Assembly: GCF_036365525.1 (NCBI RefSeq)
Contig: NC_090383.1
Location: forward strand, 10,653,384-10,717,383
Length of the DNA: 64,000 nt
Direction of reading: 5' to 3'
Origin: Heterodontus francisci
Lineage: Eukaryota
This document shows positions 1-64,000 of the stretch, piece by piece. The notes under the pieces are model-generated. The model saw nothing but the letters and a program-made list of their open reading frames with translations. It had not been told where the DNA came from and did no database searches. Position numbers and translations under genes: made by a program. Each line of letters begins with the position of its first letter. Positions within the stretch are counted from its first letter, which is position 1.

Positions 1-1104
1 GCTGTCGGCTCGGGCAACAATAGGGGCACCAGTTGGGGGGGGGGGGGGGGGGGGGAGAGAAAAACCAGCCAGTCCTTGTGCCCTTGCTTAGCATCCAGTG
101 CCGTCTGCTGACGAATGCGTGGGTGCAGGCAGCAGCCAAGAGAAGGGTGAGGTTCCCTGCAAATGAATAGCCTGCCAACATACAGGTAGAATGGGAAACT
201 GGACAAGTTTCCAGAGGGCACGTAGTGCCTGTAGAATTGCAAACAAGCAGGCACTAGTGTCCATAGGATTGGCAAAGAGAAACTTAGAGAGGAAATTTAA
301 AAAAAAATAAATGTTCAACCATATTTTCCATTGTGAAATATTACTGAATAAAAATTTAGTGAAAATAAAGCCCAGTGCTTACTTAAAATTTACATAATAA
401 AAAGTGCAGGTTGTCAGTTTGTTTTACATCTGTCTCTCAACACAGCATCTTACTGTCTTATCACCCAGGTATCTGAAAGTGCTTTTGAAAATTGATTTAC
501 ACCAGACGAGTGATAATGATCAGCGGTAATGAATTAGAAGACATGCAATTATGGCAATTAACAGTTTATAAAAAAACAAAGCAATTCTCCACTTAGGCAT
601 CTAGATTTGGTCCCTCCCCACAGTTCCCATGCCTTGTGGAATTCCCTGATTTTACATGAAATTTATCAGTGCAAAATTCATGGGAAGAAAATTGGGCTGG
701 GTAATTATGTGCCTGGAAAGAGGGAGGAGAAGAGGGATGAGAGAGGGAGAGAGTAAGAAAGAGATTGTGGAGGAAGCAGAGAAGGGGCAGAAAGAGGGAA
801 CAATAAACACGAGAAAGGGAGACACAAAGAACTAAAGCATGGAAGATACCCGGAGACCGCACATCTTGTACCAACATAAAATGGGGAATATTTTGGTAAA
901 ATAAGCACTTTAGAAGTTTATCTTCGATGCTGGAAAACCCCTGACTAATGCATAACAATAGATAATAGGAATTTGAAGCTCATCTACCCTCTCACTCAAG
1001 AAAACCATTAAAGCTTAACCACACAGAGGAAACAACCCACATCAAGGTCTCCAGTGCTCCACAGGTAGCAATCCCTTTGCATCATAGACAGGAGTTTTAG
1101 AGAA

Positions 1105-1827
1105 GTGGTTACACCCAAGGTGCAGGCAGATAGATGGGTGACTGCTAGAAGGGGCAGGCAGTCAGTGCAGGAATCCCCTGTGGCTATCCCCCTCTCTAAC
1201 AAGTATACTGTTTTGGATACTGTTGGGGAGGATGGCCTATCAGGGGAAAACAGCAGCAGCCAGAGCAGTGGCACCACGGCTGGCACTGTTGTTCAGCAGG
1301 GAAGGACAAAGCGCAGAAGAGCAATAGTTATAGGGGACTCTATAGTCAGGGGCACAGATAGGTGCTTCTGTGGACGTGAAAGAGACTCAAGGATGGTATG
1401 CTGCCTCCCTGGTGCCAGGGTCAAGGATGTCTCTGAACGGACAGGGGGCATTCTGAAGGGGGAGGGTGAACAGCCAAAGGTTGTGGTACACATCGGTACC
1501 AATGACATAGGCAGGAAGAGTGATGAGGTCCTGCAGGGGGAGTTTAGGGTGTTAGGTAGTAAATTAAAAAACAGGACCTCTAGGGTTGTAATCTCTGGAT
1601 TACTCCCTGTGCCACATGCCAGTGAGGCTAGAAATAGGAAGATAGTGCAGCTAAACACGTGGCTGAGCAGCTGGTGTAGAAGGGAGGGTTTCAGATATCT
1701 GGACCATTGGGCTCTCTTCAGGGACAGATGGGACCTGTACAAGAAGGATGGATTGCATCTAAACTGGAGGGGCACTAATATCCTGGCTGCAAGGTTTGCT
1801 AGCGTCACTTGGGAGGGTTTAAACTAG
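1105..1827 (+). CDS. CR1 ORF1 SGNH/GDSL esterase domain (N-terminus missing)
   Basis: Motifs IGDSIVRG, CLPGA, HIGTND and DGLHLN are the SGNH blocks typical of CR1 ORF1p. The frame is open for 240 aa. Confidence 0.88.
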   Translation: MVTPKVQADRWVTARRGRQSVQESPVAIPLSNKYTVLDTVGEDGLSGENSSSQSSGTTAGTVVQQGRTKRRRAIVIGDSIVRGTDRCFCGRERDSRMVCCLPGARVKDVSERTGGILKGEGEQPKVVVHIGTNDIGRKSDEVLQGEFRVLGSKLKNRTSRVVISGLLPVPHASEARNRKIVQLNTWLSSWCRREGFRYLDHWALFRDRWDLYKKDGLHLNWRGTNILAARFASVTWEGLN

Positions 1828-1959
1828 TGTGGCAGGGGGGTGGGAACCATTGCAGTAGGACAGCTAGTGAAATAAATGAGGAGGACATAGTAAATCAGGC
1901 CAGGAGGACTAAGAGGAAGAGCAGGCAGGGAGATGTTGCTGAGCACAGCGGGACTGGTG

Positions 1960-4760
1960 GTCTGAAGTGCATTTGTTTCAATGCGAGAAGTATAACAGGT
2001 AAGGCAGATGAACTTAGAGCTTGGATTAGTACTTGGAAATATGATGTTGTTGCTATTACAGAGACTTGGTTGAGGAAGGGCAGGATTGGCAGCTAAATGT
2101 TCCAGGCTTTAGAAGCTTCAGGCGGGATAGAGGGGGATGTAAAAGGGGTGGGGGAGTTGCATTACTGGTTAAGGAGAATATCACAGCTGTACTGTGGGAG
2201 GACACCTCAGAGAGGTCATGCAGCAAGGCAATATGGGTGGAGCTCAGGAATAGGAAGGGTGCAGTCACGATGTTGGGGGTTTACTAGAGGCCTCCCAACA
2301 GCCAGCGGGAGGTAGAGGAGCAGATATGTAGACAGATTTTGGAAAGATGTAAAGGTAACAGGGTTGTGGTGGTGGGTGATTTTAACTTCCCCTATATTGA
2401 CTGGGACTCACTTAGTGCTCAGGGTTTGGATGGGGCAGAATTTGTGAGGAGCATCCAGGAGGGCTTCTTGAAACAGTATGTAGATAGTCCAACTAGGGAT
2501 GGGGCCATTCTGGACCTGGTATTGGGGAATGAGCCCGGCCAGGTGGTCGAAGTTTCAGTGGGAGAGCATTTCGGGAGCAGTGGCCATAATTCCATAAGTT
2601 TTAAGGTACTTGTGGATAAGAGTAGTCCTTGGGTGAAGGTGCTAAATTGGGGGAAGGCTAATTATAACAATATTAGGCAGGAACTGAAGAATTTAGATTG
2701 GGGTGGCTGTTTGAGGGTAAATCAACATCTGACATGTGGGAGTCTTTCAAACGTCAGCTGATTAGAATCCAGGACCAGCATGTTCCTGTGAGGAAGAAAG
2801 ACAAGTTTGGCAAGTTTCGGGAAGCTTGGATAACACAGGATATTGTGAGCCTAGTCAAAAAGAAAAAGGAAGTATTTGTAAGGGCTGGAAGGCTAGGAAC
2901 AGATGAAGCACTTGAGGAATATAAAGACCGTAGGAAGGAACTTAAGCAAGGAGTCAGGAGGGCTAAAAGGGGTCATGAAAAGTCATTGGCAAACAGGATT
3001 AAGGGAAATCCCAAGGCTTTTTATACATATATAAAGAGCAAGAGGGTAACCAGGGAAAGGGTTGGCCCACTCAAGGACAGAGATGGGAATCTATGTGTGG
3101 GGCCAGAGGAAATGGGCGAGGTGCTAAATGAGTATTTTGCATCAGTATTCACCAAAGAGAAGGACTTGGTGGATGATGAGCCTAGGGAAGGGAGTGCAGA
3201 TAGTCTCAGTCATCTCATTATCAAAAAGGAGGAAGTGTTGGGAGTCTTGCAAAGCATTAAGGTAGATAAGTCCCCAGGGCCTGATGGGATCTACCCTAGG
3301 ATACTGAGGGAGGCAAGGGAAGAAATTGCTGGGGCCTTGACAGAAATCTTTGCTTCCTCATTGGCTACAGGTGAGGTCCCAGAGGACTGGAGAATAGCCA
3401 ATGTTGTTCCTTTGTTGAAGAAGGGTAGCAAGGATAATCCAGGAAATTATAGGCTGATGAGCCTTACGTCAGTGGTAGGGAAACTATTAGAGAGGATTAT
3501 TCGGGACAGGATTTACTCCCATTTGGAAACAAACGAACATATTAGCGAGAGACAGCATGGTTTTGTGAAGGGGAGGTCGTGTCTTACTAATTTGATTGAG
3601 TTTTTTGAGGAAGTGACGAAGATGATTGATGAAGGAAGGGCAGTGGATGTTATCTATATGGACTTTAGTAAAGCCTTTGACAAGGTCCCGCATGGCAGAC
3701 TGGTACAAAAGGTGAAGTCACACGGGATCAGAGGTGACCTGGCAAGATGGATACAGAACTGGCTCGGTCATAGAAGACAGAAGGTATCAGTGGATGGGTG
3801 TTTTTCTGAATGGAGGAATGTGACTAGTGGTGTTCCGCAGGGATCAGTGCTGGGACCTTTGCTGTTTGTAGTATATATAAATTATTTGGAGGAAAATGTA
3901 GCTGGTCTGATTAATAAGTTTGCGGACGACACAAAGGTTGGTGGAGTTGCGGATAATGATGAGGATTGTCAGAGGATACAGCAGGATATAGATCGGTTGG
4001 AGACTTGGGCAGAGAAATGGCAGATGGAGTTTAATCCAGACAAATGTGAGGTAATGCATTTTGGAAGGTCTACTGCAGGTGGGAGGTATACAGTAAATGG
4101 CAGAACCCTTAGGAGTATTGACAGGCAGAGAGATCTGGGCGTACAGGTCCACAGGTCACTGAAAGTGGCAACGCAGGTGGATAAGGTAGTCAAGAAGGCA
4201 TACGGCATGCTTGCCTTCATCGGTCAGGGCATAGAGTATAAAAATTGGCAAGTCATGTTGCAGCTGTACAGAACCTTAGTTAGGCCACACTTAGAATATT
4301 GCGTGCAATTCTGGTCGCCACACTACCAGAAGGACGTGGAGGCTTTGGAGAGGGTACAGAGGAGGTTTACCAGGATGTTGCCTGGTCTGGAGGGCATTAG
4401 CTATGAGGAGAGGTTGGAAAAACTCGGATTGTTTTCACTGGAACGACGGAGGTGGAGGGGCGACATGATAGAGGTTTACAAAGTTATAAGCGGCATGGAC
4501 AGAGTGGATAGTCAGAAGCTTTTTCCAAGGGTGGAAGAGTCAGTTACTAGGGGACATAAGTTTAAGGTGCGAGGGGCAAAGTTTAGAGGGGATGTGCGAG
4601 GCAAGTTTTTTACACAGAGGGTGGTGAGTGCCTGGAACTTGCTGCCAGGGGAGGTGGTGGAAGCAGATACGATAGCAATGTTTAAGAGGCATCTTGACAA
4701 ATACATGAAAAGGAAGGGAATAGAGGGACATGGGCCCCGGATGTGCAGAAGGTGTTCGTT
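1960..4760 (+). pseudogene. CR1 ORF2 endonuclease-reverse transcriptase, disrupted
   Basis: APE is split by a frameshift near 2075, an in-frame TAG at 2285-2287 and a frameshift near 2700. The RT portion is open from 2698 (KFADDTK). Confidence 0.9.
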
Positions 4761-5711
4761 TAGGCAGGCATCAAGATCGGCGCAGGCTTGGAGGGCCGAA
4801 TGGCCTGTTCCTGTGCTGTACTGTTCTTTGTTCTTTGTTCATACACTGTATAGTTATCAATACAATTTGTTGTTTGGCTCCCTTTCATCAACAGTAGAAT
4901 CACTCATCATGTAGTTGCAAGCCAGTTGCTTGTGCAAGGCCTAAAAATCACTCAGTGGCTTTGTGCAATGTTCTGTCTGGTTCTGAGCCATTCAGGTCAA
5001 CCTGTGTTTATTGATCGTTTCTAAAAGAAACGCTTCCAGGCTTTTGGTTGAAGAGGGTTTGTCTCAATGCCCTCTCTGCCTGTTTTCTTTGCAGAAGATG
5101 GCAACTCATCAGCCATTCTTGCCTCGTGAAACTTAAAACCAACAACCAATCCAATAGTCCTGGCTCACTACCCCACCTGACCGAACTGCATAAAACTTAC
5201 AGCACTGAAACAGGCCATTCAGCCCAGCTGGCTTATTCTGGTGCTTATGCCTCCTCCCAACTCTCTTCATCTCACTATATCGGCACATCCTGCAGGAAGC
5301 TGAGCAATCTGTGTAGTAGTGAAAATAGGACAATTTTCTAAGTTCATCATTCACCTTTTGCTTATTCCAGTGAACAACAGCAAAATGCAAGGATGAATCA
5401 AAGAACTACAATGTAACACGGACAATTGTTTCAGTGCTTCCAATAATTTCCCTACCATCCCCACTTCAGCTACAGCATAATTTGAAGAACTTGGTGCCCA
5501 CTAAATATATAAATGGTTATCTTTAGGGATGAATCAACCTCTGCCCTGAGCTCTGGGTCTGACCCATTACTAATGTAGAACCCAGGGTCAGTGATGCAAA
5601 GTGGGGCGTTCCTGTAATTGGCATCTAACAAAAAATTCTTCTTAACTGGACATACCAGGAAGGACATTCATTGGTCAACTTGGTTCCACCACTTCTCAAG
5701 TTAGTAACTAA

Positions 5712-6388
5712 GGGCTGGATTTGTGCTGGAGGCTCCGGGCTGAAAAGGCAGGGGGAAACCTCACCTCTGCCTTTTCGTGCCCCGATCCCGGAGCGATCCT
5801 CCGGTTTTTTAAAATCAAACTTTCAGGAGCCGGGATCCCCATTCCTTTAAAGACAGTGATCCCGCCTCCAAGAGTTGGAGGCCAATCAGAGGGCTGGCAG
5901 CTCAGCAGTGCCACTGGGAGCGGTGGCCACTGCCGGTACTGCAGAGACTTTGGACCCAGGCCAGGTGTTGGAACCCCGGACCAGAGATAGGTGAGGCGGG
6001 GTTGCCAGGGGCCAGTTCAGAAGGCCCCGACGAGGGAGGTGGCAGGTTATTGTGCAGTCCGGGGGAGTCCTGGTGGGGTGAGGTTGTTCCTGGTGGGGTT
6101 CCTCCATGGGCCACAAATTGCCCACGGAGGAGGCCCCCCCAACAAGCCAGCAGTGAGGGCGCCTCATGGTGTAAGTCAGGAAGAGACCCTTAATTGGCCA
6201 TTAATAGACCACTTAAGGGCCTCAGTTGGCCTTTGGGTGGGAAGGCCGTCATTTGGCCTATCCTGCCCCGGGAAGATCGCTTGGTGACGGGGAGGCAACA
6301 GGCCCTCCCCCCCCCACCCCCTCGTGATACTCCATGCCCCGTCCCCCACCTCTGATCCCTTCTCAGGGGGCCACACAAAATCCCAGCC
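5712..6388. mobile_element. GC-rich non-autonomous DNA transposon (PIF/Harbinger-like MITE)
   Basis: Imperfect TIRs gggctggattt...aaaatcccagcc and a 3-bp TSD TAA (5709-5711 / 6389-6391). Confidence 0.75.
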
Positions 6389-6529
6389 TAAGTGTGAGTG
6401 TTATAGGAGCCTGTATCACAACGGAATCCATTTCTGTTCTCATCAAATGGGTAGGCAACATAAAAGTGATTAGGATCAAAATAACCTGTTGATTTGTTCC
6501 TCTCTCCTCCCCAGGTACATGCAGACCAT

Positions 6530-7262
6530 GGGCTGGATTTTATGTTGAGTGGACATAAAAGTCGGTGGCGAATCCGCTTCCGCCCAGCCCGGGGTTCCGA
6601 CCCACATTTTACACGTCCCCGGGCTTGAATTGTTCCAAGGCAGGACTTCCACCAGCTTGAGCGAGGAAGTCCCGCCTCACTGAGCTGCTGGCCAATCATC
6701 GGTTCTGCAGCTCTTAGCCCCAGCAGCGCCACCGGGAGCAGTGGCCACTGCTAGGACTGCAGCCCAGTCGAGGACATGGAGCCAGGAGTCCAGGTACGTT
6801 AGGGTTGCCTCATCGGGCTAATCGGCCATGGCCTTGCAAGGCAAGGATGGTCATTTGGGGGGGGAAGTGGGGCAGCATCTCAGGTCCTGGGGGTAGTTGG
6901 GGAAGCGGGGGCGGCCCCCATTTGGGCACCCTGTGCCCATTTGTCCGGGCACCCCATCCCAGGTGTGCTGAGAAGCCACCAGGTTTCACTGGGTGGCCTC
7001 TGATGTCTCTCGGATGCCTGTTTGCCATGAGTACCATTCCCGTGGAGGCGAGCGAAGGCCCTTAAGTGGCTGTTAAGTGGCCACTTAAGGGCCTTGATTG
7101 GCCTGGGGTGGGCAGCCCGTTCTTCACCCCCCACCAGCCCACATAAAGTGGGGCAGAGGCGGCAGCGGGTCGGGAAGGCCTCCCGGAGCCTCCCGCTCAA
7201 TTTTACGCCACCATCACCCCCGCCACCATCCGGCTCGCTGGGGTGGAGTAAAATTCCGGCCC
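6530..7262. mobile_element. PIF/Harbinger-like MITE, same family
   Basis: TIRs gggctggatttta...taaaattccggccc; shares internal motifs with the 5712 copy. Confidence 0.72.
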
Positions 7263-7469
7263 ATATTTCTGGCTAAGATCAACTAATTGCAACCTAAACT
7301 GAATGGCTCAGTATTAGACTGGATATGGCACAAAAACACATTGAATCTTTAACTTTTGCACAAGCAACTGTACTGTTGCTATGGGATCCGTATTTTCATT
7401 GTCAAACGTATAATACAAGGGTTCGGCAGAGTTAAGCTTCAAGATCCCTTAGCTTAGCCCAGCCTTGAA

Positions 7470-7815
7470 AAATTGAGGAGTTTCAATAGAGTAGTTAGGA
7501 AAAAATAGTTTCCTCTTGCAGGAGGGCTGGTAACCAGAGGACATAGATGTGAGACAATTGGCAAAAGAATCAGGCGGGTAGAGAGCTGAGAGTTTTTTTA
7601 AAAGCAGTGAGTTATGATGATCAGGAACACACTGCCTGAAAGGTTGGTGGAAGCAGGTTCAACAGTAACTTTCAAAAGGGAATGGATATATACTTGAAAA
7701 GGACACATTTGCAGGGCTATGGGAAAAGAGCAGAGGGAGTGGGACTAATTGGATAACTCTTTCAAAAGAGTTGACACTGGCATGATGGGCCAAATGGCCT
7801 CTTTTTGCACTATTA
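7470..7815 (+). mobile_element. CR1 3' fragment
   Basis: accagaggacatagat...gggctatgggaaaagagcag...gggccaaatggcctc is typical of the CR1 ORF2 end and 3' UTR. Confidence 0.75.
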
Positions 7816-8140
7816 AAGTGCTGACCTATCTGCATCAACCTCTTGGTTGAGATGGACTTCTGATTCAGAGATGAGAACCTGAACATGAATGTACAAACAC
7901 AGTGGTTTGAAATTCTTAAAGGACTTATAATGTTGGAAACACATATTAAAAGGAATACTGATGAGTTATATGGGGACTGTTGAAACTGCCCACAAACTTA
8001 ACACCAGCATAAATTTTCAAGAAATGCTTATTATTAAATTGTTTCATACATAAAATTATAAAATCCATCTGGATTAACTTTAAAACAGTGGGTTATTTTC
8101 CACAGTTGCAAAAATATTCTAATTGCTAATAAAACTCGAG

Positions 8141-10278
8141 TCTTCTTCTTCTTCTTTGGCCTCTTTGTCTCGGGAGACAATGGGTAAGCGCCTGGAGGTG
8201 GTCAGTGGTTTGTGAAGCAGTGCCTGGAGTGGCTATAAAGGCCAACTCTAGAGTGACAGACTCTTCCACAGGTGCTGCAGATAAAATTGGTTGTCAGGGC
8301 TGTTACACAGTTGGCTCTCCCCTTTCGCTTCTGTCTTTTTTCCTGCCAACTGCTAAGTGTCTTCGACTCACCACTCTTTAGCCCCGCCTTTATGGCTGTC
8401 CGCCAGCTCTGGCGATCACTGGCAACTGACTCTCACGACTTGTGATCAATGTCACAGGACTTCATGTTGCGTTTGCAGACGTATTTAAAGCGGAGACATG
8501 GACGGCCGGTGGGTCTGATATCAGTGACGAGCTCGCTGTACAATGTGTCCTTGGGGATCCTGCCATCTACCATGTGGCTCACATGGCCAAGCCATCTCAA
8601 ACGCCACTGGCTCAGTAGGGGGTATATGCTGGGGATGTTGACCGCCTCGAGGACTTCTGTGTTGGAGGTACGGTCCTGCCACCTGATGCCAAGGATTCTC
8701 CGGAGGCAGCGAAGATGGAATGAATTGAGACTTCACTCTTGTCCAGGCCTCGCTGCCATAGAGCAAGGTACTAAGAACACAGGCTTGATACACTCGGACT
8801 TTTGTGTTCCGTAGCAGTGCACCATTTTTCCACACTTTGTTGGCCAGTCTGGACATAGCAGTGGAAGCCTTTCCCATACGCTTGTTGATTTCTGCATCGA
8901 GAGACAGGCTATTGGTGATAGTTGAGCCTAGGTAGGTGAACTCTTGAACCACTTCCAGAGCGTGGTTGCCGATATTGATGGATGGAGCATTTCTGACGTC
9001 CTGTCCCATGATGTATGTTTTCTTGAGGCTGATGGTTAGGTCAAATTCATTGCAAGCAGCCACAATCCTGTCGATGGGTCTCTGCAGACACTCTTCAGTG
9101 TGAGATGTTAATGCAGCATCGTCAGCAAAGAGGAGTTCCCTGATGAGGACTTTCTGTACTTTGATCTTCGCTCTTAGACGGACAAGGTTGAACAACCTGC
9201 CACCTGATCTTGCATGGAGGAAAATTCCCTCTTCTGAAGACTTGAACACATGTGAGAGCAGCAGAGAGAAGAAGATCCCAAACAGTGCAGGTGCAAGAAC
9301 ACAGCCCTGTTTCACGCCACTCAGGATAGGAAAGGGCTCTGATGAGGTGCCGCTATGCTGAATTGTGCCGTTCATATTGTCATGGAATGAGGTGATGATA
9401 CTTAGTAGCTTTGGTGGACATCTGATCTTTTCTAGTAGTCTGAAGAGACCACGTCTGCTGACGAGGTCAAAGGTTTTGGTGAAATCAATGAAAGCAACGC
9501 AGAGGGGCATCTGATGTTTGCAGCATTTCTCCTGTAGCTGGTGAAGGGAGAACAGCATGTCAATGGTGGATCTCTCTGCTCGAAAGCCACACTGTGCCTC
9601 AGGGTAGACACGCTCAGCCAGCTTCCGGAGCCTGTTTAAAACGACTCAAGTGAAGACTTTCGCCACTATGCTGAGCAGGGAGATTCCATGGTAGTTGTTG
9701 CAGTCACCGCGGTCACCCTTGTTCTTATAGTGGGTGATAATATTGGCATCGCGCATGTCCTGTGATACTGCTCCCTCGTTCCAGCACAGGCAAAGCAGTT
9801 TCGTAGTGTGCTGAAAGTATAGCAGGCTTGGCACTCTTGATTATTTCAGGGGTAATGCCATCCTTCCCAGGGGCTTTTCCGCTGGCTAGAGAATCAGTGG
9901 CATCACTGAGTTCCGATCTTGTTGGCTCTACGTCCAGCTCATCCATGACTGGCAGAGAATGGGCTGTATTGAGGGCGGTCTCAATGACAACATTTTCTCT
10001 GGAGTACATTTCTAGGTAGTGCTCCATCTCGTGGTCCATTTGCTTGCGTTGGTCAGTGATTTAGATTTGAGGGGGGGGCGATCTTCTTGATGGTTGACCC
10101 AAAAGCTCTCTTAATGCCATTATACATTCCTCTGATATTTCCGGTGTCGGAGGCCAGCTGAATATGAATGCATAGGTGTTGCCAGTAGTCATTTGCGCTG
10201 CGCCTGGCTGTTCTTTGTGCAGCGCTTCTGGCTGCTTTAAGTGCTATGGATGTTAACACGCTGGGGGCTTTCTTGTAG
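8141..10278 (-). mobile_element. RTE-clade LINE, 5'-truncated and decayed
   Basis: RT ORF 8521-9558 (GVKQGCVLAP, LLFADD, FTYLGS, LLYGSEAW), upstream KAPGKDGI and NNYHGISLLS motifs, and a (GAA)n tail at 8141-8155. Confidence 0.93.
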
Positions 10279-12149
10279 TATTACATGAATAAATAAATCT
10301 GGTTCAACGAACAAACAATAGGATTTTCACGAGAGCTCTCTTGAGATATAGCGGATGCACATTTTTATGTGATTGGTGGTAGTGTTGGGAAAGACTCACT
10401 GGGATATTTTTCTAGAATGCACGACTAGAATGGCAGGTGGATATCATTACCTGTATTTTCAGATGACAGTTTTAAGATTCTTCTTTGCAGCAGAAATACA
10501 CATCAGTCAAGAAACTGAGATGGGTAAGGCAGCTCGTTTGAGAGCAGAACCTGTCAAGGGATCCAGCTTAACACTTCAAACCAAAACCAGAACTACAGCT
10601 GGATTTTATGATGACAGAGCTAGGGAACTGGAAAAAACATTTCTTACCCTCAATTTATTTGTGTTTGGTGCCCTTTGAAAAACACCTCACAAATTACTCC
10701 TACAAGGTTTTAAGCAAGACTAGGGCTGAGATTATGAAATCATAGATAATTGCAGGTGGCTTGTACACTTTGTCAGATCCACAACCTCAGTCAGTTAGCC
10801 CAGGGCTTGTTTGTGACTCCGGGGTTCAAACAAGAATTTGACGCAGGATTTCAAATTCCAAATGATTTTGGAACCTGAAAACAAACTGTTTTCTTTCCCT
10901 TTCACTTATTTTCACTTTATGAACATTGTCATTTTCCTTTCCAGCTTTTTCACATTCTATCTATACACTGCTATTTTTTTTTTCAAATCCATTGTATTCC
11001 TTCTTTTTCTTCTCCACTCTTGCCATTTCACTGGAATATTAAATACACCATGTTCAATGGAATATATGTTATCAGGGTCTGGCTGACACATGCAGCACTG
11101 AAATTTAATTTTGCCTGTGCCATCTCTAGAGAAATACCAAATAAGTCATCCCTTCGGTATGTCAAAGTACCAAAAGGCTCAGACGTCAATGCATCATTAC
11201 GAGTTCTTATTCTGAAACCGAGATCCAATTCATTATCACTCAAGTACAAACGGATGATGAACTGCTAAGCTCAGACTGTACCACGACAAGCAAGCCTACT
11301 GTGCTGATTGGGCCTCCTTCGGGCAGTATTAGCACCCATCTGAACCACTAACATGTTGAACACCAGCTGCACCCCACCCCCACCCCCCAACCCCCCCACA
11401 CCCATCCCCATCACCCCCGAACTTCTGGGATCTGCTTCAGTTACATAATATAGCCAAGCTCCTGGTCCATATCAGGAGCTCGCTCTCTCCAGAGGAAATT
11501 TGGGTGCAACGCCCTCAAACATTCATTTCCATGATGTTTACATTGCCAGTCCCTCTTCAGATGCAGATATCAGAAAAACCAGAGAGGCTGTTTGGAGCAA
11601 GTTGGGAGCCAAGGAATAGCACCCCATTTGGCCTCTGCAATTCACCTTTTATTCAGATGTTATGTGGGTGCAGAGCAAAGGAAAATGTTCTTACTTAAAC
11701 TTTAAATAGGGCTCTACCATTTTATTGGGCACTTTTAATTGTTAAATATGAACATACAAAGTACCTACATTGTGGCACAGAAGATTAGGACGTGGACAAG
11801 AATTGCACCCCATACACAAGATTTCTTATTTAATACATTGATTATAACTTTTGCAAAGCTGGAAAATTCCAGTGGCTGGCACAATAAATCTATAGGGAGA
11901 AAGGAACATTTGACCAAGGTTTAGACTGGTGCAACATTCGAACTCTGCCTTCATTTAACTGATACTGCAAAGTGGGAACGGTCTGCCTCTCGTGACCCAA
12001 CTCAGTTAGCAGCGTGCAACTGTATTTCCCTCTTTCTGTTCCCAAAAGAATGGGGATTTTTCATGGGGCCACTGTGGTGACTATTCCCATCCACATAAGA
12101 ATTCCTAAACTATTGGCACAAAGCCTAAGTGCCTACAGGAAGAAAAAGA

Positions 12150-12537
12150 CTGATTATTGAGTAGAATAGGTCGATACTCTCCAAAGTTTCCAAGAATGGG
12201 AGGTGATCTCATTGAAACGTCTAAAATTCTTAGAGGGCATGAGAGGCTGTTTCACTTGGCTGCAAAGTCTAGTTCTAGAGGGCGTACGCTTAGGATAAGG
12301 AGTTAGCCATGTGGTACTGAGATGAGGGGAAATCTCTTCACCCATAGGGTTGCGAATCTTTTTGGAATGCCCTATCCAAGATGGTTGTGGCTGCTCAATC
12401 GATGAGTATATTCAAGACTGAGAGCAATAGATTTTGGATGCTAAGGGAATCAAGGGATATGGAGGTCAGGCGGGAAAGGAGCTGAGGTTACAAGATCAGT
12501 CATGATCTCATTGAGTGGCGGAGCAGGCTTGTTCTTA
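12150..12537 (+). mobile_element. CR1 3' fragment
   Basis: ggtgatctcattgaaac...aagggatatgg...gcggagcaggct...gttctt. Confidence 0.75.
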
Positions 12538-13184
12538 AAATAAAACCAGGAAAATGCTGGAAATCCAGCTTTTTCTAATGGGTTTCTTTAAATATACTGT
12601 TGCCTACGCAGCCCCTTGCAACTCTATTGGTACATTTTATATGGGTAGATTTAAATCGCAAGGCAATTCAAGTACAGCTGCAGGAATGAATGCGGATTTC
12701 TAAATGATGTGAATGGAGCCTCATTTGAATTTTGCAAAAATAACAGATGTTTCTGGCACCAGTTAAAGATCTGACCCGAAAAATATATGTTTCTAAATGG
12801 GTGGGGGTTCAAGGTTAAGCAACCTCTGTCTAGATTTCTAATCCTATTCATTAGAATTGATACAAAATCTACTGTTTGCAGCTAGATTCTGAAATTCACA
12901 TGGATAATAAAGTCGTGTTTTTTTTAACATGCAATAATGGATTTTATTGGGCAATTAATTGACTTGGCAGTTTTCCCCAATATTATCAAACTTAAAGTCT
13001 GTGACATTGGAGAAATGTAGCACTGTCGTGTCCCTTCAATCAATAAGATCAGAGAACAAGTGACCAACATTCTTTCAACCAAATGACATCTTAGAACTTC
13101 AAGCAATCAAATCCCACAGTCCACTGTTCCTTCAACCAATCAGATTTCAGAACCAAAAAGCAATTGGATCATGTTGTTACAGAG

Positions 13185-14051
13185 CAGGGTTGTCCAACCA
13201 TTTTGGGCAGAGGGCCGCATTACGATTTTTGTTCGGTCCAGGGGGCTGGTGAGCAAATTTTGAAAGATAAAGGCATTAAAAATTTATCTTACTAATAAAA
13301 ACAACAAAAATTCAGTTTTGTGAAGAGGCTTTAAATCAGAAGTCTTGACTTTATTGACTTACTTTCTCGTCACTATGTTGAACATTGATTTAGTGACATA
13401 CCTGGCATTGTTTTTGCTTTAATAAGTAGTCAATCTCTGCCCGCATACTTGATGTGGTGATGCAGAGTATTCTGGATAGATGTCCACCTTTCAGGAGTGA
13501 TCTTGGTCTCTCTGTCTCTGTCTCTCCCTCTCCCTGTGTTCTCCCCTCTGTGTTGTCCCCCCTTTCCCTGTCTCTCTCTCTGCTCCCCCTCTCTCTCTCT
13601 CTTTGTTTTCCCCCTCTCTCTTTGTCCCACCCCTCCCCCCCCCCCCCGTTTTACCCTCTCTCTCTTTGTTTCCCCCTCTGACAGTTGCACTGAGTGGGAG
13701 TGCTTAGCATAGCAGCTTTGTGGTTGGTCAGTTTGTTTAAAAACACCGTGCTGAGTTTCACAGCTGACAGCTGCTGAAGCAGGAACGCGCTTCCCAACAT
13801 TAAACAGATTCAGGGTTATCCGGCAGGCTTTTAAAAAAAAAATCAGAAAACCCCAAAGTGCGTTCCTGTTTCAGCAACTGTCAGCACGATGTTTTTAACA
13901 AGGCTGGTCTGCAAGAACACAGAGGGAAACTTCCCATCTCCAATCACGGAGCCCTGGGGAGGATGAGGACCCGCCTCAGGTACAGTTTACACCCGCAGGG
14001 CGGATGGAAACCTTTGGCGGGCCGGATCCTGGTCCATGTTGGACAACTCTG
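13185..14051. mobile_element. Non-autonomous hAT (Charlie-like) DNA transposon
   Basis: 14-bp TIR CAGGGTTGTCCAAC / GTTGGACAACTCTG (1 mismatch) and 8-bp TSD ttacagag (13177-13184) / ttacagaa (14052-14059). It contains an internal CT-rich tract. Confidence 0.88.
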
Positions 14052-14281
14052 TTACAGAATCATTTACGGCACAGAAGACGACCATTCGGCCCATCGAGTC
14101 CATGCCGAGTTGTTAGTCCCTCAAAACAAGGATGACATCTGCCAGCTTTCATGATTTGTGTGTCCTCAGATGATTCGGCAGGTCCAACCTGTAACTACAG
14201 ATCTTTGCATAGAGAGGACAGGAGCAATCCTGAGGAAGAGGGTCGGGGCAGGGGGGAGTGGTGGTTCTCAAGCCAGCGTTC

Positions 14282-14629
14282 TTTTTTTTTAGAGATACAG
14301 CACTGAAACAGGCCCTTCGGGCCACCGAGTCTGTGCCGACCATCAACCACCCATTTATACTAACCCTACACTAATCCCATATTCCTACCACATCCCCACC
14401 TGTCCCTATATTTCCCTACCACCTACCTATATTAGGGGAAATTTATAATGGCCAATTTACCTACCAACCTGCAGGTCTTTTGGCTTGTGGGAGGAAACCG
14501 GAGCAACCGGAGAAAACCCACGCGGACACAGGGAGAACTTGCAAACTCCACACAGACAGTACCCAGAATTGAACCCGGGTCGCTGGAGCTGTGAGGCTGC
14601 GGTGCTAACCACTGCGCCACTGTCCGCCC
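14282..14629 (-). mobile_element. HE1-like V-SINE
   Basis: tRNA head (tggcgcagtgg...gggttcaatt), V domain (tgtgtggagtttgca...ctccggtttcctcccaca), CR1-like tail (ccgaagggcctgtttcagtgctgtat) and A tail. Confidence 0.9.
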
Positions 14630-15571
14630 TGTTCTCTTTACTTTTGCTTTCATTGTTTCCCTGTAGCAAAGCTTATGCAATCAGTTTTGATTGTGTTGCG
14701 GCTTGTTGGATGAGGCACTGCCACATGGTGTGGTTTGTGGCAGGGTCCTCCCACACACTGATGTCAATTTATCCCCTTTTCAATGAGGCCTTCAGAATCT
14801 CCTTAAAACATTTTCTCAGGCCTCCTTGAGGTTGGGTGCTATCCTTAAGTTGTGAGAAGAGCATCTGCTTTGAAATTCAATTATTTGGCATGTGGATGCA
14901 GTGTCCAGACCAGCAAAGCCTAAAGCCAGTTTGGTTTTGGAAAGCAGGTTGGATCCTAAAGCCAGTTAGAACAATGCTCAATCGCACTTTTGAGCACCAC
15001 CACCATGTGAGATCCCCATTGCCCCTTGAATAAACCTATACCCAGACTGACTCCAGACCTCATTCCAGACCAGCAACCGGCCTTAGACTTGACCACTACT
15101 AGCTCACCACCTTAGATTTGATCACCATCACAAACTAAACCTACTTTCATAAAGTATACTAGTCCTGGATGCAGTGGCCAGATTAAGAAACATTACTGCT
15201 ATAATTTTCGCAGTGACACCAATATTGTGGCTTTACTGTGTTTCAAAAGAGCATTTCACTTTGCTGCCAGCTCCCAAACCACGCCCCCTCCCCCACTTCT
15301 CCATCAGCAACCTGACCCTCTCATATGCTCTTTTCCCTGCAACTTCTCCTCACACCATCCCCCATCCCCCGCCAGCTTTCTTGCCTGCTGTTTCCCACAC
15401 CCACTCTTGCTATCTCCTTCCAAAAATTCAACTTAGTCATTCCTGGCCTGGAAAACGGAAGAAAGATGACAAACATACAATGTGTATCTGGTCCATCCAG
15501 CCTGTCCTACCCAATTGTGATACCATGTGTAGCACTATATATATACTCCCCACCCAAAACCATGTTATTTT

Positions 15572-16340
15572 TTATTTGTTCGTGGGATGTGGGCATCGCT
15601 GGCTAGGCCAACATTTATTGCCCATCCCTAAGTGCCCTTGAGATGGTGGTGGTGAGCTGCAGTCCATGTGATGTAGGTATACCCATAGTGCTATCAGGGA
15701 GGGAGTTCCAGGATTTTGACCCATCGACAGTGAAGGAATGACGATATAGTTCCAAGACAGGATGGTGTGTGGCTTGGAAGGGAACTTGCAGGTGGTGGTG
15801 TTCCCATGCATCTGCTGCCCTTGTTCGTCTAGGTGGTAGAGGTCGCGGGTTGGGAAGGTGCTGTTGAAGGCGCCTTGGCGAATTGCAGCAGTGCATCTTG
15901 TAGATGGTGCACACTGCTGCCACTGTGCGTCGGTGGTGGAGGGAGTGAATGTGTGTGGATGGGGTGCCAATCAAGCAGTCTGCTTTGTCCTGGATGATGT
16001 CGAGCTTCTTGCGTGTTGTTGGAGCGGCACCCATCCAGGCAAGTGGAGAGTATTCCATCACACTCCTGACTTGTGCCTTGTAGATGGTGGACAGGCTTTG
16101 GGGAGACAGTAGATGAGTTACTCGCTGCAGAATTCCCAGCCTTTGACCTGCTCTTGTAGCCATTGCATTTATGTGGCTGGTCCAGTTCAGTTTCTGGTCA
16201 ATAGTGACCCTCAGGATGTTGATTGTGGGGGATTCGGCAATGGTAATGCCATTGAATGTCAAGGGGAGATGGTTGGATTTTCTCTTGTTTGAAATGGTCA
16301 TTGCCAGACACTTGTGTGGCGCGAACGCTACTTGCCACTT
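15572..16340 (-). mobile_element. 3' part of the tRNA-headed LINE family (CR1/L2 supergroup)
   Basis: ORF 15615-16301 (YKAQVRSVMEYSPLAW) and tail gggcaataaat...ccagcgatgcccacatccc shared with 41090-41140 and 53060-53125. Confidence 0.88.
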
Positions 16341-17440
16341 GGATAGAGGATTGACTAACCAACAGAAAACAGGGAGTTGGGATAAATGGGTTCTTTTCTA
16401 GTTGGCAAGATGTAACTAGTGCGTGGCCACAGGGTTCAGTCCTTGGGCCCCAACTATTTACAATCTATATTAATGACTTGGATGCAGGGATAGAAGGTAC
16501 TATACCAAATTTGCTGATGACACTAAAATAGGTGGGATAGCAAGTTGCAATAAAGAAATAAGAAAATTACAAACGGATATAGATAGGTTAGGTGAATGGG
16601 CCAAAATTTGGCAAATGGAGTTTAACGTGGATAAGTGTGAGGTTATTTTGGTCGGAAGAATAGAAAGGCAAATTATTATCTAAATGGAGAGAAACTTCAG
16701 AGTGCTTCGGTGCAGAGGGATCTGGGTGTCCTCGTGCATGAATTGCAGAAAACTAGTATGCAGGTGCAGCAGGTAATGAGGAAGGCAAATGGAATTTTGT
16801 AATTTTTTGCTAAAGGAATAGCGTATAAAAGTAGGGAAGTGTTGCTGCAACTGTACAAGGCATTAGTGAGACTGCACCGAGAGTACTGCATACAGTTTTG
16901 GTCCCCTTACTTGAGCAGGGATGTAGTTGCAATGGAGGCAGTTCAGAGGAGGTTCACTAGATTGATTCCAGAGATGAGGGGTTTGTCTTATGAAGAGAGA
17001 TTGAGCAGTTTAGGCCTCTACTCTCTAGAGTTTGAAAGAATGAAAGGAGATCTAATTGAGGTATATAAGATGATTGAGGGGATTGACAAAGTAGACGTAG
17101 AGAGGATGTTTCCTCTGGTGGGGCAATCTAGAATGAGAGGTCATAGTTTTAGGATAAGGAGTAGCAGATTTAAAACAGGGATGAGGAGAAATTACTTCTC
17201 TCAAAAGGTCGTGAGTCTGTGCAATTCACTACCCCAGAGTGCAGTGGATGCCAGGACATTGAGTAAATTTAAGGAGGATATAGACAGATTTTTAATTAGT
17301 AATGGGTTGAAGGGTTATGGAGAATGGGCAGGAAAGTGGAGTTGAGGCCGAGATGAGATCAGCCATGATCGTAGTGAATGGCGGAGCAGGTTCGAGGGGC
17401 TGAATTGCCTACTCCTGTTGCTAGTTCTTGTGTTCTTATG
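16341..17440 (+). mobile_element. CR1 RT/3' fragment nested in the opposite-strand LINE
   Basis: KFADDTK-like segment, ORF 16839-17345 (EYCIQFWSP...GYGEWAGKW) and tail ttcttgtgttcttatg. Confidence 0.9.
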
Positions 17441-17770
17441 TACTCGGTCAAATGTTGCCTTGATGTCAAGGGTAATACTCTTACCTCACCTCTTGAGTTC
17501 AGCTCTTTTGTCCATGTTTGGACCAAGGCTGTAATGAGGTCAGGAGCTGAGTGGCCCTGGAGGAACCCAAACTGAGCGTCAGTGAGCAGGTTTTTGCTGA
17601 GTAAGTGCCGCCTGATAGCACTGTCGACGACACCTTCCATCACTTTGCTGATGATCGGGAGTAGACTGATAGGGCGGCAAGTGGCCGGGATGGATTTGTT
17701 CGGCTTTTTGTATACAGGACATACCTGGGCAATTTTCCACATTGCTGGGTAGATGTCAGTGTTGTAGCAT
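17441..17770 (-). mobile_element. Upstream RT piece of the tRNA-headed LINE family (continues into 15572-16340)
   Basis: IYPAMWKIAQVCPVYKK...RPISLLPIISKVME is nearly identical to the translation of 63870-64000. Confidence 0.88.
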
Positions 17771-19649
17771 GTGACCTCCTGTGAGAGGCAAGAAACTAGA
17801 TAAAAACCCCAGACTAATTTGGTGGGAAGAATCTGAGAAATTCCTCTCCGACCCATCTATGTGATCAAAACTAGTCCAAGTGATCACTCCGGTCCTGAAT
17901 TCCAAGCAGGACCTTTTGTGAGAGGTGATGTCTGCCCCAACCAGAAGCAGGTCAAGCTCTCGCTTGAAGGATTAGTGTCGAGCAGGACAGGATAATAATG
18001 AACAGCAAGGGCCTGTAGTCTGAAGACAGTACATGAGACTGCAATGGAACAAAAATCTGTCACCTGCTTCAAAGGAGAGACAGAAGTATTTCTACGCCTA
18101 CTAGAGCTGCTCGTTGAGTTCCAAATCCCAGGTCAGGACAAATGGACAGAGTGAGAAAAAAAGACACTGTAATTACAAAGAGAAAGGAGAAGAAAGCCAC
18201 AGAGAGATGGCAGAGAGTAGGCACGAGAGAAAAACTGCTGATAGAGGAAGCTGCAGAAAGTGGGAGAGGATGTGTGAGGACAAGAGGAAGGGACAAAGAC
18301 ACAGGCATCAACAAGGCAAAGTATGTTGAAGGGATAATGAGAGACAAAAGGAGTGGAAGACAAACAGAATGACAAGAGAGCAGAAAGGAAAAAGACCCAC
18401 AAAACAAGCAGAGTGTTCATCAGAAATGAAAAACAAGCACTTTCTAAGAGCCATGTCACAGAAGATGAAGGGGTGAATATTTATTCACTCATTTTGATAT
18501 CTTTACTCTGTGCCACGACCTTAAGGGCTCCTAACTCTGCCTGCATTTGAGATCTTAGAGCACACGTTGGAAAATGGCCCACAGGTTTCTCAGGAACCCT
18601 GACCTGTTGAAGTCAGGGACTGCAGTCTCTTTTTGTTTGCAATTTTACAAGATTGGCATCAGAATGCCATTGCTCTTGTCAGTCTCCGAGGGATTGTCGT
18701 CAATTGCACAAATCTGACCCCCACTTGAAGCTGATTGGATTGCCTTGCCGCCTGTACAGCAGGGTTTTGAGATGATCCCATTGCTGATGGAGGGATTAGC
18801 CTGTGCCACTTAAATTCTTCCTGTAACGAAAAATGGCAGAATATTTGCTTTATCTGTGTGTTATAGCCTGCCAACAAAGTCTCAGGAGCACGTGACTTGG
18901 AAACAGCAATTTCTGAGAAAGTGATTTTGTTGCGGGGGGGGGTTGTTACTTATTACCAAAAAAACAGACATTCTCACATTTGTTTGGTGGTGGGGGCAGT
19001 GGGGGGGGGGGGGGGGGGTGAGAGGGGGTGGGAGGGGAGTGCTGTTTACAATTGGAAATTTCATCCTCCCTATCCCCCCGCCACGTAGAGTCAGCTTTAA
19101 ACTTAAACTCAGCATCTGACAGGCTGCCGGTTCCAGCAGCAAAGAGGCCGGAGCTATTTCGAGGCCTGGGCCTTGTGCAAAAGGGCATCCCCTCGAGGCC
19201 TGCTGGCTTGAAGCTGTCTCAATAATCAGTGGGGCCGCAGGCCTGGCAGCAGGATTAGGTCAGCGGGGTGGGGTGCCGTGAGGCTGGGGTTGCGATTGCC
19301 AAGGAGAGGGACAGGAGGCAACAGTCCTGATTGGTTTGCTGGGCCTCGCCAAGAGAACTCCTGCTCCCTTCATCCCCGCATAAAAAATTCAAAACCTACC
19401 TGCTCAGAACCTCTTCTGCAACACCTTCAGTGAAACTGGTCAGAGTGCTGTGTGGCACATGCTCCAACCAGTTCTGTGCTATAATGGATCCTGCATACAT
19501 CGTAAGCCCCCATTTTGCACATTAAAACAGGACTACCGCCTGAAACAGGCAGGTGCATGGTCCACTCAGCATAGGTCCCTGTAAAAGTAGCCGACAGTGT
19601 CTCCATTAATGGGACAGAAAGTCTCCTGGCTCCATTTTGAGGCCAACAA

Positions 19650-19800
19650 CGACAACTTGCATTTGTAGAGCATCTTCATCATAGTAAAACCTCCCAAGGT
19701 GCTTCACAGGAGCATTATCAAGCAGCCAATTGACAATGAGACACATAAGACGACAGGCAACCAAAAGCTTGGTCAAAGAGGTAGGTTTTAAGCAGCGATT
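19650..19800 (-). mobile_element. L2 3' tail fragment
   Basis: aaagcttggtcaaagaggtaggttttaag is the reverse complement of the L2 tail seen at 23900-24045 and 59340-59500. Confidence 0.65.
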
Positions 19801-19834
19801 TCAGAAATTTAAATATCGACCTCACCCACACAGT

Positions 19835-20441
19835 GGGTTGGTTTCTTCTCCCGCCGCTAGGAGCGGTGGCAGGAGAAAAAGACGACTCGCACATGCGAGC
19901 CGTGCGCCCCCATCCCGCCTGGATCTTCTTTGTGGCGGCCCAGGATAATGAGCCAGTCAGGCCGCTGCCCCCACTCCCCCAATCACATGGAGGGGCGCGG
20001 ACTCGCTGAAGCTAGCAATGGCGTCAGCTGCCTGTAGGCATGTGCTGGCACCAAATTTAAAGAGCAGCCAGCCCTATTGGGTCATTTACGTTTTTAAAGG
20101 GCTAACCCCCCCACCAAATGTATCACCCCTCTCCCCCCCCCATTAACAATTAAATTCAACATTTGCCCTTTCCCCCCACCCCCACCAAAACTTCAACACT
20201 TGACTTCCCCCCCCCCCCCCCCCCCCACAAACTGATCAAAGTGCAGAGGTCTCCCCTTCTCTACTCCCCTTCACTTGTAATTGACCTTAGAGCCAGCTCC
20301 CTGCCACCCAACTGCACTAAAGAAAAATCATAAGTTCCCCCCTTCCCCAGCGGCTCCATGGTGGGCCGCTGCTGGAACGATCCTCCGCCCCCCGACCCCC
20401 GCCATGGAGCCCGACGTCGGGACCTCAGTAAAATCCGGGCC
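19835..20441. mobile_element. PIF/Harbinger-like MITE
   Basis: gggttggttt...gtaaaatccgggcc with a 3-bp TSD AGT (19832-19834 / 20442-20444). Confidence 0.6.
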
Positions 20442-21109
20442 AGTGCGTTTACACCCATAACCGCATCATCAAGTGTTGATCATCTTCCTGGCACAATTTA
20501 GCTACAATGTGCTGCTAACTATTCCTCCCATCACGATGAAAGCTTCTCAGAATGTACTTTATGATTAACAGAAAAGGATGCAAAATCAGGCTCTCAAATT
20601 ATTGATGAATCCTGGGACTAAAAAGAATCCTGGCTTTCAGATCTTCAGGCTTTCAAATCGCTCCCTGAATGTTTTCACTTTGTAAAACCGTAGCTAATCG
20701 TAATCTTTTGAAAACAAATGTCAGGCACTACATGAGCTGAAGAACAGTCTGCAATGATTTTTATGCCAATAATGTGTTATTAATATTTACTGATCCTTCT
20801 GCTATTGCTTTCATACTCCAAGATGAAATTGACTCTAAAATACTTGTGCCTGTTTGGACAACTCTTGGGAATTGGCAGAGTAACTGAAGGTACAGTGGCA
20901 TCACTGGCTCTATCTTTAATTATTTACTCACCCACATTGATGTTATTGGTCTGAAATGCTGGCAGGATTAAATCCAACATTAATCCTGCCCACTAAACAT
21001 GCTCTCCTCAACCTTTCTAAACTTAACAAAATCTAGGCTGAAATTCACACCGCGTGATTGTGTTGAGTTTAAGAACATTTGGTGGACTTCGTTTTCAGAG
21101 GTGCCATTT

Positions 21110-21415
21110 TTCGATTGAGTGGGTTAAACCGATGCCTGACTGTCATCTAAGGTGTACAGTAAAGGACCTGTCGTGCTATTTTGAAGAAAAGTAGGGGAGC
21201 TTTTCCCCAGTGTCTTGGCCAACATGCACCCCTTAACAACATCATTAAAAACAGATTATCTGGTCACTGCTATTTGTGGGAGCTTTCTGTGCACAAATTC
21301 GCTGCCCTGTTTCCTTCATTACAACAGGGTCCACGCATCACAAGTACTGCATTGGCTGTAAAGTGCTTTGGGATGTCCTGAGGTCGTGAAAGGTGCTACA
21401 TAAATACAAGATCTT
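21110..21415 (+). mobile_element. DeuSINE (SacSINE1-like) fragment
   Basis: Deu domain (gaagaaaagtaggggag...aacagattatctggtca...gtgcacaaatt) and tail gctttgggatgtcctgaggtcgtgaaagg. Confidence 0.8.
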
Positions 21416-22389
21416 TCGGCTTGCCTACAACTTTCAATTCCCAAGAAAAAGCAATAAATAAAAAGAAAATCGATTTTCATCTTTCCTTTTACAACCTCCT
21501 TAAAAGTTATGAGTGACAGTTAATTTGCAGGTGAAGACGTGGATCATCGGAAGGATGAAGCAGTCGGTAGTTTTTCACTTCAAATCCAGCTCTCACCAGG
21601 AGATCAGATTCGAAACTAATGCTGCCCTGCAGTTTCTAACGGCAACTGACTTACTTATCAATCATAAGGCCCACTATTACTGCTTCTGACTTCTCCGAAG
21701 TGAAGGTTTGTTACCAGCATCATTCATTTTCAGTTGGAGTTTATTTAAACAGGGAATTGTCATCTGGAATTTGCATCTTGAGACAAGAAATTCCTGCATG
21801 TTAACAAGGTACAGAAAAAGGCAAGTGCTCTGCCATCAATGTTCCCAATTACTGTTGACCTCAATTTTGCAATTGACCCTTTGCTAACAATGTGGCAAAC
21901 CAGAAATTCCCTAAGACAATGGCTCTTTAAGAAACTTGACAAAAGTACACTACTGCTATAAGGGATTGAGTACAATCCTGGTTCCTTAAAGCAGGCAACT
22001 TCATGACGTCCTTTACTTGAGCCTACAAAGGACCGACTCTCATGACTTTTCACCCTTGACCTCAGCCCCACGCACAAATCACTATTACATCAACTCTTGA
22101 CCTTCAGCAGGTTGGCCAATCCAAACACTCCACCTCAACCGTCAGCAATGAAATATTCCACATCCATCCATGCCTTGCGCTGACACTGTCAATTCAATGG
22201 AGGACAGGCTGCTTAGGCATCCTTTTCACGAATGTTTACCACGTGCAAAATTGTTCAGAATTGGCCTGGTAGCCACAATAAGGTCCTCTCACTATCTTGA
22301 AGGAAGATGCTAGTTGCATAGCTGATGAGAGATTGTCATGATTGGGTTGCAGAAAGGGAAGCTCTGTAACTCCAACTGGTGCAACCATC

Positions 22390-22975
22390 CTTCCTTCCTT
22401 TTAGCCTCCTTGTCTCAACAATGGGTAAGTGCCTAGAGGTGGTCAGTGGTTTGTGGCGCAGTGCCTGGAGTGGCTATAAAGGCCAATTCTAGAGTGACAG
22501 ACTCTTCCACAGGCGCTGCAGGTGAAGTTGGTTGTCAGGGCTGTTACGCAATTGGCTCTCTCCTTACACTTCTGTCTCTTTTCCTGCCAACTGCTAAGTT
22601 TCTTCGACTCACCACACTTTAGCCCCACCTTTATGGCTGCCCGCCAGCTCCGGCGACCGCTGGCAACTGGCGCCCAGGACTTGTGATCAATGTCGCAAGA
22701 CTTCATGTCGCGTTTGCAAACATCTTTAAAGCAGAGACATGGACGGCCAGTGGGTCTGATACCAATGATGAGCTCACTGTACAATACGTCCTTGGGGATC
22801 CTGCCATCTTCCATGCGGCTCACATGGCCAAACCATCTCAAGCTCCACTGGCTCAGTAGGGCATACATGCTGGGGATGTTGGCTGCCTTGAGGACTTCTG
22901 CGTTGGAGATACGGTCCTGCCACCTGATGCCAAAGGTTCTCCGGAGACAGTGAAGATGGAATGCGTTGATAACCA
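22390..22975 (-). mobile_element. RTE LINE 3' fragment, same family as 8141-10278
   Basis: Closely similar to 8150-8725; C-terminal CSACGRVCHSRIGLYSH. Confidence 0.9.
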
Positions 22976-23104
22976 TCGTTTGATGGGTTATTGGTGTCCT
23001 TTTTCTGTGATCAGGAGAATGGTGGCAACACACCTATGCATTTGGTTAGTTGTGCTGTTCACTGTGCTGCTTGTGTAGAGCTCCTAATGACTGCTGTCTG
23101 CCTA

Positions 23105-24050
23105 GTGAAGCCTGATGACCAACTAGCGAGAATTGTTCATGGCTCTGTCTCTTCAGGTGTTGTCCCCCTCTCAAAAAAAACAACTCTTGACCCCACAGTC
23201 CTTGTAAATTACCATCCCATTTCCAACCTTCCTTTCCTCTCCAAAGTCCTTGAATGTATTGTCGCTTCCCAAATCTGTGCCCATTTTTCCCGAACTCCAT
23301 GTTTGAATCCCTCCAATCAGGTCTCCGTCCCGGCACAGTACCAAAACGGCTCTTATCAAAGTCACAAATGACATCCTATGTGACTGTTACAAAGGTAAAC
23401 TATCCCCCCTCATCCTTCTTGACCTATTTTCAGCCTTGGACATGGTTAACCACACCACTCTCCTCTAACGCCTCTCCACTGTTGTCCAGCTGGGTGGGAC
23501 TGCTCTCACCTGGTTCCACTCTTATCTATCTAATCGTAGCCAAAGTATCATTTGCAAAGGCTTCTCTTCCTGTTCCTGCACCGTTACCTCTGTTGTTCTC
23601 CCAAGGATCTATCCTTGTCCCCCTCCTATTTCTCATATACATGCTGCCTCTCGGTGACATCATCAAAGAGCAGTGTTAGTTTTCACATGTACGCTGACGA
23701 CACCCAGCTCTACCTCACCACCACCTCTCTCGACTCCTCCATTGTTGCTAAATTATATGACATCCAGTACTGAATGAGCGTCCCCAATTTGAACAGCTCT
23801 ACCATTGGTGGCTGTGCCTTCAGTGGCTTGGGCTCCAAGCTCTGAAGTTCCCTCCCTAAACCTCCCAGCCTCTCCAGCTCACTTTCCTCCTTGAAGAGGC
23901 TCCTTAGAACCTACGTCTTTGACCAAGCTATTGGCCATCTGTCCTAATATCTTGCCTGGCTCAGTGTCAAATTCTTTGATTACGCTCCTGTGAAGTACTT
24001 TGGGATGTTTTATTACATTAAAGGAGCTACATAAATACAAGTTGCTGTTT
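23105..24050 (+). mobile_element. L2 LINE fragment (RT core plus 3' tail, internally deleted)
   Basis: NYHPISNLPFLSKVLE, QGSILVPLLF and HMYADDTQLY motifs; tail tttgggatgttttattacattaaaggagctacataaatacaag. Confidence 0.85.
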
Positions 24051-24821
24051 TTCTTGACAGTGCTATTGGGATAGATGCTGGAGGCTGTGGAGGTTTGCCT
24101 CCCTTGCAATATCAGGCTTGGGAATATCCCCAGTCTTGAGGCAACACCTAGCTGAAATAAGTGTATTAAACAATACAAATTATCAGTGTCGAAAAGCTAG
24201 TTCAATCTTGGTGCCTTACCAATAAACTCAAGTAGTAGGAGTCAGATCTCACTCATTTACGTTCAATGTCTCTAAATGATTTATTATTTAATCGACCATA
24301 CATTCAAGAGTCATTAAGTATTCTATTTATAAATAAACACTACTTTGTCAACATGAATAACAATCATCACTGCAGTGCCGCAGTACAGCATTACATTTGC
24401 TTGAAGCATTTTGGAAACATTCGCAAAAAAATATTCTGGCATTGTCCCACCCTCAGTTCAGAATGCAGTTGATACACTACTTCAACTGTGTGCAGCTGTG
24501 GCCTGTATTTTATAACTAATGTCAAGCTGAACTTCAAACTTCGTGAATAAATCATTGATGAATGTGCCATGTTGATGATATATATATATTGATGTTCGAA
24601 CTTTACCACCAGTGCAATGCTTTCTGAGACTTTAAGTAAGTTTTACTGCAAGCTGTTGACTCAATTTACCAATCAATCTCTAATTGACATTGGCTTTTGT
24701 GGCTAACATGTGGTAAAATAGCTGACACGAGTAGCAAAGCTCCACCTAATCCTTAACCACAGCTGCTCAAAATAAATACTGGTAGTATTCATTTTAGATA
24801 AATGGTAATATTAGATAGACT

Positions 24822-25256
24822 GACTTGCATTTATATAGCACTTTTCATCACCACAGGACATCCCAAAGTGTTTTATAGCCAATGAAGTACCGTTACAGTG
24901 CTATTGTAACATAGCAAATGCAGCAGTCAATTTGCACACAGCAATGACCCACAAACGGCAATGTGATAATGGCAAGATAATCTGTTTACGTGATGTTGAT
25001 TGAGGGATAAATGTTGGGCAGGACATCAGGAAGAACTCCCCTTCCTGTCTTCGAAAAAGTGCCACAGGATCTTTTATCCACCTGGGATGGCAGACAAGGT
25101 CTCAGTTTAATAGCGCCTCCAAATAACAGCACCACACTCCCTCAGTACTGCACTGAAGTGTCAGCCTAGATTTTTGTGCTGAAATTCTGGAATGGGACTT
25201 GAACCCACAAAACTCTTAACTTCGAGGAAAGTGTGCTACCAACTGTGCCACAGCAG
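24822..25256 (-). mobile_element. DeuSINE (SacSINE1-like), near full length
   Basis: tRNA head (gtggcacagttggtagcac...gggttcaagtccc), Deu domain and L2-like tail tatataaatgcaag. Confidence 0.85.
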
Positions 25257-26190
25257 ATGCTCAAAGCATTGCTAAATTGGACAGCACAGTGCCTAAGCAA
25301 TCGATGACACAATAAAACTGCATACCTTACAATTTCTTGTTGCTCCAATTTTTACATCTAGTGTGGATCAAAACCAGTAATGTGGGTTTTAAATTGATAA
25401 CAGTCTTGGGTCATAGCAACTCCAGGCAGAATATTTACACAGAGATGCACAAGCAGCCCAGACAATCACAGCATTAAATGACAACACTGATATAGATCAA
25501 GAAAGACAATCCATTAACAATTAGCACTGATACAGTTTCACTGGGATTAAGCCACATTTGTTTGGTCTTTCAATGTTATACAATGAAACTAATTAGGATT
25601 AAGCCAGCTGGAAAAGGGGCATTGTGACCACATTGGAAAGGTAATGGACTGAGTGTTATAGTATTAGGTGGAATAGTGTCAGCAGAAATGTCAATAGAAG
25701 AGGGTTTTAAAGTTCCGCAGATCTAAATGTGACTATCAGTTGCCAGTCTAAACTCTACAATTCTGGGGCTGGAGTTGAGCTATTTTTGGCACAATTCGGC
25801 CGCAAATTGTATAACCAATGCAAAAAAAAGTGGAATTTTAAGTCATTTTGCATTTGGTGCAACTTGCGTTTATGCAATCTTTCGCGCTAGTTTAAAAACC
25901 AGGCTGGAAGCAGGCCCCACACACAAAATAGGCCACAGCCCCAGGGTGAATTTATCACCATTATTGGGAGTTCCGCTGATTGTACTCATTCACAAGCTTC
26001 AAAAATTAAACTGGTTCTTTTGGGAGCAAGGAGACAATAAGGTCTGCTTTAAAAGCTTTTAAATGTGTTTTTTTGGTTTTACGTTACCAACCACTGTACC
26101 TCAATATAACTAAAAAATAGTTTTACATTTTCTCTGGGTGATTTTCAGCAATTTAAAATCAGGTTACTCAGAGGTGGGGGATTGACACAG

Positions 26191-26929
26191 TGGCTGGAAT
26201 TTTACGCCCACCCAAAGAACGGGAAGGTGGTGAGGGGGTGGGGGGGGACGTAAAATGGAGCAGGAAGCTTGGGGGGCCCTTCCCGACCCGCTCTCGCCAT
26301 CACTTTACGCAGGACGGCGGTGGCGAAAAACGGTCCGCCCGCCTCAGGCCAATCAAGGCCCTTGTTCCCACTTAATGACCACTTAAGGGCCTCCGCCTGC
26401 CGCCACGGGGCGGCCTAGGCTTGAGAAAAGCCACCTATTAAAAGCAGATGGCTCTCTGATGGCCTGGGGGGGGGGGCGCGGGGGCGGCCTCATGATTGGG
26501 CACCCTGTGCCCGACGGAGGGCCGTCCCCGCTACTCCAACCACCCCCAACACACACCAACCCCCCCCCCCCACCCAACATCCCCCAATCGACCACCCTCG
26601 CCTCGCTGGGGCCCGACACATCACCCCCCACGAGACAACAAAAACTTACTTGGTTCCGGGCTCCCCGACATCTTCGTCTTGAAGCTGGGCTGCAGTCCCA
26701 GAAATGGCCACTGCTCCTGGTGGCGCTGCTGGGACTAAGAGCTGCCAGCCCGCTGATTGGCTGGCAGCTCTATTAGGCGGGACTTCCTGTGGAAGTCCCA
26801 CCTCAGAACAATTAAAGGCCGGGGTCCTGCAAAATGCGGATCGGATCCTAAGGCCAGGCAGGGGCGGGCTTGCCACCAACCTTTGAGTCGGTGGATGGCT
26901 CCCGTCTGCCAAGGGTAAAATCCCGGCCC
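26191..26929. mobile_element. PIF/Harbinger-like MITE
   Basis: ggctggaattttac...gtaaaatcccggccc; internal motifs run in the opposite orientation to the 6530 copy. Confidence 0.72.
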
Positions 26930-27523
26930 GTGATTAAAAAATTCTTTTATTTTGTGATAAAACTATTTTCAGCTGTTTTAATCAAACTTCACCAAGGTAC
27001 CACTTACATATATGAGGGAAATTTATCTGAAAATTTTTTTTTAAATTACATTTTAAGACACTGCCCAATTGCTCTCGTTCATGCAGATTTTGCATTTGCC
27101 GATATGCAAATGAGTTTCTGTTGGAGGAGAAAAAACAATTTTCAAAATGGGCACAATTTTGGGTGCATTTTACAGTGGAATTAGCAGTTGCAAGCAAAAT
27201 GGAAACTCTACGCCCCTCAAACAGGTCCTACCACTCAAAAGCAGATGTGTTAGAAACAGAAGCCATGATGACCCCCATGATTGATACGAAAAACACCAGC
27301 TATCATATAACAGAATGGTTTATTTTCCCCAATTGTGGCTGCTTGTCATGCACTGGGCAAATGGAAACCAAGACACACCTAAAGGCATTTTCCACTCCAG
27401 TGAAAAGCAATAAATACCTTTGAGTTCCATTTAATAAAGAAACAATCAGTAACAACACTCTATTATAGGTTTTATTATTTTAAAGCTTTCTTGTTGAGTT
27501 TTTAAAAGAAAAACGAAAATAAA

Positions 27524-27912
27524 GGACTTATATAGCACCCTTTATGATCACCAGGCATCTCAAAGAGCCTTACTGACAACAAAGTGCAGTCACTGTTGTA
27601 AAGTAGGACACCAATTTGTGCACAGCAAGATCCCACAAATAGCAGTATGATAATTATGTTTTTGGTAATGTTGACTGAGGGATAAACATTGGCCAGGACA
27701 ACTCCCCTGCTCTTCTTCCAAATAGCGCTATGGGATATTTTACATCCAGCTGAGAGAGCAGACAGGGGCTGCGTCTCATCCAATAGAAAGCATCATTGCC
27801 AGCACCACACTGGAGTGTCAGCCTTGAATTCCGTACTCGAGTCCCGGAGCAGGACTTGCACTCACAACCTTCTAACTCAAAGGCGAGAATGCTACCCACT
27901 AAATCACAACGG
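27524..27912 (-). mobile_element. DeuSINE (SacSINE1-like)
   Basis: Same head, Deu domain and tail as 24822-25256. Confidence 0.8.
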
Positions 27913-28876
27913 AAATAATACAATTAAAAAACACAATCTTATGCTAATGGAAGAGTTAATATACTTAGTAAGTATTTACATGACACGAGTCAGTGCACAG
28001 AATTCAGCTTCACCGACATCATGAAGGGGATTGATTATATCCTTATAAACAATATATCCCACTCTGACATTAATACTGCTTTTTCTGAAACTACACAAGA
28101 ACTCTCATTATCTTAACTCTAACTGCAATATAATGCATCTGTAATGGATTAATAGCTCTGTGTATCTCATATTTATGGTCTGCAGTTTTTTTACCGAGAT
28201 ACTTTATAATTACACAAGATAATGCCACTTAGATTAGTGCAGCTACATTTCCACAGAAATGACAGGACAAATTGTCTAAAAGCAGCAGCCATTGTGTAGG
28301 GAAACAGTGTAAAGTTGCATTAAAATGATACTTATTAATGGTGATTAATCCAATTTGGAGTCATTTTCAAATCAAAATTGTACATTGAGAACCTTGAAGG
28401 GCAAGCTTAACATATTAATGTAATGTAATGCTAAATAACTGAAATGCCAATTGTTTCATCTTTCAAATGTCGAAATCTGGTATGAAAACAGGAGGAGAAC
28501 GAATATTACATTTGGAATTAGTTTCAATTTATACCATCTATTTCAGAAAGACACATCTATAACCTTTCAAAAGCAAGCGATCAGTATGTTTTAATTGGTT
28601 TAATTCTTTATAGTTTTTGTTCAAGAGAATGGACAAGAGAATAAAAACTGAACGTAGAACAGTAGCTACTCAGTGTATTAGAGAAGTCTGACATTACAGA
28701 AAGCTGCAATACCTGTCTGTGGGTGGCTTCTTGCAAAATGTGTTCAATATTTCAAGTCCTGCTTGAGGATATAAACATGGGGAGGGACGGAACAAGAGCA
28801 AAAAAAATCACCCTGGGTCGATCTCATGCACCTCGTATCAGTCTGAATCAGAATGGCATAAGAACAGAAGAAAGAA

Positions 28877-29323
28877 AGATTTGCATTTATATAGCACCTT
28901 TCATCACCACCAGATGTCCCAAAGCACTTTACAGCCAATTAAGGTATTTTGAAGTGTAGTCACTGTTGTGATGTAGAAAACACAGCAGCCAATTTGCGCA
29001 CAGCAAGCTCCCACAAATAGCAATGTTATAATGACCTGCTTTTTTTGATATTAATTGAGGGATAAATGTTGGCCATGACACTGGGGGAGAACTTTCCTAC
29101 TCTTCTTCAAAATAACACCATGTGATCATTTACATCCATCTGAGAAGGCAGACAGAGCCACAATTTAATATCTCATCCAAACTGCAGCACCTTGACAATG
29201 CAGCATTCCCTCAATATAGTACTGGAGCATCAGCCTTAACATTTATGGTCAAGTCCTGGAGTAAGACTTGAACCCACAACCTTCTAATGTAGGGGCAAGA
29301 GTGTTACCAATTGAGCCACAGCC
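28877..29323 (-). mobile_element. DeuSINE (SacSINE1-like), near full length
   Basis: Head gctgtggctcaattggtaacac...gggttcaagtc, Deu domain and tail. Confidence 0.85.
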
Positions 29324-29334
29324 AACAGTCAAAA

Positions 29335-29625
29335 CAGAAATAGGTGCAGAAGTAGGCCTTTTGGTCCCTTAAACCTGCTCAACCATTTAATAATATCACG
29401 GTTGAACTTCGACCTCAATTCCACTTTCACACCATATTCCCATATCGGTTGATTCCCCTCGTGCCCAAAAATCTGTTACTCAGTCTAGAATATACTTAAT
29501 GACTGAGCATCCATAGCCATCTGTGGTAGAGAATCCCAAAGATTCATAAACCTGTGAATGAAGAAATTCTTCCTAATCTCAGTTCTAAATGGCTGACCTG
29601 ACCCCTTATTCTGAGACTGAGACCC
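29335..29625 (-). mobile_element. CR1 3' fragment
   Basis: Reverse complement of the CR1 ORF2 end and 3' UTR (cf. 46930-47230). Confidence 0.75.
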
Positions 29626-29628
29626 CTA

Positions 29629-31060
29629 GGGGCGGATTTAGACGCCCCACCAGGATTGGGAATGGAGTTGGACAGGCGTGGAATGCCATGCTGCCAGCCT
29701 GCATGCCGATTCCCCAGCTCCATCCCGCTGTGGGCCATTTTCCGCCAAGGCGGAATGCGGGTGTGGCAGGACTTCCTGCCCACAAGCAGCGGGTAGCCAA
29801 TTCAACTAAATAATGGCCACTTAAGGCAAATTGTTGGACACTGACTGGGATTTTCCAGTTAGCCTCCAGCTTCCTGTGAGCAGTGGGGGACAGTTTAGCT
29901 GCTTGAAGGTGGCTCCCAGCAGCAGACCGAGGGGATGGGCCAGCGCTCCAGGAAGGCTTTGAGGTGCGCCCTGCCTGCCTGGATGTTGCAGCAACTGCAG
30001 GCCGACCTGCACAGGACCTCCCCCTCCACCCCCCCATCCCCCCAACCAACCCCCCTCACCAACTGTGGCGGCCTGGCTGCTGAATCTATTTTTTACTTTA
30101 AGCTGTAAAAGGTAGGAGGGAGGGCACCTCCATTTTGAAGTGCTATCTCCCTCACTTACCTACCAGGGCATCCTGCTGTGTTTTCAAGCTGGAAGGCATC
30201 TGATTGGTCCCCCAGCTTTGAGGGCCCACCCACCATCCTTGATTGGACAGCGAGCCCACCCCTTTGCCATTAATTGGTTGCAAAGGGGAAAATCCCATTG
30301 AGTGACTGTTTTCCACACAGTGGAGGAATTTTGTGCTCTCCCCTGTGGCAGCTGGGGAGAGCATAGAAATTGGGCAGAATTAAGTCCGTGGCGGGAAGGC
30401 CCACTGACGGCCTTCCCACCCCATCGCCAATTGAGGCCCTTAAGTGGGCAATGAATGCCCAGTTTAGGGCCTTATCGTGCCACCATCGTTATTAGCCCAG
30501 CGGTGGGCAGTCCTGTCGCCTCAAGGGAATATGCCAAGCCAACCCATGGTGGGGGGGGGGGGGGGGGAATGGAATCCTTCATTAAAAGGCACAGTGCCTA
30601 ATCGAGGGATCCAGCATTGGGAAGGGGGGTGCTTACTGAGAGGCACCCCTCTCCTTGCTGCTGACCACCCCCCCCCCACCCCACGAAAACCTGCCCTGAC
30701 TCACTTGTGGGTGCAGCGCCTCAGGTCAGTCCAGTACCAGCAGCAGCCACCTCCTCCATGATTGTGCTGCTCAGCGTAAGAGTTGCTGGCCTCTGCTTGG
30801 CCGGCGGCTCTCAGCAGGTGGGACTTTTGTCACCGGGGTCATTATTCACAGGGAAGGCCCGTCGCTGTCCATGTTAAGTGCCTAACTGGCACATAATCCG
30901 GCAGGCCTTCCGCCGAGGAAACAACGCGGTGGTCTCACCAATGTTTTAGCTGGTGGTCGAGACCCCCATTGCTAAGACAAGGTCCCGGCCACTGCGAGCG
31001 TCTGACCCCCATTTGAGCCTGATGAGGGGCCTCAGAGGCCCACAGGGAAAATTCTGCCCC
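29629..31060. mobile_element. Composite/adjacent Harbinger-like MITE copies
   Basis: gggcggattt start and aaaattctgcccc end, with the family palindrome at ~30433-30472 and CCAAT/donor motifs. Confidence 0.6.
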
Positions 31061-31239
31061 TCGTTGCCACTGGCAGCCTTAGCACAGCTTCTCAGGAGAA
31101 TACTACATCTTCTCGGGGTATAAAGAGGGCACAAATAATTTGTTTGCGGGGGTGGGCAAAAAGAGCATATTACAGGCTAAATAAAATCTGGGGTTCAGAA
31201 GCGATTACAACCACGACACGATCCTGACCGAAACCAAAG

Positions 31240-31400
31240 CGAAATACAGAAAATCGGAAATAAAAACAGAAAATGCTGGAGACGTTCAGCATCCATGGAG
31301 AAAGAAACAGAGTTAACGTTTCCGATCAATGACCTTTCGTCAAAGCTGAAAAATGTGAGATATTTAACAGTTCATAAGCAAGTACAGAACCAGGGAAAAG
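31240..31400 (-). mobile_element. Penelope-like (pLTR-derived) fragment
   Basis: aataaaaacagaaaatgctgg...agaaacagagttaacgtttc, the same motif set as 37031, 42994, 44180 and 60063. Confidence 0.65.
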
Positions 31401-33666
31401 GGGGATGGTTGTTGGGGGCTGGGGGGTTGCGGGGGGCGGGTACGAGAACAAAAGAAAGTGATCGGCGATAGGCCGGAGGCAGGACTCCGAATCAACTGAA
31501 GTACCCTCCTGGGTATTTTATTCCCAGCTAAGATGCATATACAAGGCCGGCCAGAGCAGGTTGTGTTTTATCTTTTAAAATTTTATGAGGTTAACAGCAG
31601 TAAGAAATCTAAACAGTGAGACAATCTCCCAAGGGAGAGCAAAGGTCAGTAAGTGAACATCACAGATGCGGTGAGAATAGGTTGTCAGTGTAGAGTTGTA
31701 CCGTCACTGAAGTGAAAGCATGCTGTATCATCAATAAATCCTGACGTTGTTTAATATATCATTCATTTTGTACAGAGCTTTTGAATACCTCACGTCTATA
31801 ATATAAAGGATACATAATAAGCATCGGAATAAAATTCATGTCCTACCATTGGGGGATAAACATTGATCATATGAAAAGACTTTTCATTGTTTCCTCTCTC
31901 CATAGCATCTTAAGCACCTAATTATAAAAAAAAATTAGATGCAAGCTTGAATCTTATATTCAGCACATATTGATGAGTGGATTGAGGAGAGATTTCAATT
32001 CGTTCTTTGGGCTTTTTTTTCCTCTCTCAGTAATCTCCACTATGGATCATTACAGCATCTCTGTGAGAGATGAAAAATATTGCAGAGTATCTTTGTAATC
32101 ATGTGCTCTACGGACAGAGTGAAGGACGTTAAGTCGTGACATGGCTGTCCAAACCCTTTTCAAGACAAAGTTGCAATACACATCTAGGGTTTGGGGTGTC
32201 CTGAGGTTGCGAAAGGCACTGTATAAATGCAAGGTCTTTCTTTCTTTAATAAATGCCTTGGAACGAACACCTTTAAGCACCTCAATGCAAGAGAGGCCAG
32301 AGCAAGCTCATTCCTTTGTGTTCAACTTTCAGAACCATATCACAGTGAAAAGCTTCATGCCAGGTAGTAAGGAAATCAAAATTGAGGTCAGCAGACAAGA
32401 ATTATAAATAGTGGTCAGCAATGGAAGTATTAACAACTGCACAGGGAATGGAATCACATATAGAAATTCACTGCATGACAGCTCCAAACCCCAACAGTTC
32501 TGCTTCAAGCCCAACAAGAAATAAATTAAGTCTGGAAGTTCAGAGATTTGTTCTAGCCTCAAGTAATACAAGACTCCAGTGATGTGTCTTAATTACGGTT
32601 TACAATTTAACCAGTCAAGGAAATCTGTAAATGCTGTACGTAACACACTATTTTTTAAATGCAAAAAAACTGCCTCTGCATGGGAAATAAATCCGCAGGC
32701 AAGGCTAAAATAATAAAAAAAAACTTGCTGCAATGTCGAATCTTATCATTTTTCATTTACAGTCAGCTTAATTTCCATCCTGCACACAGAATCTAAACAA
32801 GATGTAATCGTTAGCCAGCCACGGATTCTGCCCCAAGTCAGATCATCATGTTTCATTTTTGAAATGAAATACTAAGAATAGGTTTCGCATTTTACTCCCA
32901 CCGCCTGCCCAACCAAGAAGCTTGTAAATGTGGCACCGGTAGTGCTTGAAGGAGCCTTTAACAAGCAGTCATTTGTTAAAGTGATTAGTCACGCTACTAA
33001 TTAACAAATTCAACAAGGAAAGTCAATCCTATGTATAGTTTGTATTGATAGGCAAGCAAAGCGCACTGACATTTACAAGTTCATGAATATACTTTTGGTT
33101 GACATGTAGACAGTGATGCAAGTTGGATAGTCAGGCCTAGGCACCCCCTGGTGGCTTGGTTAGAAAATGCACATTGATCCATACGTAACCAGTCCAATCC
33201 TGTCAGCACCACTACTGCAAAGTATCCATGTGCCAATATCAATTGAGGACGGTATTGGGGCTCACTGTGATACCTCCTATGTCCAAATTGCCTGCTGCTG
33301 TTCACTGCCAAGACTTATGCATTACAATTGGCCACTTGGGTAAGGCATCAAATGGCTGCCAATGCAGGTAGGTGCCAACGCTGAAGGAAAGAGTTCAGCT
33401 GTGGTGCCAATCTTAAAATATAAATGACAGCAACATTTCTATGATTTACAAATAACAAAATAAAAAAAAGTACATCCCAATTTTTTTTCCTCTGCTTTTT
33501 CGCCTCACCGAGGAGAATGGTTGAGGGGTGATGGGGTATAAGGGAGAGAGGAAGTGTTCAGTCGTGATGGTCCAGCCATTATTGTATGGGGCAGGCTTGA
33601 TGGACCTGCTGGTCTTTACCAGTCTGCCTATTTTACATGTCCGTAAGTTTTTAAAATGAACTACGG

Positions 33667-34533
33667 TGTTACGACCCAGTGAGAAAGGTGTCTCGGGGTC
33701 CCTTTCCGCCTTCACCTGGTCTTACCGTAACAGGGTTTAATTTTAAACACACTGTGCTTTCAGCTCCCTCTTGGTGAATCCTTGTTCACCGCTTTCCAAT
33801 TAGAAGGCAAAGGAACCAGCACAAACAGGCTTTCTCAGGTTTAAAGAAGTTGAAATTTATTAAGCTTGAACTTAAACCCTAATTCGGATGACGCCTACGG
33901 ATACATGACGCGCCCATGCTAGCATGCATATATGATACACACATGTAAATAGAGACAGAAAAGAGAAGAAAAAAATAAAGTAAAAAGTTTGAGGCAATAT
34001 CTGAAGAGTTTTTGATAGGGTTCTTCGAGCTCACTGTAGAGTCCTTGATTGTAAGTAGTTCTTGCTTTTCGTTGGGGCCCAGTATTCTTCTTGAACCTTG
34101 TTCGCAATAGGAGACTTTTTTCTCTTGGGGTTCATGTGTCTTCAGTGGATTTGGAGTTCTGTGAGAAAGAGATGGGAGCAGACAGGAGCAAACAGCCACT
34201 CTCTGAGTTCAAACTGTTTGTACAATTCAGAAAAACCCAGGTTGCCAAGCAGTTTAGTCATGTGACTAGCTGGTCTGACCATGTCTTGGATTGTATCACC
34301 TTAGCAGTCTCTGGAATGCTCCCCTTACACGCAATACCTGGTGATCAAGGTCCATTGTGGGTTGAATGTGTCCTTTGTCCTTCCAAGCACTGTCTGTTAA
34401 TATGCAAATGTCTTTCCCAGCCATGGCTGATCTGTTTAACAAGTGCTTTTTTCACTCCACTAACAGTTTAAAATCAATGTTAATGAGAAAATTAATGTGC
34501 CTCATTCTTGGCAGGTGGGGGCCTAGCATGACA
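33667..34533 (-). mobile_element. Probable solo LTR
   Basis: TG...CA termini with imperfect inverted ends (tgttacg / catgaca) and a minus-strand AATAAA at ~33856-33861. The TSD is not clean. Confidence 0.55.
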
Positions 34534-35589
34534 ACACCTTTTCAGTGCTTAGATAAAACCTTATGAACACAAGAGTCAATGGTCTCTGGAGCCCATCATT
34601 CTTGAAGTAGGTTTTGTCATCTTTTTCTGATTGCCTGTTCTTGGACAATCCCTAGGGTGCTTTAGTCATCACTGCTAGTGTGCTTCAGAAATACAGGAAT
34701 AATGGACAATCCCGAACACAGATCACAAATGGGTATTTCCACTTAGCCTTACAGTTCTGCTTCAAAACAAATGTATTTGAATTCTGCTCTTCAGGCTCAA
34801 ATATTTACTAAATGCAGCTCTTACCTTGTAATACTCAGACCCCTTTTCCGTGAAACTGCTTTGCTTCCTATTTTTGCCATCTCAGATTGTAACTAAAGTG
34901 CGTGTGTGTGCGCACAAAGCACACAGTACAATTTTACTATACAAATCAATGTCCACGTACATTTATATAGACATGATGCAACCTATTTCTAGGGAAATAG
35001 AAAATATCAGAAGAAATAAAATTATTTTTGTCCCCCCCCACCCCGCAACTTTAAAAATAAATAGAAGAGCCTATAGTTTTCATCCTGCTGTACAAAACCA
35101 CTTGACAGCAGAAATGCAAAATGAAATGCTGTCAGTGTTCAGTTATATTCTTGGTTTATGAAGATCTATTGCAAAACACGCAGCAATTCCCCAGGAACAG
35201 ACTAAGCAACAAACTGAATGCATGACTTTGAATGTAATGAATGCGCACACAAAGGCAGCTTGTTCAATGTGGCATCGTCTTATTGTGAAGAGGGAATAAT
35301 GCCGAAACTAGATCATGTCAGCATCAACTTCAAGCAATGTAATGATGACTCTGCAACGTAATGGCATAGTGCAGTGCAAAGTTGTATCATTGTGCTACTC
35401 TGTTAGGGAAACAAAAAAAAGGGCTTCTTAAAACATGTTCAGTAAAGACTTTGACCCTTTCAAATGGTCTTTAAAACTAAAGCTGAAAAGAAAGGGGGGA
35501 GAAACCCTTTTTTTGCTCTTTGATAGTTCTAGGGGTTGTGTGTTGTAAATATTTTCGCAAACTCACTCTTTTTCTCCCCCCTGTCTCCT

Positions 35590-36410
35590 GAAGGCACTAA
35601 GTCAGACTGGGACAGTGATGCACAGTTGCCAGATGCTCTCCAGGAACCTGCTGTTGAGATGGCCAATCTTCATGTGTTACCCAGTGTTTGTAGGCAGGCT
35701 CTTTGACTGATAAGGCACCACCACTCATGTGGATCCTGTCCATCCCACAGTCCACACTGGTGCACATTCTGAGCAGGGAGTCAAAGGACAGTGATCAGGG
35801 ATGGGAATTCTGGGCAATAAGTTCCCCTCCTTAGCCTGGGCAGTGAGGCTGAGTGAAATGACTCCACTACTGCCCTTGTTGAGATCAAATACCTCAGCAG
35901 AAATTGGAGATTGTCCCCAACTTGGCCTATATAGCTCATGCTGGCATAGCATATTTAGCAATTTATTAATGCCAAAAGGCTCACAGAGCAAAGTTTAATT
36001 CTACATTCATTATTGAAGTGTAATATTATCCAAGATTATCCCATCTTCTTCTTGACAACTTTCTTCCCTGCCCGACTTCCAAATGGACGGTTACTAGTCC
36101 CCATGACGCTTTGGTACCTCACTCAACTGGTTGTTATTCAGACATACCCACTGATGGTGAATTTTGGCAAGTGATCCAAGCAATAAGAACATGAAAGGGA
36201 GTCCAATCCTGTTTGCTACAAACATGCATGCAGGTGCCTGTCCAGTAGGGATCGCTGAATAATCTTTAAGAGAAAAAACAGGCTGACATTTCCTATATTT
36301 AAATTAGGGTTTTCCACCCACACGATCAGAAATTAGTTGACTCAATACAGAACAGGGATTGGACCTGGGAGCTTGTGTCTCAGCTACTCACTGGGATAAA
36401 TTGAGAGCCA
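35590..36410 (-). mobile_element. Two copies of an old, diverged SINE-like repeat (related pieces at ~1-170, 33130-33390, 45000-45310)
   Basis: A shared degenerate motif resembling catgaagaatggccacttgggtgaggtactggag occurs in several copies. The family was not identified. Confidence 0.45.
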
Positions 36411-37030
36411 GCGAGAGAGGCCCAGTTTATTTTATTTCTGTTCTGACACAGAACTTTTAGCATTTCAACACATGCAAATGACATCACCTGTGAGAGTTGA
36501 ACAGAGCAGAAGGTTAAATGTCAGTGCAGAAAGCAAACACAACCAATGAACATAAACTTCTTCAAAATGTCAAAGTGAAATCAACATGCCTTGATATTCT
36601 CACATTCTAGGATATTAACTCAGAACAGTTAATTTTTTGCGGGAGTGCTAAATCTTCATCTGTATAATGGAGGTACAGCCAGTGGAAGGGTTTACACTGC
36701 CACCTGTGCATTGTGTGTCTTGCACTGAGCATAGTGTTGAATTAGTACTGTGCAAGTGTAGCTGGAGGTATTACACAGAACTCTGCTTTCTGGACTGCAA
36801 GTGATATAGTCAGTTCCAGTCATATGAAAAAGAGTCAAAGTTAGGATCAAGGTTATGAGCAGTCATCACATCTGCTATAAGCTGAGTTCAGTTGTCCGAA
36901 CTTGTTGGAGAGAGCCAAGTGGAACAGAGAGAGAGTGAAATAGTGAGAGACAGAAGCGAGAGGAAGAGAGACACTGAGTGAGAGAGAGAGAGAGAGAGAG
37001 AGTGTGTGAAAGGAGAGTCAGAAGGGTCTT

Positions 37031-37161
37031 CTGATGAAAAATCATTGACTTGAAACATTAACTCTGTTTCTCTCTCCACAAATGCTGCGAGACAAGCTGT
37101 GTATTTCCAGCATTTTCTGTTTTTATTTCAGATTTTCAGCATCCACAGTATTTTGATTTTT
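37031..37161 (+). mobile_element. Penelope-like pLTR fragment with hammerhead-like motif
   Basis: ctgatga...gaaacattaactctgtttctctctccaca...atttccagcattttctgtttttatt. Confidence 0.7.
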
Positions 37162-38852
37162 TAAATTAGGATTGGGGTGGGGGGAGGGCGGGGGAGGGGG
37201 AATGGGTCAGAGACAGGAAAGGGTCACGGGCCAGAAGGGGCCAAGGGCTGGAGAGGAGGAGCTGGGCAGAGAAGAGAGAGTGAGTGAAGAGGAACAGAGA
37301 AACAACTAGAGGGAAAGAGAAAGAAAAAAGAGATATGGTTTAAGATCCTCTGTCAGGCTTACATTCCCACCCATGATCCAGTTGTAGAGCTGCCAGCATT
37401 TAGAATTTTGTTGATGTTAACATTACAAGTTCACTACCAATACCCCTGATGGATCTGTCAGCTTGCAATGCTGTGTACGACAGTACTGATTTGCCAGGTT
37501 CAGGCAATGCCAGTTGAGGGGGTGCTGACGGGGTTTGGAGATGGAATTTGAATCTCTGACTCCGGAGAAGGCTCATTAGGGTGGCTATGGCTTCAGGTTG
37601 AGATCGGCTGATGTAGACGCTTTGGCGGTGAGCGGCAACACAGAATATCTAGGAGGTGGGCTGCAGTGAGCTGAGCCAAGAAGGTTGGAGGTGCGTCGTG
37701 AGATAAATCAGGCACACAGTCCTCAGGCTGCATTTACAAAAAGGTACCTGGTTTCATCAACTTTCCAACAAAAGCTGTAACAATTTTGCCTGTGACATAT
37801 TTATATTTCCTGGCTGATAATTAAAGCACAAAATCGATCAGATGAGCTGATACGAGTTGGAATTTATTGCAGTCAAAGCCATTACTTCACAGCCACCAAT
37901 TTGCTTTGCAGTGCAAATGCAAACACTTGCCTACAATACAGTACAGTACTCTATTCTGCAGTCAACATTACTGTGACAGGTCTTTTAGCAAAACAGACCC
38001 CTAATTCCGAGCCACCTGTAGATGCAACATTTACTGTATCTAAATGTTTGACACTTTTGAAATGCATTTTCCCGCAGCCGTAGCTAGCACAAGGGAGTTT
38101 TCAATGAAATGAAGTATTATCTAATAGAAAAGATATAAAATTGATTGCTTTACTGTACAAGATTCACAGTAGAAGAGAAGCAGAGGAAAAAATATTGTGT
38201 GTTCTCATTGCTTTGCCCACAAACCATATGCTATGAAAAACAATAGGAGGAAATCAATAAGTTGTTAATGAAATACTGAGTGTTGCAATGTTGGCAGTTA
38301 AAGAACGAAAACACAACCTCTGTAGTAGTGCCTTCTGTTCAACAAGCCATTAAAATCATTTTAAGTTCAGGAGTCTAATGCTTCACCTGTTTACAACCGT
38401 TGCCTGCTATGTGCAGCTCAGTTACCAAAGAAACACATGGATCAATGTCATTTCCTCTTTGGTTTCATTTTTTTTTTGTGCTGGGGTGTCATGCAAGTTC
38501 ACGAGAACCAGTAACACCCAACAGAAACTCACAATCCACATTGGAGTTGGTGGCCCAAAGCATCAGAACTGAAGGAGGTGGCAAAAGGATAAAAATAAAG
38601 GACACATGTATGGGAGGGTGATACCCATTATGAATTTTTGTGCTTGGCATTCCTGTCACTTCTACCACTAAGGTCCTCTACATCAGTGTCATTTACCTGG
38701 CACAGTGCAAGGTATGCTAGTGCGGAATGAGAAGATGATATATCTCTGTGACGCATCGCACTCATCAAAAATCCCAGGGCAAAGGAGGACGTCTGCTTAG
38801 TTATAAGCCCATCATGTTATTGTGAGCCTTTGTTGGGACTGAATCTTGGCAG

Positions 38853-39175
38853 TAAGAACATAAGGAATAGGAGCTGGAGTAGGCTATTTGGCCCCTTGAG
38901 CCTGCTCCGCCATTCAACAAGATCAAGGCTGATCTTCTACCTCACCTCCACTTCCTGCACTATCCTCATATCCCTTAATTCCCTCAGTACCCAAATACCC
39001 TGACTTGAATATACTCAGTGACTGAGCATCCATGAATCTCTGGGGCAGAGAATTCCAAAAGATTCACAGCCCTCTGAGTGAAGATATTCCTCCACATCTC
39101 AGTCCTAAATGGCTGACTCCTTATTCTGAGACTGTGACCCTGTGTTCTAGATTCCCCAGCCAGAGGAAACATTTT
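38853..39175 (-). mobile_element. CR1 3' fragment
   Basis: MFPLAGESRTQGHSLRIRSQPFRTEMWRNIFTQRAVNL, with the tail reading taagaacataag on the + strand. Confidence 0.85.
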
Positions 39176-39240
39176 CTAAGCATGAGTAAGGGATATATTT
39201 TCAATGGCCGCCCAGCAGCATTGCACTGGAATCTGCTTAC

Positions 39241-39267
39241 CTTGTGTGTTTTTATCATTCCCCTCCC
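39241..39267 (-). CDS. Candidate 27-nt in-frame microexon of the PLC-beta gene (GRGMIKTHK)
   Basis: Minus strand: ttttttttttctccttcag|GGGAGGGGAATGATAAAAACACACAAG|gtaagc; phase 0/0, no stop. Confidence 0.55.
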
Positions 39268-39740
39268 CTGAAGGAGAAAAAAAAAAATGTCTGGTTGTCA
39301 TGCCAGTGCTTTGATTGCTTGAGCTGAGAATTGGTAGGTAGGTACACTGATGGTAGGTACAGTCACTTAGTAAAGTCAGGGCTGGGATTTGAAGTCACAA
39401 CCGTCTCAGAGACCAAGACTCTGCTGCAACAGCTGTCAGGGGTGATACGCATTAACAGTAATAGGGAATGATGGATCAATATTTTATAAACACAAGATGC
39501 CGAACCATAGTCGCAGCCAGAGCCGCAACTGACGGTTTTGCAAACCTGACGCTGCTTACTATTTTGGTCTCCTCAGGAATTTAATACTTTATAGCCATTG
39601 GGAAAGCGATGGAGAGAAAGCACCTCAGCTTTGTCCATTTTTTTTTCCAAAATATCAAATGATGCGAGCGCTGGGCACAAACCGCTTAACATTTCTGTTG
39701 GGGTTACTAAAGGAGATGAGTGCAGCTTCTCAGAGCCTAC

Positions 39741-39809
39741 CTTGGGATTTCTTGCATACTTTCCGGTTCTAGCATCCTTGACGTGGCTGATTTCCAGCAG
39801 GTCTGTCTC
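39741..39809 (-). CDS. PLCB1: Phospholipase C beta PH-domain exon (ETDLLEISHVKDARTGKYARNPK), most like PLCB1 exon 3
   Basis: 69 nt, phase 0/0, ttttgcccacag| acceptor and AAG|gtaggc donor. The peptide matches PLCB1 [23 protein letters not shown] (recalled from memory). An isolated exon in very long introns fits PLCB1; the paralog call is less certain than the family call. Confidence 0.85.
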
Positions 39810-40334
39810 CTGTGGGCAAAATGGCACACACAAAAAAAAATAGGAGTTAGAGAACAAAACAGATGAGCAAACCCATGCATAATGTATCCTTTACACAGAT
39901 TCACTACACACAGTGCAAGTCAGCTTGATAAGCCAAGGCACAGTATGTATAAATCTCCAATTCAGAAAGTTTACCACCTATATAAAATCACACAGCACAG
40001 TGAAAAATACATACTATGGAAATATGTCATTTCACTTTATAATCTGCACACTTTCACAGAATCCCAAGGAATCAGGCCATACAATGTTTATTTCTACATC
40101 CATTTATCTTTTATCATGTGAGAATACATTGCATGTATTGTCTCATTTTACTAAGTAACGCATCACTGCAACTAACAAAAGTTAACACAAAAATATGCCT
40201 AATCTTCAATACTCTGTGGCTATCATTGAGCGGGTTATCACATTAATAGCCCCACCACTACATTAAATGAATGAATTCTTGAATCCTCTCTCTCTCTCTC
40301 TCTCTCTCAATACTCGCGACTGCTCTGATACTGA

Positions 40335-41145
40335 GGCAAGACCTGGACAACATTCAGGCTTGGGCTGATAAGTGGCAAGAAATATTCACGCCACACAAGT
40401 TCGAGGTAATGACCATCTCTAACTAGAGAGAATCTAACCATCTCCCCTTGACATTCAATGGCATTACCATCGCTGAATCACCCACTATCAACATCCTGGG
40501 GGTTACCATTAACCAGAAACTCAACTGGACCAGCCATATAAATACAGTAGCCACAAGAGCAGGTCAGAGGCTGGGAATTCTGCGGTGAGTAACTCACCTC
40601 CTGACTCCCCAAAGCCTGTCCACCATCCACAAGGCACAGTCAGGAGTGTGATGGAATACTCTCCACTGGACTGGATGAGTGCAGCTCCAACAACACTCAG
40701 GAAGCTCAACACCATCCAGGACAAAGCAGTCCGCTTGATCAGCACCCCACCCACCACCTTAAACATTCACTCCCTCCACCATCGACGCTCAGTGGTAGCA
40801 GTGTGGACCATCTACAAGATGCATTGCAGCAACTCACCAAGCCTCCTTCGACAGCACCTTCCAAACCTGTGACCTCTACCACCTAAAAGAACAAGGGCAG
40901 CAGATGCATGAGAACATTACCATCTGCAAGTTCCCCTCCAAGTCACACTTGGAAATATATCGCCGTTCCTTCATTGTCGCTGGGTCAAAAACCTGGAACT
41001 CCCTTCCTAACAGCACTGTGGAAGTACTTTCACCACATAGAGTGCATCAGTTCAAGAAGGTGCCTCATGACCACCTTGTAAAGGGCAATTAGGAATGGAC
41101 AATAAATGCTGGCCTTGCCAGCGACGTTCACATCCCATGAATTAA
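40335..41145 (+). mobile_element. 3' part of the tRNA-headed LINE family
   Basis: VRSVMEYSPLDWMSAAPTTL...; tail gggcaattagg...aataaatgctggccttgccagcgacgttcacatccc. Confidence 0.88.
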
Positions 41146-41554
41146 TTTTTAAAAAGTGGTTCTTAAATTTTCTCTTTTTTTCCCCTAATTTTTCAGCTTC
41201 TTCGTCAGTCAGTTTTCTTTAACCTAAGTTTTGAATTCTGTGCGATTCTTTCATTTTCTAAAGCACCAAAAATATGATTGCCAAGATTCACTATGAGAAG
41301 AAGGCTCAATTGAATCTTAAAAATAACTCTTCTATAGTTATTATGCCTCTAAAAATATTTTTATGTATAGAGAATGTCAAGTGGGCACAGAGACATTAAA
41401 TTGCTTTTATCGTGATTTGGAAATAACTGTCTTAGGATAGCTCAGTATCCACTTTTGCTGCAGCAGCTGACAAGATTTGTCACAGAGCTAAAACAAAAGT
41501 CAGCAGTATGTGTATATGTTAAGGAAGGGCACGGGGATGGTAGTCTGAGTAAAA

Positions 41555-41945
41555 ACGACTTGCAATTATACGGAACCTTAAATGTAGCAAAGCCTACCAA
41601 GATGCTTCACAGGAACGTAATCAGACAAAATCTGATACCGAGCCACATTAAGAAACATTAGGACAGGTCACCAACAGCTTGGTCAAAGACGTAGGTTTTA
41701 AACAGCATCCTAACAAAGGAGAAGGAGCCAGGTAGAGAGGCAGAGAGGTTTAGAGAGTGAATTCCAGAGCTTAGGGCCTAGGCTGCTGAAGCCTTGATCG
41801 CCAATGGTGGAGTGAAGGGAATTAGGGAAACAAGATTTGGATGAAAACACTACTTGGAGGGTTGGAGCAGGTTACCGACATCGGGAGCAGTGAGGCCATG
41901 GAGGGAGTTGAACATGCATCAGCGAGCACAGGGGTGATGGGGGAG
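41555..41945 (-). mobile_element. L2 3' fragment
   Basis: cagcttggtcaaagacgtaggttttaa...ttccagagcttagggccta is the reverse complement of the L2 tail. Confidence 0.7.
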
Positions 41946-42339
41946 CCTCAGCAATGCCAGTGTAGAAGCACATTTCTGACACAGTGCTTGTTGTGGTCGC
42001 TAGACAACTACAGGCTTGAAGCCTGCACCCCAGACCAGCACTGGGCAAATCCCATGTTTGGGATTCTCTGGCATGACTCTGTCACATGCCCAAGATGTTA
42101 CCTCGAGCCAGAAACATAAGCGTGTTAACAGCATGCAGCGTCCATCACATGGGTCACAGGGGGTATTTTGGTCTATGTTCATTTTCCTATTTCCATTGCA
42201 GCTGCTCCAGGTTAGGGAGTTATAAGAACAGTATGCCAGTCTCAAGCTCCTGCACGATTTATAAATTAGCTCATGCTACACAAAACACTTTCTTTCCCTC
42301 CAACACTTTCGGAGGTGACATCTCATGCTGAAGTGTGAT

Positions 42340-42642
42340 TCGTTGGGCATGACAGCCGTGCTTCCTGTGCGGCGGCACTGCCGCCCGCCATTCGGCTAAT
42401 TGTGGCGGCGGCGTGATGAGGCCCTTAATTGGGCATTACTTGCCCAGTTAAGGGCCTCAATTGGTGGTGGGGTTGGAAGGCCACTCACACGCCTTCCCGC
42501 CCCGACTTAATTTTGGCAGAGACGGGAAGGTGGTGATGTTCCCCCCCACCCCCTCCAACACCCCATCCCCGCCACCATTCCAGCTGATTACGTGCTCTCC
42601 CCACCTCCAAACCTGCCGTGGGGGAGAGCATAAAATTCCCCC
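42340..42642. mobile_element. Partial Harbinger-like MITE
   Basis: Family palindrome gaggcccttaattgggca...tgcccagttaagggcctc and end cataaaattccccc. Confidence 0.6.
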
Positions 42643-42989
42643 ATAGGGTGGCGGTCACCATCCTTTGAAGTCATCAATATTCCCCCCAAATTAAAAAAAA
42701 CTCATTCAGTAGGTGTAAGCAAAATTATTCAAGATGAAAAGCTGAATGTGCCCTAGCAGCAAAATAACTGTCCCACATTGATGGAACTTATCGGAAACCT
42801 GTCTTCGTTTCAGTTTAAAAAAAAATAAATTAGAGGAATTATTTCAGAATTTACCCCAGTCATCTGTTTAACCTCTAACGCTCCAACTATTGTACTGACT
42901 TACAGCAGTGAGGCAAAAGGGGTGCGGAAGAGCAAAACATAGAAATTACAACTTAGATGCAAACCATTCCGCCCAATCAATCTGTGTTG

Positions 42990-43158
42990 ATCCGCAGGTC
43001 AGGCAGCATCTATGGAGAGAAAAACAGTTAACTTTTCAATTTGTGTGACGTTTGTTAACTCTGGTTTTTCTCTCCACAGATGCTGCCTAACCTGCTGAGT
43101 ATTTTCAGTGTTTGGGTGTTTCTTTCAGATTTCCAGTATCCGCTGTATTTTGCTTTTG
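42990..43158. mobile_element. Penelope-derived foldback insertion with TSD
   Basis: Inverted arms gcaggtcaggcagcatc...gttaac / gttaac...gatgctgcctaacctgc, flanked by direct repeat caatctgtgttg (42978-42989) / caatttgtgttg (43159-43170). Confidence 0.7.
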
Positions 43159-43269
43159 CAATTTGTGTTGGTGTTTAACTTCCATATAACCATAGTCCTA
43201 ATCCCACGTGCCCAGTGTTCCGTTTTCCCCCATTACCTTCAACCACCTATCCAAAGTCAAACGTTGGCA

Positions 43270-43745
43270 TGGTTACTGCCTCAATGACCAATTCCACTGA
43301 CATCCAATATTCCCCCAAAGTATAATCACTTTTTTTAAACAAATATGTACCACTTCAGACTTTTTTGTCCATTCCACTATCTTATTAAAATCCCCTTGCA
43401 GCTTCCTGGGGTCCTCAGAATTATTTACAAGTTTGGACACCACGCTCTCTAGCCCTGTATTCAAATCATCAATGTGCATGGACAATGACCTAAAGGAGTT
43501 CCGGATCAGAAAAGCTTTCCACTTCCAATCTCTCTCAACAAACTGCCCTTAACTCCTACTCTCCATCTACTCACTTCTATCCGCTTTCTAATCCAATTCA
43601 TTTCCCTTCGGTTTACTCCATACCCTTTGATCTTCTCCCGTAGCCTCCTGTGTGGTACATTTACCACATCCACATCTGTCACCTCCTCAAAGAACTCTGA
43701 TCAGGGTTGTCAAGCATGATCTTCCTTTCTGAAGTTTGCACAGGC
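43270..43745 (-). mobile_element. Old CR1 RT fragment
   Basis: IDDLNTGLESVVSKL...LQGDFNKIVEW remnants. Confidence 0.6.
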
Positions 43746-44177
43746 TGCTTGTAATTATTTTCCCTTCATCTAGATATTAAATATGCATTAAATATGCAGC
43801 TATGGCTCTGAACTTTAAATCAATGAACACATTCACCGGCAATGCATTAGTTCCAAGTTAAAAATAGCAGAGATGGCTTTGCTATACATTAAAAAAGCCT
43901 AAAACTGCCAGGGGCAGCAGAGCACTCAATTAAGTTCCGTCTAGCCTCGATTCAGATGGCTGGCATTTCACTCAACTTCACCATCTATTTCGTATTAAAA
44001 ATATCACATAATAAATAGTTTTGTGCTATTTGCGCTACACTTTGAAAAGCTCTTGCAACACCCTTTCCACCTCTACAGAGTCAGGGCCACAGCACAAAAG
44101 GATGTTCTTATTCCTCACACAGACAGCATCACAAACCATGCACAATATCCAGCTTAAAGCGAAACTTAACACATTCT

Positions 44178-44315
44178 ATCTGACGAAACGTAATGGGCCT
44201 TAAACATTAACTCTGTTTCTCTCTCCACAGCTGCTGCCTGACCAGCTGTGTTTTGCCTGTATTTTCTCTTTTTTTTAATTTCAGATTTCCAGCATCTGCA
44301 GTATTTCTGCTTTTA
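44178..44315 (+). mobile_element. Penelope-like pLTR fragment
   Basis: ctgacga...aaacattaactctgtttctctctccacag...tcagatttccagcatctgcagta. Confidence 0.65.
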
Positions 44316-45619
44316 CACCTTATATCATGCTCATTTGCTCCTCCATTGCATTGAAGCTCTGAACATGCTTGTGCTCCGCTTTATTTTGGAACAGTTACTT
44401 TTCATGTGGCTTTCCTGGATCCTAACTGGCATCAGAGGTGCAAACACTGTAAGAGCATGAAATGCTTCCAAAGCAAACACTTCTCTGCAAAAATGCACAG
44501 TGACTGAATTGGCTTCATAAATTATTGTGTGGGCACAGATGATCTATGGTATCCATAAGGTCACATGTAAATAGCTTAACATAGGCAGCAGCGCACGATG
44601 TACAACAGCTCATGTGGAGATCACACTGTGCATTAGATCAAGGAGTTACACTATGCTGAACGACTTCCTGGCATGGATGAAGCTTACTGACTTGCTGCTG
44701 CATAAAAAAAAAATGGGCCCCACCAGAGTTTCATGCCTGTCTGCTTTGTTACATTAAGTTGGAAATGAACTTTCTTATGACTATTGTGCTTACTTAACAA
44801 TACGAATAAAACATGTTTCTAATCACCCTTCATAATGGGTCATGTCGAGCATAAACACCGGCGTGGATCAGTTGGCCGAATGTCCTCTTTCTGTGTGGCA
44901 AAACCTTTGAAATTTCTTCTTCTTTTCTCCTGCTGCTCCCCCAGATCACAGCACTGATTTTCAGATATAGCAAAGCATTAAAAAGGAGGGGGACGATTGC
45001 CCCGATGACTGAGTGAAAGTCCGCATAACATGCTGTTGAGCTGTACAGACCAGGATGTTCCAGGTTCAATCTCTTGCCTGGGCTGGATTTGCTGGTTTCC
45101 CCTGAGGTGGTGCTGGGAGTCCTGCAATTGACCCAAATCTCTCTGAGCTAAGCTGAAGAAAACTCGGGTAAAATTAACTCTGGCCCCTGAGTTGGGTGAG
45201 GATTAGATCCAGTTTAGCTGTGATACTAACTATACTTGACAAGCCTGCCAGCACTCAATGGCTTGGTTGAAATATGAAGAGGGATCACTTCCACAAGGCA
45301 CTGGAGAATGGCCAGGGTAGAGGAGAGGAAAGGCAAAGAGAAAATTGTGGATCAAAAGGAAAAGAGGAGGAGACATATGAGCCATTCAGGAAATAATAGA
45401 AAATAATCATCAGGAAATAGTTCATTACAACAGGAATATGGTGGCTGATTATGGAGCAGAAGGAACAAGGCAAAGCAATACTTTGGGTCCTATATGCTAC
45501 ACAGTGTTGAGGCTGAATTTCTGAATAGAGTGGAACAAGTATATTGGGGGATTTAAAGACGAGGATGGAGAACCTGACATCAATTATTTCAGGGTGCAGG
45601 GAGTTAATGCAGATGGAAG

Positions 45620-47232
45620 AAGAGAGAGGTTAATCGACGTGAGGGACTAAAATCTGACAAGTCCCCGGGACCAGATGGCCTACACCCTAGGGTTCTAAAA
45701 GAGGTAGCTGCAGAGATAGTGGATGCGCTGACTCTGATTTTCCAGTATTCCTTAGATTCAGCAATGGTCCTGTCAGATTGGAAGTTGGCAAATGTTACAC
45801 CGCTTTTCAAGAAAGGAGGTAGAGAGAAAACAGGGAACTATAGGCCAGTTTGCCTATCATCACTTGTCGGGAAGATGCTGGAAACTATCATTAAAGAAGT
45901 CTTAACATTGCACTTGGAAAAGCATAGTATATTTAGAACAAGTCAGCATGGTTTTACTAAAGAGAGATCCCTTTTGACAGATTTATTAGAGTTTCTTGAG
46001 GATGTAACTAGTAGGGTAGATAAAGTAGATGTTGTATACCTGGATATTCAAAAGGCATTCGATAAGGTGCCACATAAAAGTTTAATAGGCAAGATAAGGG
46101 CTCATGGTGTTGGGGGTAATATATTAGCATGGATAGAGGATTGGTTAACAGACAGGAAGCAGAGAGTGAGCATAAATGGGGCATTTTCAAGTTGGCAGGC
46201 AGTGAATAGTTGGGTGCTGCAAGGATCAGTGCTGGGGCCTCAGCTATTTATACTCTGTATTAATGACTTGGATGAAATGACAGAGAGTAATGTATCTAAG
46301 TTTGCTGATGATACAAAGTTCAGTGGAAAGGTAAGCTGCAGGGAGGATGTAGAGAGGCTGCAAAGAGATATAGACAGGTTAAATGAGTGGGCAACAAGAT
46401 GGCAAATGGAGTATAATGTAGGGAAGTGTGAAGTTTTTCACTTTGGTCATAAAAATAGAAAAGCAGAATATTTTTAAAAGGTGTGAAACTGGTAAGCGTC
46501 GATGTTCGGGGAGACTTGGGGGTACTCGTACAAGGAACGCACAAAGTTAACATGCAGGTGCAGCAGGCTATTAGGAAGGCAAATGGCATGTTGGCCTTTA
46601 TTGCAAGGGAATTGGAGTACAGGAATAAACGTGTCTTACTAAAATTGTACAGGGCTTTGGTGAGACTGCACCTGGAATACTGTGTGTAGTTTTAGTCTCC
46701 ACATTTAAGAAAGGATATACTTGCACTGGAGGCAGTGCAGCGAAGATTTACTAAATTGGTCCCTGGGATGAGGGGGTTGTCCTATGATGACAGGCTGAGT
46801 ACATTGGGCCTATATTCTCTGGAGTTTAGAAGAATGAGAGGTGATCTAATTGAGACATACAAGATTCTGAAAGGGCTTGATAGGGTAGAAGCTGAGAGAT
46901 TGTTCCCGCTGGTCAGGGAATCTAGAACACGGGGACACAATCTCAGCTTAAAGGGCCAATTATTCAGGACTGAGATGAGGAGAAATTACTGCATACAAAA
47001 GGTTGTAAATCTTTGGAATTCTCTACCCCAGAGGGTTGGGGATGCGCCATCATTGAATACATTTAAGGCTGAGATAGAAAGATTTTGGGTCTCGCAGGGA
47101 ACAAAGGGATATGGGGAGCGGGCAGGAAAGTGGAATTGAAGCCCAAGATCAGTTGTGATCGTATTGAATAGTGGAGCAGGCTTGATGGACCATATGGTCT
47201 ACTTCTGCTCTTATTTCTTGTGTTCTTGTATG
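45620..47232 (+). mobile_element. CR1 LINE RT + 3' end, 5'-truncated
   Basis: KSPGPDG, NYRPV, KAFDKVPH, QGSVLGP and KFADDTK motifs; tail ttcttgtgttcttgtatg. Confidence 0.93.
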
Positions 47233-47439
47233 TGGGGAACTTCACCTAGGAGAGGTATTGGGCCTCACATGTGTGGGTTTGCGAAAGAACGGAAAGGGTA
47301 GTAATGGGGGAAGTACTTGAGGCAACAGCCCTGCACAGGATAATGGCATGGATAGTATTTGCGAAGCAGTATGAAAGAGGGAGGAGCAATGCTCCAGAGA
47401 TAGCAGACAGCAATCCCGACAATGGGCTGGGTGTGGGGG

Positions 47440-48105
47440 TCAGAGAACAGACCAAACTCAAAGTGTAGAAAGCCGTAGTCCTCACCACCCTGCTGTATGG
47501 TGCCGAGTCATGGGTCCTATACCACCGTCATGTACACCTTCTAGAGCACTTTCATCAGCGCTGCCTCCGAAGCATGCTCAAGATCCGCTGGCAGGACCGC
47601 ATCTCAAACATTGAAGCCCTGGAAACAGCCAAAATCACCAGCATCGAGGCCATCCTCCTGCAAAGCCAACTGCGTTTGGTGAGTCACATTGCCTGGATGG
47701 ATGACAGTTACCTGCCCAAGATCATGTTGTATGCAGAGCTGACCACTGGTAAAAGGAACAGAGGGGCTGCAGGTAAACATTTCAAGGACTCACTGAAGGA
47801 GTCCCTCTCTTGTGTGCCACCTCGATCATCGCCATTGCGAAGCACATGCCATACATTGTGATGCCTGGAGATGCTACATCGGGAGTGCTACAGCCACCTT
47901 TGAGACAGAGTGAAGAACCAGCATGAAAGAGAAAAGGGGGAGAAGGATAGATCCATTTTCCCCCAGCAGCGACTACACCTTCACTTGTACCTGCTGTGGG
48001 AGAACTTGCCAGTCGTGGATAGGCCTGACTAGCCACCAGCGGGCCTGTAACCGATGAGTGCAATCTTCCCAAAATCTTCGTCTGCAAAGAAATGCCAAAA
48101 CGAGG
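47440..48105 (+). mobile_element. RTE-clade LINE 3' fragment (second family)
   Basis: LLYGAESW, IRWQDRISN and LPKIMLYAEL motifs, with a terminal CxxC..H motif. Confidence 0.85.
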
Positions 48106-48709
48106 GGTTTGAAGTTCAACTCGGGGCTGAATAGAATGCCAAGGTTGTGCACCATTGGGTTCAGAACACAGTGGGCAGCCAAGGATGGGTTGGAGGCTGT
48201 GACACATTAGGTGCTGGCAGGAGACAAGAAAGATAGGAGCTGCACACTGGGGGTCCAAAGCACCTGCCTGTTTCAGGTGAAGGTCCATGCAATGTGGGAT
48301 CTGAGGACCTCAAACTACCAATTTAGGTTGGAATGGTCAGAGTGTGCATCGTTCTGACCATTTCCATGGGCAAAAGAACTAAAGAGGTTTAGCCAAGGTA
48401 AGTTGAATGCTTTTGTGGGACACAGAGAAGCAGGCCTCATCCCGGGCCAAATAATAACCTGGGTTATTGCCCTCCCGCCACATTTACCTTGAAGGCCCCC
48501 CCCCCTCCCTTTACTAGCCAACCTTAATATGCCAAACTGTATCGGGATGTTTGGTGCTCCACAGCTTGCCAGCCTGCTGTAAATGGAAGCGGTGTCTCAA
48601 AATCATGACCACCACTTTGCCACAGGGTACGGGTAATCTCACTGCACCTGATAGTCACAGTAGCGTTAAAATTGGACACCAGTGACTTTGGTTAAATGTA
48701 GTCATTACA

Positions 48710-48960
48710 TAGAAACAGGAGCCCCTTGAGCCTGTTCTGTTATTCAATGAGATCATGGCATATAACCATATTTGTCCCATATCCCTTAATACCTTTGGTT
48801 AACAAAGATCTATCACCCAGTTTTAAAATTAATTGATCTAGCATCAGAGTTCCAAACTCGTACACCCTTTGTGTGCAGAAATGTTTCCTAATTTCATTCC
48901 TGAAATGCCTGGCTCCAATATTTAGGCTGTGTCCCCTAGTCCTAGACTCCCCAACCAGCT
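48710..48960 (-). mobile_element. CR1 3' fragment
   Basis: Reverse complement of ggggagtctaggactaggggaca...aagggatatggg...ctcaaggggctcctg. Confidence 0.65.
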
Positions 48961-49213
48961 TGCTCTACACTCTCAGTTAAACTGCATTTACACAAATGTA
49001 CTGTGGATTATTAACATTAGCAGCTCAACAAATTCACATGATGTGTGATGTGATGCAAGAGAACATTTTATTCACTATTTCGTTGACATTTCAACAAATC
49101 CTAAAAGACTAAGCAATAAACCTGTAGGTCAGAAAATGACTGCTAGTGTTTGCTCAGAGTCTGGTTGTCACTGAGCTAATGGCTGGATTCTGTTTATGGC
49201 AGATAACATTTAC

Positions 49214-49294
49214 CTTTTCTGGTTTTGTCCATTGAACCAGATATTGGAAAGGTTCCAGAAGATTTTTAAGTGATGATGGGGCTTTTAATGGCTT
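49214..49294 (-). CDS. Candidate 81-nt exon resembling a diverged PLC-beta exon 2 (KPLKAPSSLKNLLEPFQYLVQWTKPEK)
   Basis: tttctttgttttgtcacatag| acceptor and AAG|gtaaat donor; open in phase 0; the C-terminal WTxxxK spacing matches PLCB exon 2. Confidence 0.45.
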
Positions 49295-49556
49295 CTATGT
49301 GACAAAACAAAGAAAGCTATTTCACATCACCATTTCCATCAATAATGCCAACTGCAGATGGTTAAATATTTCTGAAATGATGCAGTGCACGTGATCACTG
49401 GTAGCATGCTAACTAGTCATATATTGGTGAAGCAACACTCACTCATTCCTTCCAATGTGTTGGCAGATGGCAATGGGTAACACTGGTGAAATAGCAATAA
49501 AAATAGCACGACTGGAAATCCAACTCGCTCAGTTTTGAGTTGCAAAACGAAGAAAG

Positions 49557-49765
49557 AACTTGCATTTATAGAGCGCCTTTCACAACCTCAGGGTGTTCCA
49601 AAGCGCATTGCGGACAAAGTACTTCTGAAGCATGGCCACTGTTGTAATGAAGAGAAACATGACAGCCAACTTGCACACAGTAAGCTCCCGCAAACATCAG
49701 TGGAATAAATGACCAGATAACCTGTTTTAGTGCTGTTGGTAAGGGATCACTGTTCATCAGGATAA
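49557..49765 (-). mobile_element. DeuSINE 3' fragment
   Basis: acttgcatttatagagcgcctttcacaacctcagg...ttgcacacag...gaccagataa. Confidence 0.75.
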
Positions 49766-51504
49766 ACATCAAGATGTTAGTTAATAGAGACAAAGGCCTT
49801 CCCTGAAGGCTCGTACTATCACACGTATTGATGCTAGGTGCCTTCCAGAATCTTTTCCAAGTAGCCAGACAGAGTGTGGCAGGGTGGGGCAATGTAGCCA
49901 TTCTGGCCAATGGCTGACAGATTTTTTCCACTGCAGGTATGGTACACTAGTGCCAACTAGCGTGAGCTAACTCTTCATGCATTGGGATTGAATGTCTTTG
50001 GTCTGGTCTGTATAGCTGAGCTCCATAGAAAGCGGAGCAGTTATCAACTGAGCCCAACACTGCATCTTCTTTCACAACTTTAGAAACATCTGAACAAAAA
50101 TTTAGATGCAGTTTGCATCAAATATTTTATGCAATAGAAATATTAAAATTCAGCCTCGTTTCACTCACAAAGCTGAACATTGTACAGCAAGTGATAAATA
50201 ATCTGTAGAAAAGCCCTCATAGACTTTGGAGTCTAGAAATTGCAAGTATATTTCATATTTATATCAAGACACAAATATTGGTGGGCAAAATAAATAAATG
50301 AAAACTAAGCGTTCGTAATGAATAACTAAAGTATAAAAAGGTGTCTATATGATGCTCCACCAAATATTTTCAATCACATTAAAACTGAATCCAATTAACA
50401 TTGCACTCAAGCTGCATATTCTCTTGAAATGCTTTACACTGCTAAAAATGGGACTGCTGAATAGTTCAAGTGTGAAGAATAATTATGGCAGATTGCTGTT
50501 TATAACAAAATAATGGAATTAGAAGGCAGCTTAATTAACGGGGCACTTTTAGTGCATCATAAAGCAAGCATTTGTTGGCTGCTTTATAGGCACCTGCAAG
50601 AATACAGTGTGCAGAACAAAAAAAAAAGAGATCTTTCTAAATAATTATTGACTTGGAAAGCTTTGAACCTATTGCTGGTAGGCATGAACCTGCATGACAA
50701 TATCAAGCTGAATTTGGGCATGAATTTTTAAACTCTTGGAAATCAGCCACAAGACAGCTGGTGTGGCAAATGGAAAAAAGTCACGTTGTGCAGTCTGTTA
50801 TACTCCAGATAGCTAGGCAATGAATGATAGAATTGGAGCCAATCTTTACACACTTTCAGAAGGTTTTATTTACAGAGATACACATTACAAACATGCACCT
50901 CCTAACTCAACACCCAAATTTCAGTCTGTTCCTATTTATAGGAGCACAAATGAATCCCCAGACAATGCCCACCACCTGCATACAATTAAATATAATTAAT
51001 ATACAATTCACACAGTAACAGTTGTTCCTCAGAGAACAACTGGTACTGAATTACACTGTTGGATGCAGAATGGAGAGGTCCCAACAGTTTTACTATTGAT
51101 CTGACAGCACTTGATGCCCAAATAGAAATAACAATGTACAGAGTAGTCCATTCTCTAGCATCTCAATAGCGCAACCATTGCACATTAAAAGGGAGCAAAA
51201 ACCTCTGTGTTATACAAGATTGATGATATTGATAGCAACGCTCCCTACAACCAAACATTATTTTTCTGGCAAAGTGTGATTTCAGTGCAACACTAATCCC
51301 ACAACTTGCACTTTGTATAAGCGAGTGTGAGAAAGAATGTGAGAGCAAGTGAGATCTGTGTGTGTATGCGCGTTTGTGTGAGAAAGGGATGTATGTGTGT
51401 GCGAGTGTGTGCTTGTGTGTGTGAGTGTGTGCGTGGTTGGTGTAGGCCGTGAAAGTGAGTGAGGGGTGTGAGAGTGAGAGCATGAGAAAGGAGTGCATGT
51501 GCGT

Positions 51505-51997
51505 TTGTGTGAGGTGTGATGTATATGTGTGGGTGTTTGTGTGTATGAGTGAGGTGTGGTGTGTATGTGTGGGTATCTGTGTGTATTTGTGAGGTGTGGT
51601 GTGTATGTGTGGGTGTCTGTGTGTATTTGTGAGGTGTGGTGTGTATATGTGGGTGTCTGTGTGTATTTGTGAGGTGTGGTCTGTATGTGTGGGTATCTGT
51701 GTGTATTTGTGAGGTGTGGTGTGTATGTGTGGGTGTTTGTGTGTATTTGTGAGGTGTGGTGTGTATATGTGTGTATTTGTGAGGTGTGGTGTGTATGTGT
51801 TGGTGTTTGTGTGTATTTGTGAGGTGTGGTGTGTATATGTGTGTATTTGTGAGGTGTGGTGTGTATGTGTGGGTATCTGTGTGTATTTGTGAGGTGTGGT
51901 GTGTATGTGTGGGTGTCTGTGTGTATTTGTGAGGTGTGGTGTGTATATGTATGTATTTGTGAGGTGTGGTGTGTATGTGTTGGTGTTTGTGTGTATG
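51505..51997. repeat. GT-rich minisatellite with 40-bp and 30-bp unit variants
   Basis: Repeated gtgtatttgtgaggtgtggtgtgtatgtgt(gggtatctgt), preceded by a degenerate GT/GA tract from ~51320. Confidence 0.92.
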
Positions 51998-52559
51998 TGC
52001 AGGGGTTGACAGTCTAATGCTGAAGGTGCAGCAGTAACTTCAAGACTGAATTTTTGGAGTACAAGATCTTCAGCAGTTTCCACCTATGGATATGTCACTT
52101 TGAAGGCAGCTGGAATGAAGAAGCATGTCATGCCTGCTGAAGGTAGCGGATGGATGAGCCGTGCAGATTTGATTAGATGTGATGGAGTCCAGGACTCTGA
52201 CTGGCAGAGCACTAGGAGTGAAGTCTGGCCCTGTAAGCAGGAAAATCGTGGCTTTATTTTTAATGTTATTTATAATCCAATGACAATATAATGAACTTGC
52301 CATCTGTCTAACTTTAATTTAAATTTTACGCTGACGTGTTTATGAGAGATGGACGCATTGCCCTTGCCATGCCCTTAAAGGAGTGTTGCAGAAAGAAACG
52401 CAGCACTCGAGATCAAGTTCTACCCATGCTCCTTATTGGTTACAAGCCCATTTGCAGGGCAAAAACTGGCCATCTCCCATGCTATTTAAATAAAGTCTGC
52501 ATCTCTTAAAGGGGAGGTACACTGTGGCTGCTGGCAACATTTTCTAAGGGCAAAAATGG

Positions 52560-53010
52560 TTGCAATTTGTGCAGATGCAAGGATCCCCCAGATTTTCCCG
52601 TGTAGAGTTGGAGGACCTAGCTGAGGAGGCAGATGCCTGCCTACACCCCTCACCTCCCCACCCACTGCTCCCACCTCCAGAAGGCTCTCCGGGTAAGTTG
52701 ACCAGCAACATTAGAAAGAAGTACTCACAGCTCTTTCCTCTCCCACTTTCCTTCACTCACCTCCAATCACGGCACCACACGTCACTCCCACTCCTTCCAT
52801 TGCTACACTCTGTAGCTCTTACTCTCCTCACTCACTCACTTCCCCACAACTCATCATCTTTCACATAACATCCACACTATTCTACCTGGACACTACATTC
52901 TCAAAGCATCTTACCAGGCTACAACTAACTAACGTACTCTCTTCTTTCTTGCTGGAAAAGCTGGCAATCAATATGCATGAGTAGGCGGTGACTGGAGGAG
53001 GCCAAGGTAG
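52560..53010 (+). pseudogene. Relic of a Harbinger Myb/SANT-like DNA-binding gene with intron
   Basis: SPRFSRVELEDLAEE, donor gtaagt at 52693, branch point ctaac plus pyrimidine tract, then EKLAINMHE*AVTGGG (52955-53002). Confidence 0.5.
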
Positions 53011-53049
53011 CCAAGTCACTCATTGAGTGCCTGAAAATTGGGCATTGAG

Positions 53050-53412
53050 CATTCTTTTTTCATTCTTTCATGGGATGTGGGCATCGCTGGCAAGGCCAGT
53101 ATTTATTGCCAATCCCTAATTGCCCTCGACATCTGAGAGGCCTGCTCTGCCATTTCAGAGGGCAGTGGGTCTGGAGTCACATGTAGGCCAGACCAGGTAA
53201 AGATAGCAGACTTCCTTCTAAAGGACATTAGTGAACCAGATGGGTTTTTATGGCAATCAATGGTAGTTTCATGGCACCATTACACTAGATTTGTATTAAT
53301 TAATTGAATTTAATTTCCACCATGGTGGGATTTGAACCCATGTCCCCAGGGTATTAGCCTGGGCCTTGGGATTACTAGCTCAGTGACAGTACCACTACGC
53401 CACTGTCTCCCC
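53050..53412 (-). mobile_element. tRNA-derived SINE = 5' end + 3' end of the tRNA-headed LINE
   Basis: Head and body are collinear with 62047-62368; the tail matches the LINE tails at 15580-15635 and 41083-41140. Confidence 0.88.
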
Positions 53413-53799
53413 ATTTGAATTCCAAGGCCTTGGATTTCAAGCCAGCAGACACATATTTACAAGTTAAATAGCTCTCCAAGCACATCATGGTTGCCTTGTC
53501 AGCTGCGGCCTCAGTGAAATCTGTAAGTGAGGCTGCATTGTGCTGCGTGTTATCCTCCACAACATTGACGCATTCCAGTAAAGAATTCTGATTGGCTTAA
53601 ATCAGAGGATGGTGAAGAGTAAACTGACCTCAGAGAGCCATAGATCTTTGGTGAGATAACCCCATGATAGAAGACCAGGAACATGCTGCTATTGATGCAA
53701 AGCCGTAGTGCCAGGCCTTGCTTATTTCCCCACTGTGATATAGTCAATCAATTTACCAGGTTAAATGGGTTAATGCAATTTGATGGGAATGAGTATCCC

Positions 53800-54433
53800 C
53801 CCAAAATTTATCAAATAAAGTTCTAATGTCCCTTTCCCACCCCCAATAACAATTACATTAAGTATTTGTTCTTCCCCCACACCACCCCCCCCCCCCCCCC
53901 ACCAGAACACACTTACCTTTTAAATCGGACCTCCCTCCCCCACCAACCAGGCTACACAAAGTTTAAAGTTTAAAGTTCACCCCTTCCCACCATCCCCTAC
54001 ACCCATTATGTTTATTTGACCCCACTCCCCCCAGCTCCCCCATCCCACCCTGCACTGAAAATCTTAACTCCCCCCCGCCCCCTCCCCACCAGTGTCATGC
54101 TGGCTTTCCTCAGACGGGGAATTGAAGGCATGGGAGAGCCAGCCACCATGCCATAAATCACGGCAGGCCTGGAAGATTGAAGGTAAGTTGAGTTAAATTT
54201 AGGTATGTCATTAATTTAGCTATTTAACTCCAGGTCCCATCGCCCAGTGGCGGGGGGTGTGGGGGGGGTGGGGGGTGAGGGTTGCTGCCACAGAGCCTCG
54301 CTGTCACTGGGAGGATCGGGCTGGGCCCTCCCGGCATTGGCCTCTGTGGCGGACCGCTGCCATACCCATATTCCAGCACCCGCCCCGCCCCCGGCACGGA
54401 GTCCGACATTGTGGGCTTGGCAAAATCCAGCCC
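53800..54433. mobile_element. Harbinger-like MITE (related to 19835-20441)
   Basis: C-rich body ending in caaaatccagccc. Confidence 0.55.
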
Positions 54434-56008
54434 GAGGAGTGGAAGCTAAGGCAGCACATTATTATTCCTTCAAATAAATCCTTTGTTTGTGAAGTTGCTG
54501 TAAGGTTTTGTTACACAGTACACACAGGAGAATACAATGACCCCTTGAGATACTTTGTATAGTTGACAGGAAGCTTTGGGACTCAGGCTGATTTGATGCT
54601 CCTAAGGTTCAGTTGAGTCGAAGAGATTTCAAGGGAGGGGGTTTATCGGGTTAGGTAATGCCTCCTGGGGGTCTTTCGCATCTGAGTTAGGTTGAAGAGA
54701 AACTTTGGTATTCTTTAACTGAGTTCCAAGTTGAACCTTCTTACCGTCCTATAAGGCAGTCTGGGCATGTGGATGGAGTTATCCTGGTAGAATAGGGAAG
54801 AGCTCAGATTGCCCACTGTTCCCAGAGTTCCAAAGGAAATCTGTAAATTACTGCTTCCCATTGGCTTGCGAGCAGTGGCCAGCAGTGACCCATTGCTCGA
54901 ATGAAAGGTCAGAGGAAGCACTCCTTTAATCATCACAACCTGGATCTAGACATGGAGACCACAACCTCCAACAATCCCTTTACAAAATCTCCCCTTCCTC
55001 ACACTTGGAAAGGAGCCAGATTACTCCCTTTCGACAGCTAGCAAGCAAATTCTAGTTCCTCAAATGGGGACTTAAACAAATTCAACATTTGGTTCAAGAG
55101 CTGGCTATACTGGTGCAGACTGACCCCCACCTCCCATTTCCTCCCCTGCTTCCCAGAATTGTACCTCCATTGTCCATCAAGCATTGACAAACACTTCTCT
55201 CCCCTTTGCTCCATATCACTTCATCCCCACCCAAGGGTGCTGGATGTGCTGTGGTCAAAGTCAGAACTTTTCTTTTAACCACATCACCATAGTGACCTCA
55301 AGGGTATAATAGAGGTATTTTTTTTATAACTGGTACCAAACAAGGGTTTCTTGAACTTATTCACTCAAGCAAACTAGGGAAGTACAGTGCCTTTGTGCAT
55401 CAGTGGAGTGCAAAATTGAATCGACTAAACCCAGAACAACGTTCAGTTTAATTGACGGCATATTTCTTCAGCTCTCTCTGTGCCAAATGAAATATGACAC
55501 TGCAGTGGATGTCTTCAGTGCAGCAACTGAGAGAAAAAAATAGCCAAAGGCCATTTCTGTCCTGGTGATGTCATGCGCAACTGGGATGATGGCAGCTTAC
55601 TGTCACACTTCAATCTAGAATTTGCCATAATTTTTCAGGGTTTGGCAAACACACAAATAAAAGGACATGTAAAATATTTTTCAAAGATCTCAGCCCCCCC
55701 CTCCTTTGAATAATTTATGTTGTAAATGACATGCAGCAAGGTGTTTTTATCCTGGGATTTTCCATTGAATTATGTATTTTGGTGCGAAGTACGATTTCTG
55801 AAACAGCGCCAGAGAATTCCACCTGCCAAATAAGATTTGATTTAGAACAACCATGGGTGAGAACAGAACAGCCTGGCAGTTAAAAAGAGCCGACCTGAGC
55901 CCATTTCAGGCAACAGTTAATATTAACGATTTCAAATCGATAAGAGGTGAAAATTCTCCACCACACGCTGCAAAGTGTTTGCAGCATTTTCAGTTTTATA
56001 GAGTCATA

Positions 56009-57043
56009 GGGCTGAATTTTCGTTTTGGGGGAGGGAAACAGGAGTCGGGTCTGTTTCCAGGTCCTGAACCGCTCCCAGGGGGTGGGGGAACCAGTCTCTC
56101 TTTGGGATTTTGACTGGGGCACTTCCTGATTTGGCATGGAGACAGATTCCCTGTCCAATTAAAGGGGTAGGCAGGCTCTCTAAGCCAGAGGGCCAAATAG
56201 AGGCCTTCCAGCTTCAGAGAAGCGTGCAGCTGCAGTAAAGGGTAAGTAACTGAGAAGGTACTTCAACAGGAAGGAGACTCTCAGCCATTTTTTAAAAGAT
56301 TTAAATAAAGAATAGAAAGATCAGCCAGTTCACCACTGTTGGGGGGGAGGAGGGTGGTGGCGGGGCAGAGAGTCCCTCCACAGAGTCGCCTTTGACAGCA
56401 CACAGGCAAGGATGGCCTCTAGCCTGCCTGGAGTGCTGGCATCCGGCCTGCCATAGGGTGTCTACCTCCCAGCAGTTGAACTGCCCACCATTGCAATGGG
56501 AAGCTGGAGGTTGACTGAAAAATCCTAGTCAACCTCCATTACTTACACCATACACCTCTTAATGAGCCTAACTGGCTGCCCGCCTTGTGGGTGTGCTGGG
56601 GACATGAAAGGCCGCCCAGCGATAGCTGCCGGCCTTTCCATGCCCCGGGGGGGGGAGGGGGCCATGGCAATTGGGCACAGGGTGCCCGATTGAGGGCCGC
56701 CCCCACCTCCCAAGACCAAGACGCGCCCCCCCCCCCCCACAAACACCCACTCCAACCTCACCACGGAAGGAACGATCTCCCTGGTGAGGCATGCCCAACT
56801 TACCTCGTCTCCTGGCTCCATCTGGTCGGCTGGACTGCAGTCCCAGCAGTGACCACCGCTCCCGGTGGTGTTGCTGTGCTGGGACAAAGAGCTGCCGGCT
56901 CACTGGAAGTCCCGCCTCAGGACACTTAAAGCCCGAGGACCCTTAAAATGAGGGATGGATCCCCGGGCTAGGCGGAAGCGGGTTCGGCCACTGACTTTTA
57001 TGTCGGTGATGAGTTCCCATCCGCCTAAGGTAAAATCCAGCCC
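56009..57043. mobile_element. PIF/Harbinger-like MITE
   Basis: TIRs gggctgaatttt / aaaatccagccc and TSD ATA (56006-56008 / 57044-57046). Confidence 0.75.
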
Positions 57044-57179
57044 ATAGCCTGACGTACATTGCAACAGTGACTACACTTTAGAATGAATTCATTCTGTGCA
57101 GGCTGTTGGGATGTTCTGAGGACGTGAAAGACAGTAATACAACTGTGAGCTATTCCTTTCCCAACAGGCTACATTTGGT

Positions 57180-57675
57180 TAGAAACGTAGAAAATTTAAA
57201 GCATAGAGGAGACTATTCAGCCCATCATGTCTATGCCGGCTGAAAAAGAGCTATCCAGCCTAATCTCGTTTTCCAGCACTTGGTCCGTAGCCCCGTAGGT
57301 TATGGCACTTCAAGAGCATATCAAAGATTTTTTTTAAAACGCAATGAGGGTTTTTGCCTCTGCCACCCTTTCAGGCAGAGAGTCCCAGACCCCACTACCG
57401 TCTTGTGGAAATATTTCCCCTCTTCACATCTAATCCTTTTACCAATTACTTTAATTCTATGCCCCCTTGTTATTGACCTCTCTGTTAAACAGAAATAGCT
57501 TCTTCCTATCCACTCTATCATGGCTCCTTGAATTCTCAAGCCAGTCCAAACTTTCCGCGTAACTAAAATTCTCCATTCCCTGGCAACATCCTCGTAAATC
57601 TCCTCTGTACCCTCTCTGGTGCGATCACATCCTTCGGTAATGCTGTGATCATAATTGTGCGCAGTACTCTAGTTG
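57180..57675 (-). mobile_element. CR1 3' fragment
   Basis: SITRGHRIKVIGKRIR remnant and CR1-type 3' UTR. Confidence 0.7.
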
Positions 57676-58204
57676 TTCCGTCTCCTTACAAGAGGTTGCC
57701 AAGCAGTTTTTATCTAGAGAATCATCCACTTTAATTGTGGTCATACTGGTGTGTATACTTTGAATTAGCTGACCTTGCAAGTGTACTTCATTTGATGTTG
57801 TTAGCTACTTTAAAGGTCAAGTGACTAGAGACCCAACGTTTTGCTGCAAAGGACATGAGACCATAGCAAGACACAAAGTCAAAGGCACCGGAGTCAGGCA
57901 CGCTTTAGTGGAATAAAATTAGTTTTCTGGCAGATGCAGTCATTATACAATGAATTATGCCTAAGTTGTTCATATGCATCACAGAGCTAGCCATGTTTTA
58001 AACATTGCATTGGAACAATGCCTGCAGTGAAAGCACAAAATTAGTATAGAGTCTCAGGATTTTAAAAAAAGTTTCATGATATCTTCTACCCAGATAAAAG
58101 GGCACGTTTGCTTTGTCTGAATTCTCAAATTGAAGAGGAGGAAGACCTAGCCAGGACAATATTTGTGTTATATTTTCCATATTGTTTGCAGATAGGGCTA
58201 TTTG

Positions 58205-59505
58205 CTGCCTGACTTCACCCCTGTTTCAGCTCATCGGCTGCTGAAACCCTCATTCATGTCTTTGTTACCTCTAGACTTGACTATTACAATGCACTCCTGG
58301 CCAGTCTCCCACATTCTACTCTCCGTAAACTTGATACCATCCAAAACTCTGCTGCCCATATCTTAACTCGCACCCAGTCCCACTCACTTATCACCCCTGT
58401 GCTCACTGACCTACGTTGGCTTACTTGTTTTCAAATCCCTCTGTGGCCTCGCCCCTCCCTGGCCTCACCCCTTCCCATCTCTGTAATCTTCTCCAGCCCA
58501 AAACCCTCCGAGATATCTATGCTCCTCTAATTCTGGCCTCTTGAGCATCCCCAAATTTAATCGCTCCACGATTGGTGGCCTTGTCTTCAGTTGTCTAGGC
58601 CCTAAGCCTTTTTTGAAGATGGTCACAATTACGGCAGTGTTACCTGCCTTCCTGTAAGCGTTGGAAACATGCACACTGTACAGCAGACATCTCAAAGCTC
58701 TGGAGAGATATCACCAGTGGTGCCTCCGCAAGATCCTGCAAATTCAGTGACAGGACAGGCCCTCCAATTTCAGTGTCCTCTCTCAGGTCAACATCCCCAG
58801 TATTGAGACACTGGTCATGGCTAGTCAGTTACGTTGGGTGGGCCAGATTGTCCACATTGCTGACGCAAGACTCCCAAAATAAGATTTCTACTCTGAGCTC
58901 CATCACGGCAAGAGGCTACCAGGAGGGCAGAGGAGACACTAAAGGATGTCCTTTAAACCTCCCTGAAAAAATGTGACATCTCCACTGATTCATGGGAATC
59001 TCTTGCCTGAGATCACCCAAAATGTAGAAGAAGCATCCACGAAGGTGCCAGCCTGTTCGAACAACGTCGTCATGCCCAGGCTGTGACCAAGTGCAAACAG
59101 AGAAAGGAGCACTCGGAAATTCGAGCATCCCATTCACTCGCCTCACCAAACACCACCTGCCCCACCTGTGGCAGAGTGTGTGGATCCAGGATTGGACTAT
59201 TCAGTTACCTAAGGACCCACAACCCTGGAGTGGAAGAAAGTCATCCTCGTTCCCGAGGGACTGCCTAAGAAGAAGAAGAAGGCTCTAAGCTCTGGAATAC
59301 ACTTCCTACACCTCTCTGCCTCTCTACCTCGCTTTCCCCCTTCAAGGCACTCCTTAAAACCTATCTCTTTGACCGAACTTTTGGTCATCTGACCTAATAT
59401 CTCCTTATGAGGCTCGGTGGCACATTTTGTTTTTAAATGCTGCTTTGAAGCACCTTGGGACATTTTATTACATTAAAGGTGCTATATAAATATAAGTTGT
59501 TGTTG
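58205..59505 (+). mobile_element. L2 3' fragment interrupted by an RTE insertion
   Basis: AETLIHVFVTSRLDYYNALL, then the L2 tail resumes at 59280 (ctctggaat...gaagcaccttgggac...tatataaatataagttg). Confidence 0.85.
58608..59279 (+). mobile_element. RTE LINE 3' fragment with TSD
   Basis: CPTCGRVCGSRIGLFSYLRTH, (AAG)n tail and TSD aggccctaagc (58597-58607) / aggctctaagc (59280-59290). Confidence 0.88.
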
Positions 59506-60059
59506 CTTTTATTTTATCTATGCTTTTTTTTAAACAAAGCTTCCATATAAATGTGAAGTAATAGTAATATCCCTATTGCACAGTAGAAGACCTGTTCCCT
59601 TTAAAAACCATCAACACTGACTTTCTCGGGTTACTGTTGATGTGGGGAAGGTACAATGCGCTCAAGACACTTCTACCCTTTATACTACGTGCCCCGGGAC
59701 AATACAGTACCGTGTTGTTGAAACTTTCCCGTTACTTAGGTTATGTGTCATGCAATGAATATTAAGAGGTATAAGCAATCAAGGATAACTTTTGTTGAGT
59801 GTATTGGTTCTGCTAGGTTTGCTACATGACAAGAAACAAATGATTTTCACTGGGAGAAAATTTATAGAAGATGTCACATAAAATGCATTCCTTTATCAGC
59901 AATGATCATGATAATTTGATTGCAAAGAGATAGCACTGTGGGGATTTAATGGAGAGTATTAACTGCCAGAGTTGCATTGCAAGTAGTGACCGATTGCCTC
60001 ATCAGCTGCCCTCCACATTAACATTCTAATTTGCATTAAAACAGCTCACTAATTTATAG

Positions 60060-60284
60060 TGATCAAAACAGAAAATGCTGGAAATACAGAAACAGAGTTA
60101 ATGGTTCAGGTAGATGATTTTTTTTTTTGCCAGACTGGGAATTAGCAGTTCTGACGACAAGGTCATTGACCTAAAATGTTAACTCTTGTTTCTCTCTCCA
60201 CAGATGCTGTCGGACTTGGGAGTATTTCCATCATTTTCTGTTTTTATTTCAGATTTCCTGCATCTGCATTATTTTGCTTTAGTG
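60060..60284. mobile_element. Penelope-derived foldback insertion with 14-bp TSD and hammerhead-like motif
   Basis: TSD tcactaatttatag (60046-60059 / 60285-60298) and inverted arms aaaacagaaaatgctggaaata / tatttccatcattttctgtttt. Confidence 0.8.
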
Positions 60285-62046
60285 TCACTAATTTATAGAT
60301 GCTTTTTGTAAATTTGTGAGCTCAAAGGGAGGCAAGCCAACAGTGCAGAAATGAAACACTCACCCACTTTTGGCATCTGAACATAAGTTATGTGCAGTAC
60401 CACCAAATGGAGGAAATCTACTTCTACACTGCATCAATAACCAATCAGAAACTCAACCTCAGCAGAATATCTCCCTGCTGCACTTGTGTGACTGTAACAG
60501 TTTGACGCTCATTTATAAACAAATTATAAGCGGTTTTGCGCTGTAGAGTTATCCCCCACTAAGATAGGTGCCAAGACTGACCAAAGCTTTCGTTTTACAC
60601 TATTCCAATGAAACTCAATGCAAGCTTGTGGAACAGCGCCTCATCTTTCTACTGCTCACTTCATGGGCCTCTGGCATTATCATTGACTTCATACCTTGAC
60701 CACAGCTCTCATTTTCTCTCTTGATAGCAGGTGCTAGTAAAATAGAATGGGTGCACCACACTTCTGGGGTTGGGAGAAGTTGTGGGTGTTATAGTGGTAG
60801 GAATCGAGATCCCTATCGATATTGAAACCATAAGGCAGTGATGTTGAAAATGATCCTTTATATACCTTATTACTTAATAGTTAAATAGCTAAGGGAATGG
60901 TAATTTGGAATGCAGAGAATTGAAGCACAGGGGGTTTCTCTTCACTATGGGCTGAGGAGCTGACAGACAGCAGTCAGGTGCTACAGTGCCACCACATGTG
61001 GGAGGGTGTAACTACACAATGACATATTTACAGAAGTTTACATTACAAATGTGGACTCGGGCATTTACAATGGCAAATAGCAAAATGTGACAACAAGAAA
61101 TATAGTTTTGTGGACAGGAGGTGTGTGCAAATGTAAGGGTTTAAAGTTATTCCAGATATGTTGAAATAATCGACTCAAAATGCTAGAAAGTCACTAAATT
61201 AAAACAATATTTAGATTCTCTGAGAAAAAAAATCTCGCTTCTTCAGGTCTCAAATCCAATTCAAACTCTACATATTGCAGAGGCTATGTGTGGTCTATCA
61301 CTTGGACGAAGGGTTCAATGAGCACCAGGCCAGAGAATGTCTAAACTGCAGTGTGCTGTGAAGTATACAGCTTTGTACAAGATGGGTGTTAATAGACTGA
61401 AGTAGAAGACATGAAAACTACTTCAAATGTGCTTTATTTGGACCTTTCCATTCTTTATTACAAAGGCAAAAACTGTAAACAAGGAGACTCCCTGTCCACA
61501 GGCCCTTCACATTATTATAGCAATTTCCACAATATATCATCTCACATCTTTTAAAAAAAACATACACAATGTCATCAGAGTTTTTCCCTCACGAGCAAAA
61601 AAGTAAACAATAGCAGCATTCAATTATTCAACGACACACACATACCTCTGAGGGAGTGCATGGAGAAAACACTGGCAGTCTATGCAGTATGTGTGTAGCC
61701 TTAGAACAAGGTATACCTGAGGTACTGTCAATTACCATCAAAGTTGTATGCTTGGCCAAAAATGTCAGCTGTCACTTCAAATATCACCCAATCAATCAGA
61801 GGCCAGAAACCTTCATTCATTTTTTCCCCCTCAATAGTCATAGCCAGCAAAACTATGCAATTTTCACTGTCATAGGGAACCAATAGTCAGTCTGGAATAA
61901 ACCTTGTTAAACCTTGCATCTTAATTAGGACCCTTATCTTAATTAGGTGTAGCAGATTCAATGCTATGATAACACAAGCTCTGGTGAAACAGGTATCGCC
62001 CATGACTCACCGATTTACTCCAAAATACATGAAAATATCGAGAGGT

Positions 62047-64000
62047 AGGCAGTGGCGCAGTGGTATTATCACTGGACTAGTAACCCAGAGACCCAGGGTA
62101 TTTCTCTGGGGACATGGGTTCGAATCCCACCACAGCAGAAGGTGGAATTTGAATTTAATTAATAAATCTGGAATTAAAAACTAGTCTAATGATGTCCATG
62201 AAGCCATTGTCGATTGTTGTAAAAACCCACCATCTGGTTCACTAATGTCCTTTAGGGAAGGAAATCTGCTGTCCTTACCTGGTCTGGCCCACATGTGACT
62301 CCAGACCCACAGCAATGTGGTTGACTCTTACATGCCCTCTGAAATGGCCTAGCAAGCCACTCAGTTGTATCTAACCGCTACGAAGTCAATAAAAAGGAAT
62401 GAAACCGGACGGACCACCCGGCATCGACTTAGGCACCGGAAACGACAACAGCAAACCCAGCCCTGTCGACACTGCAAAGTCCTCCTTACTAACATCTGGG
62501 GGCTTGTGACAAAGTTGGCAGAGCTGTCCCACAGACTAGTCAAGCAACAGCCTGACATTGTCATACTCACAGAATGATACCTCATAATGTCCCAGACACT
62601 GCAATCACCATCCCTGGGTATGTCCTGTCCCAACGGCAGGACAGTGGCACAGTGGTATACAGTAGGGAGGGAGTTGCCCTGGGAGTCCTCAACATTGACT
62701 CCGGACCCCATGAATTCTCATGGCATCAGATCAAACATGGGCAAGGTAACCTCCTACTGATTACCACCTACCACCCTCCCTCAGCTGATGACTCAGTACT
62801 GCTCCATGTTGAACACCACTTGGAGGAAGCACTGAGGATGGCAAGGGCACAAAATGTACTCTGGGTGGGGGACTTCAATGTCCATCACCAAGAGTGACTC
62901 GGTAGCACCACTGCTGACCGAGCTGGCCGAGTCCTAAAGGACATCGCTGCTAGACTGGGTCTGAGGCAGGTGGTGAGGGAACCAACATGAGGGAAAAACA
63001 TACTTGACCTCGTCCTCACCAATCTGCCTGCTGCAGATGCTTCTGTCCATGACAGTATTGGTAGGAGTGACCACCGCACAATCCTATTGGAGACAAAGTC
63101 CCTCCTTCACATTGAGGATACTGTCCATCGTGTTGTGTGGCACTATCACTGTGCTAAATGGGATAGATTTCAAACAGATCTCGCAATGCAGAACTGGGCA
63201 TCCATGAGGCGTTGTGGGCCATCAGCAGCAGCAGAATTGTACTCAACCACAATCTGTAATATCATGGCCCGGCATATCCCCCACTCTACCATTACCATCA
63301 AGCCAGGAGACCAACCCTGGTTCAATGAAGAGTGCAGGAGGGCATGCCAGGAGCAGCACCAGGCATACCTCAAAATGAGGCATCAACCTGGTGAAGCTAC
63401 AACACAGGACTATCTGCGTGCCAAACTGTGTAAGCAGCATGTGATAGACAGAGCTAAGCGATCCCATAACCAACGGATAAGATCTAAGCTCTGCAGTCCT
63501 GCCACATCCAGCCGAGAATGGTGGTGGACAATTAAACAACTAACTGGAGGAGGTGGCTCCACAAATATCCCCATCCTCAATGATGGGGGAGCCCAGAACA
63601 TCAGTGCGAAAGATAAGGCTGAAGCATTTGCAACAATCTTCAGCCAGAAGTGCCGAGTTGATGATCCATCTCGGCCTCCTCCTGAAGTCCTCAGCATCAC
63701 AGATGCCAGACTTCAGCCAATTCGATTCACTCCGCGTGATATCAAGAAACGACTGAAGGCACTGGATACTGCAAAGGCTATGGACCCTGACAATATTCCG
63801 GCAATAGTACTGAAGACCTGTGCTCCAGAACTTGCCACGCCCCTAGCCAAGCTGTTCCAGTACAGCTACAACACTGGCATCTACCCTGCAATGTGGAAAA
63901 TTGCCCAGCTATGTCCTGTACACAAAAAGCAGGACAAGTCCAACCCGGCCAATTACCGCCCCATCAGTCTACTCTCAATCATCAGTAAAGTGATAGAAAG
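62047..64000 (+). mobile_element. 5' portion of a tRNA-headed LINE (APE-RT, no ORF1), running off the window
   Basis: tRNA-like head, then TNIWGL...PDIVILTE, YHPP, WVGDFN, LDLVLTN, GRSDH, GPDNIP and NYRPISLLS motifs, with several stops and frameshifts. Confidence 0.9.
62053..62127 (+). promoter_or_regulatory. Type 2 Pol III promoter (A box + B box) at the LINE 5' end
   Basis: A box TGGCGCAGTGG at 62053-62063, consensus B box GGTTCGAATCC at 62117-62127, and an anticodon-like arm ctgga-ctagtaa-cccag. Confidence 0.75.

Follow-up and report, generated by a model that had tools for sequence, protein, structure and literature searches.

A shark SINE composed of the two ends of a LINE that carries the same tRNA-derived head

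The window we analysed, a stretch of 64,000 nucleotides from the shark Heterodontus francisci, contains a SINE whose three parts are all found on a single LINE. Our comparison confirms that the SINE is built from the opening ~323 bp of the 3.27-kb LINE and its final ~70 bp, with nothing between them, and that the tRNA-derived head is a regular component of the LINE in both its old and its young subfamilies. The SINE was likely assembled from the LINE ends by deletion from the tRNA-headed LINE, and has likely been refreshed from the LINE since then. One deletion would supply head, body and tail of the SINE alike, and the tracing of the SINE body to the 5' UTR of a LINE bears on the origin of SINE bodies. 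The features of the window are listed in Table 1.

Table 1. Features of the SINE, its partner LINE and other repeats in the window
Feature	Position	Strand	Remarks
SINE copy, old subfamily, GTC-type junction	53055..53412	-	tRNA-derived head, body, LINE 3' tail and short A-rich end
tRNA-derived head of the SINE	53325..53412	-	A box 53402-53392, B box 53338-53328; seen in the sequence; homologous to the head at 62048-62138
SINE body, common to the LINE 5' UTR	53129..53324	-	from alignment
SINE tail, of the kind that forms the final ~70 bp of the LINE	53050..53128	-	junction 53129/53128
LINE 5' end, same tRNA head and body as the SINE	62044..62368	+	A box 62053-62063, B box 62117-62127
LINE single ORF, APE endonuclease and reverse transcriptase	62353..64000	+	decayed in the window copy
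3' piece of the tRNA-headed LINE family, ending in the tail common to the SINE	15568..16340	-	further piece 17635-17768, CR1-type fragment between
Second 3' piece of this LINE family, likewise ending in the tail common to the SINE	40370..41141	+
Old interspersed repeat family	6552-7261, 26192-26923, 56601-57038
Old interspersed repeat family	24813-25254, 27528-27900, 28869-29322
Old interspersed repeat family	37029-37160, 43053-43160, 44179-44317, 60146-60280
Old interspersed repeat family	19645-19796, 23797-24052, 41548-41812, 59280-59507

On the reverse strand, 53162-53411 is 78% identical to 62044-62313 over 270 bp (E = 5e-55), and the collinear alignment with the LINE 5' end extends to about 62368. 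The initial annotation had described the match to 62047-62368 as continuous; the collinearity stands, but strict continuity does not, as the decayed window SINE has private gaps of 7, 7, 3, 2 and 22 bp relative to the LINE head and body. The further claims that the SINE body joins the LINE 3' tail directly, and that this tail is the one seen in the LINE pieces near 15580-15635 and 41083-41140, are borne out: immediately beyond the junction the SINE tail matches 15568-15644 at 86% (E = 4e-18) and 41082-41141 at 88% (E = 3e-14). The microhomology at the junction is 1 base. Body and tail abut without SINE-specific bases between them, and the LINE has no tail bases after its body. The junction is not private to this copy either, as a 25-mer spanning the old-type junction has 1,854 exact matches in the genome (reversed control, 0).

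By the definitions in use, the short element has features of two categories. It is approximately 390 bp long, within the SINEBase size limit of <700 bp, non-coding, interspersed and present in high copy on many contigs, and it has the tRNA-derived head with A and B boxes and the partner-LINE 3' tail that SINEBase asks for. It also has the make-up of a SIDE or bipartite non-autonomous LINE, which contains the 5' and 3' ends of its partner only: LINE positions 1-321/323 are joined to position 3215-3221 onward. It departs from a SIDE in its small-RNA head, present on both SINE and LINE; the lack of such a head or of a Pol III promoter is what sets Persaeus apart from SINEs.

The argument depends on the head being a genuine part of the LINE. 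If the join in the window were a chance chimera, formed by insertion of a SINE ahead of a truncated LINE, then head and body should be joined to the ORF at this locus only, the case in which the initial annotation would have had to be abandoned. We consider this vanishingly improbable, since the same join is found at the same base in many other copies. All 40 scored matches to a query of head plus ORF cover both parts, the window copy included, although such a query selects for the join. A census by position instead of match score used a motif of 15 bases at the body end, which excludes a C at place 35 and misses decayed copies; it has 27,686 exact matches in the 6.0-Gb genome and none in the reversed control. 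Among the first 100 matches on one contig, a few of which are local duplicates, 51 run into the LINE, 47 jump to the LINE 3' end, and 2 do neither. The family is thus large, with about half of its sampled members being LINEs and half short elements. Fifty of the 51 LINE-continuing matches reach ORF position 500, 38 have the 5' end, and 21 extend from head to tail. The 47 short elements comprise 39 with one of three common junctions (23, 13 and 3) and 8 that resume at other LINE 3' sites.

The head is not confined to the young copies. It also occurs at 28 of 30 loci of an older LINE subfamily, whose identity to the young majority is about 80%; a genome search with an old copy as the query returned young copies only. 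Of the distinct LINE pieces that cover positions 520-560 in the retrieved loci, 126 of 131 extend into head or body, most of these loci having been chosen for the head, and three of the five pieces that start later are headed copies split by an insertion. Public runs from four organisms cover the whole element and include head-to-tail joints, in contigs that are without transcript ends. Many divergent copies of the whole element, joined at the junctions known from the genome runs, also occur in metatranscriptome runs, one of which is labelled coral. No close coral protein is among the matches, and contamination is as likely an explanation for these copies as horizontal transfer.

For the structure of the LINE, 20 regions around the best matches were fetched and 17 of them aligned. 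Head, ORF and tail occur together as one unit. The 5' start is sharp, about 10 bases before the A box, the B box is located about 65 bases beyond the A box, and the 3' end is the tail common to the SINE followed by an A-rich run; the window copy extends about 1.3 kb beyond the window to this same tail. ARAGORN reports the LINE head at 62048-62138 as a tRNA-Thr-like gene. The Rfam tRNA score there is weak (20 bits against a cut-off of 29 bits), and Rfam gave no match at the gathering level. Of the 17 full-length copies, 7 have candidate target-site duplications of 4-5 bases, and several of these candidates match the tail of the element itself.

The LINE has a single long frame, with matches to Pfam endonuclease families PF14529/PF03372 (weak and partial) and to the reverse transcriptase family PF00078, and there is no space for an ORF1. 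A single ORF with APE and RT in an element of about 3.3 kb is the structure used to recognise CR1-Zenon LINEs. The nearest named protein matches are from sharks and a ray (65-87% identity), followed by invertebrates near 35-40%. The named non-shark matches are lepidopteran (34-36%) and, compared by eye, resemble a published Zenon fragment. The reverse transcriptase piece scores 150-170 bits to other relatives versus 77 to the decayed CR1 of the window. Judged by eye from these matches, the LINE appears to be Zenon-like. CR1-Zenon-like LINEs have been reported in the whale shark (10.1101/443036, accessible part).

The coding region differs between lineages of the LINE. No in-frame ATG was found upstream of the endonuclease. 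Young copies carry an out-of-frame ATG (window 62398 onward) that opens a short ORF overlapping the start of the main frame and that is absent from the old majority. A sub-lineage of full-length copies, to which the window copy belongs, has a 4-base frameshift early in the endonuclease (window 62580-62590). The frameshift is present in 14 of the 17 best matches, but in only 1 of 41 measurable position-sampled copies; the in-frame form is found in 39 of these 41 and in 12 of 12 old copies. The frameshifted sub-lineage probably spread on proteins supplied by intact copies.

The 3' half of the body (LINE positions 181-323, about 62225-62368 in the window) is conserved. Between the old and young subfamilies it has accumulated 2.1 changes per 100 positions, compared to about 4.5 in the ORF and 13 in the head. 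The low rate relative to the ORF suggests that this part of the body has a function. When single copies were folded as RNA, neither the 3' body (z = 0.56) nor the region before the ORF (z = -0.27) was remarkable, which leaves a ribozyme or an IRES unsupported.

The window also contains decayed pieces of CR1-type LINEs at 16340-17437, 46130-47227, 38854-39181, 29336-29627 and 12156-12530, the first of which is flanked on both sides by fragments of the tRNA-headed LINE family. A tandem array whose period is about 70 bases occupies 51497-51999, and four or more other old families of interspersed repeats are present.

The initial annotation proposed a comparison of ages between SINE and LINE. The heads turn out to group by age, not by class, with the window SINE in the old pair: it is 8.6% from the old-SINE majority and 13-14% from young SINE and LINE heads. 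The head majorities of young SINE and young LINE differ at 4 sites and those of old SINE and old LINE at 19, whereas comparisons across ages give 23-28 differences. In the patterns formed by the four groups, 15 head sites pair by age, 1 by class, and 21 by neither; the 15 sites of the age type join the young LINE with the young SINE, and the single site of the class type joins LINE with LINE. Tail states are also age-matched between SINE and LINE, with few old LINE tails behind this comparison (depth about 7). A tree was calculated from 104 heads, after removal of rows with <250 aligned bases and of three tandem duplicates and after thinning of three query-chosen groups to 12-13 each. The SINEs formed a single group in 0 of 200 bootstrap trees, and the AU-test gave p = 0.042, which is marginal in a tree whose bootstrap is unsettled and in which 66 of 101 inner branches are weak. 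Within the LINE, the age of the head correlates with the age of the ORF (rho 0.69, n = 33), which points to vertical inheritance of the head. A SINE-private change in the A box is found in 18 of 39 young-type SINEs, versus 2 of 89 LINE heads. At head position 18, inside the A box, a G-to-C change is present in about half of the young SINE copies, which still amplified.

If the SINE arose by deletion, the LINE reverse transcriptase would have left the tail and resumed at the body end, giving a short element. The short RNA would retain the A/B-box promoter together with a tail recognised by the LINE protein, and would amplify as a SINE that has its own master copies. Recurrent deletion, combined with homologous template switching, would keep the SINE ends in step with the LINE. 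Evidence that deletion does occur comes from the 8 less common junctions, some of which retain LINE-only bases (breaks at LINE 335 and 359, with the sequence taken up again at 3151 and 3137); these short elements can have come only from the LINE.

The initial annotation had left two directions side by side, deletion from the LINE and capture of the SINE head by the LINE. For how the short elements form, deletion is the better supported of the two. Under the second, an ordinary SINE with tRNA head, body and LINE tail would have come first, and template switching, perhaps repeated, would have handed its head and body to the LINE to serve as the 5' UTR. The ultimate source of the head may be a tRNA gene or an earlier SINE. 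The head was indeed gained at some time, given that distant LINE relatives are without it (ARAGORN found a tRNA head at 0 of 53 loci, out of 80 metagenome loci, and an upstream B box was found at 0 of 27), and a SINE would be a natural donor; these relatives, however, are only 23-44% identical and date nothing. The young SINE head is also ancestral to the youngest LINE heads, in that at 3 of the 4 differing sites the young SINE majority shows the state ancestral among young LINE heads, an observation that either direction explains. However, a capture would have had to stop no more than 2-3 bases away from the point where body and tail meet in the SINE itself, and no SINE with the same body and another tail was found among the 100 matches. 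Furthermore, the LINE heads are inherited together with the ORF, and the SINE-private changes were not passed on to the LINE. We therefore regard a SINE-first origin as unlikely.

A somewhat better case, though still a doubtful one, can be made for one ancient origin followed by concerted evolution, in which homologous template switching or gene conversion exchanged heads and tails between SINE and LINE RNAs and only rare copies came from new deletions. The C-type junction is found on both intermediate and young heads, which speaks against a fresh deletion each time: junction types that persist across head ages fit inheritance within SINE lineages, with exchange of heads, better than repeated fresh deletion. 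The 1-base microhomology at the main junctions also counts against repeated deletion as the sole process. In addition, a loss of 2 bases separates the GTC from the C junction, and a few short elements combine the head states of the youngest LINEs with a standard junction. Against this stand multi-copy junctions that resume at LINE 3190, 3212, 3218 and 3221, one of which also occurs in four public runs. Moreover, concerted evolution bears on how often new deletions occur and leaves the anatomy as it is, and it is compatible with deletion from the LINE. Two RNAs that share both ends would, through homologous template switching, yield junctions that span head ages as well as an ancestral SINE head. 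Homologous template switching thus probably contributes to the age-matched pattern, and deletion from the LINE with later refreshment remains our preferred explanation.

The presence of the head on the LINE raises the question of which polymerase transcribes the longer element. Transcription by Pol III from the LINE's own tRNA-type head is plausible as a prediction from sequence. In old LINE copies compared to the young majority, the A and B box positions are 91% conserved and the spacer 72%. Four T's terminate vertebrate Pol III transcription, and the sense strand of the LINE appears to bear a corresponding signal in its avoidance of T runs. Neither subfamily majority contains a T4 run, and they have 8 and 5 T3 runs, against 22 expected; runs of A, C and G are common, and the TTA codon is absent. 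The lack of T4 runs has P = 0.0085 when bases are shuffled, but P = 0.09 when codon usage is kept and 0.19 when dinucleotides are kept, so that a general avoidance of U could explain it. Old decayed LINE copies have 0.63 T4 runs per kb (1.96 expected), whereas 73 CR1-type pieces from the same loci have 4.24 (3.43 expected). In distant relatives T4 runs occur in 80 of 80, and none is as poor in T3 as the LINE.

Alternatively, the LINE may be transcribed by Pol II like other LINEs, with the head as a passenger or as a Pol II start, and Pol III would then serve the SINE only. This is a serious possibility, if a little short of an even chance. Coding RNA normally requires a cap, and the absence of T4 runs is non-significant under codon-preserving shuffles. 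Pol II is also the established view for non-LTR retrotransposons, and the processivity of Pol III is held to limit transcript length (accessible parts of PMC10886601 and PMC5786205 for the former, and of PMC10886601 for the latter). However, full-length copies begin sharply just before the A box, the boxes are conserved among LINE copies while the spacer changes, and the depletion of T runs is specific to the strand and to the family. If the LINE were driven by Pol III, it would provide a natural 3.3-kb coding Pol III transcript, and long elements are not known to use such a promoter. The papers accessible to us contain no description of a Pol III-driven LINE.

In the accessible literature we also found no description of a LINE and a SINE that share head, body and tail, although a Repbase or Dfam entry may exist. 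A 13-base body motif had no match in literature text and a 12-base motif none in the supplement text examined. The known chondrichthyan SINEs HE1 (a V-SINE with partner HER1), SacSINE1 (Deu) and the CmiSINEs (CORE) are likewise tRNA-derived with a LINE-shared tail (PMC5499810, PMC3747384). As far as their accessible descriptions go (PMC5499810, PMC3747384, PMC1845163, PMC10468316), they share the tail only, with CR1 or L2 partners. The SINE tail has no match to the CR1-type 3' pieces of the window, which may or may not belong to HER1, the CR1-type partner of HE1. Two named SINE bodies were considered and set aside by eye: the Deu domain of DeuSINE and SacSINE1, as printed for EbuSINE2/AmnSINE1, is unlike the body found here, and so is the 66-bp consensus of MetaSINE, even though the head is tRNA-Thr-like.

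Other joins of small RNAs with retroelements are known. The tRNA/L1 chimeric insertions are, in the accessible account, rare single insertions that mostly involve antisense tRNA halves (PMC13174262), and in TRIMp3 elements a small-RNA sequence is joined to short non-autonomous LTR elements (PMC10886601, accessible part). RTE-1_DAn and elements related to it are LINEs with a tRNA-like sequence; the accessible text of PMC5786205 mentions them as a source of accidental matches.

The closest parallels are two systems in which short elements derive from LINE ends. The lepidopteran SIDE Persaeus arose through repeated internal deletions of Zenon, a single-ORF CR1-type LINE (PMC6740152). As in the shark, a single-ORF LINE of about 3.3 kb gave rise, on several independent occasions, to short elements that combine its 5' and 3' ends and cluster with their partner. 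As described in the accessible part of that source, Persaeus has neither tRNA homology nor a Pol III promoter; its central region varies, and 5-bp direct repeats mark the break. In contrast, the shark SINE and LINE both carry a tRNA head. The main junctions of the SINE have 1-base microhomology. Since the 5' end of this LINE is itself a tRNA head, its deletion derivative is a SINE by definition. The bipartite SINEs of RTE and Vingi LINEs (Bov-tA, AfroSINE, WALLSI2, CoeSINE4) resemble the shark SINE in that the partner LINE provides their body from its 5' part and their tail from its 3' part. In the accessible text on these SINEs (PMC5786205), however, the tRNA head was added after the deletion and is absent from the LINE, and RTE and Vingi are the only contributors found. 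In the shark, head, body and tail are all present on a LINE that is not RTE-like by its matches. What is new relative to both the known LINE-deletion elements and the known bipartite SINEs is that the tRNA head is itself on the partner LINE.

Follow-up and report, generated by a model that had tools for sequence, protein, structure and literature searches.

An elasmobranch Zenon LINE with a SINE head as a candidate for transcription by Pol III

In the textbook division, LINEs are coding and transcribed by Pol II and SINEs are non-coding and transcribed by Pol III, a split that would be broken if the Pol III use proposed below were confirmed. The closest described relatives of the element studied here are the Zenon LINEs of PMC13343379 (GBE 2026), all of which lack ORF1 and carry A-tails, even where no tRNA head is present. 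The APE-RT protein of insect, hagfish and coelacanth Zenons and of 39 metagenome loci of the Zenon/CR1 group resembles that of our element, with a single ORF in the Zenons, but no head was matched in the metagenome loci, T-runs are normal in the 39 of them, and an in-frame Met precedes the APE domain in 15 of the 16 relatives with a placeable APE start, whereas the headed LINE has none. In the first 400 nt of the hagfish and coelacanth consensuses the tRNA head is absent, and Persaeus, a deletion form of a butterfly Zenon, is without a Pol III promoter according to an extract of PMC6740152.

On the SINE side, tRNA-derived elements (SINE2) share with the headed LINE a 5′ tRNA-like head with A and B boxes, but are short and non-coding, whereas the LINE is 3.3 kb long with a selected APE-RT frame. 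The DeuSINEs SacSINE1 and LmeSINE1, as described in extracts of PMC5499810 and PMC4824008, consist of a tRNA head, a central conserved body and a LINE-type tail, like the SINE local to our sequence; they are, however, non-coding with tails ascribed to L2-2_CM or CR1-4_DR-like LINEs, whereas the head and tail of the headed LINE enclose a selected RT frame. SacSINE1 is a shark tRNA-Deu SINE with relatives in chimaera and coelacanth and with its tail ascribed to L2-2_CM, and the same extract reports no LINE with a tRNA-Deu head (PMC5499810). The function of the conserved SINE body domains is called unknown in PMC4824008. A small-RNA-derived Pol III promoter is likewise found in the TRIMp3 retrotransposons Cassandra, Helenus and Ajax, which unlike the headed LINE are LTR-type, short and non-autonomous, and the same extract states that non-LTR retrotransposons use Pol II (PMC10886601). 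No description of a Pol III-driven or SINE-headed autonomous LINE was found among titles and abstract openings outside subscription journals and Repbase reports.

The window analysed here is a stretch of 64,000 nt from contig NC_090383.1 of Heterodontus francisci, part of a 6.0-Gb genome. The Zenon-type LINE copy at its 3′ edge runs beyond the window to G000:C13:10718711 (L031:3912) and has an A-tail at its end; it is a decayed member of an abundant shark retrotransposon family, with its APE-RT frame broken by stops at 62575, 62895 and 62988 and by small deletions. The tRNA-like gene that ARAGORN calls at 62048-62138 is the sole call within the window, while Rfam returns a weak tRNA-Sec match for the head (E 0.18, below gathering). 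An earlier sequence-only reading had placed an A box at 62053 and a B box at 62117, where both are confirmed, and had noted an APE domain about 430 nt from the head; the domain indeed starts at 62476, 432 nt past the 5′ end of the LINE, and therefore leaves no room for ORF1. Contrary to the emphasis of that reading, the absence of ORF1 is not special here, since all Zenons lack it, and as ORF1 absence and the A-tail are both common to headless Zenons, neither trait supports transcription by Pol III. The body block is presumably the Deu domain and fits the SINE description in PMC5499810.

Table 1. Positions of the Zenon-type LINE copies, their parts and the partner SINE in the window.
Feature	Position	Strand	Remark
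Zenon-type LINE copy	62043..64000	+	5′ 1.96 kb of 3.29 kb
tRNA-derived head with long variable arm	62044..62138	+	5′ end ~10 nt upstream of A box
Pol III A box TGGCGCAGTGG	62053..62063	+	
Pol III B box GGTTCGAATCC	62117..62127	+	
Conserved SINE-body block, Deu-domain-like	62230..62366	+	3′ edge is the point where the local SINE departs from the LINE
Mini-uORF ATG-GCC-TAG	62344..62352	+	directly 5′ of open frame; TAG in 81/102 copies
Single APE-RT frame	62353..64000	+	APE strand from 62476; 975 codons in family
Conserved ATG, +1 frame relative to APE-RT frame	62399..62401	+	starts 46-codon uORF overlapping APE start
Older 5′-truncated copy, 3′ end with A-tail	40336..41146	+	
Older 5′-truncated copy, 3′ part	15565..16339	-	
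Older internal fragment, same Zenon-type family	17441..17773	-	
Partner SINE copy	53055..53411	-	same head and body fused directly to the LINE's last ~75 nt

Judged by sequence, the headed LINE is the elasmobranch Zenon of PMC13343379, an identity based on a by-eye match to the first 400 nt of the published consensuses. The same first 400 nt are seen by eye in Zenon-1 of CarCar, RhiTyp, ScyCan and HypSab and in Zenon-1/2/3 of SquAca, so that the same head and body open every one of the seven elasmobranch consensuses (five species), and no sequence difference from the headed LINE was found in the compared part. The five published Zenon-1 entries measure 3,244-3,314 nt and, like the headed LINE, have no ORF1 and an A-tail. 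Within the part of the PMC13343379 consensus supplement that was covered, three B-box motifs matched only in six of the seven elasmobranch rows, and in these first 400 nt the A and B boxes appear by eye to be kept in sharks and a ray though the surrounding sequence has changed. The main text of PMC13343379 contains no match for tRNA, Pol III, promoter or polymerase, and the head, the T-run depletion and the missing AUG therefore go unremarked there. The family is already published, and its SINE-headed architecture is unremarked in its paper; proof of transcription by Pol III and of translation would make the element something categorically new. Among annotated proteins, relative fragments reach 85% identity in the sevengill shark and 79% in the manta ray. 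The RT is up to 48% identical to metagenome and other Zenon-CR1-group relatives, and an RT tree, midpoint-rooted and with no named Zenon included, splits the headed LINE from the canonical CR1 of the window.

The LINE carries its tRNA head as a fixed component, not by chance adjacency. The Zenon-type LINE gives thousands of matches genome-wide, and among 40 stretches fetched around matches there are 25 full-length copies of ~3.29 kb, with a G-rich 5′ end and an A-tail, which differ from the column majority by a mean of 3.6%. None of the 25 retains an intact frame, and the family may therefore be inactive in this genome. As the first search query had included the head, the search was repeated with an endonuclease-only query to remove that bias. 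Seventeen of its 29 non-self matches reach the head, 16 in one piece and one with an internal deletion, while the other 12 stop at scattered points in unrelated flanks and share no alternative 5′ region at their truncation junctions; neither an ORF1 nor an alternative 5′ UTR was found in any copy reached by this query, as the sequence-only reading had supposed for full-length copies. Conversely, with a head-only query 23 of 29 non-self matches continue into the ORF, four jump to the tail and two are cut short. In 105 head-bearing copies the 5′ boundary is sharp: over two columns, ~10 nt upstream of the A box, the majority share climbs from ~0.35 to more than 0.8. The expected junction at a fixed point is thus borne out, whereas the target-site duplications expected outside the head are not: they occur in 3 of 25 full-length copies, against 2.8 by permutation. 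Searches for older subfamilies recovered mostly this same LINE family.

The local SINE (53055-53411 (-) and others) consists of the first ~320 nt of the LINE joined to its last ~75 nt, and the tail includes the final codons of the LINE ORF. Four runs, each from a different further organism, also yield contigs with this SINE joint, and in three contigs of these runs the SINE body is bridged to the LINE ORF. The contigs give no start or strand, and the RNA status of the runs is guessed. Internally deleted head-plus-tail forms of the LINE occur in several sizes (L108, L119, L112, L125 and L291), and since L108 and L119 have one identical deletion junction, at least one deletion form spread on its own. 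The local SINE is presumably SacSINE1. Published work places SINEs of this kind in chimaera and coelacanth and reports no headed Zenon there, so the simpler history would be that an elasmobranch ancestor captured the head through template switching; the alternative order, loss of the headed LINE outside elasmobranchs, is conceivable as well. The sequence-only reading had mentioned neither the Zenon identity, nor that the head comprises a whole SINE body common to the local SINE, nor the lack of an in-frame AUG before the endonuclease.

The sense strand of the headed family is strongly depleted of T3 and of interrupted T-runs. In the 3,296 majority columns there are no T4 and eight T3, as against 14 A4, 13 C4 and 8 G4, and the absence of T4 or longer expected of a Pol III unit is thus seen in the majority sequence. 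The 25 copies (81,259 nt) hold nine T4 versus 351 A4, all nine at columns with a non-T majority and three of them at one CpG. The lack of sense-strand T4 claimed earlier for 62047-64000, 40335-41140(+), 15580-16340(-) and 17441-17770(-) is correct, but these four fragments are one family and hence not independent samples. Taken alone, the T4 absence is weak, borderline evidence (p about 0.1): 1.8-2.0 are expected, with P 0.11-0.15 in dinucleotide shuffles and p=0.096 in synonymous shuffles of majority codons, and by natural frame the 807-codon frame gives 0 vs 3.9 (p=0.006) and two others p=0.10 and 0.29. The wider depletion is significant: synonymous shuffles of majority codons predict 12.8 T3 in the ORF, where there are 4 (p=0.0003). 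A third-position T precedes a T-starting codon in 0 of 22 cases vs 40 of 179 (p=0.009), none of the 18 Phe codons has a T neighbour, and TTA codons are absent. Windows of five with at least four T number 4 vs 23.6 and windows of six with at least five T number 0 vs 6.2; across four overlapping natural frames such interrupted T-runs score z -1.9 to -3.4, while runs of A, C and G show no such effect. Degenerate T5 elements function as non-canonical Pol III terminators, and the depleted interrupted T-runs match that pattern as given in an extract of PMC3141230. All these statistics come from one evolutionary lineage in one species.

Set against CR1, an RTE-type LINE and 39 relatives, the T-run depletion is specific to the headed family, as the comparison with an ordinary CR1 had suggested. 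The near-complete canonical CR1 of the window (1080-4840 (+), 745-aa open frame), which served as a control, has 14 TTTT, in agreement with the many noted before, and the CR1 of the same genome shows 11 T4 in 3,341 majority columns (17 copies). An abundant RTE-type LINE without ORF1 and of the same base composition has 3 T4 and 19 T3 in 2,417 columns (17 copies); a fragment of this composition-matched control, with GAA-like repeats at its end, lies at 9200-9820 (-), and its clade is presumed from its motifs. Among 80 metagenome loci of relatives, the 39 with a frame of at least 450 aa were used for T-run counts: every one of these headless relatives has at least two T4, with a summed observed/expected ratio of 0.96, and their lowest T3 ratio is 0.64 vs 0.41-0.58 in the headed LINE. 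Neither the head nor the body profile matched in the 80 loci (best E 0.37 and 2.7), and no relative was found in viral contigs; the output of a relaxed ARAGORN run on the metagenome relatives was noise and was discarded.

The LINE ends in a poly-A tail. A built-in terminator before it was considered and rejected, as T-run lengths there equal or fall below the genome background; runs of 4-5 T occur in 8 of 47 scored tails, under the background for T-A tracts of equal length. This differs from T+ SINEs, which have AATAAA and a built-in Pol III terminator before the A-tail, whereas the Zenon-type LINE has no terminator remnant. The T5 noted earlier at 41146-41150 is real, but it lies at an A-tail junction, where T-before-A runs are common genome-wide, and is therefore no evidence of a terminator.

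Overlapping natural frames and majority codons define one 975-codon frame with APE and RT, and Pfam Exo_endo_phos_2 and RVT_1 both lie on a natural 807-aa frame. This single APE-RT frame is under purifying selection: variants present in at least 4 of 102 copies have N/S 66/54 vs 1121/419 for rare variants (p=9e-5), and as silent changes are enriched among common variants, the protein was encoded by the headed lineage itself. In this frame no ATG occurs before codon 284, which lies beyond the endonuclease; the leader contains ten ATGs, the last at 62399. This out-of-frame ATG is intact in 97 of 102 copies, and 93 of 102 keep it at a constant 77-nt distance to the start of APE; six of the seven published elasmobranch Zenon consensuses have an equivalent. 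A leader with ten ATGs upstream and none in frame sits poorly with cap scanning. No frameshift site that would explain initiation was found in the leader, Rfam gives no ribozyme or IRES match there, and no clear coding signal is present in either frame of the 77 nt between ATG 62399 and the APE start. The leader folds in pieces no more stable than shuffles (z -0.4 to +0.5), with z -2.2 for the whole 484 nt. Read-through of ATG-GCC-TAG as a start was rejected: TAG has become GAG in 10 of 102 copies, but through a recurrent CTA-to-CGA mutation with no subfamily link, the spacer length varies between species, and dogfish has, by eye, an in-frame TAA. Fourteen of the 25 full-length copies have a deletion of 4 nt, but the frameshifted subfamily that this suggested was likewise dismissed as query bias on a slippage site, the deletion being present in 13 of 26 copies retrieved with the deleted query vs 4 of 81 in four other sets.

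The reading that we prefer, at a probability of about 0.6, is that of a SINE-headed LINE that would be transcribed by Pol III and translated non-canonically. With the internal A and B boxes as its promoter, Pol III would likely transcribe master copies over their whole length, starting ~10 nt before the A box, reading 3.3 kb since U-runs have been selected out, and stopping in an Alu-like manner at the first T-run in the flank. More tentatively, the uncapped RNA may recruit ribosomes through its 430-nt leader without cap scanning; these could then reach the ORF either by changing frame after the conserved out-of-frame AUG or by starting at a non-AUG codon. The encoded protein would then prime reverse transcription on the A-tail of its own RNA and of the SINE-sized deletion forms. 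In a human system ORF1p is dispensable for Pol III templates, and an ORF1-less LINE would therefore be well placed to make such a switch (PMC2666806, from an extract); against a 3.3-kb transcript counts the view of Pol III as poorly processive, stated in part of PMC10886601. In its fuller form the proposal describes an autonomous SINE, that is, a natural 3.3-kb coding Pol III transcript kept since the shark-ray split and translated without a cap or in-frame AUG, with the body recruiting ribosomes, and this we regard as somewhat better than an even bet; its further part, that the shark SINE is a coding-deleted form of the headed LINE or its head donor, seems slightly likelier to hold than to fail. 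The Pol III interpretation of the sequence-only reading as a whole is partly supported.

A simple meeting of a SINE with a 5′-truncated LINE would be helped by the great abundance of both (3,605 and 10,481 first-look candidates, respectively), but the junction is the same in 17 of the 29 copies retrieved without bias, 23 of 29 head-only matches continue into the ORF, and the published 400-nt starts of five other species show this junction too; these findings have already refuted a chance meeting. An unlikely but more serious account holds that the LINE captured the SINE as a 5′ UTR and is transcribed by Pol II from the captured body or by host read-through, its poverty in T-runs having other causes, such as drift within the lineage or the avoidance of cryptic signals for splicing or polyadenylation. 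In its favour, an equally sharp 5′ end would result from a Pol II promoter inside the element, the lack of T4 does not reach significance by itself, Pol II is regarded as the polymerase of LINEs (extract of PMC5786205), and some Pol III promoters are reported to drive Pol II as well (PMC6023835). Yet the Pol II-type LINEs of the same genome, CR1 and RTE-type, and the 39 relatives have no T-run depletion, C-runs are not depleted as polypyrimidine avoidance would require, the A and B boxes seem by eye to be kept in the published starts from sharks and a ray amid changed surroundings, and the leader with its upstream ATGs suits cap scanning poorly.

This last difficulty is shared by a divided system, as a capped RNA from the same DNA likewise has no in-frame AUG. 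In such a system the Pol III RNA would be a template only and never translated, while Pol II would make a second, capped transcript, from these or different copies, to supply the protein. Such a division would account for both the conserved head and the depleted T-runs with no need for an uncapped RNA to be translated, and the spread of non-coding head-plus-tail forms (L108 and L119, with one junction) implies that trans-mobilisation is efficient. The purifying selection on the ORF of the headed lineage, which requires the protein to favour its own locus, speaks against it, and we consider it quite improbable. If instead the Pol III transcription and non-canonical translation of the headed LINE are true, its RNA would be a natural Pol III mRNA from a long-lived, very abundant element, and two questions would become testable, namely the job of the conserved SINE body domains and whether SINEs can arise as internal deletions of a headed LINE. 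The 2026 consensus library already contains the family, which opens the claim to an immediate check in several genomes.

Several minor observations accompany the family. One shark protein annotated as aldo-keto reductase (P0007) contains ~210 aa of the headed LINE at 85% identity and is probably a gene-model artefact. Across 102 aligned copies, a T-to-G change is present at ~4% of CTA sites vs 0.1-1% elsewhere and is spread over subfamilies, which is a strong context-specific mutation in this genome. Diagnostic variants in columns 324-1119 of the same copies form a mosaic and are not nested; either recombination among several masters active at one time or old decay of CpG sites may have produced this pattern. 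Further CR1-like RT fragments of the window lie at 16340-17285 (+) and 45665-47094 (+), and the former, located between two minus-strand Zenon fragments, probably interrupts one Zenon copy.
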